A stretch of DNA of 40,512 nucleotides from Deltaproteobacteria bacterium HGW-Deltaproteobacteria-17. GTDB taxonomy: Bacteria > Myxococcota_A > Polyangia > HGW-17. Shown here piece by piece: positions 1 to 40,512 of this stretch; positions within the stretch are counted from its first letter, which is position 1, and each line of letters starts with the position of its first letter. The notes beneath the pieces are model-generated. The model did no database searches and was not told the DNA's origin. It saw only the letters and a list, made by a program, of their open reading frames with translations. Both the position numbers and the translations under genes were made by a program. The DNA lies in the NCBI GenBank assembly GCA_002841905.1, contig PHBF01000001.1, positions 1 through 40,512 on the forward strand, in the 5' to 3' direction.

Positions 1-4
1 GTTC

Positions 5-1036
5 ATGGCGCCTCCTCCGCCGGCCGCGCCCGCCCCCTTTGCGGCCCCCGCGCCCTTCGCCGCGCCGCCTCCGGCGCCGATGGCGCCCCCGGTCGTCGAC
101 GAGAGCAGCGATGAGCTTCCCTTCACACCCCCGGCCGCGCACGGCGGCTTCGAGATGGCCGACACCGTCTGCGCCGACGATGAGCAGCAGCAGATGGTCC
201 TGCCCCAAGCCACGCCCGAAGCCGGCGCCAAGGTCTGCTCGCAGTGCGGCACCGCCATCACCCCTGGGTTCAAGTTCTGCGGCAACTGCGGCAGCCCGGC
301 CATCGTGGACGCGCCGGTTCAACCTTCCCTGGATTCCACGATCCCGGCGCCCGCCCCCTTCGCCGCGCCTGCCCCCGTCCCAGCGCCGGTGGCGGCCCCG
401 GCCCCGGTTCCGGTGGCCCGGCTGATCGTGCAGCGTCCCGACGGCTCCACCGCCCCGGTCATCGACATGTTCGAAGGGGAGACCATCCTGGGCCGTTCGA
501 CGCACGCGGCCTTCTCCAACGACTATTACATGTCCCCCAACCACTGCAAGCTCACCATCGACAGCGGCTCGATCTTCGTCGAAGACCTCGGAAGCCTCAA
601 CGGCACGTTCTTCCGGCTGTCCCACGAGGAGCTCCTGCACGACGGAGACGTGTTCCGCGTCGGCACCGAGGTGCTGCGCTACCGGGCCCTTCCACCGGTG
701 GACGCCCTCGACGACGGCACCATCATCGCCGGCAGTCCGAACCTCGACGCCTGGGGCCGCCTCGAATTGATCATGGGCAAGGACGCGCCCGGACAGGCCT
801 TCGCGATGACCGGTGAACGCATCCGGATCGGCCGCGAGGAAGGGGACATCACGTTCCCGGATGATGGCTACGTCTCCGGTGAACACCTGGAAGTCACGCG
901 GATGGACAACGCGTCGTATCTGATCGACCTGAACTCCTCCAACGGCACCTACCTGAACATCAAAAACTTGATGGAGCTCGATCCGGCTACACCCATCCTC
1001 ATGGGATATCAACTGTACCGGATCGAACTGCTGTAA
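5..1036 (+). CDS. Zinc-ribbon plus tandem FHA-domain protein (N-terminus may continue upstream of the window)
   Basis: ORF 5..1036. There is no in-frame stop between nt 2 and the ATG, so the 5' end is uncertain. Zinc-ribbon knuckles CSQCG...FCGNCG. Two FHA-like modules (ILGRS..NHCKL..DLGSLNGTF and RIGRE..SGEHLEV..DLNSSNGTY). The Pro/Ala-rich motif APAPFAAPAP occurs twice. High GC3 in this frame. Confidence 0.8.
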   Translation: MAPPPPAAPAPFAAPAPFAAPPPAPMAPPVVDESSDELPFTPPAAHGGFEMADTVCADDEQQQMVLPQATPEAGAKVCSQCGTAITPGFKFCGNCGSPAIVDAPVQPSLDSTIPAPAPFAAPAPVPAPVAAPAPVPVARLIVQRPDGSTAPVIDMFEGETILGRSTHAAFSNDYYMSPNHCKLTIDSGSIFVEDLGSLNGTFFRLSHEELLHDGDVFRVGTEVLRYRALPPVDALDDGTIIAGSPNLDAWGRLELIMGKDAPGQAFAMTGERIRIGREEGDITFPDDGYVSGEHLEVTRMDNASYLIDLNSSNGTYLNIKNLMELDPATPILMGYQLYRIELL

Positions 1037-1047
1037 CCGGCCCTGTC

Positions 1048-1635
1048 ATGGAAAAAGACCGCCGCAGTCTCATCCTGGATTGCGCCAAGGAGCTCTTTGC
1101 CACCCGTGGCTACCATTCCACCGGCATCTCCGACATCATCGAAAAAGCCCAGGTGGCCCGGGGTACTTTTTATTTATATTTTGACTCCAAGCGCGCCGTT
1201 TTCGATGTGCTGCTGGAGTCCGCCTTCGAGACGATCCTGTCCTCGGTCAAGCCCGTGATCGTGGGGCCCACCCCTGATCGCGACAACATCCTGAAGCAGC
1301 TGCGAATCAACCTCGGTCGCGCGCTGGCGCCCCTGTTCGCCGATCGTCATCTGGCCCGCATCGTGGTCAGCCAGGCCGAGACCCTCGACGAGGCCGCCGC
1401 CGCACGCATGGAGGCCTTCTATGCGGCCCTGCGGCACTACCTCGAGGAGAGCCTCCAGGAAGGCCAGGAGAAGCACGTGATCCGGCAACTGAACACAAAG
1501 ATCGTCGCCACGGCCGCCGTGGGCATGATCAAGGGCATCGTCTGGACGCACGCGACCGGCTCGGAGTCCTTCGACTACCACGAGGTCGTCGAGGAGATCG
1601 TGGAGTGGGCCGCGATGGGCATCGTCACGCGGTGA
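1048..1635 (+). CDS. TetR/AcrR-family transcriptional regulator
   Basis: 195 aa. N-terminal HTH signature ILDCAKELFATRGYHSTGISDIIEKAQVARGTFYLYFDSKRAVF is typical of TetR_N. Starts 11 nt after the upstream stop. Confidence 0.9.
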   Translation: MEKDRRSLILDCAKELFATRGYHSTGISDIIEKAQVARGTFYLYFDSKRAVFDVLLESAFETILSSVKPVIVGPTPDRDNILKQLRINLGRALAPLFADRHLARIVVSQAETLDEAAAARMEAFYAALRHYLEESLQEGQEKHVIRQLNTKIVATAAVGMIKGIVWTHATGSESFDYHEVVEEIVEWAAMGIVTR

Positions 1636-1647
1636 AGAGGGAGTAAT

Positions 1648-2691
1648 ATGATGTTGTGGTGGGTCCTTCTGCGTTGTTTCCTCCTGCTGCAGCCTCAGGA
1701 GCTCTCCTCCCACGAGGAGCTCTGGGGCGAGTCCACCGTCGCGCAGGTGAAGGACTGGCAGGCGGCGCGCGAAGCGGCACGCGTCGCCGGCCTGGAGGCC
1801 GTGCTACGGGAACTGTGGAGCCAGCGCGCCGCGCCGTCGCTGTTCATGGGGATTCCCGCTGACGAGGTCGACCGGATCCAGAAGATCGTGATGTCGAAGA
1901 AATCGTCGTTCCTGATCGGTCTTTCGGGCATCCAGGAGAACCGCAGCGCCACGGGAGCCTACACGTTCCGGGCGCTCTATCAGATCGACGTCGCAGGTTT
2001 CCTCCGTGAGATCAAGCGTCTGCTGCTCTTCAGCAAGCTCCGCACCGTGCATGTGTACCTCGAATCGACCGAACCGGCCTGGGCTGCCGCGGACTGGTCC
2101 TCCCAGTTGTCCCAGCCCGGTCTCTCGTGTGTCGTGAAGACGGAAAAGCTGCCGGAACACTGCCCGGTCGACTTCTGCATCCAGGCGCAGTCCCGACGTT
2201 CGGCCGAGGGATGGGAAGCCCTGATCAGGCTGCGCACCACGACGCGGATCGAGGCGCCCAAACCCAGGCGCGGTCCGAGACCCAAGCCGACGGAGAAGTC
2301 CGCCGATGAGTCCTTCTCCACGGTGGCCACGGTGCAGCAGGGGCTCTATCTCCAGTTGCCTCCGGCGCTGCTTTCGCGCCTGGGCGTCACACCCACCGTG
2401 GCCGTCCAGATCCAGTCTCCCGGAACGCTGGACTTCGCTGCCTGGATGCAGGTCCTGTTCCTGATCCAGCGGCAGGAACCCGAGATCGTCGCCCTGCGCA
2501 CGATCGGGCTCCTCTCGGGCAGGAACACGGCCGTCTTCCATGTGCGCCAGGCGCCAGGCGGTCGCGACATGTGGTTCAAAGGCCTGTATCTTGGAAAAAA
2601 CGTGACCGCCACCTGGAAGAAGCGCGCCGACGGCGTGATCGAACTGCAGGTCGAGACACCGAAAACCCTGCCGGAAAGCCGACCGCAGTAA
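1648..2691 (+). CDS. Hypothetical protein with hydrophobic N-terminus (possibly exported); no recognisable domain
   Basis: 347-aa ORF with strong G/C third-position bias in this frame. GGGAG lies just upstream of the ATG. N-terminus MMLWWVLLRCFLLLQP is hydrophobic. A basic/Pro-rich linker (KPRRGPRPKPTEK) sits mid-protein. Confidence 0.6.
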   Translation: MMLWWVLLRCFLLLQPQELSSHEELWGESTVAQVKDWQAAREAARVAGLEAVLRELWSQRAAPSLFMGIPADEVDRIQKIVMSKKSSFLIGLSGIQENRSATGAYTFRALYQIDVAGFLREIKRLLLFSKLRTVHVYLESTEPAWAAADWSSQLSQPGLSCVVKTEKLPEHCPVDFCIQAQSRRSAEGWEALIRLRTTTRIEAPKPRRGPRPKPTEKSADESFSTVATVQQGLYLQLPPALLSRLGVTPTVAVQIQSPGTLDFAAWMQVLFLIQRQEPEIVALRTIGLLSGRNTAVFHVRQAPGGRDMWFKGLYLGKNVTATWKKRADGVIELQVETPKTLPESRPQ

Positions 2692-2722
2692 CCCGGGCAG
2701 CGTCCTTCATCAGGAACAAGAC

Positions 2723-3043
2723 ATGCATCATCTTCACCGTTTCATCTTTTTCTCAGTTGCGATGGTCCTGGCAGCGACCTCCTGTTCCCACGTCACCTTC
2801 GCGCCGAAGTCCCGACAGGGTTTGATGCTGCTGGCGATCCCGCCTTCGGCCCAGGTCTACGTCGACCACAGGTACTGGGGCACCGGGATCGAACTGGAGC
2901 GGATCCCCCGCCTGCTCCCCATCGGACGTCACGAGCTGCTGATCGTCACGCCGGACCATTATCCCTACTACTCCACCTTCACCCTCAAGGCGCATGAACT
3001 GCTGCGCCGCAGGCCCGGGCTGGTCCGGATCTCGGAGAAATGA
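2723..3043 (+). CDS. Small PEGA-domain-like lipoprotein
   Basis: 106 aa. Signal peptide with lipobox (VLAATS-C). The body VYVDHRYWGTG...LPIGRHELLIVTPDHYPYYSTFTL resembles the PEGA motif (VxVDG..G.TP....l..G.H.l.v...GY). Confidence 0.6.
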   Translation: MHHLHRFIFFSVAMVLAATSCSHVTFAPKSRQGLMLLAIPPSAQVYVDHRYWGTGIELERIPRLLPIGRHELLIVTPDHYPYYSTFTLKAHELLRRRPGLVRISEK

Positions 3044-3046
3044 CCG

Positions 3047-4165
3047 ATGGATAAACCCTACGGCTTCGGATCACCCCGACGCACGCACCTGTTCCTCCAG
3101 ATCGCGATGCTCCTCGGAGCCCTGCTACTGATCGCGAACCTGCTCGTGCTGCTGATGCCGCTGGTCATCCCGGTTCTGATCTCGTTCTTCCTGGCGTACT
3201 TCTGCAACCCGTTCGTCACGCGGCTCGAAAAGCGGAGGGTTCCACGGACCGTCGGCATCCTGATCCTGCTCTCGCTGTTCGTGTTGTTCGTCTTCTTCTT
3301 CGTGCTGTTCATCGTGCCCCTGCTGGCCTCCCAGCTCGACGAGTTCATCCGCAAGATTCCCGGCTACACCATGGCCGTCAAGGCCTGGCTGATCCCCCGC
3401 ATCGAGAGCCTGCTGGACACGACGCTGCCCAACGCCTCCGAGGTGCTGGCCTCGGCCATGGACCGCTTCGGCTCGGACCTCTCCACCATCGCCCGTGACG
3501 CCGCCTCCCCCCTGCGCGAGGTGGCCACCTTCGCCGCGGCCGGCACCTACTTCCTCTTCACGTTTCTGGCCACGCTGTTCCTGATCCCGTTCTTCACGTT
3601 CTTCCTGCTGCGTGACTTCGACAAGCTCGGCCGGGTCTGGACGCGTCTGGTGCCCGCGCGCCACCACTGGTGGATGAAGGACCTGCTGCACGACATGGAC
3701 GGCACGATGAGCTCCTGGCTGCGCGGACAGATCCTGGTCATGGTCATCCTGGGCACCCTGTACTCCATCGGCTATTCCTGGATCGGCATCACCCTGAGCC
3801 TGTTCATCGGCCTGCTGACCGGTTTCATGGCCTTCATCCCCTACGTGGGCGCCTTCATCGGCTTCCTCCTTGCGCTCACCATGGCCATCCTCGACGGCGG
3901 TGGCTTCGGACCGGTCGTGGGCGTCTGCGTCGTCTTCGGCGGCGTGCAGATCCTCGACGGCTTCTTCATCACGCCCAACGTGCTGGGCAAGAGCGTCGGT
4001 CTCAACCCGGCGCTCGTGGTCGCCGCCTTGATGACCTTCGGCATCCTGTGGGGCTTCTGGGGCGCGCTCATCGCGGTGCCCTTCGCCGCCCTGCTGGCCG
4101 TGTTGACCCGCCACACCCTCAAGCTCTATCAGGGATCGGAATTTTATAATCGTTCCGAATCCTGA
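3047..4165 (+). CDS. AI-2E family transporter (UPF0118/PerM-like permease)
   Basis: 372 aa with multiple hydrophobic helices. Conserved-looking C-terminal half (GQILVMVILGTLYSIGYSWIG, FIPYVGAFIGF, ITPNVLGKSVGLNPALVV..FGILWGFWGALIAVP) is typical of the family. The ATG is 3 nt after the upstream stop. Confidence 0.85.
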   Translation: MDKPYGFGSPRRTHLFLQIAMLLGALLLIANLLVLLMPLVIPVLISFFLAYFCNPFVTRLEKRRVPRTVGILILLSLFVLFVFFFVLFIVPLLASQLDEFIRKIPGYTMAVKAWLIPRIESLLDTTLPNASEVLASAMDRFGSDLSTIARDAASPLREVATFAAAGTYFLFTFLATLFLIPFFTFFLLRDFDKLGRVWTRLVPARHHWWMKDLLHDMDGTMSSWLRGQILVMVILGTLYSIGYSWIGITLSLFIGLLTGFMAFIPYVGAFIGFLLALTMAILDGGGFGPVVGVCVVFGGVQILDGFFITPNVLGKSVGLNPALVVAALMTFGILWGFWGALIAVPFAALLAVLTRHTLKLYQGSEFYNRSES

Positions 4166-4216
4166 TTGGCGGTCGTTCGTATACATGGTAATAATACCGG
4201 CACAGGAGGACGACGG

Positions 4217-6295
<2,079 letters not shown>

Positions 6296-6314
6296 CACCC
6301 ACGGCAGGTGACCC

Positions 6315-7424
<1,110 letters not shown>

Positions 7425-7429
7425 ACCCC

Positions 7430-8953
7430 ATGCTGCCTCCGTACCTCCAGGAAATGCAGACACAGGTAGAGGCCGTCGCCCGCACCGCGGGCCTGGACTT
7501 CTTCGAGACGCGGTTCATCCTCGTGGATACCAAGACCATCAACGAGGTCGCCGCCTACGGCGGGTTCCCCTCGAGATACCCGCACTGGCGCTTCGGCATG
7601 GAATACGACCGTCTGGCCAAGGGCTCGCGCTACGGCCTGAGCAAGATCTACGAGCTCGTGATCAACAACGACCCCTGCTACGCCTACCTCCTCGAGGGAA
7701 ACAACCTGGTCGATCAGAAGATGGTCATGGCCCACGTGATGGCCCACAACGACTTCTTCAAGAACAACGTGTACTTCAAGTTCACCAACCGCAAGATGAT
7801 CGACGAGATGGCCAACCATGCCGTTAAAGTTCAAAAGATTATTGACCGTATCGGCATCGAGTCCGTGGAAAACTTCATTGACATCTGCCACAGCATGGAC
7901 AACCTGATCGATCCCTACAGCCTCTTCATCGCCCGGCCGCCCGCGACCCGCAAGGAGCTCGAGGACCTGATCGAGGAGGCCCGGCTGGCCGCGGCCGACA
8001 CCCCCGTCGGGCCCGAGGCCGAGAAGAAGGGTGCCGTGCGTTCCTACATGAAGGGCTTCCTCGCAGGCGACCGCAAGAACGTCGCCGAGACGCCGGTCCC
8101 CTCCGTCGGCCTGCGGAAGGAGCCCATCAACCCCACGCGCGACGTGCTGGGCTTCCTGCTGAACTGTGCGCCCCTGGAGGACTGGCAGCGCACGATCCTG
8201 GAGATCGTCCGCGAGGAGGCGTACTACTTCGCCCCCCAGGCCATGACCAAGATCATGAACGAGGGATGGGCCACCTTCTGGCACAGCCGGCTGATGACCC
8301 ATCACCTGATCGACGCCTCCGAGGTCATCCAGTTCGCGCACACCACCTCCGGCGTCACCGCCCAGGCACCGGGTCAGTTGAACCCGTACAAGATGGGCGT
8401 GGAGTTGTTCCGCGACATCGAACACCGGTGGAACCGCGGAATGCACGGCAAGGCCTGGCGCGACTGCGACGACTACGAGAAGAAGAAACACTGGGACACC
8501 GGGGCCGGAGAGGGTCTGCAGAAGATCTTCGAGGTGCGTCGCATGTTCAACGACGTCACCTTCATCGACGAGTTCCTCACGCCCGAGTTCCTGACCGAGC
8601 GGCTTTTCTACACGTACGATTACAGCCGCTCCAAGAACGAGTACGTCATCTCCTCGCGGGAGTTCTCGGAGATCAAGAGCCGCCTGCTGTTCCAGTTGAC
8701 CAACGGCGGACACCCGATCATCGCCGTGACCGATTCCGACTACGTCAACCGGGGCGAACTGCTCCTCGAACACAAGCACTACGGCGTGGATCTCGAGGTG
8801 CCCTACGCCAAGAGCACCCTGGAAAACCTCTTCACCATCTGGAAAAAGCCAGTCAATCTGGTCACGAAGGTCAAGGATCACCCCATGCTGCTGAGCTTCG
8901 ACGGCTCGGAACACACCTCCCGGGAGCTCCCCGTGTCCGCCGTTGGCGGTTGA
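7430..8953 (+). CDS. spoVR: SpoVR/YcgB-family protein
   Basis: The ORF track extends to 7220 and overlaps yeaH, which is an artefact. The ATG at 7430 (MLPPYLQEMQ) lies 5 nt after the yeaH stop; an in-frame GTG at 7421 is an alternative start. Motifs MAHVMAHNDFFKNN and MNEGWATFWHSRLM are typical of SpoVR. Confidence 0.88.
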   Translation: MLPPYLQEMQTQVEAVARTAGLDFFETRFILVDTKTINEVAAYGGFPSRYPHWRFGMEYDRLAKGSRYGLSKIYELVINNDPCYAYLLEGNNLVDQKMVMAHVMAHNDFFKNNVYFKFTNRKMIDEMANHAVKVQKIIDRIGIESVENFIDICHSMDNLIDPYSLFIARPPATRKELEDLIEEARLAAADTPVGPEAEKKGAVRSYMKGFLAGDRKNVAETPVPSVGLRKEPINPTRDVLGFLLNCAPLEDWQRTILEIVREEAYYFAPQAMTKIMNEGWATFWHSRLMTHHLIDASEVIQFAHTTSGVTAQAPGQLNPYKMGVELFRDIEHRWNRGMHGKAWRDCDDYEKKKHWDTGAGEGLQKIFEVRRMFNDVTFIDEFLTPEFLTERLFYTYDYSRSKNEYVISSREFSEIKSRLLFQLTNGGHPIIAVTDSDYVNRGELLLEHKHYGVDLEVPYAKSTLENLFTIWKKPVNLVTKVKDHPMLLSFDGSEHTSRELPVSAVGG

Positions 8954-8955
8954 TC

Positions 8956-10335
8956 ATGGCCCACGTCGGAGACCGGATCATCACCCGCATCGTCGATCTG
9001 ACGCCGGATTGGGAAGGCGTGGGCGTCTTTGGGGCCACCCCGGAAGCCGGGCGTGCCTTGGACTCCGCGGACCCGGCAAAGTCCACCGCCCCGCCACAGG
9101 ATGGAGACCTCGTGCGGGTACCCGGCGTGTGGCCGGGTGACATCGTCGAATGTGCGCTCCTGGCCCGAAGCCGGCACCACGGACACTGGTTCGGACGTGC
9201 GATGCGGGTCGTGGCCCACGGCGTCACCCGCCAGAGGAGCGTCTGTCCCGTGCAGGCCGCCTGTGGCGGCTGTGCCGCGCTGACCATCCCCTACGAAGCC
9301 CAGGTCGCCCGGAAACGGGCACACCTTGAGTCCCTGTTCCCGGGTGCGGGCTTCGTCTCGGCCCCGCAGCCCCTGCGCTATCGCGACAAGGTCAAGTGGA
9401 TCGTCGGCCCCGGCTCCGATGGCCGACCGACCGTCGGTTTCTACCGTCATGACTCCCACAACTTCCTGCCGATCTCCGACTGCGCCGTGCTCGCGCCGGC
9501 GCTGGCCCGGCTGGGTCGCGAGCTTCCCGGCGTGATCGCTGAGGTACCGATCTACAACGAGGCCGATCAAACCGGCCTGCTGCGCGCGATCCTGGCCAAG
9601 TGCACCTCCGCCGGCGAACTGCTGGTGACCTTCGTCGTCGCGGCCCGGCCCGACGCGGACATGGAAGCCAGGCTCTCGGCCGCCGGGACCCTCGAGGGGG
9701 TCTCGGGCGTCACCTGCAACCTGAACCCGGGAACCGGAAACCGGCTCACCGGCCATGTCGAATGGACGCTTGCGGGGGCGGATTCCCTCCGCGAGAGCGA
9801 TCATCCGGCCGGATACCTCGTCAACGCCACCTGCTTCTCCCAGGCGCATCATGCCATGGCCAAGGCGGCCGTCGAGACCATCGTCGGAGCGCTGCGTCCG
9901 GTGACCGAGCCGGTGCTTGACCTTTTTTGTGGAGTGGGCCCCATTGCCCTGGCCCTGGCCGCCGACGGCCACGCGGTGACCGGGGTGGAGCTCGAATCCC
10001 GCGCCATCGAGCTGGCCCGACAGGCGGATCCGTCACGGGCGTGGATCACCGCGGACGTGAACCGCACCGAGGCGCTGCCCACCCCCGTCGGAGACTTCGC
10101 CCTCGTGGTGAACCCGCCACGACAGGGGCTCTCCGCCGGGCTGGTGGCCTGGATCCAGGCCCAACCGATCCGGACGCTCGTGTATATGAGTTGCAACCCG
10201 CTGACCCTTGCCCGCGACGCGGCCCGCCTCACGGCCGCATCTTTCACCCTTGACACCGCCACAGGGTTCGATATGTTTCCTCAGACGCCATGGTTTGAAA
10301 CGGTAGCCCTTTTCTGTCGTCAGGAGAAATCATGA
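8956..10335 (+). CDS. 23S rRNA (uracil-C5)-methyltransferase, RlmD/RumA (TrmA) family, with Cys cluster
   Basis: The ORF track begins at 8266 inside spoVR, which is an artefact. The ATG at 8956 (MAHVGDRII) lies 2 nt after the spoVR stop. Fe-S-type Cys motif CPVQAACGGCAAL, SAM fold DLFCGVGPIAL, catalytic-type motifs VVNPPRQGL and YMSCNPLTLARD. Confidence 0.85.
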   Translation: MAHVGDRIITRIVDLTPDWEGVGVFGATPEAGRALDSADPAKSTAPPQDGDLVRVPGVWPGDIVECALLARSRHHGHWFGRAMRVVAHGVTRQRSVCPVQAACGGCAALTIPYEAQVARKRAHLESLFPGAGFVSAPQPLRYRDKVKWIVGPGSDGRPTVGFYRHDSHNFLPISDCAVLAPALARLGRELPGVIAEVPIYNEADQTGLLRAILAKCTSAGELLVTFVVAARPDADMEARLSAAGTLEGVSGVTCNLNPGTGNRLTGHVEWTLAGADSLRESDHPAGYLVNATCFSQAHHAMAKAAVETIVGALRPVTEPVLDLFCGVGPIALALAADGHAVTGVELESRAIELARQADPSRAWITADVNRTEALPTPVGDFALVVNPPRQGLSAGLVAWIQAQPIRTLVYMSCNPLTLARDAARLTAASFTLDTATGFDMFPQTPWFETVALFCRQEKS

Positions 10336-13193
10336 AGCAATCATTTCTCGTCTTTTTCTTGTTTGTTTTTTCCTGTTCAGCCTGTGAAACCGACCTCAAG
10401 GAAGGCCACTATACCTGCGATCCCAATGAACCGGGTGCCTGCCCCGACGGCTGGGTCTGCCAGTTGCGCGGCACCGACGGCATCTATCGCTGCTACGAGA
10501 CCGCCGGTGCCTATTGTCAGAACGGCGTGCTCGATCCCGGCGAGATCTGCGACGGCACCGACCTGGGCGACTTCACCTGTGAGGCCGGCTGGCCCATCTG
10601 CCTGACCAACTGCACCGCGATCTGCACCGAGTGCGGCAACGGCCACATCGAGCTCAACGAGTTCGGCGTGGGTGAGGAGTGCGACGACGGCAACTCCGAC
10701 GATGGTGACGGCTGCTCCTCGGAGTGCCTGATCGAACGCTCCTACTGCGTCGAACGCGACTCCGACGAATGCCTCAACTGGTGCGGCGACGGCATCATCA
10801 ACGGACCCGAACTGTGCGAACCCGGCAACCTCGGCGGCTACGACTGCACCGACTTTGGCTTCCACGACGGAACCCTGGGCTGCACGGCCGACTGCCGGGC
10901 CTTCGACGACTCCGCCTGCGCGCACTACTGCGGCGACGGCCAAATCCACGAGGTCGAGTCCTGCGACAGTTCTAATACAAATCATCAGCAATGCACTGAT
11001 TTTTACTTCAGCGGTGGCACCCTTGGCTGTGAATCAAACTGCTCATTCTCATTTTCTAATTGTTTCAATAGTTGGAAACGTCAGATTATCAGCACATTTG
11101 GAACCATTTCCGCGATCCATGGCACCGGACCTGAAAATGTTTTCGCTGTCAGTCTAAATGGGTGGATTGGCCAATGGGATGGTATATCCTGGACCGAATT
11201 CTCGATCGCTGGAAGTCCGATGTTGAACGGAGTCTTCACCAACGGCCCGAACGATGCATGGGCCATTGCATCAAACGGCACGGTACTTCAATTTGACGGG
11301 ACCCAATGGAATGATTCCATTTTTCCTCCCTCTACTTTAATATTGGGCATTTGGGGCAGCGCTTCTGACGACATGTACATTGTTGGCCAGGTCGAAGAAA
11401 TCGTCGTCGAGGGTGGTATCGAAGTCCCATATCGAGTTGGAGCTTTGTTTCACTACAATGGTGCCATCTGGCAAGAACTCTTCCGTCTTCCTGTTTCAGA
11501 GCTTGAGACTTCCCTAAAATCGATCTCCGGATCTGGGCCCGAAGACATCTGGGTTTCTGGAGATAATGCATCTCTATTTCATTACGACGGGATGGGTTGG
11601 ACACCAGTTAATCCTCCGGTTGAATGGACGGGAATCATCGACTTGAAGGTTCATGTCGTCGATTCCACCAGAATGATTCTACTTGCCATCGACAGCAATT
11701 ACTCTACTTATGGCGCTATCCATGAATTTGATTTTTTTAGACTACTGAACTTTGAACCTTCCACCAGAGTTACCGGCATCAGCGGAGGGACGCTTTTTGA
11801 TCTCGTCATGACCGTCGGTAATGCGCAGGTATTGCGCCTCGATGGAGATGCTTGGAGAACCCTGACTCCCGTACCACAAAGTCAGTTTTATTCCATCTGG
11901 AGCTATGATGGCGTCTTTTGGGTTGGCGGAAGCAACGGTTTACTGTTGAGATACGATGGAGATTTTGAATATTCATCTAAGGTCTTCTCTGAATCGATGA
12001 CTCGCATATGGGGTCCTAACAATGATGAATTATACGTCCTCAGTTTGTTCGGAAAAGTATATCACCTTGAAAATGGTTCTTGGACGCAAGAAACGGTCCC
12101 TGTCGGCTTGTCCCCCAAGGATCTCTGGGGCCCTGATGAGAATTTTATCATTGCGGTTGGATCCCAGGGAAAAACCGCAGTACGTCGTGACGGCGCCTGG
12201 AGTGCGCTTCCTTCCATCCCATCGAGCGTTCAAACCCTGTTTGCCGTACATGGATGTGATCATCAAAACATTTGGTCGGTCGGGCTATCCGGTCATATTC
12301 GAAAATTTGAAAATGATAATTGGATCGTCCAAACGCTTTCCGAAGTTTCGAGTACTCTTAACGACGTTTTCTGCAATAGTCCCACTGATGTATGGGCGGT
12401 AGGAATGAACGGAACTATACTGCACTATGACGGAAGCGTTTGGACATCCGTAGATTCTGGTACTAGCGAAACGCTCCAGTCAGTTTGGGCCAATAGCGAA
12501 GATAACGTATACGCCGTCGGGAACAATGGAATAATTCTACATTTCGATGGTGATTCCTGGTCCCGAATGGAATCCCTTGTTGGAATCACGCTTCGCGACA
12601 TCCAGGGTACAAATGCCCGTGACATCTGGACCGTTGGAAGTTCTGCCAACTTGCTCCATTATGATGGGATTCGTTTTTCCCCTATGACCATTCATGGATA
12701 TCCGGTAACAAATCGAATCCATATTCGCCCCAACGGAAACCGTGTAATCACGGCTGATACAAAATACATGGAATACCACAGTGCAGGTTTTATAAATGAC
12801 ACTTGTTTTTCTACCATTCCCCTCTACTGTGATGAAAACCGGTTCTTCGATACCGAGGGCCTCCCTGCTCGGTTTGATCAGTATCAAAATAATATTGGGT
12901 TTTCTGGCGCGGAAGCTTCATTTAATTTCACAGCTCCATTTTCCGGTCGGTTTAGTTGGACCCTGAGCCATACCTCTGCAAATACCCGCATCATTGCAAT
13001 TTCTGAGGACAAAGCAAACGACTGTGATACTTCACAAATTATTGGTATTTCAACTATTGGCCTCAACCCTGATACTCAGACCTTGGAATTATTGCTCGAA
13101 AGAAATTCCAAAATAATAATTGTTCTAGATTCATCAAATGCAACAACTGGGTATATTCATTCTGTTTGTGAGCGTATGGGCTATGTCAATTAA
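10332..13193 (+). CDS. Mosaic secreted/lipoprotein-like protein: Cys-rich repeat module, about 13-unit beta-propeller-type repeat array, and a C-terminal beta-rich domain
   Basis: 953 aa. Its ATG overlaps the upstream stop (ATGA at 10332-10335). Signal peptide MKQSFLVFFLFVFSCSAC. Four Cys-rich repeats of the CGNG/CGDG...ECDDGN..DGDGC type. Recurrent hYDGxxW units follow. The first 212 codons are GC-rich and the remainder is AT-rich. Confidence 0.85.
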   Translation: MKQSFLVFFLFVFSCSACETDLKEGHYTCDPNEPGACPDGWVCQLRGTDGIYRCYETAGAYCQNGVLDPGEICDGTDLGDFTCEAGWPICLTNCTAICTECGNGHIELNEFGVGEECDDGNSDDGDGCSSECLIERSYCVERDSDECLNWCGDGIINGPELCEPGNLGGYDCTDFGFHDGTLGCTADCRAFDDSACAHYCGDGQIHEVESCDSSNTNHQQCTDFYFSGGTLGCESNCSFSFSNCFNSWKRQIISTFGTISAIHGTGPENVFAVSLNGWIGQWDGISWTEFSIAGSPMLNGVFTNGPNDAWAIASNGTVLQFDGTQWNDSIFPPSTLILGIWGSASDDMYIVGQVEEIVVEGGIEVPYRVGALFHYNGAIWQELFRLPVSELETSLKSISGSGPEDIWVSGDNASLFHYDGMGWTPVNPPVEWTGIIDLKVHVVDSTRMILLAIDSNYSTYGAIHEFDFFRLLNFEPSTRVTGISGGTLFDLVMTVGNAQVLRLDGDAWRTLTPVPQSQFYSIWSYDGVFWVGGSNGLLLRYDGDFEYSSKVFSESMTRIWGPNNDELYVLSLFGKVYHLENGSWTQETVPVGLSPKDLWGPDENFIIAVGSQGKTAVRRDGAWSALPSIPSSVQTLFAVHGCDHQNIWSVGLSGHIRKFENDNWIVQTLSEVSSTLNDVFCNSPTDVWAVGMNGTILHYDGSVWTSVDSGTSETLQSVWANSEDNVYAVGNNGIILHFDGDSWSRMESLVGITLRDIQGTNARDIWTVGSSANLLHYDGIRFSPMTIHGYPVTNRIHIRPNGNRVITADTKYMEYHSAGFINDTCFSTIPLYCDENRFFDTEGLPARFDQYQNNIGFSGAEASFNFTAPFSGRFSWTLSHTSANTRIIAISEDKANDCDTSQIIGISTIGLNPDTQTLELLLERNSKIIIVLDSSNATTGYIHSVCERMGYVN
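10512..11063 (+). repeat. Four tandem Cys-rich protein repeats (Myxococcus-type cysteine-rich repeat)
   Basis: Units by eye are YCQNGVLDPGEICDG..C..C, CGNGHIELNEFGVGEECDDGNSDDGDGCSSEC, WCGDGIINGPELCEPGNLGGYDCTDFGFHDGTLGCTADC and YCGDGQIHEVESCDSSNTNHQQCTDFYFSGGTLGCESNC. Units 3 and 4 align position for position. Confidence 0.7.
11094..12690 (+). repeat. About 13 degenerate 40-50-aa protein repeats of the hYDGxxW type (beta-propeller blades); coordinates approximate
   Basis: Anchors seen in order: IGQWDGISW, VLQFDGTQW, LFHYNGAIW, LFHYDGMGW, IHEFDFFRL (degenerate), VLRLDGDAW, LLRYDGDFE, VYHLENGSW, AVRRDGAWS, IRKFENDNW, ILHYDGSVW, ILHFDGDSW, LLHYDGIRF. Each is preceded by a (D/N)hWAVG-like strand. 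Confidence 0.65.
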
Positions 13194-13330
13194 TCATCAT
13201 TCTCACATCATCCGTAAAAAGTTTTATAGTTTTCAATGCTATAAATACATAATTTCTATTAAATTGCCATTTCTGTAGCATTATATATTAACAACGCAGC
13301 AAACAGTTTACAATCAACATGGAGGCTCAT

Positions 13331-14824
13331 ATGAAGTATTTATTTTTTTTTACAATGGTTTTATATTCAACATCAGTAAGCGCTACTCCGTATTACGACA
13401 ATCAATACGATATAATGGATTTTCAGTACACACAAACTAGTGCATTAACTGGTAGCGGACTAGCCGCAACCAATGAATGGCTGTTTGTAGGCGTCCCAGG
13501 ATATGATAAAGTTCAGATTCGTCCGCTGCCAACACTTGTTGATGTTGGGGCGGTCCACGTTTATCGTAAAAATTTCAGCACGGGAGAATGGAACTATTTT
13601 CAACGCATTCTACCGCATTCCTCTGTGGACGCTTATTCATATTTTGGAAGTAGTATCGACGCTTCAGGAACGAAAGTCATCATCGGGGCTCCTGGCGGAA
13701 GATCGGGTGCAGGGTTTTCTGGGTTATATTCATTTAATGGAACATCCTGGGTACTTTCTCAACAAATTGAACCTTCTGGACTCGCAAGTTTAGATAATTT
13801 TGGTTTTTCAGTGGCCATTCAGGGTAATTGTATTGCCATTGGCACACCTGGAAGAGATGGTTATAGTGGGACGAATACCGGTGCTGTATATTTATATAAA
13901 TATGTAAATAATGTACTTACACTCATAAACACAAGTACTCCTCCTGCAATCCAATATTATTATCCCTACTATGGTTACTCTGTGGATGTTGTCGATCGTT
14001 ACTGGGATAATCCCGCCACCTGTTCAGTCGTTGTGGGTGCACCCAATGCCGTTGTGAATGGTAACCTTTTTGCGGGTTTCATCAAGAGTTATAAAATCAA
14101 TTATTCATCTACTCCTTATACCTTGACATTAACTGGATATTTTACTGGCCAAGCTGGCGATGAATTTGGTCGTTCTGTGAGTATGATCGAGTATTCGGGA
14201 ACCAACACTTATGATCGAATTTTTATTGGTTCTCCTGGGTATGCAAATGATGAAGGGAAAATCTCTGGATTGAGAAAATCAACTTCCAATCTATGGTCTA
14301 CCTGTACCACTCCATGTTTAATAAGTGAAACCATCAATTCTTCCAACGGTAGATATGGTGAAAAAGTCAATTTCAATAGTGAAATCGGACTGGTTTCAGA
14401 GCCGGAATATGGGAATTTTGGTAGAGTTCACGTTTTAGTTCGACATAACTGTTGGAATCAATCACCGTTTGTTGAGAACTGTTTTGTTCCGCTAGATACA
14501 ATCAATTCCCCAAACCTTCAAACCAATGAAGTTTTTGGTGGAAATATTTCAGTAGACTATACAAATACTCCTGCCAGTAATTATTTAGGCGAGAATGATT
14601 ATCTCACATTGTTTGTTTCCTCTCCAAAATATGATTATCTCTCTTACACTGATAATGGCATTGCCTACCAGTTTGGGGGGACCCTTGAACTTCTACCTTT
14701 GTGGCAATGCACGAATTGCGGATATCTTCACTCAGGAGAGCTTCCTCCGTTTACTTGCCCGGTTTGTATGGAGGATAGTACGTTCTTCACCGAATTAGAT
14801 GAATGGTTCCCTTTTGTATTCTGA
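13331..14824 (+). CDS. Secreted seven-blade FG-GAP (integrin-alpha-like) repeat protein with C-terminal rubredoxin/rubrerythrin-type Cys4 knuckle
   Basis: The ORF track starts at 13319, but GGAGG at 13321-13325 favours the ATG at 13331 (MKYLFFFTMVLYSTSVSA|T signal peptide). Seven units of the type (F/Y)G.S(V/I)....h.(I/V)G(A/S)PG....G.hYhh. C-terminus WQCTNCGYLHSGELPPFTCPVCMEDSTFF. AT-rich codon usage. Confidence 0.8.
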   Translation: MKYLFFFTMVLYSTSVSATPYYDNQYDIMDFQYTQTSALTGSGLAATNEWLFVGVPGYDKVQIRPLPTLVDVGAVHVYRKNFSTGEWNYFQRILPHSSVDAYSYFGSSIDASGTKVIIGAPGGRSGAGFSGLYSFNGTSWVLSQQIEPSGLASLDNFGFSVAIQGNCIAIGTPGRDGYSGTNTGAVYLYKYVNNVLTLINTSTPPAIQYYYPYYGYSVDVVDRYWDNPATCSVVVGAPNAVVNGNLFAGFIKSYKINYSSTPYTLTLTGYFTGQAGDEFGRSVSMIEYSGTNTYDRIFIGSPGYANDEGKISGLRKSTSNLWSTCTTPCLISETINSSNGRYGEKVNFNSEIGLVSEPEYGNFGRVHVLVRHNCWNQSPFVENCFVPLDTINSPNLQTNEVFGGNISVDYTNTPASNYLGENDYLTLFVSSPKYDYLSYTDNGIAYQFGGTLELLPLWQCTNCGYLHSGELPPFTCPVCMEDSTFFTELDEWFPFVF

Positions 14825-14826
14825 GT

Positions 14827-14845
14827 TTTCAGCGCTTGAAATTTT
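14827..14845 (+). terminator. Weak A/U-rich hairpin plus T-run between convergent genes (candidate terminator)
   Basis: TTTCAG-cgc-TTGAAA (5 Watson-Crick pairs plus 1 G-U) followed by TTTT at 14842-14845. Located in the 25-nt gap between the FG-GAP gene stop and the rpe stop. The stem is short and not GC-rich. Confidence 0.2.
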
Positions 14846-14849
14846 CATA

Positions 14850-15497
14850 TCAAAATAGCAACTGCAACTGTTGAATGAACGCGGCCCGGTCGGGGGCCCC
14901 AAACAGCGCGGACCCGGACACCAGCAGGTTGGCGCCGGCGGCCACGACCTGTGGGGCGGTGTTCAGGTCCACCCCGCCGTCGACCTCGATCAGCACGTCG
15001 GAGCGACCCGCCGCGTCGAGGATCCGGCGGCACTGGGCGAGCTTGGCCAGGCCTCCGGGAATGAACGCCTGACCGCCGAAGCCGGGGTTCACCGTCATGA
15101 TCAGCACCAGGTCCAGCACCTCCCAGACATGCTCGAGCACCGCCACCGGGGTGGACGGATTGAGCGCCACGCCGGCCTTCACGCCGCGCTTCTTCAGGTG
15201 GGAGAGCGTGCGGTGCAGGTGCACGTCGGCCTCGGCGTGGATCGTGACGATCGCGGCGCCCGCGTCGATGAACGCGTCGACGTGCCGGGCCGGCTGGGAG
15301 ATCATCAGGTGGACGTCCTGCGGGATGCCCGTCCGGGACAGGGCGCGCACCAGCCCGGGCCCGTAGGTGAGGTTGGGCACGAAATCCCCGTCCATGACGT
15401 CGATGTGGAGCCAGTCGCAGCCGCGGATGGACTCGATCTCTTGATCCAGGTGCAACATGTCCGCGCTCAGCAGGGAGGGAGCAACTTGCACGTGCAT
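14850..15497 (-). CDS. rpe: Ribulose-phosphate 3-epimerase
   Basis: 215 aa. APSLLSADMLHL, HIDVMDGDFVPNLTYGP and MTVNPGFGGQAFI are classical Rpe motifs. The last 9 codons (FIQQLQLLF) are AT-rich, unlike the rest of the gene. Confidence 0.93.
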   Translation of the reverse strand: MHVQVAPSLLSADMLHLDQEIESIRGCDWLHIDVMDGDFVPNLTYGPGLVRALSRTGIPQDVHLMISQPARHVDAFIDAGAAIVTIHAEADVHLHRTLSHLKKRGVKAGVALNPSTPVAVLEHVWEVLDLVLIMTVNPGFGGQAFIPGGLAKLAQCRRILDAAGRSDVLIEVDGGVDLNTAPQVVAAGANLLVSGSALFGAPDRAAFIQQLQLLF

Positions 15498-15501
15498 GGT
15501 C

Positions 15502-16851
15502 TTACCCCTGTTTTTTCAGCCGGGCGACGTAGAAGCCGTCGGTGTTGTGTCGGTTGGGAAGCAGCACCAGATCACCATGGGCGTTGGTGCACTCGGACCA
15601 GGGAATCCCCGGCACCTCGGGCGCGGGCATGCGCTCGAACTCCGGGTGCATCGACAGGAAGTGGGCGACCCGTTCGGTGGTCTCCGGAGGCCAGAAGGTG
15701 CAGACCACGTAGGCCAGCATGCCGCCGGGCGCGACGCGGGAGGCCATGGCCTCGAGCAACTGGGCCTGCTTCTTGGCCATGGAGCGGGCCTCCTCCTGGG
15801 TGAGCCGCCACTTGGCCTCGGGATGCCGGCGCAGCACGCCGAGCCCGGAGCAGGGCGCGTCCAGCAGGATCACATCGAAGACTCCCTCGGGCTGCTCCTT
15901 GATGAGGTTCATGGTGGCCGTGGAGATGCAGGTGATGCCGGCACGGCGGGCCCGCTGGGAGAGGGCGTCCATCTTCGAGGCCTTCAGGTCCACGGCCAGG
16001 ATCGAGGCCTCGTTGGTCAGCCGGGCGGCCATGTGCAGCGACTTGCCGCCGGTGCCGGCGCAGGCGTCGAGGATGCGCTGCCCGGGCTTCGGATCCACAA
16101 AGAACACGACCAACTGGGAGCCCTCGTCCTGGACGAGGTACCAGCCCTCGCGGTGGAGGTCCTGACGGATCGGGTCGGGCAGGCCCTGCACCTCGACCCC
16201 GACCGGTGAAAACCGCGTGGGGGCGATCGAGGCGTCCGGGAACTGCAGGTGCAGTTTCTCCATCAGGGCTTCCCGATCGGTGCGGATCACATTGGTGCGG
16301 AGGATCGTGCGGGCCCGCTGGTTGAGCGACTCGAGCAGGCCGTCGGCCTCGTCGGGACCGACGGTGTCCACGGCCGCCTGGACCATCCATGGCGCGAAGG
16401 AATGCACGACCCCCATGCGCGCGAACCGGTCGTCCGTGGGGGAAAACGGTGGTTCGCCCTGGTGGGCCAGCTTGCGCAACACCGCGTTGACGAACCCCGA
16501 CGGCGTGGTGCCCACGTGGAGGCGCGTCAGTTCCACCGCGCGGTCCACGGCGATCGCATGCGGGATGTTCTGCATGAACAGGATCTGATAGGCCCCGATC
16601 AGCAGCTGGCGCCGCACGAAGGGATGGCAGTGATCCAGCGAGGAGTTGGCGTACTCGGAGACCGCCCGCTCCAGCCGGGTGCGGTGACGCAGCACGCCAA
16701 ACAGTATTTCCTTGCTTAAAGCCCTTACCTCCCGGGAGAGGTTTCCGCTCATGGCGACCGCGTCGAACGCGATCGAGGCGTAGGCGTTGTGCCGCTCCAC
16801 CCGGGCCAGCACTTCCTGGGCCAGCAGGCGTGGTTCGTCTGAAAGATTCAT
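15502..16851 (-). CDS. rsmB: 16S rRNA (cytosine967-C5)-methyltransferase RsmB (Sun)
   Basis: The ORF track runs to 17145 over fmt, which is an artefact. The ATG at 16851 (MNLSDEPRLLAQEVL) overlaps the fmt stop (ATGA). NusB-like N-domain, then ILDACAGTGGKSLHMA, DVILLDAPCSGLGVLRRHPE and YVVCTFWPPE. Confidence 0.9.
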   Translation of the reverse strand: MNLSDEPRLLAQEVLARVERHNAYASIAFDAVAMSGNLSREVRALSKEILFGVLRHRTRLERAVSEYANSSLDHCHPFVRRQLLIGAYQILFMQNIPHAIAVDRAVELTRLHVGTTPSGFVNAVLRKLAHQGEPPFSPTDDRFARMGVVHSFAPWMVQAAVDTVGPDEADGLLESLNQRARTILRTNVIRTDREALMEKLHLQFPDASIAPTRFSPVGVEVQGLPDPIRQDLHREGWYLVQDEGSQLVVFFVDPKPGQRILDACAGTGGKSLHMAARLTNEASILAVDLKASKMDALSQRARRAGITCISTATMNLIKEQPEGVFDVILLDAPCSGLGVLRRHPEAKWRLTQEEARSMAKKQAQLLEAMASRVAPGGMLAYVVCTFWPPETTERVAHFLSMHPEFERMPAPEVPGIPWSECTNAHGDLVLLPNRHNTDGFYVARLKKQG

Positions 16852-17783
16852 TCTCTTCCTCGTAGTACCGTCTTTTCCGGTATCGGGTGTCCGACCAGCA
16901 CGTTTCGCGCCGGCATGCGTTTTCCTCCGGGCCATTGCATCTCTCCAGTGACCACCGCGTCCTGTCCGCAGGCGACGGCCAGGCCGCCGGTGGTGAGCCC
17001 CAGCACGGTTCCCGCCGGGGCGGACGCCGGAATCACACCGGGTGAAAAAAATTTGATCCTCGCATCGCCGAGATAGGCATACGCGCCCGGCCGCGAATCG
17101 AAGGCCCGCAGATGCGAGGCCACCTCGACTGCCGACTTTCTCCAATCGATCAAAGCCATCTCCGTGGTCAGGAACGGCGCGCGCGTGGCGAGGGCGTCAT
17201 CCTGGGGTATCCGGGGAAGCGGCACGCCGGACGCGGCCTCCTGCTCCAGAACCTCGGCCAGCGCCGCGGCACCCTCCATGGCGAGGCGGCACAGCAGGCT
17301 GTCGGCGTTCTCCTCCGGAGAGATCGTCGTGGACACCTGCCGTACGATGTCACCTGCGTCCATCGCCTCGTTCATCTGCATGATGGTGACCCCCGTGGTC
17401 TGCTCACCGTGATAGAGCGTCCAGGGCACGGGGGCGGGTCCACGCCAGCGTGGAAGGAGCGACGGATGGATGTTGAGCGCACCATGCCGGGCCGTGGCCA
17501 GGACCGACGCCGGCAGGATGCGGCCATAGGCGACCACGACAAGGTAGTCGGCCTTCAGTTCGGCCAGCTTCCGGGCAAAGCCCTCGGTGCGAACGGCGCG
17601 CGGGGTCGACACTTCAAGTCCGAGCTCGCGGGCCCGTAGCTCCACCGGCGTCGGCAGGCACTTCTGGCCCCGGCCGCAGGGACGCTCCGGCTGCGTCACC
17701 ACCAGCACGATTTCATGGGAGCCGTGCAGCGTGCCCAACGCAGGGAGAGCAAAATCCGGAGAGCCGAAAAAAACAATGCGCAA
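16848..17783 (-). CDS. fmt: Methionyl-tRNA formyltransferase
   Basis: The ORF track runs to 18209, which is an artefact. The homologous part begins at (L)RIVFFGSPDFALPAL. A TTG at 17783 with GAGG 9 nt upstream gives a 311-aa product. A GTG 9 codons upstream is an alternative start. Motif HGALNIHPSLLPRWRGPAPV. Confidence 0.85.
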   Translation of the reverse strand: MRIVFFGSPDFALPALGTLHGSHEIVLVVTQPERPCGRGQKCLPTPVELRARELGLEVSTPRAVRTEGFARKLAELKADYLVVVAYGRILPASVLATARHGALNIHPSLLPRWRGPAPVPWTLYHGEQTTGVTIMQMNEAMDAGDIVRQVSTTISPEENADSLLCRLAMEGAAALAEVLEQEAASGVPLPRIPQDDALATRAPFLTTEMALIDWRKSAVEVASHLRAFDSRPGAYAYLGDARIKFFSPGVIPASAPAGTVLGLTTGGLAVACGQDAVVTGEMQWPGGKRMPARNVLVGHPIPEKTVLRGRE

Positions 17784-17833
17784 AGGACCGAACCTCAGGG
17801 TTGCGGGCACCCTTCCAGGACCCGAAAGTTCAG

Positions 17834-19375
17834 CTACAATGACAGAAGGGACATCGACTTGTCCATGCTTTTTTTCAACTTCTCGATGTCCGAGGAGAGC
17901 AGGATCCGCAAGGGCACCGGAAACGAAGCCAGCTGGATGAGGATTTCCTGGTGAACCCGGCGCGCGGAGGCCGCGGTGTCGCCGAAAAACTGGTCGGTTG
18001 GCTGCATGCGGAGGTTCTCCTCGAGCGTGCGGAAGCGACGTCGGAGGATTTCCGCGGCCGGAAGCGACGCGGGCAGGGCCGGCTCGCACAACTGGAAGAG
18101 GCGGCACGCGTAGGCGAGCGTCCAGGACTCGGCCACCGAGAGTCCGGAACGGATGCACGCCTCGGCCCAGGGCGTGCCACCGGCGAGCAGACGCAGCGCG
18201 CGGACCCACAGGGGGTCGAAGTCGGCGTCGTCAAAGAGGGGGACCCACTGCACGGACGTGCCCGACGGCGGCGTGCAATCGCACAGCGCGCAGGCCAGAT
18301 CCGCCCCGAAGTGTTCCACCACACCACAGAACAAAAGCGGTTTCGGGTCCAGCAGCGGCAGGTGACGCCGGAACTCCATCCCGTCGGCCGGAAGCGGGGA
18401 CCGGGTGGCGGTGATCGCGAGGCGGATCGCTTCGCGCCGGCAGCGCAGGAGCCATTTGGTCTCCTCCTCGGGGGAGATCAGTTGCCGCCGCACCGCCCAC
18501 TCGATGGGGTCCGACAGCGTGCGCGTCAGATCTCCGGCCAACGCCGAGCCTGCACCGGAGAGCTGCAACAGGTGCTGCAGGATCGGCGCGTAGCCTTCCA
18601 GATCGCCCACGCGGCCGTTCTCCCAGGACATGCGCACCGTGAACTGCGGCAAAGAGATCTCCAGCGCGCCGGAGAACCCCGCGGTGTGCAGCCGCAGCAG
18701 GTGCTGCGCCATGTTGCCCTCGAAGGGCGTGCCGGGTGTGGACGGAACCGGGCCCCGCGGCTCGTCGGGCTGCGGCAGGATCGCGTCCACAGGCGCCACG
18801 ACGGTGTTGCGCCGCAGGATGCCTGGTGCCGTGACCTGTTCGGCGTGGACCGAAGTCCCGGCAGACTGAATCCGGCGCTCGGAGGTGCCCAGGGAGAACA
18901 TGTCGTCGGGCAGCGGCAGCTCACCGAAGGGCTCCGGCAGCGGTTCGAGGGTGTTCTGCGCCGGATGATCCTCGAGATCCTCGATCACCTCGTGGGGTTC
19001 GGTGAAGGCCGGCTCCCGTGGCACCGGGATGCCTCCGAGGGTGAACAGTTCGTCACCCAGCGCCGGCAGCTCGGAGGAACTCCCGTCGTCGACGGGCCGC
19101 ATGCCCAGGCCATCGAGCCGACGGCGCAGGTCGTCCTTCAGCGCGGACCACTGGGCGGGAAGGGAGTAGATCGCGGCGTCCCTCCATCCCCCGGACACCT
19201 TCAGGACCATGGATGTGGTCGACGCCGGTTGATTGGCATCCAGCTCCAGAGTCAGATCGGCGGGCTCCCCCGATGTCTTCCCGATGGATAACTGGACCTG
19301 CCCAAACTCGGCGCGCAAAGTTTCCTCGATGGAAAAAGACAGTTCCTGTCGATCCGGGATCTGAATTCGCGGCAT
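17834..19375 (-). CDS. Hypothetical 513-aa protein (possible DUF4388-like central module); sits where def is usually found
   Basis: Long ORF with high GC3. GAGG lies 8 nt upstream of the ATG at 19375. Acidic/Pro-rich linker. The central segment HLLRLHTAGFSGALEISLPQFTVRMSWENGRVGDLEG resembles the DUF4388 pattern (weak, from memory). Lies 50 nt upstream of fmt. Confidence 0.7.
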   Translation of the reverse strand: MPRIQIPDRQELSFSIEETLRAEFGQVQLSIGKTSGEPADLTLELDANQPASTTSMVLKVSGGWRDAAIYSLPAQWSALKDDLRRRLDGLGMRPVDDGSSSELPALGDELFTLGGIPVPREPAFTEPHEVIEDLEDHPAQNTLEPLPEPFGELPLPDDMFSLGTSERRIQSAGTSVHAEQVTAPGILRRNTVVAPVDAILPQPDEPRGPVPSTPGTPFEGNMAQHLLRLHTAGFSGALEISLPQFTVRMSWENGRVGDLEGYAPILQHLLQLSGAGSALAGDLTRTLSDPIEWAVRRQLISPEEETKWLLRCRREAIRLAITATRSPLPADGMEFRRHLPLLDPKPLLFCGVVEHFGADLACALCDCTPPSGTSVQWVPLFDDADFDPLWVRALRLLAGGTPWAEACIRSGLSVAESWTLAYACRLFQLCEPALPASLPAAEILRRRFRTLEENLRMQPTDQFFGDTAASARRVHQEILIQLASFPVPLRILLSSDIEKLKKSMDKSMSLLSL

Positions 19376-19723
19376 GTGGAAAACCTCGATTCCAAGCCGT
19401 TTTAGCAGGTTCGCGAGGTTTCATCAACCAGATCATTGAGGACCGGAAAAAAGTGAAAAATAGGTTGACAGGGATCGCTTTTCACGGTACCAAAATAGAG
19501 TGTGATGAAGATTCGACGGTTCGGGGAATTGGAGTCACGCACTTTTTGCGAACATTTATTTCGCTTTTGACATCTCAATGATTCAGGGTTCCGTAGACAG
19601 CGTCAGGCTGTCATCGGGAAAGGAGCGTGGAACATGAGGAACTGATCCCGTTTTTCATTGTTCACACTTTTTTTGATTGTAGTTTTCTCAATTTTTAAAC
19701 ATAATTATTTTCAGGAGGACGCC

Positions 19724-21484
19724 ATGAGACACCATCTACCCCTTTTATATTCCCTGCTGCTCCTGCTGGTCCTGACCAGCGCCTGTGATTCATCCGTCGA
19801 ACCCAGAAAGACCGTCCTGCCCGAGCCGTTTCCCATGACGGCCCAGGAACCCATGCGCGACGTGGATCTGGTCTTCGTGATTGACACCTCCCTGTCGATG
19901 ATGGAAGAACAGGTGATCCTGAGACAGAATTTTCCGCAGTTGATGGACCAGCTCAAGAACATCACCGGCGGCCTGCCGAACCTGCACCTGGGTGTGATCA
20001 CGCCGGACCTGGGCGCGGCTCCGTATGAACTTCCGGGCTGCACGGGTTCAGGACAGGAGGGGCTCTTCCAGAAGGGTGAGAACAACAGTTGCATGAACCC
20101 CTCCCAGCATCACTATGTGATCGACGTGGAGCCCCGCGGCTGCACCATCGACAAGGTCCACATCGGGGACCAGATCTCCTGTCCGTACAATGATTGCACC
20201 CAGCTCCATTGTGATCGTGACGCCTTCTCCGACGGTCAGGGTGGTTTCCTCGAGCCCGACGGTCTGACCCTCACGATGGATGACAACGGCTGTCCCCGTT
20301 GCCGCAACTTCACGGACGAGACCCTCGAGGAGGTGTTCTCGTGCGTGGCCGACGTCGGCTCCAACGGTTGCGGTTTCGAACAGCCGCTTGAGGCCCTCCA
20401 CCGCGCCCTGACGTCGACCTCCCCGTACAACCAGGGCTTCCTGCGCGAGGACGCCTATCTGGCCGTGGTGTTCATCACGGACGAAGATGACTGCTCCGTC
20501 GAGGACACCGAGCTGTTCAACCCCGAAGGCGACATCGCCTCTCCGTTGGGGGTGATGAACTCCTTCCGTTGCACGGAGTTCGGCGTCGTCTGCGATGCTG
20601 AGTGGGACCGCAACCTGCCCAACGGGTTCGCCACCTACACGAACTGCGTGGCCCGCCCCGACGGGGATCCCAAGCGCATGCTGCAACCGCTGGACCGCTA
20701 CACCGGCCTGCTTGCCACGATCAAGAATCCAAGCAAGATCATCGCCACCGCCGTGGCGGGCCTCACCGACGGCACCGTGATCCTGAGCCAGGATCCCTAC
20801 CAGAACCCCGAGATCCAGAACGTCTGCAGCAACGAAGGCCAGTTCGGTGGACCGGCGGTGCGGCTCCTGGAGTTCATCGACTCCTTCTATGATGCCACGC
20901 CGGAGTGGGCCAAGACCTCCATCTGTGAATCCGATTTCTCTCCGGCCCTGGTCGGCCTGGGACGTCGTCTGGCCTCCGTGGTGGGGACCCAATGCCTGAG
21001 CACGGTCGCGGCCGGCTGCATGGATCCCGCCGCCGCCTTCGGTGGCGAGCCCCTCACCGAGCTCCCGCAGGACGTGGCCGGGGTCTGTTCGCCCGTCTGT
21101 TCGGTGGAACAGCATGACCCGGAAGATCAGACATCGACGATCCCGGCCTGCGATCCCGGTTATCAGGGCGGTCATCCCGCGACCGTGGACGCCGGCCTGC
21201 CCGTGGAGGCCTGCTGGCATGTGATGTTCAACGCCAATTGCTCCATGCCCTGCCCGGAAGGCTCCCTCGAGCAGGGCTGCGATCCGGTATCCAATCCCTG
21301 GAACTACCCCTCCCGCGGCGCCGAGCTGGTGGTCTCCCGTCGCGCGCCTCCAAGTGAAGGCCTCCGCATCCAGGCCACCTGTTCGAGCTATGAACTGACG
21401 GAAACCGTGTGTGACGACGGCCTTGACAACGACGCCGACGGGCGCCTCGATGCCTCAGACCCCGACTGCCAGAGCCAGAAATAA
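19724..21484 (+). CDS. Cys-rich vWA-domain lipoprotein with C-terminal Asp-rich Cys-flanked (thrombospondin type 3 / MopE-like) motif
   Basis: The ORF track starts at 19658, but AGGAGG at 19713-19718 precedes the ATG at 19724. Lipobox LVLTSA-C. MIDAS motif DLVFVIDTSLSMMEEQ. C-terminus CDDGLDNDADGRLDASDPDC. Confidence 0.8.
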   Translation: MRHHLPLLYSLLLLLVLTSACDSSVEPRKTVLPEPFPMTAQEPMRDVDLVFVIDTSLSMMEEQVILRQNFPQLMDQLKNITGGLPNLHLGVITPDLGAAPYELPGCTGSGQEGLFQKGENNSCMNPSQHHYVIDVEPRGCTIDKVHIGDQISCPYNDCTQLHCDRDAFSDGQGGFLEPDGLTLTMDDNGCPRCRNFTDETLEEVFSCVADVGSNGCGFEQPLEALHRALTSTSPYNQGFLREDAYLAVVFITDEDDCSVEDTELFNPEGDIASPLGVMNSFRCTEFGVVCDAEWDRNLPNGFATYTNCVARPDGDPKRMLQPLDRYTGLLATIKNPSKIIATAVAGLTDGTVILSQDPYQNPEIQNVCSNEGQFGGPAVRLLEFIDSFYDATPEWAKTSICESDFSPALVGLGRRLASVVGTQCLSTVAAGCMDPAAAFGGEPLTELPQDVAGVCSPVCSVEQHDPEDQTSTIPACDPGYQGGHPATVDAGLPVEACWHVMFNANCSMPCPEGSLEQGCDPVSNPWNYPSRGAELVVSRRAPPSEGLRIQATCSSYELTETVCDDGLDNDADGRLDASDPDCQSQK

Positions 21485-21535
21485 TCTGTAAAAATTTTCT
21501 ATATTAAAAATTCTGAATCAAACGGTGGGGTTCTT

Positions 21536-23209
21536 TCAGGAGAGAATCCGCTGGAAGGTGATCTCCCCCTGGCCTTTGAGCTGGTCGAGCTCCGAACGCG
21601 AGAGCTCCCGGCCGGAGACCTGGAACTCCAGCGGCTGGAAATAGCGCGACTGCGGCACGTAGCGCACCGGCAGCTCTTCTCCGAGGATCAGGCGCTGGAG
21701 CCGCGTGCCCTTGGTCACCGTGATGCGATCGGTGACCACGAGGCCTTCCGGGGAGAGCTTCAGGTGTCGATGCAACTGCACCGGCACGGTGGTGTTTCGC
21801 AGCATCAGCACCTTGCGGATCAAACCCTTCAGATGATACGCAGATTTTTGATGCCAACCCAACGCGAGCATGCCCGCGCGGAAGACGGTCATCTTCAGGG
21901 GATCAAACGTCTGGGTGTGAAGCTCCAGACCCCGGGCATGGACGTTGGCCTCCACTCCATGGGCCTCGAAGCTCCGCTCCGGATCGCACCAGGCGGTGGT
22001 GAACACGGTGCCGTCGGGCATGATACCGGACATGGAGGCATCCGAAGCCAGCGGGATTCCCCCGACCTCCCCGTTTTCGTGGAGCCGGAAGCACTTGAAC
22101 ACGCCGCCGCGCGCGAGATTGGCGATGGCGTAATAATTACCCCGCCGGCCACCCCAGATCCCGGCCTCCGGGAACAAAAATTGTTGATTATTGTTCTCCT
22201 GCCAAGGAAGAGCCGGCAGAACTTCGGGTCGCGGCGCAGCGTCCCGGGCAGAAAAAAGAAATTCTGGAATGCGATATACAAAATATCGATCGCTCTGCAG
22301 GTGCGGCGTCACGCTCTTGCCTGACGCATAGGATTTCAGCATGAAATCCGCCTGGGCCAGGGCCATGGGATTGTCATGCCCCAACACTTCATAGCCATGG
22401 CTATAAAAATGAAAGGTCTCCCGGCTACCCAGGGTTCCGCCATAATGCCCATCCGGATACACGAAATATTTCGTGAAATCGATGGCCTTTTTGGCCACAT
22501 CGAGCAGGACCGGATCCGGTCGGGCCTGGTTCAGCCGTGCCAGGAACGTCACCGTGGCGCTGAGGTATCCCGGGTCCACGCCGTCATACTCGAGACACCA
22601 CCCCTCATCATAGCACACATCCAAGAAAACCTTTTTGCGCTCCTCGTACAAGGGCTCGAGGTGATGCGCCTTGAACAACTCCATGGTCTCGGCGATCGGA
22701 AGCAGCGCCATGGCGTGGTGGTTGGCCAACACGCCGACCTCGTCGTTGGAGGCGAGAAACTTCGCAGCCCGCAGCATGGTGGTGCTGATGCGCTCCTTCT
22801 CCTGCACATCCAGCAACGGGGCGATCGCCTTCCATCCTGCTACCATGGCGTGCAGCAGAAATCCCGTGGGGCCCGCCCAGCCACGTTCGTTGGGATAGAA
22901 TTCATCGAAGGACCCATCCTTGTGCTGGATCGAGGACAGATAGGACATCCCGGCAGCCAGCCACGCTGCCATTTTTGGCTGATGATAATAAATATTGTTT
23001 TCAAATGGCTCAGCATAGGCCAACGCCATCGGGAGGATCCCGTACTGGGCGATGGCCGAAGGGAAGTCCGTGGCGCGCGCCAGCCAATATTCGCGGTTGG
23101 CACACCCGTAGGTGGGTGACAGCGGGTTGCGATCCATCATGGACAGGCAGCGCCCGACCGAGTTCAGGCCGATGGCCGCGTACTGGTTGGCAACGGAAGG
23201 TTCTTTCAT
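21536..23209 (-). CDS. Hypothetical 557-aa protein (no family recognised; possibly helical-toroid N-half plus beta-rich C-half)
   Basis: Long ORF with host-like codon bias. Its ATG overlaps the rimI stop (ATGA at 23206-23209). I recognise no signal peptide or catalytic motif with confidence. Confidence 0.7.
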   Translation of the reverse strand: MKEPSVANQYAAIGLNSVGRCLSMMDRNPLSPTYGCANREYWLARATDFPSAIAQYGILPMALAYAEPFENNIYYHQPKMAAWLAAGMSYLSSIQHKDGSFDEFYPNERGWAGPTGFLLHAMVAGWKAIAPLLDVQEKERISTTMLRAAKFLASNDEVGVLANHHAMALLPIAETMELFKAHHLEPLYEERKKVFLDVCYDEGWCLEYDGVDPGYLSATVTFLARLNQARPDPVLLDVAKKAIDFTKYFVYPDGHYGGTLGSRETFHFYSHGYEVLGHDNPMALAQADFMLKSYASGKSVTPHLQSDRYFVYRIPEFLFSARDAAPRPEVLPALPWQENNNQQFLFPEAGIWGGRRGNYYAIANLARGGVFKCFRLHENGEVGGIPLASDASMSGIMPDGTVFTTAWCDPERSFEAHGVEANVHARGLELHTQTFDPLKMTVFRAGMLALGWHQKSAYHLKGLIRKVLMLRNTTVPVQLHRHLKLSPEGLVVTDRITVTKGTRLQRLILGEELPVRYVPQSRYFQPLEFQVSGRELSRSELDQLKGQGEITFQRILS

Positions 23210-23673
23210 GATACTTTCTTTCCTTGAAAATAGTATGAATAGAGGAAGGCGTCCTCCATGGTGTCCGTGTAATATTTTTTACGCCGACCGACCCGGTCGA
23301 AGCCCATGGATTCATAGAGTTTCTGGCCTGCGATGTTGTGCTCACGCACTTCCAGATCGATCTTTTCACATGCCATGTCCGGCCCCATCTCCAGGAGCAC
23401 CCCGAGAAGCCATGAGGCCAGACCCTGCCGCCGGTGATCCGGGTGGACCCCCAGCGAGAGGATGTGGATCTCGGGAAAGACCACCCAGTAGAGCAACACG
23501 GCCACCACCTGCTCTCCCTGACGCACCCCGAGGAAAAATGAATAGGGCTTCGTGAACTCCGCAGCGAAGGCCTCCTCGTTCCACGGATGGGCGAAGGAAA
23601 GCCGCTCCACCACCATGATCTGCGGCAGGTCATCCGGATGCAGGGTGTCAATGGTATATCCGTTGGGCAGCAT
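23206..23673 (-). CDS. rimI: Ribosomal-protein-alanine N-acetyltransferase (GNAT, RimI type)
   Basis: 155 aa. ERLSFAHPWNEEAF, ILSLGVHPDHRRQGLASWLL (acetyl-CoA Q/RxxGxA motif), LEVREHNIAGQKLYESMGF and the RRKKYY tail are typical of RimI. Confidence 0.85.
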   Translation of the reverse strand: MLPNGYTIDTLHPDDLPQIMVVERLSFAHPWNEEAFAAEFTKPYSFFLGVRQGEQVVAVLLYWVVFPEIHILSLGVHPDHRRQGLASWLLGVLLEMGPDMACEKIDLEVREHNIAGQKLYESMGFDRVGRRKKYYTDTMEDAFLYSYYFQGKKVS

Positions 23674-23685
23674 GCGGCTTTGTCT

Positions 23686-24315
23686 TCAGGAAACCGTGGG
23701 CGCCGTGGCGACGGCGCTCTTGATCCTGCGCCATACATCCTCGCTCCCAATCCCTTTGAGTGTGGAATAGAAAATGCACTTGGGAACGTCCGGACCAAAG
23801 GCCGCCCGCACCTGGGCCTCGACCTGGCCCCATTGCGTCTTGGGGACCTTGTCGATCTTGGTCACGATCACCTGCACCCGCACCCCACGTCCTGTCATCC
23901 AGGCCGCGAACTGCGTCTCGATGTCGGTGATCTCCCGTCGCGCATCCACCAGGAGCAGCATCGCGCACAGGGTCCTCCGATTCTCCAGGTACCGGCTGAC
24001 GAAATCACCCCAGTCCTCCTTGAGCGACATCGGCACGCTGGCGTAGCCGTAGCCGGGGAGATCCACGAGATAGAGGGGCGGAAGGTCCTTCGATTCCAAA
24101 AGGAAATAATTAATTTCCCGGGTGCGTCCGGGCGTTCGGGACACGCGCACCAAAGAGCGCTGGTTCACCAGGTGACGAAGCAGCGAACTCTTGCCCACGT
24201 TGGAGCGGCCGGCGATGGCGATCTCGGGATAGCCGGTGGAAGGTAATTGTCCATCACTACGAGCGCCAACCAAAAATTTAACATTCTGTATATGCGGAAA
24301 GGGATCCTGTGGCAT
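23686..24315 (-). CDS. engB: Ribosome-biogenesis GTPase EngB (YihA/YsxC)
   Basis: 209 aa. G1 GRSNVGKSSLL, G3 LVDLPGYGY and G4 TKIDK, with an EngB-like overall layout. Confidence 0.9.
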   Translation of the reverse strand: MPQDPFPHIQNVKFLVGARSDGQLPSTGYPEIAIAGRSNVGKSSLLRHLVNQRSLVRVSRTPGRTREINYFLLESKDLPPLYLVDLPGYGYASVPMSLKEDWGDFVSRYLENRRTLCAMLLLVDARREITDIETQFAAWMTGRGVRVQVIVTKIDKVPKTQWGQVEAQVRAAFGPDVPKCIFYSTLKGIGSEDVWRRIKSAVATAPTVS

Positions 24316-24471
24316 CTAGTCTTTTCCCGTGGACGTCCGACCGGGCACTCGGGGCGCGGAAAAAGATCGGAGAAGAGGCAGTTTCATGAGCAGGGAGGGC
24401 GTTTGATATAAATTATTCAAGGAGAGTCCTCTTGGGCGGCCCGAAGGCGAGGGGAGAAATCTGCGGAAGGC

Positions 24472-27400
24472 CTAGACCGTCTCGAGCAGCGCCTTGAGCT
24501 CGGCGTGGTTCGGATCCTCGGCCAGACCACGCTGGATCGAGGACTTCGCCTTGGCGGCGTTGCCGGTCTTGATCTCGATCTTGGCGATCTCCAGGAAAAT
24601 CTGAGCCTTGGTGATCTCTCCTTCGATCCGCTGGAACAGCAGCGCGCGGAACATCCGCTGGGCCTGGTCATAGTTCTCCTGCCGGGCATAAAGGCCGGCC
24701 ATGGAGATGAGGTTCGGCACGTAGGTCGTATCGGCCTTCTGCGACTGGATGTAGAGCTCCAGCGCAGCGTCGAGGTCGCCCTGGCTTTCCTTGATGCCGC
24801 CGAGCCGCTGGTACAGGGGGGCCAGGTCCTTGCGGGGCGCCTTGGCGGCCGCCAGTTCATCGAGGAGCTTCTGGTAGACCTCGGCGGCCTTGGGGTAGTT
24901 CGCGGCGGCGAAGTAGGCGTCACCGAGCCGTTGCTTGATCTCCATGTTGGTCGGATCCAGCGTCAGGGCTTCTTCCAGCGCCGGGAAAGCGGCTTCGGAG
25001 GCGCCCAGTTCAATATACAGATCCGCGAGCTGGCGCAGCAGCGCCAGACGCGGGGTCTTCTCGGTGATCAGGGGCAGCCGCTTCTGCATCAGCCGAAGAA
25101 TGGCCTCCTTGTCCCCGGCGGCCCGGGCGCGCTCGGAGAGCACCTCGAAGGTCTCCTGGTGGGCCGGATAGAGGCGGATCGCCTCCTCCCAGCAAGACAG
25201 GGCCTTTTCACCGTCGCCCAGCTTCTCGGCGACCTTGCCGCGCCGGAAGGCCAGCTCCGCGCCGTCCTGGCCCTGAGGCTCCAGGAGGGCTGCCTTTTCG
25301 AGATATTGCTGGCAATGCTCCCAATCCTGCATGTTCTCGAAGAGGCGCGCGAGCCCCGTCAGGGCCGTGACCGATGCCGGATCGTTCTCGAGGATCCGCT
25401 CCAGGATCCTGCGCGCCTCGGTCGGGCTCTCGAGCTTCTCTTCCCAGAGACGGGCCAACTGGTCCAAAGCCTGGAGTTCCAGGCGGCGATCGCCACGGGC
25501 GGCGAAGAAGTCGGCGCGCTTCTGCAGGACATCGGCCAGCTCGTAGTACCGCTCACCTTCAATCAGTACCTTGGAGAGCTTCTCGAAGATCTCGCCGTAC
25601 TGCGGGTCGACTTCCAGGATCTGCATCCAGTAGCCGACCGCGTCGTCGATCTCCTTGAGCTGGTTCATGGACAGGTTGGCCAGATCCTCCAGCACGGACA
25701 GCCGCTCGGAATCCACCGAAGCCTGGCCCAGTCGTGTGAAGAACAGATCCTTGACGGCGTCCCAGTCGGCTTTTTCTTTATATATAGCCATCAATGCCAG
25801 ATAGGCCGGCTCGAAGGAGGGATCACTGTCATAGGCCTCACGCCATTGCTCCTCGGCCAGCTCCTTCTGGTTCAACTTCTCGTCGTAGGTCTGGGCGATC
25901 CGCTGACGAAGCCTCTGCTGATCGTGAGGCGCAGGCATATAATTAATCTTGGTTTTCATCACTTCGATCAGTTCGTTCCATTTTTCCATCCGCTCAAACA
26001 GGCGGATCAACTGATCCTGGGCGACCAGATCGCTCTCATCGGACTCCAGAAGGTTCTTCCAGGCGCTCTCGGCCAGGGCCAGATCATTGAGCTGGGTCTC
26101 GGCCAGGTTGGCGACTTCACTGCAGATGGACTTCTTGGTGTTGGGATCGTATTCCTGCTCGGCCCGCTTCTGGAGGATCGCCACCAGTTTCTGGGTGTCG
26201 TCTCCCACGCGGTACAGGTTTTCGAGGGCCCTAATGGCGTCCATGTTCTCCCCTTCGCGGGAAAGCACGGCGAGGTAGAGTTTTTCTCCGGAGACCACGT
26301 CGCCGACGGAGAGGGCCAGCGGGGCCACGCGCAGCGCCATGGCGATGGCGGCCATCTCATCGATCTCCCGGCCGAGGATGTCCAGCACCGTGGTCAGCAC
26401 GGTCGGAATCCGATCCGCGTTCTGGGCCAGCTCAATGAACGACTCCAGCAGCATGACGTTGTCCGGCGCGAGGGCCACGCCTTGCGCGAGCAGGGTGATG
26501 GCTTTATCCAGATATCCCATGACCTTGCACAACTGGGCCGCGCGCTCCAGGAGACCGGCCCGATCGCCGGCGTCTTCGGTCAGCGTGACGCGCACCTCAA
26601 GCACCATCACCAATTTATCGTTTGCCCCCATCCTTTCGTAGGCGGGCTCCAACACTTCGAGGGCCAGCGCCACCAGGGGACCACCGGAACCCAGCAGGGC
26701 CTCGAGCTCACGGAAGATCTCCGGATGGTCATCCTGGAAGTTCAAGGCTTCCTGCCATACTTCAATCGCGTCTTCGCCCTTGTTGAACTGGTGCAGGTTG
26801 AGATGTCCCAGACGATACAGGAACTGTGCCTTGGTCGCGCCGTCGGTGGCGTCGGCCTGGGCGCGGAGCACCTCCTGCAGGTCCTCATGCTTCTGGGTCG
26901 CCGTCAGCAGGCGATCGAGCTGGGCCAGGATCTCCAGATCCGAAGGAACCGCATCGAGGCCCTTCTTCAGGGTATCGATCGCGGCCTCCGTGTTCTCGAG
27001 GCTCACTTCATACAATTGCGTGACGGTCAGGATCAACCGCTTGCGCAGGGTCGGCTCGTACACGTCGTTGCCGGCCTCGTCGAGCAGATCCACCAGCCGT
27101 TGCCACTTGCCGCTGGCGGCCGTGATGCGCATCAACTGGCCCTCCACCTCGGTGTCGGCCGGGTTCTCCCTGAACAACCTTCCCCAGTATTCAAAGGCAT
27201 GATCCAGATCGTTGCCCTGTTCATAAATCATTGCAATTGTACGCAACAATTTTTCCTTGACCGCGGGCTCCACCGCCACCTCCAGCAGCAGTTCATTCAA
27301 ATGAATGAGCTTGCCGGACTGTGACTGTTCCAGATACAGGGGCTCCAGGATCGTGGCGGCCTGCGGACGGAAGTCCTCCCCTTCGAGCAGCTCCTCGAGG

Positions 27401-30400
27401 GCGCCGATGGTCTTCTCATGGCGAGAGTCAAACTCGAGAATGGACTGGTACTTCTTGATCGCCTGTTCGACATCGCTGACCTCATGCTGCAGGACGTGGG
27501 CGATGCGGAAGATCAGTTCATTTCGCTTTCCATCCTGCGGCTCAAGGACGACCATCTGATTGAGCGTCTGGATCAACTCCATCCAGTTCTGCTCCTTTTC
27601 ATACAGGCGGGAGCAGGACTGCAGGGCCAACAAATGATCATGGGAGGCGGAGAGGATCCGCTGCAGGGTGGAGATGGCTTCGTAGTTGTCCTCGAGCTTC
27701 TCCTCCTGGATGCGGGCGAGCTTGAGGGCCACCGCGAAGTCCGGCGTCTCGGCCACCTCGGCCAACTGCCGGAGCACTTCGGCCAGCTCGGTCCAATTTT
27801 CACTTTGCTCATACAGCGCTTCCAGCGCGCGCAGGGCGCCGGATTCGTTGGGCTCGACCTCGAGCAGCCGCTTCCAGGTCTCCACCGCCGAAGCCGGCAA
27901 TTCCAGTTTCTGTTGCAGCAGCGCCAGTTGGCGCAGCGTCCGGACGCTCTCTGCGGGTTCGTGCAGCAGGTAGGAGCGGCGATCCAGGATGGTGTTCAGT
28001 TCCTCCCAGGCCTCCATCTCCTCGAGCAGGATCGACAACTCGGTCAGGGCCTCGAGGTGATCCTCCTGGACCTCGAGCACGCGCAGGTAGCTCTTGCGGG
28101 CCTCGGCGGGCTGGGTCAGGATCTCGGCCTGGATCCGGGCGATGCGCAGCAGGACGGTGACCTGCAGGTCCGTGTCGTAGGCGTCCTTGATGCCCTTTTC
28201 ATAGACTTCAATGCACTGTGCCCAATTGGATTGGCGAACCGCCAACTGGTACAGCGCCTCAAAGAGATCCCGGTCCGTGCTGTCCAGCAGCCAGGCCTGG
28301 CTCAGGGAGGCAAACGCCCGATCGAGGCGGTTGCCGCGGGTGTCGTACAGGTCCGCGCATTCCTTGAGATATTCGATCTTCTGATATTGATCGTCGATCC
28401 CTTCGATCTGGATCTCATACACGTTGACGAGGTCTTCCCACTGATCCAGATTCTGATAGATCGGCTGCAGCAGCGCCGCCGCCCGCAGGGAGATGTCTTC
28501 GGTCAGCAGCAGGCTCTCCAGGAACAGAATCGCCTGTTCGTGCAACGGCTCAATCTGAAGGATGGCCTCGATCCGATCCACGGCCGAGATCGGATCCGCC
28601 AGCTTCTCGTGATACAGTTTGGCCAGCGTCAGGTTGAGCTCGCAGAGCTCGCGGGGCTCATGCTGCTGCTGTTGCACCAGGACCAGCAGATGCTCGACCA
28701 GATCTTCCCAGCGCTCCAGGCGCGTGTACAGGCGGCGCAGGGCGGTGTTGGCCACGTTGTCGTCCGGGGCGCCCACCAGGATTTCCTTGTAGGTGTCCAC
28801 CGCGTCTTCATATTTTTCCAGTTTATCCTCAAACACCGAGGACATCTTGAAGAGATACTGGTTCTTCTTCTCCGGATCGTAGTAAGCCTCCGCGGCCTCG
28901 CGGTAGATCGTCAGCAGATCATCCCAGCGCTCAGCCGTCAGGAGCATCAACTCGAGCTCAGCAAAGATGTCCTTGCGGTTGTGATCGGCGTCGAGGATCC
29001 GCTTGTAGCACTTGCGGGCCTCCTCCACCTTGTGGAGGCGGTTGGAATAGATCCGGGCCAGATGCTCGGCGACCTCGAGGACGTAATCCAGATCGGCATA
29101 CGCCTCCTCGAGGACCTTGGCGAAGACCTCGGAGACCTCCTGCCAGCGACCCAGGCTGTCGGCCAGCGAGAGCAGACGGCTGCGGACCGCGCGATCCGAA
29201 GGGGTCTCCACGAAGAGATAGCCGTACCACACGAAGGCGCTGTCCATGTCCTCGAGGACCGCGTCATAAAGACCGGCGATCTTCTTGGTGATCGGCGCAC
29301 GCTCTTCGACGGTCTCGAGCATCTGCCGCTGCAGGGAGAACACCCGGATCAGTTCCTTCCAGTTCTGGCGCGAGGCGTAGATCGGGACCAGGGTCTCGGC
29401 CGCGGAGGCGGCGTGGGCCTCGACGTCGAGGAATTTCTCCAGGCGGCGGATGGTGTCCTCGCGGGTGGGATCACCACCCAGCGCTCCCTTGAACATCTCC
29501 AGGGCGCGCTCCGGTTCGTCAAGATAATCCTGATAGATCTCACCCATGTTGTACCGAATCTCCACCGCCTCCTTCAACTCGGAGACGTAGCGGATCCGGT
29601 GTTCGTACAACTCGATGAGATCTTCCCAGCCTTCCTGGTCAAAGTACAATTCTTCCAGTGCGCGGAAGATGACAGAATCTCCAGGACGGAATTCAATGAT
29701 TTCCTTGTAGTGAACGATCGCATCCTTGGGCTTCTTCAATTGCTCCTTGCACAGGGTGGCTGCAAGAACCAGGGCCGAATACCGTGCATCCGGGTCGTTG
29801 TAACCCAACTCGGCGCGCTTGAGATAAATGCCCATGAGCGCTTCCCAGTCGGCCATTTCCTTGTACACATACTCCAAAGCATCCAGGGCGTGCATCGAAT
29901 CCGGTCGCTGCTCCAGCACCTTCTGATAATAGATACGCGCCAGGTCCAGATTCTTCAGTTCGTCGCGGGATACATCGGCGATGATCAGAAAGACCTTCTC
30001 CTGGAGATCGGTATCCAGGATTTCATCCACATTTTCCTTGTACATTGCCACAAGTTCCGCCCACTTGTTCTCCATGGCGGCCAGCCGTTGAAGGTTGTCC
30101 AGCACATCTCCGAGCATCGGGAGCGCCAGACACTCCTTGAGGGCCTGCCCATAGAATCCGAACGCGGCGCCGGGTTCGTGAAGTTCGCCCTCTTTGATTT
30201 GGGCAATTTTCACAAAAAGATCCACCTTCTCCTGGGAATCCATGGAATAGCCGGCCTTGAGCACATACAGGCCTGTCAGTTTCTCCCAGTTGTCTTCAAG
30301 CTCGTAGATCTTCTCCAGGATCGAGGCGGCTTCCAGCGCCAGCATTTCATCTCCCAGAAGCATGGTCTCCAAGGCCAGTTTCGCCTTTTCATGTTCGGGG

Positions 30401-33400
30401 TCCTGTTCGATCACATCGCGATAGAACGCGATCGCCCTGGCCGGCTCCTCCAGATGAACCTGCAGGATGTAACCCAGGCGATACAGGAGCGCGTGGCGGT
30501 TCTGTTCGTTGGTGGTCAACGCCAGCTCGCGCTCGACGAGATCGAAGACGTCCGCCCAACGGCCCAGCGCCTCATTGAGGCGGGCCAGGTAGCGCAGCGA
30601 CTCCCCATCCTCGGGGAACTCGGACAGGATCGCGGCCCAGGCCTCGGCTGCCCCTTCGATGTTCTGCAGGCTCTCCTCACGCAGGATCGCGATGCGTGAA
30701 TAGAAATCCCTGCGGGTGCCCGGGTCGAGGGAGAGCTCGGCCCGTCGGGACAGCACTTCGACCAGCTTTTCCCATTTCTCCAGCCTGGAATAAATGTATT
30801 CCAGACGATCCAGTGCATCATCGTCCTCCGGGAACTCCCCGAGCAACTGATGATAGGTGTTGGCTGCGTCCTCGAGCGCGTCGAGCATGTCCTCCTGCAG
30901 CGAGGCGACCTTGCGGTACACGCCCTTGCGCTCCCGGGGGTTGTCCAGCCAGCCCAATTGACGGCGATACAGATCGATGACGTCGATCCACTCGTCCATC
31001 GTCGAGAGCAGCAGGATCAGCGACTGCGTCGCCTTGGACTGGATCTCCACGTAGTCTCCGGAGACCGAGAGCAATTTCTTGTACCAGAAGACCGCCTTCT
31101 CCGGATCGGACAACTGCCGCTCATAGAGCTGGGCAATCTTTTCAATATAGAGCATCGACAGTTCCAGATCGTCCCCGGCGGCCGTGATCGCTTCATTCCA
31201 CACCTCGATCAACTCGGCGGTGTTACCGGAGAGATCCACCAGCTCCTCGAGGGCATGCCGCACCTCGAGGTTGCCCGGCTCCAGCTTCAGCGCCCGACGC
31301 CATGCCGAGAAGGCCTGTTCGGGCCGTCCAAGCTGGACGGTGAACAATTTGCCTTGACGGGACAGGATGCCGACGGCCTCATCACGGCTTTCGGCGGCTT
31401 CGAGTTTGACCTCCAGGAGCTCCACGATTTTTTCAAAGTTGGTCTCATGCTCAAAGAGGTTCAGGAGGATGTCGGCGGCCGACTGCCTCGTCTGGGGCTT
31501 CTCCAGCGACTCGTTCAGCATCGAGCGTGCGGAAATGTGACTGGAATTGAGCGACAGGATTTCCTGGAGCAGCGATACGGCGTCCGGAGCACGGTCGAGC
31601 TTGTGCATGAGCAGGTCCGCGCGCTGGATCATCAATAAGATACGCTGTTCATTGTTGCGGGTGTAGGCCAGCTCATCCTGATACAGGTCGGCCAACTGGG
31701 CCCAGTCCTCAGCGAGGTCATACAGGCGCTGCAGGGCCACGAAGGCCTCCTGTGATCCGGCCTCGAGCTGCCGCAACTGCCGGTAGGACGCAATCGCCGC
31801 GTCCACGTCCCCCAGGATGTTTTCATTGAGCGCGCTCAACTTCAGGAGCATGGTCTTCTGCTGGTCGGGATCGCTGAGCACCTCGACGCGGTTTTCGATC
31901 AACAGGCGCAGGTCCTTCCAGCGCTCCGCCGAGGTGGTGATGCGCTCCAAGGCCGCAAACGCCTGGTCATGCAGGGGTTCCTCCTCGAGCACCATGCGGT
32001 AGTACTTCTCCGACTCCGCCTGATCATGGAGCTCCTCTTCCTCGAGCAGCGCGACCTCCCAGGCCAGCGTCAGTTTCAACTCGGGCTTGACCGACAGCGT
32101 CTCGATGTAGAGATCCTTCAACTGGGGAATCTGATCCTCCAGGATGGCCAGCCGGCGCAGCTCCTGCCGCACGTCGGCGTTGCCCGGGGACAACGAGAAG
32201 AGCACGCGCGCGATGTCGAGACCACGGGTCGTGTCCCCCACGCGTCGCACGGTGATGTTCAGCAGCTCCAGATAGTGCTGGATCTTCAGGTCTTCATCCT
32301 GCTCCATCGTGGCGATGACTTCCAGGGAACGCGCATAGGCCTCCCAGTTTTCCATGCGCAGATAGCACGGCGCCAGCAACTGGGCGGCAGAGCGGCGCAC
32401 CGCGGGATCACGGGAAGGCTCCAGCATCGTCTCCAGGGAGGACAGGGCGCCGGCGTGATCGGGTACCTCTCCCAGGATCGTCTCAAAGCAGGCCAGGGCC
32501 TCCTGAGCATCCGACAGGGGACCCAGGTACAGACGCCCCAGGCGCAGACGGAAGGCGATCCGCTGCTCGCCTTCGGAGAGGTTCTCCTGCTGACGAAGGA
32601 TGTACGCCAGATTCTCATACATGCGGCCGGCCTCGTAGAGACGATCCAGCGCGGCCAGGGCGGGCAGGTAATCGGAGGCCAGGGAGATGATTTTCTTGTA
32701 CATCTCGATGGCCTCGCCCGTCTTGTCCAGGTGAACCTCGAGAAGCTGGGCCATCTTCATCATGGCCGCCAGACGATCGTTCAACTGCGGCGCGCTCGAG
32801 ATCTGCCTGTTCAGGATCTCCAGCAGCTCCGTCCAGTTCTGACGCAACTCATAAATCGACGCCAACCCCATCAGGGCCTCACCGCTCTCGGGCTCCTGTG
32901 CGAGCACGGCACGCCAGATCCCCTCGCCCTGTTCGAGGGCGACGAGCTGGTGGACGTACAGGTTGGCCAGGCGGGACATCAACCGAATCTTTTCGCCGCC
33001 CGAGAGGCGGTCGAGCACTTCGGAGTAGATTTTGGCGAGGGCTTCCCAGTTCCGGGAGGCCTCGGCGAGCTTCTCCAGCCGGGTGATGATCGCGTCGTCC
33101 TGCGGGTCGATGACGTAGGCCTGCGCACACCAGTTGAACGCGGGCTCGGCCTGGTTCAACTTCTCCTCGCAGACCATCACCAGTTTCTGCAGGTGGGCCA
33201 GACGCTGGGATGGCTCCGTGCAGGAGGCCAGCAGGATCTCGACCATGCGGGCGACCTCCTTCCAGCGACCGGCTTCTTCATAAATCGGCAGCAGCAGGGC
33301 CGCGGCCCTGGCGTTGCCCGGTTCCACCTCGAGGATGCTCTCGTAGGACTTGATCGCGCGCTCTGGTTTCTGCAGCCTGTCGGTGAAGACATTGGCGATC

Positions 33401-35610
33401 TTGAAGAACAACTGGATCTTCTCGTCGGGGGCCGTGGCCGCCTCGGCGCAGTCATGCAGCGTCTCGATGTAGCCGACCCAGTTTTCGCGATCGGCGAAGA
33501 GCCCTTCGAGCGCCTCCCAGTCCCGGTTGGTGCTGTACAACTCCTTGAGGATCTTCATGGCCTTGGGATGACCGGGACGATACTCCAGCACGGTCTTCCA
33601 CGTGCTCATGGCGATCTCCCCGGTGGCGCCCATCTTGTCGGTCAGGATCGCGCCGGTCTTCTCCAGCAGGGCCAGCGCCTCGTCGCCCACGCTCATGGCG
33701 ATCTTGCGACGCAGCATCTCCACCAGGGCCGGAAACCGCTTCTCGCGTTCATACAGCGAAATGAGGCTCTCGAGCGCGTCGATGTCGTGGGGATCGAACT
33801 CGAGCACGCGGTTCCACATCTCGATCGAGAGCACGGCGTTCCCGAGCGGCTGCTGGGCAAAGCGGGCCAGGTCGATGAACTTCTCCCGCTGCTCGTGCTC
33901 GGGCATCAGGTTGATTTCCTTCAACTGCAGCTCGAACAGGCCCTTCCAGTTGCGCCGCTTCTCGTAGATGTCCTTGAGCGCGGTGATGGTCTCGAGATCG
34001 GCGGGGTCCACCTCGAGGATCTGCTCGAGGGGCTCGGCCGCCTTGTTGGGGTTGGACAACTTCGTGCCCCACAGGTTCGCGATCTGCTTGAGATAATTCT
34101 TCTTTTTCGCAGGATCGGTCTCGCTGGCGTTCTTCTCCTCGTAGATCACGATCACGTCGCGCCAACGGCCCATGGACTCGTACTTCTCGGCCAGGGCGTC
34201 CATGGCCCTTGGATGGTGCGGATCCAGCTTCAGGATGGCGTTGTAGACGTTGACCACCATGGCGTCGACCTTCATCTTCTCCTCGATGAGCTCCGCCATG
34301 TCCATCAGGACCGAGATGCGCCCGGCGATGTCGTCGGTCGGCAGCGCGTGCTCGACGTCCTTGTACAGTTCCATCAGGGCGTTCCACTTCTCGCCCCGGA
34401 AGTACAGATCCTTGAGCGCGTCGATCGCCGCGGTGTTCATCTTGTCCATCTTCAGGATGCGCTTCCACACGTCGATGGCCTTCTCAGGGCTCTTGTCGAC
34501 CGAGATCTCCGAGATCCGGCGCGCCAGTTCGACGCTCTTGTCCACGTCGTTGGCGACGGCACGCATGGCCTGCTGCAGCATGGTCAGGTGCCGCATGTAG
34601 TCATCCTTGGCCACGTAGTACTCGCTGTAGAAGTTCATCACCAGCGGGGACATGTTGTCGCCCTTGCGCAGCTTGGAGAAGTACTGCTCTGCGGTGTCGA
34701 GGTCGCCGACCTTCTTCCACCACAGCATGCCCAGTTGCAGGCTCATCTCCTCGGCGTTGGAGCCGTTCTTGAGCTCGCTCTCGTACAGGGCGATCAGGTC
34801 CTCCCACTTCTCCTGCTGCGTGAACGCCTCCACCAGCAGCATGGAGGTCTTCTCCATGCCCGGGATGAGTTGTGCCACCTCCTTCAGGTGTTCCTCGGCC
34901 AGTTGGGGCTGATGCGTGTGCTCCAGTTCGAGGTAGGCGACCTCGAGCAGGCAGGCAGCGCGCTCCTGGGTGTCCGTGACGCGGGGCAGCTTCTCCCGCA
35001 GGAAATCGGCCAGCTCCGCATAGCGCTTCTGCGCGCGATAGAGATACTCGATGTGCTTGATGGTGTCCGAGTGGCCCGGATCCATCTCGAGCGCCTTTTT
35101 CAGAAGCTCTTCGACACGGTGGAGGTCCGACCCGTACTTGGCGGCCACCTCCGCGGCCCTGAAGTACATGTGCGTGGCCCACTGGGGCTCCGACGCACTG
35201 TCGGCCTCGGCGGTGTACTTCTCGAGCATCTTCTCCCAGTTGCCGGCTTCCTGTTCCAGGGCTTCGAGCCGGGAGACCGCCTCATCGTTCTTCGGATCGA
35301 GCTCGGCGACCCGTCGATACATCCCCAACGCCTCCACGCCCAGCCACAGCTCCTCGTCGAGCATCCGGGCGATCGCGGAGATCAACTCCAGATCGTCGGG
35401 CTGCCGGCGCTCGGCGAACCGGTAAAACCGGTGCGCCAGCTCCAACTGCTTGGCCAGGAGAGCGCGCTGCGCAGCCTTGACCAGGACAGCCGCCAGCTCC
35501 TGTGCCGGCTCGTCGCTGGAGAGCACGAGATTTTCCAGCTCCTCCAGCATGTGATTGTCGCTCGGGGTATTGAAGAGGTTCGCGATGAGTGTCTTGATTT
35601 CCTTCATCAT
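24472..35610 (-). CDS. Giant (3712 aa) all-alpha TPR/solenoid repeat protein, no other recognisable domain
   Basis: Single uninterrupted 11,139-nt ORF with host-like GC-rich codons. Throughout, a recurring unit reads A(I/V)..Y..(I/V)L...P....AL..LE.LY......W..L(h)..(Y/L). Roughly forty W/F-x-x-L anchors were counted by eye (e.g. KWEDLIALY, RWRDVIVIY, NWEALAKIY, RWEDLVEHL, KWNELIEVM). Canonical TPRs occupy the last ~350 aa. No signal peptide or TM segment is seen. Confidence 0.9.
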   Translation of the reverse strand: MMKEIKTLIANLFNTPSDNHMLEELENLVLSSDEPAQELAAVLVKAAQRALLAKQLELAHRFYRFAERRQPDDLELISAIARMLDEELWLGVEALGMYRRVAELDPKNDEAVSRLEALEQEAGNWEKMLEKYTAEADSASEPQWATHMYFRAAEVAAKYGSDLHRVEELLKKALEMDPGHSDTIKHIEYLYRAQKRYAELADFLREKLPRVTDTQERAACLLEVAYLELEHTHQPQLAEEHLKEVAQLIPGMEKTSMLLVEAFTQQEKWEDLIALYESELKNGSNAEEMSLQLGMLWWKKVGDLDTAEQYFSKLRKGDNMSPLVMNFYSEYYVAKDDYMRHLTMLQQAMRAVANDVDKSVELARRISEISVDKSPEKAIDVWKRILKMDKMNTAAIDALKDLYFRGEKWNALMELYKDVEHALPTDDIAGRISVLMDMAELIEEKMKVDAMVVNVYNAILKLDPHHPRAMDALAEKYESMGRWRDVIVIYEEKNASETDPAKKKNYLKQIANLWGTKLSNPNKAAEPLEQILEVDPADLETITALKDIYEKRRNWKGLFELQLKEINLMPEHEQREKFIDLARFAQQPLGNAVLSIEMWNRVLEFDPHDIDALESLISLYEREKRFPALVEMLRRKIAMSVGDEALALLEKTGAILTDKMGATGEIAMSTWKTVLEYRPGHPKAMKILKELYSTNRDWEALEGLFADRENWVGYIETLHDCAEAATAPDEKIQLFFKIANVFTDRLQKPERAIKSYESILEVEPGNARAAALLLPIYEEAGRWKEVARMVEILLASCTEPSQRLAHLQKLVMVCEEKLNQAEPAFNWCAQAYVIDPQDDAIITRLEKLAEASRNWEALAKIYSEVLDRLSGGEKIRLMSRLANLYVHQLVALEQGEGIWRAVLAQEPESGEALMGLASIYELRQNWTELLEILNRQISSAPQLNDRLAAMMKMAQLLEVHLDKTGEAIEMYKKIISLASDYLPALAALDRLYEAGRMYENLAYILRQQENLSEGEQRIAFRLRLGRLYLGPLSDAQEALACFETILGEVPDHAGALSSLETMLEPSRDPAVRRSAAQLLAPCYLRMENWEAYARSLEVIATMEQDEDLKIQHYLELLNITVRRVGDTTRGLDIARVLFSLSPGNADVRQELRRLAILEDQIPQLKDLYIETLSVKPELKLTLAWEVALLEEEELHDQAESEKYYRMVLEEEPLHDQAFAALERITTSAERWKDLRLLIENRVEVLSDPDQQKTMLLKLSALNENILGDVDAAIASYRQLRQLEAGSQEAFVALQRLYDLAEDWAQLADLYQDELAYTRNNEQRILLMIQRADLLMHKLDRAPDAVSLLQEILSLNSSHISARSMLNESLEKPQTRQSAADILLNLFEHETNFEKIVELLEVKLEAAESRDEAVGILSRQGKLFTVQLGRPEQAFSAWRRALKLEPGNLEVRHALEELVDLSGNTAELIEVWNEAITAAGDDLELSMLYIEKIAQLYERQLSDPEKAVFWYKKLLSVSGDYVEIQSKATQSLILLLSTMDEWIDVIDLYRRQLGWLDNPRERKGVYRKVASLQEDMLDALEDAANTYHQLLGEFPEDDDALDRLEYIYSRLEKWEKLVEVLSRRAELSLDPGTRRDFYSRIAILREESLQNIEGAAEAWAAILSEFPEDGESLRYLARLNEALGRWADVFDLVERELALTTNEQNRHALLYRLGYILQVHLEEPARAIAFYRDVIEQDPEHEKAKLALETMLLGDEMLALEAASILEKIYELEDNWEKLTGLYVLKAGYSMDSQEKVDLFVKIAQIKEGELHEPGAAFGFYGQALKECLALPMLGDVLDNLQRLAAMENKWAELVAMYKENVDEILDTDLQEKVFLIIADVSRDELKNLDLARIYYQKVLEQRPDSMHALDALEYVYKEMADWEALMGIYLKRAELGYNDPDARYSALVLAATLCKEQLKKPKDAIVHYKEIIEFRPGDSVIFRALEELYFDQEGWEDLIELYEHRIRYVSELKEAVEIRYNMGEIYQDYLDEPERALEMFKGALGGDPTREDTIRRLEKFLDVEAHAASAAETLVPIYASRQNWKELIRVFSLQRQMLETVEERAPITKKIAGLYDAVLEDMDSAFVWYGYLFVETPSDRAVRSRLLSLADSLGRWQEVSEVFAKVLEEAYADLDYVLEVAEHLARIYSNRLHKVEEARKCYKRILDADHNRKDIFAELELMLLTAERWDDLLTIYREAAEAYYDPEKKNQYLFKMSSVFEDKLEKYEDAVDTYKEILVGAPDDNVANTALRRLYTRLERWEDLVEHLLVLVQQQQHEPRELCELNLTLAKLYHEKLADPISAVDRIEAILQIEPLHEQAILFLESLLLTEDISLRAAALLQPIYQNLDQWEDLVNVYEIQIEGIDDQYQKIEYLKECADLYDTRGNRLDRAFASLSQAWLLDSTDRDLFEALYQLAVRQSNWAQCIEVYEKGIKDAYDTDLQVTVLLRIARIQAEILTQPAEARKSYLRVLEVQEDHLEALTELSILLEEMEAWEELNTILDRRSYLLHEPAESVRTLRQLALLQQKLELPASAVETWKRLLEVEPNESGALRALEALYEQSENWTELAEVLRQLAEVAETPDFAVALKLARIQEEKLEDNYEAISTLQRILSASHDHLLALQSCSRLYEKEQNWMELIQTLNQMVVLEPQDGKRNELIFRIAHVLQHEVSDVEQAIKKYQSILEFDSRHEKTIGALEELLEGEDFRPQAATILEPLYLEQSQSGKLIHLNELLLEVAVEPAVKEKLLRTIAMIYEQGNDLDHAFEYWGRLFRENPADTEVEGQLMRITAASGKWQRLVDLLDEAGNDVYEPTLRKRLILTVTQLYEVSLENTEAAIDTLKKGLDAVPSDLEILAQLDRLLTATQKHEDLQEVLRAQADATDGATKAQFLYRLGHLNLHQFNKGEDAIEVWQEALNFQDDHPEIFRELEALLGSGGPLVALALEVLEPAYERMGANDKLVMVLEVRVTLTEDAGDRAGLLERAAQLCKVMGYLDKAITLLAQGVALAPDNVMLLESFIELAQNADRIPTVLTTVLDILGREIDEMAAIAMALRVAPLALSVGDVVSGEKLYLAVLSREGENMDAIRALENLYRVGDDTQKLVAILQKRAEQEYDPNTKKSICSEVANLAETQLNDLALAESAWKNLLESDESDLVAQDQLIRLFERMEKWNELIEVMKTKINYMPAPHDQQRLRQRIAQTYDEKLNQKELAEEQWREAYDSDPSFEPAYLALMAIYKEKADWDAVKDLFFTRLGQASVDSERLSVLEDLANLSMNQLKEIDDAVGYWMQILEVDPQYGEIFEKLSKVLIEGERYYELADVLQKRADFFAARGDRRLELQALDQLARLWEEKLESPTEARRILERILENDPASVTALTGLARLFENMQDWEHCQQYLEKAALLEPQGQDGAELAFRRGKVAEKLGDGEKALSCWEEAIRLYPAHQETFEVLSERARAAGDKEAILRLMQKRLPLITEKTPRLALLRQLADLYIELGASEAAFPALEEALTLDPTNMEIKQRLGDAYFAAANYPKAAEVYQKLLDELAAAKAPRKDLAPLYQRLGGIKESQGDLDAALELYIQSQKADTTYVPNLISMAGLYARQENYDQAQRMFRALLFQRIEGEITKAQIFLEIAKIEIKTGNAAKAKSSIQRGLAEDPNHAELKALLETV

Positions 35611-35700
35611 TTCGGCTCTCTTTGACTACTCGGCTAGTTGGTTGTGAAATGCCACAAAAGACATGGCGAGAGCGTAACGCCTATGTTAAATGGATGCAAT

Positions 35701-35732
35701 CAAAAAAGGTGTTTTGACAACAGTCTTTTTTG
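35701..35732. repeat. Imperfect 32-nt inverted repeat/hairpin in the 261-nt spacer upstream of the giant TPR gene
   Basis: CAAAAAAG (35701-35708) pairs perfectly with CTTTTTTG (35725-35732). An inner stem TGTT/AACA (35710-35713 / 35719-35722) closes a 5-nt loop. It could act as a terminator for the upstream lipoprotein gene or as a protein-binding palindrome; the function is unknown. Confidence 0.35.
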
Positions 35733-35871
35733 GGTGGACGATCCCTGTCGGGGCGGGGTCCCGCAGCATGGTGATGGAGGTCATCCGCAGGACTTCGGGC
35801 AGTCCGGTGGATTCACCGCGGCAAAAGAATAATAAATAAATTTTTACAATATCAAGAAAATTTGGAACAAA

Positions 35872-36357
35872 TTATATACCTGAGACGAACAGCCACTTGT
35901 CCTTGTGTTTCTCCAGCGTCAGGCGCATGTAGTCGGTCTTCTTCTCCCACCGGTTGTCCTCACCCACGATCAGTTGGTAGGAACCGTCGAGGTAGACCTC
36001 GACCGAGACGCGTTCGGCGCTCTCCCATTTGATCCGGCGGTACTGGATGTCCAGCCGGACGTTCTTGAGCTGGGCAAAGCGCTGGTGAACGGCCTGGGCA
36101 AGGCCTTTCCGATCATACGCCTTCTCGTCCGAGGAGGTCTTGGGCTGGTAATAGTTCGGGTGGGCCAACTGGATCAGGGCCTCGGCGTCCATGGCGATCA
36201 GGATTCGGCGATAATTCTCAACCACCTCGATGATTTCCTTGTTCGCCCGGGTGGCCGGAATCCGGGTGCCGGCGATGAACGAGGTCTTCGCGCAGCCGGC
36301 GAAGAACGCCAGCGCCGTCAGCGTGTACAGGACCCATTGAAGCTTGCGATGCGTCAT
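35872..36357 (-). CDS. Small lipoprotein (161 aa), possibly NTF2/SnoaL-like fold
   Basis: The ORF track runs to 36969 over prmA, which is an artefact. The ATG at 36357 overlaps the prmA stop (ATGA at 36354-36357). Signal peptide with lipobox LAFFAG-C. The fold assignment is only an impression from the pattern of the C-terminal strands. Confidence 0.7.
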   Translation of the reverse strand: MTHRKLQWVLYTLTALAFFAGCAKTSFIAGTRIPATRANKEIIEVVENYRRILIAMDAEALIQLAHPNYYQPKTSSDEKAYDRKGLAQAVHQRFAQLKNVRLDIQYRRIKWESAERVSVEVYLDGSYQLIVGEDNRWEKKTDYMRLTLEKHKDKWLFVSGI

Positions 36358-37250
36358 GACTGTCCTCCCGTGGCGGGTTTCTCGAACACCACCAGTTCCC
36401 ACTCGCCCTCGTGCCAGCCCCGGACCACCGGCAGGTTCGTCTTCTCGCGGATCTCGTCGATCTGATCGTTGAGGATGCCTGAGAAGACCATCCGGCCGCC
36501 GGGTTCCAGGTTCCGCTGGAACAGGGGATTGAGCTCCAGCAGGACGTCGCGCTGGATGTTGGCCAGCACCAGATCCACAGGGGTCTCGGACCATGACAGA
36601 TCCACCTGGATCCGGTCCGCGAGGCCGTTGTTCGCGATCACCTCGGCGGCGGTCTCGACGGCATCCGGATCGTTGTCCACGGCCCAGATCCTCGCCTCGG
36701 GAAACAGGCTCGCCGCGGCCATGGAGAGGATGCCCGTGCCCGCGCCCATGTCCAGGATGCGCGTGGGGCGGAAGCCCGAGGCGTGCAACTGCTCGATGGC
36801 CTCCATCACCAGCCGCGTCGTGGCGTGCAGCCCGGTGCCGAAGGCCATGCCCGGATCGATGACGAACACCGTGTCCCCGGGCTCGGGCACCACTTCCTTC
36901 CACGACGGCCGGATGACAAAATGCCCGATCCGTTGCACGTCGAAGGCCTTCTTCCAGAACTCGTTCCACTCCTGCCGGGTGATGGGCACCATGCGGAAGC
37001 GCGCGGAGAGCTCCTCCTCGGCCTGATCCAGCGAGGCCGCCAGGACCGGGTTGAGCCGCTCCAGGAAGGCCTTCTCCGTGCCCTGCTCGATGTAGGCCAC
37101 GACCCGCGTCGTGCCACGGTCCTCCGCAAAGAGGGTGGTCGTGTCCCGCACCTCCACGCCCATGGCGCCGGCCCAGACGAACAGGGCAGCCACCTCATCC
37201 TCCTGCTCGGTGGTCACCGGCAGGGAGACCTCGACCCATTCATTTAACAT
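36354..37250 (-). CDS. prmA: Ribosomal protein L11 methyltransferase
   Basis: 298 aa. N-terminus WVEVSLPV..EDEVAALF, then IDPGMAFGTGLHATT and the SAM motif ILDMGAGTGILSMAA, with GGRMVFSGIL near the C-terminus. Confidence 0.9.
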   Translation of the reverse strand: MLNEWVEVSLPVTTEQEDEVAALFVWAGAMGVEVRDTTTLFAEDRGTTRVVAYIEQGTEKAFLERLNPVLAASLDQAEEELSARFRMVPITRQEWNEFWKKAFDVQRIGHFVIRPSWKEVVPEPGDTVFVIDPGMAFGTGLHATTRLVMEAIEQLHASGFRPTRILDMGAGTGILSMAAASLFPEARIWAVDNDPDAVETAAEVIANNGLADRIQVDLSWSETPVDLVLANIQRDVLLELNPLFQRNLEPGGRMVFSGILNDQIDEIREKTNLPVVRGWHEGEWELVVFEKPATGGQS

Positions 37251-38439
37251 GACGCGACTTGTCCTTTTCCAGAAGGTGACCGATCACGTGGTCGACCCGC
37301 TCGAAGCGGGTCAGCAGGATCATCGCCGCGATCACGAAGGGCTTGTACGAGGCCTCATGATAGGTGCGCAGGCGATATTTCTCGAACACGTCCGCGGAGA
37401 CCTCGCCCTGGGCGCAGGAGACGTTGGAGATGTCGGCGGGCAGGCAGTGCATGTACAGCGCGTCCCCGCCCTTGGTGAGCTTCATCATCTTGTCGTTGCA
37501 CTCCCAGTCCTTGTGACGGGCGTTCTCGGCGAGGGCGGACTTCTCGAGGTCCTTGAGCGCGGCGTTCTCGCCGGCGCGAAGCAGGCGGGTGCGCTCCTCC
37601 ATGACGGCCATGGGCGCCCAGCTCTTGGGATACACCACGTCGGCGTCACGGAAGGCCTCCTCCATCGAGTGCGTCTGGGAGAAGCGCCCGCCCGAGGCCT
37701 GGGCCTGCCTGCCGGACAACTCGAGGACCTCCGGCATCACGTTGTAGCCTTCGGGGTGGGCCAGCACCACGTCGGCGCCGAAGCGCGTCATCAGGCCGAT
37801 GATGCCCTGGGCGACCGACAGGGGTTTGCCGTAGGAAGGCGAATACGCCCAGGTCATGGCGATGCGCTTGCCGCGCAGCTTGTCCAGGCCGCCGAACATG
37901 CCCACCAGATGGGAAAGGTCGGCCATGCTCTGGGTGGGATGGTCCTTGTCGCACTGCAGGTTGATCACCGCCGGCCGCTGGGCCAGCACCTTGTTCTCGT
38001 AGGCGTCGTCGAGGGCGCGACCGACCTCGGTCATGTAGGAGTGACCCTCGTGGATGTACATGTCGTCGCGGATGCCGATGGCCACGGTGAGGAAGGAGAT
38101 CATGGCCGCGGTCTCGCGCACCGTCTCGCCGTGGGCGATCTGGCTCTTGGTCTCGTCCAGATCCATGCCCTGCAGACCCAGCATGTTGGTGGCGCTGGCG
38201 TAGGAGAACCGGGTGCGCGTGGAGTTGTCGCGGAAGATCGAGACGCCCAGGCCGGAGCGGAACACGCGCAGGTCCTTGCCCTCGCGATGAAGCTCGGACA
38301 GCAGGCGGGCCAGCTCGACGGTCGCGGTGATCGTGTCGAGATCCTGTTCCCAGGTCAGCAGGTAGTCCCGGTTGTACAGTTTTCCGGACACCTTCTTCAG
38401 CAGTTCCAGTTGTTGCTCGTACTTTTTATGTGAACTCAT
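37240..38439 (-). CDS. ygeW: YgeW-type knotted carbamoyltransferase
   Basis: The ORF track starts at 38484, but the ATG at 38439 (MSSHKKYEQQ) has GGAG 8 nt upstream. The 399-aa length exceeds OTC/ATC. Near-diagnostic YgeW stretches: DYLLTWEQ, GLGVSIFRDNSTRTRFSYASA, KSQIAHGETVRETAAMISF, IGIRDDMY, INLQCDKDHPTQSMADL, MHCLPA. Its 3' end overlaps the prmA start by 11 nt. Confidence 0.88.
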   Translation of the reverse strand: MSSHKKYEQQLELLKKVSGKLYNRDYLLTWEQDLDTITATVELARLLSELHREGKDLRVFRSGLGVSIFRDNSTRTRFSYASATNMLGLQGMDLDETKSQIAHGETVRETAAMISFLTVAIGIRDDMYIHEGHSYMTEVGRALDDAYENKVLAQRPAVINLQCDKDHPTQSMADLSHLVGMFGGLDKLRGKRIAMTWAYSPSYGKPLSVAQGIIGLMTRFGADVVLAHPEGYNVMPEVLELSGRQAQASGGRFSQTHSMEEAFRDADVVYPKSWAPMAVMEERTRLLRAGENAALKDLEKSALAENARHKDWECNDKMMKLTKGGDALYMHCLPADISNVSCAQGEVSADVFEKYRLRTYHEASYKPFVIAAMILLTRFERVDHVIGHLLEKDKSRHVK

Positions 38440-38517
38440 GTTTTTTTCTCCATCTCCAAGTGAAACCCGTGGGTTCTTGGTCATTCACAGGTCAGGTCAA
38501 CCTAAAATAACGAAAAG

Positions 38518-39966
38518 TCATTCCGATTCAAGCTGAACTTCCACGCCCTGTCGAATCAGGGACCGGACGTGGGTCACGCCGAAGTGGTACGGAAGCACCC
38601 CGTAGTGTTGAAAGTCCCACACGACCAGGTCGGCCGCCGCGCCCGCCACGGGGTTGCCCCGGTCGGAAAAGCCCGCGGCCCTGGCGGCCGTGCGGGTCAT
38701 CGCGTCCCAGGTCTCCTCGACGGTCAGGCCCATCTGCAGGCAGGCCAGGGTGCCGGCCAGCGGGAGGTTCTCGGTCATCGAGGTGCCGGGATTGCAGTCG
38801 GTGCCCACGGCCACCGGAATGCCGCGATCCAGGAACGCGCGGCCGGAGGGGACCGGAAGGCCCAGCGTGAGGGCCGCACCCGGGAGCAGCACGGCGGTGG
38901 TCGCGCCGGTGCGGGCCAGGGCCGCGAATTCTTCTTCACTGACCTGCTCGAGGTGATCCACGCTCAGCGAGGCCAGCCGGGCGGCCTCGGCGACGACCCC
39001 GAGGCTGTGGAACTGCCCCGCATGCACGCGCGTGCGAAGGCCGGCGTCGCGCGCGCCCTCAAGGATCCGGACGGTCTCGGCGACGGAGAACGCGTTGTCC
39101 TCGCAGAACACGTCCACGGAGACGGCCAGCTCCCGGGCGCGTGGGATCATGTCCTCCACGATGAGCCGCACGTAGGCGGCACGGTCGGAGGCGAACTCGG
39201 GCGGGACGATGTGCGCGGCCAGCAGGGTCGGGGACACGTCCACGGCGCTGCGCGCGCCCAGCCGTCGCAGCACGCGCAGCATGCGGAGTTCTCCATCGGC
39301 GGTCAGGTCGTAGCCGCTCTTGCCCTCGATCGACGTGACGCCGAAGCCGGACATGCGCGAGAGCCGACGCAGGGCCTGGCGGAACAGCGCCTCGTCGGTG
39401 GCCTCCCGGGTGGCGCGCATCGTCGAGAGGATGCCGCCTCCGGCCGCCTGGATCTCGGCATAGGTGGCGCCGGCCTTGCGCAGGGCGAACTCCCTCGCGC
39501 GATCGCCGGCGAACACGGGATGGGTGTGCGGATCCACCAGCCCGGCCGAGACCACGCGCCCCCCCGCGTCGAGGACGCGCACGGGCGACCCGCCGTCGGG
39601 AAGCGGGACTTCTGCGCGCGGACCGGCGGCCAGGATGCGGTCGTGCCGGATCAACACCACGGCGTCCGGGACGGCCTCGAAGCGGCCATCAGTGTCAAAG
39701 CGCACCAACTGCCCGATGTTGCGGATCACCAGCGTGGGAGGTCCTTCCAACGCCAGGTCGGCCGCCTCCAGCAGCCCCTCGCGTCCGTCGTCGAACCGGA
39801 GCGCCACGCGAGAGCCGCAGGAGGACAACTGCACCCGCTCGATCGTGGGGGCGCAGAAGCATCCGGTGCCGTAGAGGCGCCAGGCCGTGCGCTCCACCCA
39901 GCCCTGCCCGGGCATGCGCAGCCGCAAGCGATCTCGGTCGGAATTCAGTTGACATTCCAGGATCAT
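38518..39966 (-). CDS. hutI: Imidazolonepropionase (HutI)-like amidohydrolase with ~75-aa N-terminal extension
   Basis: DPHTHPVFAGDRAREFALRKAGATYAEIQAAGGGILSTMRATREA, IEGKSGYDL, RVHAGQF, SVDHLE, LLPGAALTL and GTDCNPGTS match the HutI layout. GGAGG lies about 9 nt upstream of the ATG at 39966. The extension has high GC3 from codon 18 on, and an alternative start exists at 39915. Confidence 0.85.
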   Translation of the reverse strand: MILECQLNSDRDRLRLRMPGQGWVERTAWRLYGTGCFCAPTIERVQLSSCGSRVALRFDDGREGLLEAADLALEGPPTLVIRNIGQLVRFDTDGRFEAVPDAVVLIRHDRILAAGPRAEVPLPDGGSPVRVLDAGGRVVSAGLVDPHTHPVFAGDRAREFALRKAGATYAEIQAAGGGILSTMRATREATDEALFRQALRRLSRMSGFGVTSIEGKSGYDLTADGELRMLRVLRRLGARSAVDVSPTLLAAHIVPPEFASDRAAYVRLIVEDMIPRARELAVSVDVFCEDNAFSVAETVRILEGARDAGLRTRVHAGQFHSLGVVAEAARLASLSVDHLEQVSEEEFAALARTGATTAVLLPGAALTLGLPVPSGRAFLDRGIPVAVGTDCNPGTSMTENLPLAGTLACLQMGLTVEETWDAMTRTAARAAGFSDRGNPVAGAAADLVVWDFQHYGVLPYHFGVTHVRSLIRQGVEVQLESE

Positions 39967-40012
39967 GGCGACCCCCCTCCGGCAATGGTGCGATCCGGGC
40001 CTGACACCCGAT

Positions 40013-40294
40013 TCAGTGGGAAGTTTTCTTCACGTGCTGGACATATTTGAAGCGCAGATCGAACAGGATCGAGTCGATCAGTTCCTGCTCCCCGTCGTTG
40101 AGGTTGCCGCGGGTCTTCTCCTGCAGCATCTCCAGGATCTGGATCGTCTGCTTGGCGAGGCAGACGTCCACCATCGTCTCATCCGTGTCCGGATTGGGAA
40201 TCTCGCCCAGCGAGATCAACACCGACGAGGACAGCGAGATGACGAAACTGGAGAAGTCGATCGGGGCGTCGGAGAGATCGGGGTTGCACTTCAT
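40013..40294 (-). CDS. DUF1844-family small protein
   Basis: The ORF track starts at 40360, but the ATG at 40294 (MKCNPDLSDAPIDFSSFVISLSSSVLISLGEIPNP...LAKQTIQILEMLQEKTRGNL) overlaps the stop of the upstream ORF (ATGA). The pattern matches my recollection of DUF1844. Confidence 0.65.
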   Translation of the reverse strand: MKCNPDLSDAPIDFSSFVISLSSSVLISLGEIPNPDTDETMVDVCLAKQTIQILEMLQEKTRGNLNDGEQELIDSILFDLRFKYVQHVKKTSH

Positions 40295-40506
40295 GCGTCT
40301 TCCCCGCCTTCGGTGCCGTCCAACTGCACGCCCAGGGGCTTGGTGTCGAGGCGGCGGCACTGCTCCGACACGTCGGACAACTTGGAGAGGTGGACCTCCA
40401 GTTCCTGGCTCGTGATGAAGTTCTCGCGCAGGTTGCGCTCGATCAAGCGGGTGTCGAACAGCATCTTCTGGGGGATGTAGCGGCGGGAAACGGGTTCCAT
40501 GGACAT
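40291..40506 (-). CDS. Small hypothetical protein (69-71 aa)
   Basis: ORF at the window edge. AGGAG at 40508-40512 favours the second ATG (40500, MEPVSRRY). Translationally coupled to the DUF1844 gene. No family recognised. Confidence 0.5.
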   Translation of the reverse strand: MSMEPVSRRYIPQKMLFDTRLIERNLRENFITSQELEVHLSKLSDVSEQCRRLDTKPLGVQLDGTEGGEDA

Positions 40507-40512
40507 ACTCCT

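What the first reader, a model, noticed from the sequence alone, without database searches (positions are those of the whole stretch)
10926..11063. Compositional breakpoint lies in frame inside one Cys-rich repeat unit, giving a mosaic gene
The fourth Cys-rich unit (YCGDGQIHEVESCD|SSNTNHQQCTDFYFSGGTLGCESNC) aligns residue for residue with the third (WCGDGIINGPELCEPGNLGGYDCTDFGFHDGTLGCTADC). Yet its first 14 codons use host-like GC-rich codons, and everything after codon 212 (nt ~10968) uses AT-rich codons. A repeat that is continuous at the protein level but discontinuous in nucleotide composition is what a homologous crossover between a resident gene and a diverged foreign homologue would produce. 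This implies that the N-terminal export and Cys-rich stalk is a conserved handle on which C-terminal propeller heads can be swapped.
Basis: seen in the sequence. Interest (0 to 1): 0.7.

Follow-up and report, generated by a model that had tools for sequence, protein, structure and literature searches.

The report
Mosaic surface-protein gene with swapped head
A predicted cell-surface protein gene in an uncultured groundwater myxobacterium keeps its own stalk but carries a foreign, AT-rich binding head acquired by recombination, a familiar way for bacteria to vary surface proteins, seen here in an unstudied protein family.

Summary
In ORF 10332-13193, GC3 falls from 0.83 to 0.44 at codon 212 (nt 10968; support interval 10959-10971), far beyond permutation. 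The step is the left edge of a 3.9-kb low-GC segment (10968-14861). This segment replaces about 2.3 kb found in the closest relatives. Those relatives are collinear at about 90% and 85% identity on the two sides and unalignable in between.

Upstream and downstream DNA group the window with L002/L010 (bootstrap 100). The head groups with L001/L005, which have a different backbone (bootstrap 100). It is only about 40% identical in protein to every other orthologue.

Four independent assemblies carry both junctions at 99.99-100% identity, so this is not an assembly join.

Head exchange recurs at this locus: L002 and L010 are 95-99% identical in the flanks but about 60% in the head.

- The junction is shared with L001/L005, so it is probably older than this genome.
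- The crossover maps 20-55 nt upstream of the GC step.
- The tract reaches the last three codons of rpe and includes an extra FG-GAP gene.

This is a new example of a known process. The closest analogue is myxobacterial TraA, but the protein is not a TraA family member.

The parts
8968..10335 (+). Resident upstream gene, an RNA (uracil-5) methyltransferase-like protein. Its stop overlaps the ATG of the mosaic gene (ATGA).
   Evidence: Pfam PF05958/PF13649. About 85% nt identity to L002/L010 and about 70% to L001. Conserved synteny.
10332..13193 (+). Mosaic gene (953 aa): signal peptide with a conserved Cys, Cys-rich stalk, tandem beta-propeller head, and a C-terminal beta-sandwich.
   Evidence: ORF. 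TIGR02232 at 43.8 bits, cut-off 20.8. AlphaFold model with mean pLDDT 85.2. Full-length orthologues in the same synteny.
10332..10385 (+). Signal peptide ending in an invariant Cys18 (probable lipoprotein anchor; inferred).
   Evidence: Cys18 is invariant in 11 orthologues. The hydrophobic N-terminus is modelled as a helix, residues 2-14. No lipoprotein predictor was run.
10386..10967 (+). GC-rich stalk-coding part (Cys-rich repeat units), collinear with the resident backbone.
   Evidence: GC3 0.88. BLAST alignments to L002, L010, L003 and L009 all end at 10967. 87-90% nt identity to L002/L010 for codons 20-180.
10912..10971 (+). Junction interval inside Cys-rich unit 4. The phylogenetic breakpoint is at 10912-10949 and the compositional step at 10959-10971.
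   Evidence: Max chi-square 64-86 against permutation maxima of 20.5-27.2. GC3 change point at codon 212. Informative sites in 10913-10967 favour L001 over L010 by 11 to 3.
10968..13193 (+). Foreign low-GC 'type B' head: the end of Cys unit 4, two beta-propellers (about aa 250-800) and a C-terminal beta-sandwich (about aa 800-950).
   Evidence: GC3 0.44. 70% identity to the L001 head and about 49% nt / 40% aa identity to all type-A heads. Fold matches to double-propeller ectodomains.
10968..14861 (.). Whole replaced low-GC tract (3894 bp). It has no DNA-level counterpart in the closest backbones, where about 2.3 kb stands in its place.
   Evidence: The window aligns to L002/L010 over 371-10967 (about 90%) and 14862-24803 (about 85%), with nothing between. 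Composition.
13319..14824 (+). Extra gene inside the tract: an exported FG-GAP_2 propeller protein with a C-terminal rubredoxin-like zinc ribbon. GC 0.40, GC3 0.32.
   Evidence: Pfam PF14312 and PF21349. Absent between the gene and rpe in L002 and L003, in L005 and, from the BLAST coordinates, in L009 and L010. The only notable relative is a 35% paralogue in the same MAG.
14850..15497 (-). Resident ribulose-phosphate 3-epimerase (rpe), convergent. Its last three codons plus stop (14850-14861) lie in the replaced tract.
   Evidence: Pfam PF00834. Homology to relatives resumes at 14862 ('CTGCAACTG'). The tail is ..LQLLF* here..LQMLN* in L005, and ..LQGL*/..LQAL* in type-A loci.

Best explanation
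The gene is a recombinant allele of a conserved, syntenic surface-protein gene of a clade of subsurface Myxococcota. Its 5' part (signal peptide and Cys-rich stalk) and both flanks belong to the resident, roughly 64% GC backbone (sister to L002/L010). Everything from the middle of Cys-rich unit 4 to the last three codons of the convergent rpe gene is a diverged allele ('type B'). That allele evolved for a long time under AT-biased mutation in an unsampled relative that branches deeper than all sampled orthologues. It entered by homologous recombination, using the highly conserved stalk DNA on the left and the 3' end of rpe on the right. The same two junctions occur in the non-sister lineage L001/L005. 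About 55 nt of still GC-rich stalk upstream of the step are already L001-like. The stalk/head junction was therefore most likely created once, earlier. The mosaic allele then probably moved between high-GC backbones by crossovers in conserved flanking DNA and is ameliorating at different rates (GC3 0.44 here, 0.60 in L001). The FG-GAP gene is an additional insertion specific to this lineage. Functionally (inferred), the protein is an outer-surface lipoprotein. A disulfide-rich stalk would hold a tandem beta-propeller ligand-binding head away from the membrane. Recurrent replacement of the head suggests diversifying or frequency-dependent selection on what the head binds. Shown: the composition step, the replaced tract, the phylogenetic switch, recurrence at the locus, and authenticity of the junction. 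Inferred: a single origin of the junction, a low-GC donor, surface location, and the selective reason.
For: The composition step lies at codon 212 (delta lnL 56 against 12 for the permutation maximum). The window is collinear with L002/L010 up to 10967 and from 14862, with nothing between. NJ trees give (L002,L010)+window at bootstrap 100 upstream and (L002,L010) at bootstrap 100 with window as their nearest neighbour downstream. For the head they give (window,L001) at bootstrap 100. The breakpoint is at 10912-10949, max chi-square 64-86. L001, with parents L003 and window, switches at the same place, 10943-10949. The type-B head is 37-43% identical to all type-A heads, including the outgroup clade L008/P0010/P0011. 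Type-A heads are at least 45% identical to each other. Outgroup family members are 20-31% identical to both types. GC1, GC2 and amino-acid composition have shifted as well as GC3. Identity at 4-fold sites between the window and L001 heads is 0.40, against 0.26 expected by chance. Both type-B loci share a right junction with a three-residue AT-coded rpe tail. Both junctions are identical in L024, L025 and L026. Other exchanges occur at the locus: L002 against L010 has 95-99% flanks and a 58-67% head, and the L002 breakpoint at 10468-10496 points towards L009. The ORF is intact, its model is confident (pLDDT 85.2), and invariant W/G positions are kept.
Against: No donor was found. Nothing is closer to the type-B head than L001 at 70%, even in a head-only search. 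The low-GC source lineage is therefore inferred from composition alone. The crossover interval rests on a few dozen informative sites. A single origin of the junction requires unequal amelioration in the two lineages (GC3 0.44 against 0.60). My back-of-envelope calculation says this is compatible with the 4-fold-site divergence, but I did not model it formally. The right junction shows no stretch of visible donor/recipient homology, so the right-hand join could be illegitimate rather than homologous. Surface location and binding function are not tested.
Confidence: 0.85

Rival explanations
1. The window lineage and the L001/L005 lineage each imported the head directly and independently from related low-GC donors. 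In this view the GC step is itself the crossover point in this genome.
For: The window's head is much less ameliorated (GC3 0.44, GC at 4-fold sites 0.43) than L001's (0.60, 0.65), although the two are near saturation at synonymous sites. The compositional step and the phylogenetic breakpoint coincide within 20-55 nt.
Against: Two independent events would have to end at the same codon on the left and within the same three codons of rpe on the right. A fully AT-rich donor stalk would share little DNA identity with the recipient stalk, so it would be a poor substrate for homologous recombination. Sites in 10913-10967 are GC-rich yet already L001-like, 11 to 3.
Confidence: 0.25
2. Assembly chimera: a contig of the high-GC organism was wrongly joined, through the conserved stalk, to sequence of a co-occurring lower-GC relative.
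For: The sequence comes from a metagenome-assembled genome. The stalk DNA is conserved between co-occurring relatives. The related scaffold L010 has a run of N exactly at this junction.
Against: The same 8.7-14.9 kb, including both junctions, is 99.99-100% identical in three further assemblies from different records and assemblers. A chimera would need two compensating joins. A different backbone (L001/L005) shows the same step.
Confidence: 0.02
3. In-place compositional decay: the head became AT-rich in this lineage through relaxed selection or a local mutational bias, without any transfer.
For: The head is less conserved than the stalk in all orthologues. Type-A heads also have slightly lower GC3 than their stalks (0.77-0.88 against 0.81-0.95).
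Against: The sister genomes L002/L010 are about 90% identical to the window up to 10967 and then unalignable. The head groups with a non-sister lineage at bootstrap 100. The ORF is intact over 741 AT-rich codons, and family-invariant residues are kept.
Confidence: 0.03
4. Insertion of a mobile genomic island by site-specific recombination or transposition.
For: The tract is a discrete 3.9-kb AT-rich block containing an extra gene absent from relatives.
Against: There is no integrase or transposase ORF in the tract, no flanking direct or inverted repeats, and no tRNA. There is no similarity to phage or plasmid records. The tract replaces homologous sequence in frame rather than interrupting it.
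Confidence: 0.04

Closest known systems
TraA, the polymorphic outer-membrane-exchange receptor of Myxococcus and other Myxococcales (PMC3820747, PMC6372800)
   Same: Both are myxobacterial proteins with a conserved Cys-rich tandem-repeat region next to the membrane anchor and a polymorphic distal head. In TraA, trees of the variable domain disagree with full-length trees. Horizontal transfer and recombination between alleles at the head/stalk boundary have been proposed (PMC6372800; PMC3820747 Fig. S2). The same pattern is seen here.
   Different: The order is reversed: here it is N-terminal anchor, stalk, then C-terminal head. The head is a roughly 550-aa tandem beta-propeller plus a beta-sandwich, not a PA14-like domain. 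No MYXO-CTERM was detected. There is no adjacent traB-like gene; the neighbours are a methyltransferase and rpe. No function has been tested.
Mosaic surface-protein or antigen genes produced by homologous recombination with diverged alleles (for example flagellin central regions, pneumococcal and neisserial surface proteins). This comparison rests on my own knowledge.
   Same: Conserved ends or flanks supply the homology. A variable middle or distal part is replaced. This produces phylogenetic incongruence and sometimes a composition step.
   Different: Here one crossover lies inside a repeat unit of the same gene and the other in the last codons of a neighbouring housekeeping gene. The imported allele differs by about 40 GC3 points from the host.
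Tandem beta-propeller ectodomains such as the periplasmic sensor of Bacteroides hybrid two-component systems (4a2l, 3v9f) and PorZ (5m11)
   Same: Two consecutive propellers are followed by a beta-sandwich. These are the best Foldseek matches (E about 1e-17, TM-score 0.38-0.47 normalised to the target).
   Different: Sequence identity is 9-13%, and the fold similarity is generic for double propellers. The domain context differs (a lipoprotein stalk rather than a transmembrane sensor). No ligand can be inferred.

Membership tests
Recombinant (mosaic) gene | A significant breakpoint, with different parents on either side | tested here: met
   Max chi-square is 64-86, against permutation maxima of 27.2 and 20.5 for the respective tests, at 10912-10949. 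BLAST collinearity with L002/L010 ends at 10967.
Recombinant (mosaic) gene | Well-supported phylogenetic incongruence between segments | tested here: met
   Upstream: ((L002,L010)100,window)100. Downstream: (L002,L010)100 with window nearest. Head: (window,L001)100.
Recombinant (mosaic) gene | The junction is real and not an assembly join | tested here: met
   L024, L025 and L026 carry both junctions at 99.99-100% identity. Reads themselves were not available.
Myxococcal Cys-rich repeat proteins (TIGR02232 / Pfam DUF4215) | Profile match above the curated cut-off | tested here: met
   TIGR02232 scores 43.8 bits against a cut-off of 20.8, in 2 stretches. Pfam DUF4215 scores 24.4 bits, below its cut-off of 27.
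TraA receptor family | PA14-like variable domain | tested here: not met
   There is no PA14 hit in Pfam at E<=0.01. The head is modelled as a tandem beta-propeller.
TraA receptor family | C-terminal MYXO-CTERM sorting tag | tested here: not met
   The NCBIfam scan returned only TIGR02232. The C-terminus is ...SVCERMGYVN, with no hydrophobic tail.
TraA receptor family | Partner gene traB (OmpA / thrombospondin-repeat protein) in the same operon | tested here: not met
   The neighbours are a methyltransferase upstream and, downstream, the FG-GAP gene and a convergent rpe. The synteny is the same in relatives, without the FG-GAP gene.
TraA receptor family | Homotypic, allele-specific cell-cell recognition | not testable with these tools
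   This needs experiments with cells carrying defined alleles.
Genomic island / mobile element | Integrase or transposase, flanking repeats, a tRNA or other attachment site | tested here: not met
   No such ORF is present. There are no boundary repeats, no tRNA, and no phage or plasmid similarity.
Bacterial lipoprotein | Signal peptide followed by a lipobox Cys | tested here: inconclusive
   Cys18 is invariant and follows a hydrophobic stretch with Ala at position -1 in all orthologues. The -3 and -2 positions are atypical in some, and no dedicated predictor was available.
Tandem beta-propeller sensor or adhesin ectodomains | Two propellers plus a beta-sandwich with specific similarity to a characterised member | tested here: inconclusive
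   The model is confident (pLDDT 85.2). The best PDB matches have TM-scores of 0.38-0.47 and 9-13% identity, which is generic.

The most novel reading that the evidence does not exclude
The syntenic gene (between the methyltransferase and rpe) may be a previously unrecognised polymorphic recognition locus of uncultured subsurface Myxococcota. It would be a topologically inverted counterpart of TraA: lipid anchor, then Cys-rich stalk, then exchangeable double-propeller head. Deeply diverged allele classes (A and B, about 40% identity) would be kept in circulation by frequency-dependent selection, for example from kin recognition or from phage or predator pressure on the receptor. They would be passed between lineages as cassettes bounded by the stalk and rpe.
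Probability: 0.15. Interest if true: 0.7.

Novelty: new member of a known kind. Interest (0 to 1): 0.45.

Why it matters
The finding gives a clean, well-bounded natural example of in-frame allelic replacement inside a repeat unit. Both junctions are mapped to within tens of bases and confirmed in several assemblies. It flags an uncharacterised, conserved surface lipoprotein of deep-subsurface Myxococcota as a recombination hot spot: at least three exchanges among seven sampled lineages. Loci of this kind usually mark the interface with phages, prey, kin or host surfaces. For annotators, it shows that a sharp GC3 step inside an intact ORF can be real biology and not a chimeric contig. The shared junctions, combined with different degrees of amelioration in two backbones, also offer a small test case for amelioration clocks.

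Tried and rejected
- Assembly artefact: rejected, because three further assemblies are identical across both junctions.
- Mobile element: no boundary repeats, no tRNA, no Rfam family, and no phage or plasmid similarity to the 3.9-kb tract.
- Search for the donor: the full-length search, the head-only search and scans of genome and metagenome contigs found nothing closer to the type-B head than L001/L005 at 70%.
- FG-GAP gene: its homologue search gave only a 35% paralogue in the same MAG, itself in an AT-rich islet. This gave no clue to the donor.
- A second change point inside the head (codon 897, GC3 0.45 to 0.25) is not significant (permutation p = 0.08).
- Other Cys-rich repeat genes in the window that could serve as gene-conversion partners: none found. 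The CG[DN]G motif occurs only in this gene, apart from one chance hit.
- A bootstrapped protein tree of 28 family members timed out. I replaced it with identity tables.
- One contig look-up failed for lack of capacity and was repeated.
- dN/dS was not attempted, because synonymous sites are near saturation.
Full report
**1. What is at the coordinates**

The window matches a contig of the metagenome-assembled genome 'Deltaproteobacteria bacterium HGW-Deltaproteobacteria-17' (exact protein match P0001). ORF 10332-13193 (+, 953 aa) starts with a hydrophobic signal sequence that ends in a Cys invariant among orthologues. Cys-rich repeat units follow (TIGR02232 at 43.8 bits, above its cut-off; Pfam DUF4215 just below its cut-off), and then about 700 residues with no Pfam match. 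An AlphaFold model built on 28 family members (mean pLDDT 85.2) shows a mostly non-regular, Cys-rich N-terminal part. It is followed by two consecutive beta-propellers (about aa 250-800) and a C-terminal beta-sandwich. The best PDB matches are double-propeller ectodomains, namely Bacteroides hybrid two-component sensors and PorZ. Their TM-scores are only 0.38-0.47 and identity is 9-13%, so the similarity is generic.

**2.

- GC3 drops from 0.83 (0.88 for codons 20-212) to 0.44 at codon 212, nt 10968.
- The gain in log-likelihood is 56.2, against a maximum of 12.3 in 5000 permutations. The 2-lnL support interval is codons 209-213.
- The step lies inside the fourth Cys-rich unit.
- GC1, GC2 and amino-acid composition shift too (FYMINK 25.6% against 17.6-19.2% in relatives' heads). 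This points to long evolution under AT pressure rather than recent decay.
- The step is the left edge of a low-GC tract of about 3.9 kb that runs to about 14861. The tract also holds a second ORF, 13319-14824. That ORF encodes an FG-GAP_2 propeller with a rubredoxin-like C-terminus (GC 0.40, GC3 0.32).

**3. Relatives**

Full-length orthologues exist in a conserved housekeeping neighbourhood: PrkA, DUF444, SpoVR, methyltransferase, this gene, then convergent rpe, rsmB and fmt.

BLASTN of the window against its closest backbones, L002 and L010, gives two collinear blocks. These are 371-10967 at about 90% and 14862-24803 at about 85%, with nothing between. Alignments to L003 and L009 stop and restart at the same two coordinates. 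In those loci about 2.3 kb (a GC-rich head, GC3 0.77-0.88) stands where the window has 3.9 kb. No FG-GAP gene lies between the gene and rpe.

Within the head, the window is closest to L001/L005 (70% nt and aa identity). It is only about 49% nt and 40% aa identical to every other orthologue. In the upstream methyltransferase the pattern is reversed: about 85% to L002/L010 and about 70% to L001.

NJ trees make this formal:

| Segment | Grouping | Bootstrap |
|---|---|---|
| Upstream 2.8 kb | ((L002,L010),window); (L003,L001) | 100, 100; 95.5 |
| Downstream 3 kb | (L002,L010), with window nearest | 100 |
| Head | (window,L001) | 100 |

A maximum chi-square scan of informative sites puts the switch at 10912-10949 (chi-square 64-86, against permutation maxima of 27.2 and 20.5 for the respective tests).

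**4. Not an artefact**

Three further assemblies contain 8.7-14.9 kb spanning both junctions at 99.99-100% identity to the window. They are GCA_017973855.1, an ENA MEGAHIT assembly, and a JGI assembly.

**5. Where the foreign head comes from**

The type-B head (window, L001/L005) is 37-43% identical to all type-A heads. This includes the outgroup clade L008/P0010/P0011, whose stalks are only about 64% identical to the rest. Type-A heads are at least 45% identical among themselves. More distant family members are 20-31% identical to both types.

Type B therefore branches outside all sampled orthologues but inside the wider family. It is a diverged allele of the same gene, not a different domain. 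No closer relative was found, even with a head-only query, so the donor is unsampled. Its low GC is inferred from composition.

**6. The junctions are shared with a non-sister lineage**

L001/L005 has a backbone closest to L003 (84%). It still carries a type-B head with the same step (GC3 0.93 in the stalk against 0.60 in the head). Its breakpoint lies at the equivalent of 10943-10949.

L001 ends in sequencing adapter. The clean copy, L005, shows the gene's stop, a 25-nt AT-rich spacer, and then the rpe 3' end starting at the same 'CTGCAACTG' as in the window. In both type-B loci the rpe tail after ..LQ has three AT-coded residues (LLF*, MLN*). In type-A loci it has two (GL*, AL*).

In the window, the last 55 nt or so before the step are still GC-rich but already L001-like, 11 informative sites to 3.

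Taken together, this favours a single, older origin of the stalk/head and head/rpe junctions. The whole mosaic allele would then have spread between high-GC backbones through crossovers in conserved flanking DNA.

Identity at 4-fold degenerate sites between the two type-B heads is 0.40, against 0.26 expected by chance. GC at these sites is 0.43 and 0.65. By my rough two-state calculation (not a tool result), this is compatible with one introduction from a very AT-rich source followed by unequal amelioration. Independent imports are not excluded.

The FG-GAP gene is absent from L005. It is therefore an extra, lineage-specific insertion, or a loss in L005.

**7. Head exchange recurs at this locus**

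- L002 and L010 are 95-99% identical in the flanks. Identity drops to 58-67% across most of the head and recovers in rpe.
- L002's head and most of its stalk are L009-like, with a breakpoint at the equivalent of 10468-10496.
- P0007 and P0009 also pair in the head (78%) but not in the stalk.

The stalk is far more conserved than the head (83-90% against 40-78% aa identity among the closer lineages). It supplies DNA homology for crossovers at different positions.

**8. Mechanism and function**

Shown: replacement of a homologous tract bounded by the conserved stalk and the 3' end of rpe. No integrase, boundary repeats, tRNA, or phage or plasmid similarity is present.

Inferred: the protein is a surface lipoprotein. 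A disulfide-rich stalk would project a ligand-binding double propeller from the membrane. The recurrent allele turnover would reflect diversifying or frequency-dependent selection on what the head binds.

The closest known system in concept is TraA of Myxococcus. It has a conserved Cys-rich repeat region next to the anchor, a polymorphic distal domain, and reported horizontal transfer and recombination between alleles (PMC3820747, PMC6372800). This protein is not a TraA family member. It has no PA14-like domain, no MYXO-CTERM and no traB neighbour, and its domain order is reversed.

**9. Verdict**

The process itself (mosaic surface-protein genes arising by homologous recombination) is well known. 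What is new is the family, the exactness of the junction mapping, and the evidence that this conserved locus is an allele-exchange hot spot in uncultured subsurface Myxococcota. Interest is moderate.

Noticed in passing
window 13319-14824; L027 8001-9422: The FG-GAP_2 gene inside the tract (GC 0.40, GC3 0.32) has a 35%-identical paralogue, P0123, on another contig of the same MAG. That paralogue sits in its own AT-rich islet of about 2 kb (GC 0.40, GC3 0.30) within a background of about 0.68 GC. No closer homologue exists in the 5.8-billion-protein collection. Why two diverged paralogues both stay so AT-rich is unexplained.
   Followed up: partly
window 14700-14824: The FG-GAP protein has an N-terminal signal-like sequence but ends in a rubredoxin-like CxxC...CxxC zinc ribbon (PF21349, E = 1.5e-10). 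This is an unusual combination for an exported protein.
   Followed up: no
L010 about 10692-10746: The scaffold of HGW-Deltaproteobacteria-22 (named like the window's MAG, HGW-Deltaproteobacteria-17, so probably from the same study) has a 55-N gap exactly at the fourth Cys-rich unit, at the stalk/head junction. This may reflect co-existing head alleles in that population.
   Followed up: no
L001 1-46 and 6826-6875: This public contig (ERZ724098 NODE_5206) begins and ends with Illumina adapter sequence. The last residues of the database protein P0002 (..KIGRAQV) are therefore artefactual. L005 gives the true 3' end.
   Followed up: yes
window 10332-10436: The first 35 codons or so (signal peptide) have GC3 0.51, against 0.90 in the rest of the stalk (permutation p < 0.001). 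All orthologues show this, so it is a feature of the gene's 5' end and not a second recombination junction.
   Followed up: yes
window 10332-10335: The gene's ATG overlaps the stop of the upstream methyltransferase (ATGA), and a GGAG lies 7 nt upstream. This suggests co-transcription and translational coupling with a housekeeping RNA methyltransferase.
   Followed up: no
window 19301-19700 and 35611-35871: There are two further short low-GC spots (GC 0.42-0.49). Both are intergenic. The second lies upstream of a 3712-aa ORF on the minus strand (24472-35610), whose L002 counterpart has faint TPR matches.
   Followed up: partly
proteins P0254, P0256, P0262, P0244 and others: The double-propeller head module occurs at 25-31% identity in many other bacteria. 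There it is fused to Ser/Thr kinases, Big_2, PKD or cadherin-like modules. It therefore appears to be a widely reused extracellular module.
   Followed up: no

What the first reader, a model, noticed from the sequence alone, without database searches (positions are those of the whole stretch)
24472..35610. 3712-aa protein made entirely of TPR-like super-repeats (11.1-kb gene)
A single ORF occupies 27% of the window. By eye the whole protein is helical repeats with a recurring longer unit: a TPR-like pair ending in ...AL..LE.LY......W..L...Y, followed by a helix pair beginning with a charged or Pro turn. Roughly forty W/F-x-x-L anchors are spaced some 70-90 aa apart. I found no catalytic, nucleotide-binding, membrane or export signal. 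Codon usage is host-like, so the gene is resident rather than imported. A roughly 420-kDa cytoplasmic solenoid scaffold is unusual, and I do not recognise it as a characterised family. The repeats are diverged at the DNA level, so this is not a recent expansion or an assembly artefact of identical repeats.
Basis: partly seen in the sequence, partly recalled or inferred. Interest (0 to 1): 0.6.

Follow-up and report, generated by a model that had tools for sequence, protein, structure and literature searches.

The report
Giant GltI-like TPR scaffold paralogue
The 11.1-kb gene is real and intact, and it encodes a 426-kDa acidic rod of about 50 helical repeat modules that belongs to an unstudied sister family of GltI/AgmK, the giant scaffold of the myxobacterial gliding motor, so it is a variant of a known kind of protein and its own role is untested.

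Summary
Window 24472-35610 (minus strand) is one intact ORF of 3712 aa (425.8 kDa, pI 4.7, net charge about -248). It is TPR-like from the first to the last residue, with a strict 72-residue super-repeat. Its codon usage matches the neighbouring genes and its repeats are diverged at the DNA level.

The protein is collinear with hundreds of Myxococcota proteins of 3700-3900 aa. That family (clade A) is the sister paralogue of GltI/AgmK (clade B), the giant cytoplasmic TPR scaffold of the Myxococcus Agl-Glt gliding machine.

It is not the GltI orthologue:
- This genome has its own clade-B copy, split over contigs C285 and C507.
- Clade B lies next to gltG in dozens of genomes and ends in a conserved domain of about 300 aa that is not TPR.
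- Clade A lacks that domain, has about 470 extra N-terminal residues, and was never seen beside glt genes.

Both clades share the 72-aa module and a five-helix "marker" module at conserved spacings. There are seven in this protein.

Most likely it is a multivalent cytoplasmic scaffold; its partners are unknown. Earlier agents of this scan reached the same "GltI sister family" reading on other genomes.

The parts
24472..35610 (-). Complete gene for the 3712-aa clade-A giant TPR protein (P0001). The stop codon is at 24472-24474.
34201..35610 (-). Residues 1-470, an N-terminal TPR extension specific to clade A. GltI-type proteins begin aligning only at about residue 470.
33931..34471 (-). Residues about 380-560, the most conserved stretch across 54 clade-A proteins. 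Invariant residues include W382, L402, L412, R482-W483, W514 and E529.
26545..32502 (-). Residues 1037-3022, the core that carries the seven 5-helix marker modules. They start at residues 1037, 1343, 1725, 2034, 2342, 2715 and 2946, and are spaced 306, 382, 309, 308, 373 and 231 aa apart.
24475..26613 (-). Residues 3000-3712, the C-terminal end. Helical hairpins run to the last residue, with canonical TPR_1/2/8 hits at 3451-3586. The C-terminal domain of GltI-type proteins is absent.
35611..35871 (-). A 261-nt upstream spacer holding one sigma-70-like promoter match (35855-35826). A purine-rich stretch precedes the ATG.

Best explanation
The gene encodes a soluble, very acidic, all-alpha TPR solenoid of 3712 residues.

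Architecture. It is built of about 50 four-helix modules of 72 residues. Seven five-helix modules of about 89 residues interrupt them at fixed positions.

Family. It belongs to a Myxococcota family of tightly conserved length (clade A) that arose by an ancient duplication of the ancestor of GltI/AgmK (clade B). It keeps GltI's repeat architecture. It lacks GltI's C-terminal globular domain, carries about 470 extra N-terminal residues, and is encoded away from the glt genes.

Likely function (inferred by analogy with GltI and with other long TPR solenoids, not shown). It probably acts as a long multivalent cytoplasmic scaffold or ruler that holds several copies of one or more partners along its length. 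In the genomes examined it was seen only alongside a GltI-type gene, so a role connected with the Agl-Glt or a Glt-like envelope machine is the leading guess, but it remains a guess.
For: - The ORF is intact, and orthologues keep its length.
- Only TPR families are found.
- The 72-aa period is clear.
- AlphaFold2 models of residues 1700-2500 and 3000-3712 are all helical hairpins with mean pLDDT 90.4 and 90.8. Each marker module shows one extra helix.
- Foldseek returns long TPR scaffolds: Ctr9, IFT-A TTC21B, Ski3, TTC7 and the OGT TPR domain.
- There are two clades. 119 of the 120 best hits score about twice as high against non-glt giants as against glt-adjacent giants. The tree splits 30/30 with 100% support on both sides.
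- Clade B is GltI. In locus L054 the giant follows GltC-, GltD-, GltE-, GltF- and GltG-like genes. The best GltG hit lies 2-10 kb from the clade-B giant on the same strand in dozens of genomes.
- This genome has its own clade-B copy on C507 plus C285.
- The C-terminal domain of about 300 aa is present in 125 of 126 clade-B sequences and in none of 121 clade-A sequences.
- Marker modules recur at the same spacings in both clades.
- Co-occurrence, from a hand tally: 31 of 39 same-class genomes have A and B, 7-8 have B only, and none has A only. Controls are.
- GltI's role comes from PMC4508894 (localises to focal adhesions, needed for gliding) and PMC11761067 (rod of about 1100 A with six predicted GltG-FHA sites).
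Against: - There is no direct evidence of function, partners, localisation or expression.
- Gene neighbours are not conserved across the clade, so no operon partner can be named.
- The marker modules are no more conserved than ordinary modules (0.508 against 0.515; 3306 of 5000 random sets did as well). Conservation therefore does not single them out as docking sites.
- The lack of GltI's C-terminal domain may mean the protein does not dock to the Glt machine at all.
- The co-occurrence tally rests on searches that scored only two candidates per genome.
- GltG-like genes occur in many genomes that have no giant (164 of 201 against about 100 of 201).
Confidence: 0.75

Rival explanations
1. It is this organism's GltI/AgmK orthologue, the gliding-motor scaffold itself, merely relocated away from the glt genes.
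For: It is homologous and collinear with GltI-type proteins over about 3200 aa at 24% identity. It has the same 72-aa module and the same marker spacing. In this lineage the clade-B gene is not next to gltG either.
Against: The genome has a separate copy that groups with all glt-adjacent giants. P0001 lacks the C-terminal domain found in 125 of 126 clade-B proteins. The tree split has 100% support.
Confidence: 0.04
2. It serves ribosome or translation-factor biology and is co-expressed with prmA, engB and rimI, rather than serving an envelope machine.
For: The gene order pyrB-like, prmA, giant, engB, rimI, 557-aa ORF is kept in six relatives down to 77% identity. In three of them engB starts only 3-19 nt after the end of the giant gene match.
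Against: The order is confined to this sub-clade. More distant clade-A genes sit beside an aminotransferase and PS decarboxylase, ABC exporters and a HEAT protein, or NikR and an ion channel. In this window the gap to engB is 156 nt. An earlier scan note on a relative reached the same conclusion.
Confidence: 0.08
3. It is a cytoplasmic scaffold for a process unrelated to Glt-type machines, for example polarity, cytoskeleton or signalling. Its co-occurrence with GltI would then reflect shared ancestry only.
For: It has no glt neighbours anywhere and lacks GltI's C-terminal domain. These genomes hold several further paralogues with the same module (1500-3400 aa), which suggests the module is a general building block.
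Against: No genome with clade A alone was seen among those examined. The closest characterised relative is a motility protein.
Confidence: 0.3
4. It is a pseudogene or an assembly artefact of collapsed repeats.
For: None was found. The genome is a fragmented MAG (520 contigs, 71% complete).
Against: The frame is uninterrupted over 11.1 kb. The same length is found in independent assemblies. There are no long DNA repeats. Conservation is uniform along the whole length.
Confidence: 0.01

Closest known systems
GltI / AgmK (MXAN_4863) of Myxococcus xanthus and its orthologues, e.g. Adeh_3311 and STAU_5650 (PMC3169522, PMC4508894, PMC11761067)
   Same: Both are giant (3400-4100 aa) cytoplasmic proteins of Myxococcota made only of TPR-like repeats. 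Both use the same 72-aa four-helix module and the same five-helix marker module, with spacings of about 305, 377 and 233 aa. The two are collinear over about 3200 residues.
   Different: The two form separate clades with full support. P0001 has about 470 extra N-terminal residues. It lacks the conserved C-terminal domain of about 300 aa that is not TPR. It has seven marker modules where GltI-type proteins mostly have four. It is never encoded beside gltG or the other glt genes. Nothing is known of its localisation or any phenotype.
Shorter GltI-like paralogues with the GltI C-terminal domain (1486 aa on own contig C232; about 1800 aa in G240, G355 and G380)
   Same: They use the same 72-aa module and occur in the same genomes.
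   Different: They keep the GltI C-terminal domain and are less than half as long. P0001 is the reverse: full length without that domain.
Eukaryotic long TPR solenoid scaffolds (Ctr9 of Paf1C, IFT-A TTC21B/IFT139, Ski3, TTC7, OGT TPR domain)
   Same: They are the best structural matches to the model of residues 1700-2500 (Foldseek E 2e-12 to 1e-8). All are multi-partner scaffolds.
   Different: Only the fold class is shared. TM-scores are 0.12-0.24 and identity is 11-17%. They are three to ten times shorter and have no 72-aa super-repeat.

Membership tests
TPR superfamily | Repeated helix-turn-helix motifs of about 34 residues recognised by TPR profile models | tested here: met
   TPR_19, TPR_14, TPR_8, TPR_1, TPR_2 and others score 88-126 bits, above their cut-offs, along the whole protein. 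The models are all helical hairpins.
GltI/AgmK orthologous group (clade B) | Groups in a tree with the giants encoded inside or beside glt clusters | tested here: not met
   P0001 falls in the other clade, and the split has 100% support. Bit scores against its own clade are about twice those against clade B.
GltI/AgmK orthologous group (clade B) | Conserved non-TPR domain of about 300 aa at the extreme C-terminus | tested here: not met
   The domain is present in 125 of 126 clade-B sequences and has no hit in P0001 or any of 121 clade-A sequences. TPR hits and modelled hairpins reach the last residues of P0001.
GltI/AgmK orthologous group (clade B) | Gene lies with gltD-E-F-G-H/J | tested here: not met
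   The neighbours here are a small lipoprotein ORF and prmA upstream and engB-rimI downstream. The gltG-like genes of this genome are on contig C212. In this lineage the clade-B gene is not glt-adjacent either, so this feature is weak on its own.
GltI/AgmK orthologous group (clade B) | Shared repeat architecture: a 72-aa module plus marker modules spaced about 305, 377 and 233 aa | tested here: met
GltI/AgmK orthologous group (clade B) | Localises to gliding focal adhesions and is required for gliding | not testable with these tools
   These are experimental properties reported for M. xanthus GltI (PMC4508894).
Clade A (uncharacterised sister family of GltI) | Full-length collinear alignment, length 3650-3930 aa, and an N-terminal 440 aa and C-terminal 270 aa that align in register | tested here: met
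   Coverage is 97-100% with most of the 119 clade-A hits. The N- and C-terminal segments align at matching positions in clade A only.
Clade A (uncharacterised sister family of GltI) | Five to seven marker modules at conserved positions (about 1040, 1345, 1725, 2035, 2345, 2715, 2950) | tested here: met
   P0001 has seven. Of 121 clade-A sequences, 106 have five to seven.

The most novel reading that the evidence does not exclude
Clade A is a second giant cytoplasmic rod that works with the gliding or Glt-like envelope machines of Polyangia-type myxobacteria. It could be a ruler or cross-linker that pairs with GltI, or it could cluster FHA-bearing GltG-like transducers. It would then be an overlooked structural component of bacterial focal adhesions.
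Probability: 0.2. Interest if true: 0.65.

Novelty: new variant of a known kind. Interest (0 to 1): 0.4.

Why it matters
GltI is the least understood part of the myxobacterial focal-adhesion motor. It is proposed to gather several motor units on one rod about 1100 A long.

A second rod of equal size is conserved in length and sequence across Myxococcota. In the genomes examined it was seen only together with GltI, yet it lacks GltI's end domain.

This offers a natural comparison for asking which parts of such rods dock to the machine and which only set length. It may also point to an unrecognised partner structure.

For genome annotation, the result gives simple rules to tell GltI from its sister: the C-terminal domain, the N-terminal extension and the marker count.

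Tried and rejected
- **GltI orthologue.** This was my first guess at 50%. The second copy in the genome, the tree and the missing C-terminal domain rejected it.
- **Marker modules as conserved docking sites.** They are no more conserved than other modules.
- **Operon partners from synteny.** None is conserved beyond the immediate sub-clade.
- **A named cultivated carrier.**
  - No hit in three protein searches carries an AgmK/GltI name or the name of a cultivated Myxococcus. All named hits are MAGs.
  - No sampled genome passed the GltG equivalog cut-off.
  - Whether M. xanthus has a clade-A gene is therefore unresolved.
  - One single-contig 9.1-Mb genome of the same class (G240) does have one copy of each clade.
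- **NCBIfam.** It has GltC, GltE, GltG and GltJ models, but none matched P0001.
- **Supplement of PMC11761067.** I looked for the residue ranges of the six FHA sites, but the supplement is not held.
- **Model geometry.** Model coordinates are not exposed, so rise and superhelix pitch could not be measured.

Full report
**Observation**

The minus-strand ORF 24472-35610 is intact and encodes 3712 aa. The product is 425.8 kDa, with pI 4.74 and a net charge of about -248. It has no Walker A, HExxH or CxxC motif. Pfam and NCBIfam report only TPR-type models, spread along the whole length.

The repeat is real. Self-similarity peaks sharply at lag 72, at -0.25 against a mean of -0.81 (sd 0.11). The best value in shuffles is -0.66. 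A unit HMM built from the protein finds 34 complete 72-residue modules, seven longer ones and about eight degenerate ones. Trp anchors are spaced 72 aa apart, or 27+45.

RSCU correlates at 0.975 with ten neighbouring genes. The low-GC island elsewhere in the window gives -0.35. At the DNA level there are only short matches of 61-90% identity.

**Structure**

AlphaFold2 was run with an 11-sequence alignment of window and locus translations.
- Residues 1700-2500 give a mean pLDDT of 90.4 and 44 helices.
- Residues 3000-3712 give a mean pLDDT of 90.8, with hairpins to the last residue.
- A regular module has four helices.
- The borderline-hydrophobic stretch at residue 3088 is an ordinary solenoid helix.
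- Foldseek against the PDB returns long TPR scaffolds (Ctr9, TTC21B/IFT139, Ski3, TTC7, OGT) with low TM-scores, which means the same fold class only.

**Higher-order periodicity**

Seven modules carry about 17 extra residues, which form one extra helix. They share the pattern LE..L.......AA..L.P.Y.....W..L. They start at residues 1037, 1343, 1725, 2034, 2342, 2715 and 2946, with spacings of 306, 382, 309, 308, 373 and 231 aa.

The same markers sit at the same positions in relatives down to about 30% identity. Of 121 sequences, 106 have five to seven.

They are not more conserved than ordinary modules. I therefore cannot claim that they are binding sites. The most conserved stretch is residues 380-560.

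**What family it is**

The protein database holds more than 670 relatives. The best 120 are nearly all 3650-3930 aa long, align over 97-100% of the query, and are labelled Myxococcota or "Deltaproteobacteria".

The only studied giant TPR protein of this phylum is GltI/AgmK of M. xanthus.
- It is 3822 aa long and cytoplasmic.
- It localises to gliding focal adhesions and is required for gliding.
- It is modelled as a rod of about 1100 A with six predicted binding sites for the FHA domain of GltG (PMC3169522, PMC4508894, PMC11761067).

I first expected orthology. Whole-genome searches then showed that many Myxococcota genomes hold two giants, and that this genome has a second one on contig C507.

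**Deciding which is GltI**

*Position next to glt genes.*
- In five well-assembled genomes the best AgmX/PglI-tail hit lies directly beside the giant that matches P0001 less well.
- In locus L054 that giant follows genes matching NCBIfam GltC, GltE and GltG, plus a GltD-like TPR protein and a 95-aa GltF-sized ORF. This is the M. xanthus G1 cluster order.
- Across the 201-genome sample, the best GltG match lies 2-10 kb from the C507-type giant on the same strand in dozens of genomes. It is never beside the P0001-type giant in the rows listed.

*Sequence grouping.*
- Pairwise scores separate two groups.
- 119 of the 120 best hits of P0001 belong to the group that is not next to glt genes.
- A 60-sequence tree splits 30/30 with 100% support on both sides. 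All four glt-adjacent giants and the own C507 ORF fall on one side. P0001 and the two giants that are not next to glt genes fall on the other.

Hence clade B is GltI and P0001 is clade A, its sister paralogue.

*This genome's own clade-B gene.* It is split between C285 (N-terminal 309 aa, 91% identical to P0157) and C507 (3157 aa). Full-length relatives are 3501 aa.

**Diagnostic differences**

| Feature | Clade B (GltI type) | Clade A (P0001) |
|---|---|---|
| C-terminal non-TPR domain of about 300 aa | Present in 125 of 126 | Absent in all 121 |
| N-terminus | Starts aligning at about residue 470 of P0001 | About 470 extra residues |
| Terminal segments of P0001 (first 440 and last 270 aa) | Do not align in register | Align in register |
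| Marker modules | Mostly four, spaced 305, 377, 235 | Last three spacings are 308, 373, 231, with three more markers upstream |

**Context**

Upstream of the gene lie a small lipoprotein ORF, prmA, and carbamoyltransferase and amidohydrolase genes. Downstream lie engB, rimI and a 557-aa ORF of unknown family.

This order is kept in six relatives down to 77% identity. In three of them engB starts only 3-19 nt after the end of the giant gene match; here the gap is 156 nt. It is lost in more distant clade-A loci, whose neighbours are unrelated housekeeping or transport genes. No operon partner can be inferred.

The clade-B gene of this lineage is also not beside gltG. It does lie about 7 kb from a MotA/ExbB-ExbD pair. 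The genome's gltG-like gene and a second GltG/J-like gene sit together on C212.

**Distribution**

Either giant is found in about half of 201 sampled genomes of the phylum. GltG-like genes are found in 164 of 201.

By hand tally:
- 31 of 39 genomes of the same class have both clades.
- 7-8 show only clade B.
- None shows only clade A.
- One family (f26) shows only clade B.

A control search with the clade-A N-terminal 760 aa gave 280-425 bits in genomes that carry clade A. In genomes tallied as B-only it gave only 106-156 bits, with nearly all of the strongest matches on the GltI ORFs. G023 and G070 each show a further divergent giant.

Three large genomes of the same class, one a single 9.1-Mb contig, each carry three related genes: one clade-A gene, one clade-B gene beside gltG, and a paralogue of about 1800 aa with the GltI C-terminal domain.

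The large searches scored only two candidates per genome, so the absences are provisional.

**Mechanism**

Shown:
- It is a soluble, acidic, continuous TPR solenoid.
- Its length and sequence are under uniform constraint (conservation 0.41-0.64 in every 75-aa window).
- It is a paralogue of a protein that acts as a cytoplasmic scaffold in the gliding machine.

Inferred:
- It is itself a long multivalent scaffold or ruler.

Guessed:
- It works with a Glt-type machine. The support is co-occurrence with GltI, and the fact that GltI is predicted to bind repeated FHA domains.

Its lack of the GltI end domain argues that, if it does contact the machine, it does so differently.

**Earlier scan notes**

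Earlier agents of this scan examined relatives in other genomes. They reached the same "GltI sister family" reading, including for a 3719-aa relative coupled to engB and rimI. My tests were run independently and agree. Their suggestion that the GltI C-terminal domain resembles an inactive M48 protease was not tested here.

**Limits**

- No named GltI sequence could be placed in the tree.
- The identification of clade B as GltI rests on gene context and on published cluster order and lengths.

**Verdict**

This is a real, well-conserved gene. It is not an orphan kind of protein but an uncharacterised sister of GltI. Interest is moderate, and the scan has found it before on other DNA.

Noticed in passing
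G000 contigs C285:3-1121(-) and C507:12349-21822(-) (L045): This genome's true GltI-type (clade B) gene is split across two contigs. C285 holds the N-terminal 309 aa and C507 holds 3157 aa. Full-length relatives are 3501 aa.
   Followed up: yes
G000 contig C232:1971-6428(-); also C466 (1626-aa ORF open at both ends) and C62:2-2026(-): There are further paralogues built from the same 72-aa module. The 1486-aa C232 protein aligns to the last 1300 residues of GltI-type proteins, including their C-terminal domain. C466 and C62 are fragments of more divergent members.
   Followed up: partly
G000 contig C212 (L011) 6793-8910(+) and 9075-10757(+): A GltG-like gene (FHA domain plus AgmX/PglI tail, NF033760 at 249 bits) is followed directly by a second protein bearing the same tail but no FHA domain. 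A Ser/Thr kinase with PEGA domains lies upstream, and the contig ends 380 nt downstream.
   Followed up: partly
L058 1929-3086(-): In a close relative, a MotA/ExbB-ExbD pair lies about 7 kb upstream of the clade-B giant on the opposite strand. It could be an Agl-type motor, but this was not examined.
   Followed up: no
window about 35872-36357(-): A small ORF lies between prmA and the giant gene. It has a lipoprotein-type N-terminus (MTHRKLQWVLYTLTALAFFAGC...), and the longer ORF call 35872-36969 overlaps prmA. The DNA is conserved in close relatives.
   Followed up: partly
window 5-1036(+): A protein with a zinc ribbon (residues 72-98) and FHA domain matches (best at 273-324). It is 23 kb from the giant gene, and no link was tested.
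   Followed up: no
window 4166-7424(+): A PrkA-type AAA kinase gene is followed by a DUF444 gene, the usual stress-response pair.
   Followed up: no
L002, L003, L006 versus window 24316-24471: The spacer between the giant gene and engB is only 3-19 nt in three relatives. It is 156-163 nt in this window and its two closest relatives, so a segment was inserted or the coupling was lost recently.
   Followed up: partly
G023:C66:12004-14031(-) and G070:C8:37579-38589(-): Two genomes tallied as having clade B only hold a further divergent giant ORF (3352 and 3851 aa open frames). These may be remote clade-A members or a third clade.
   Followed up: no
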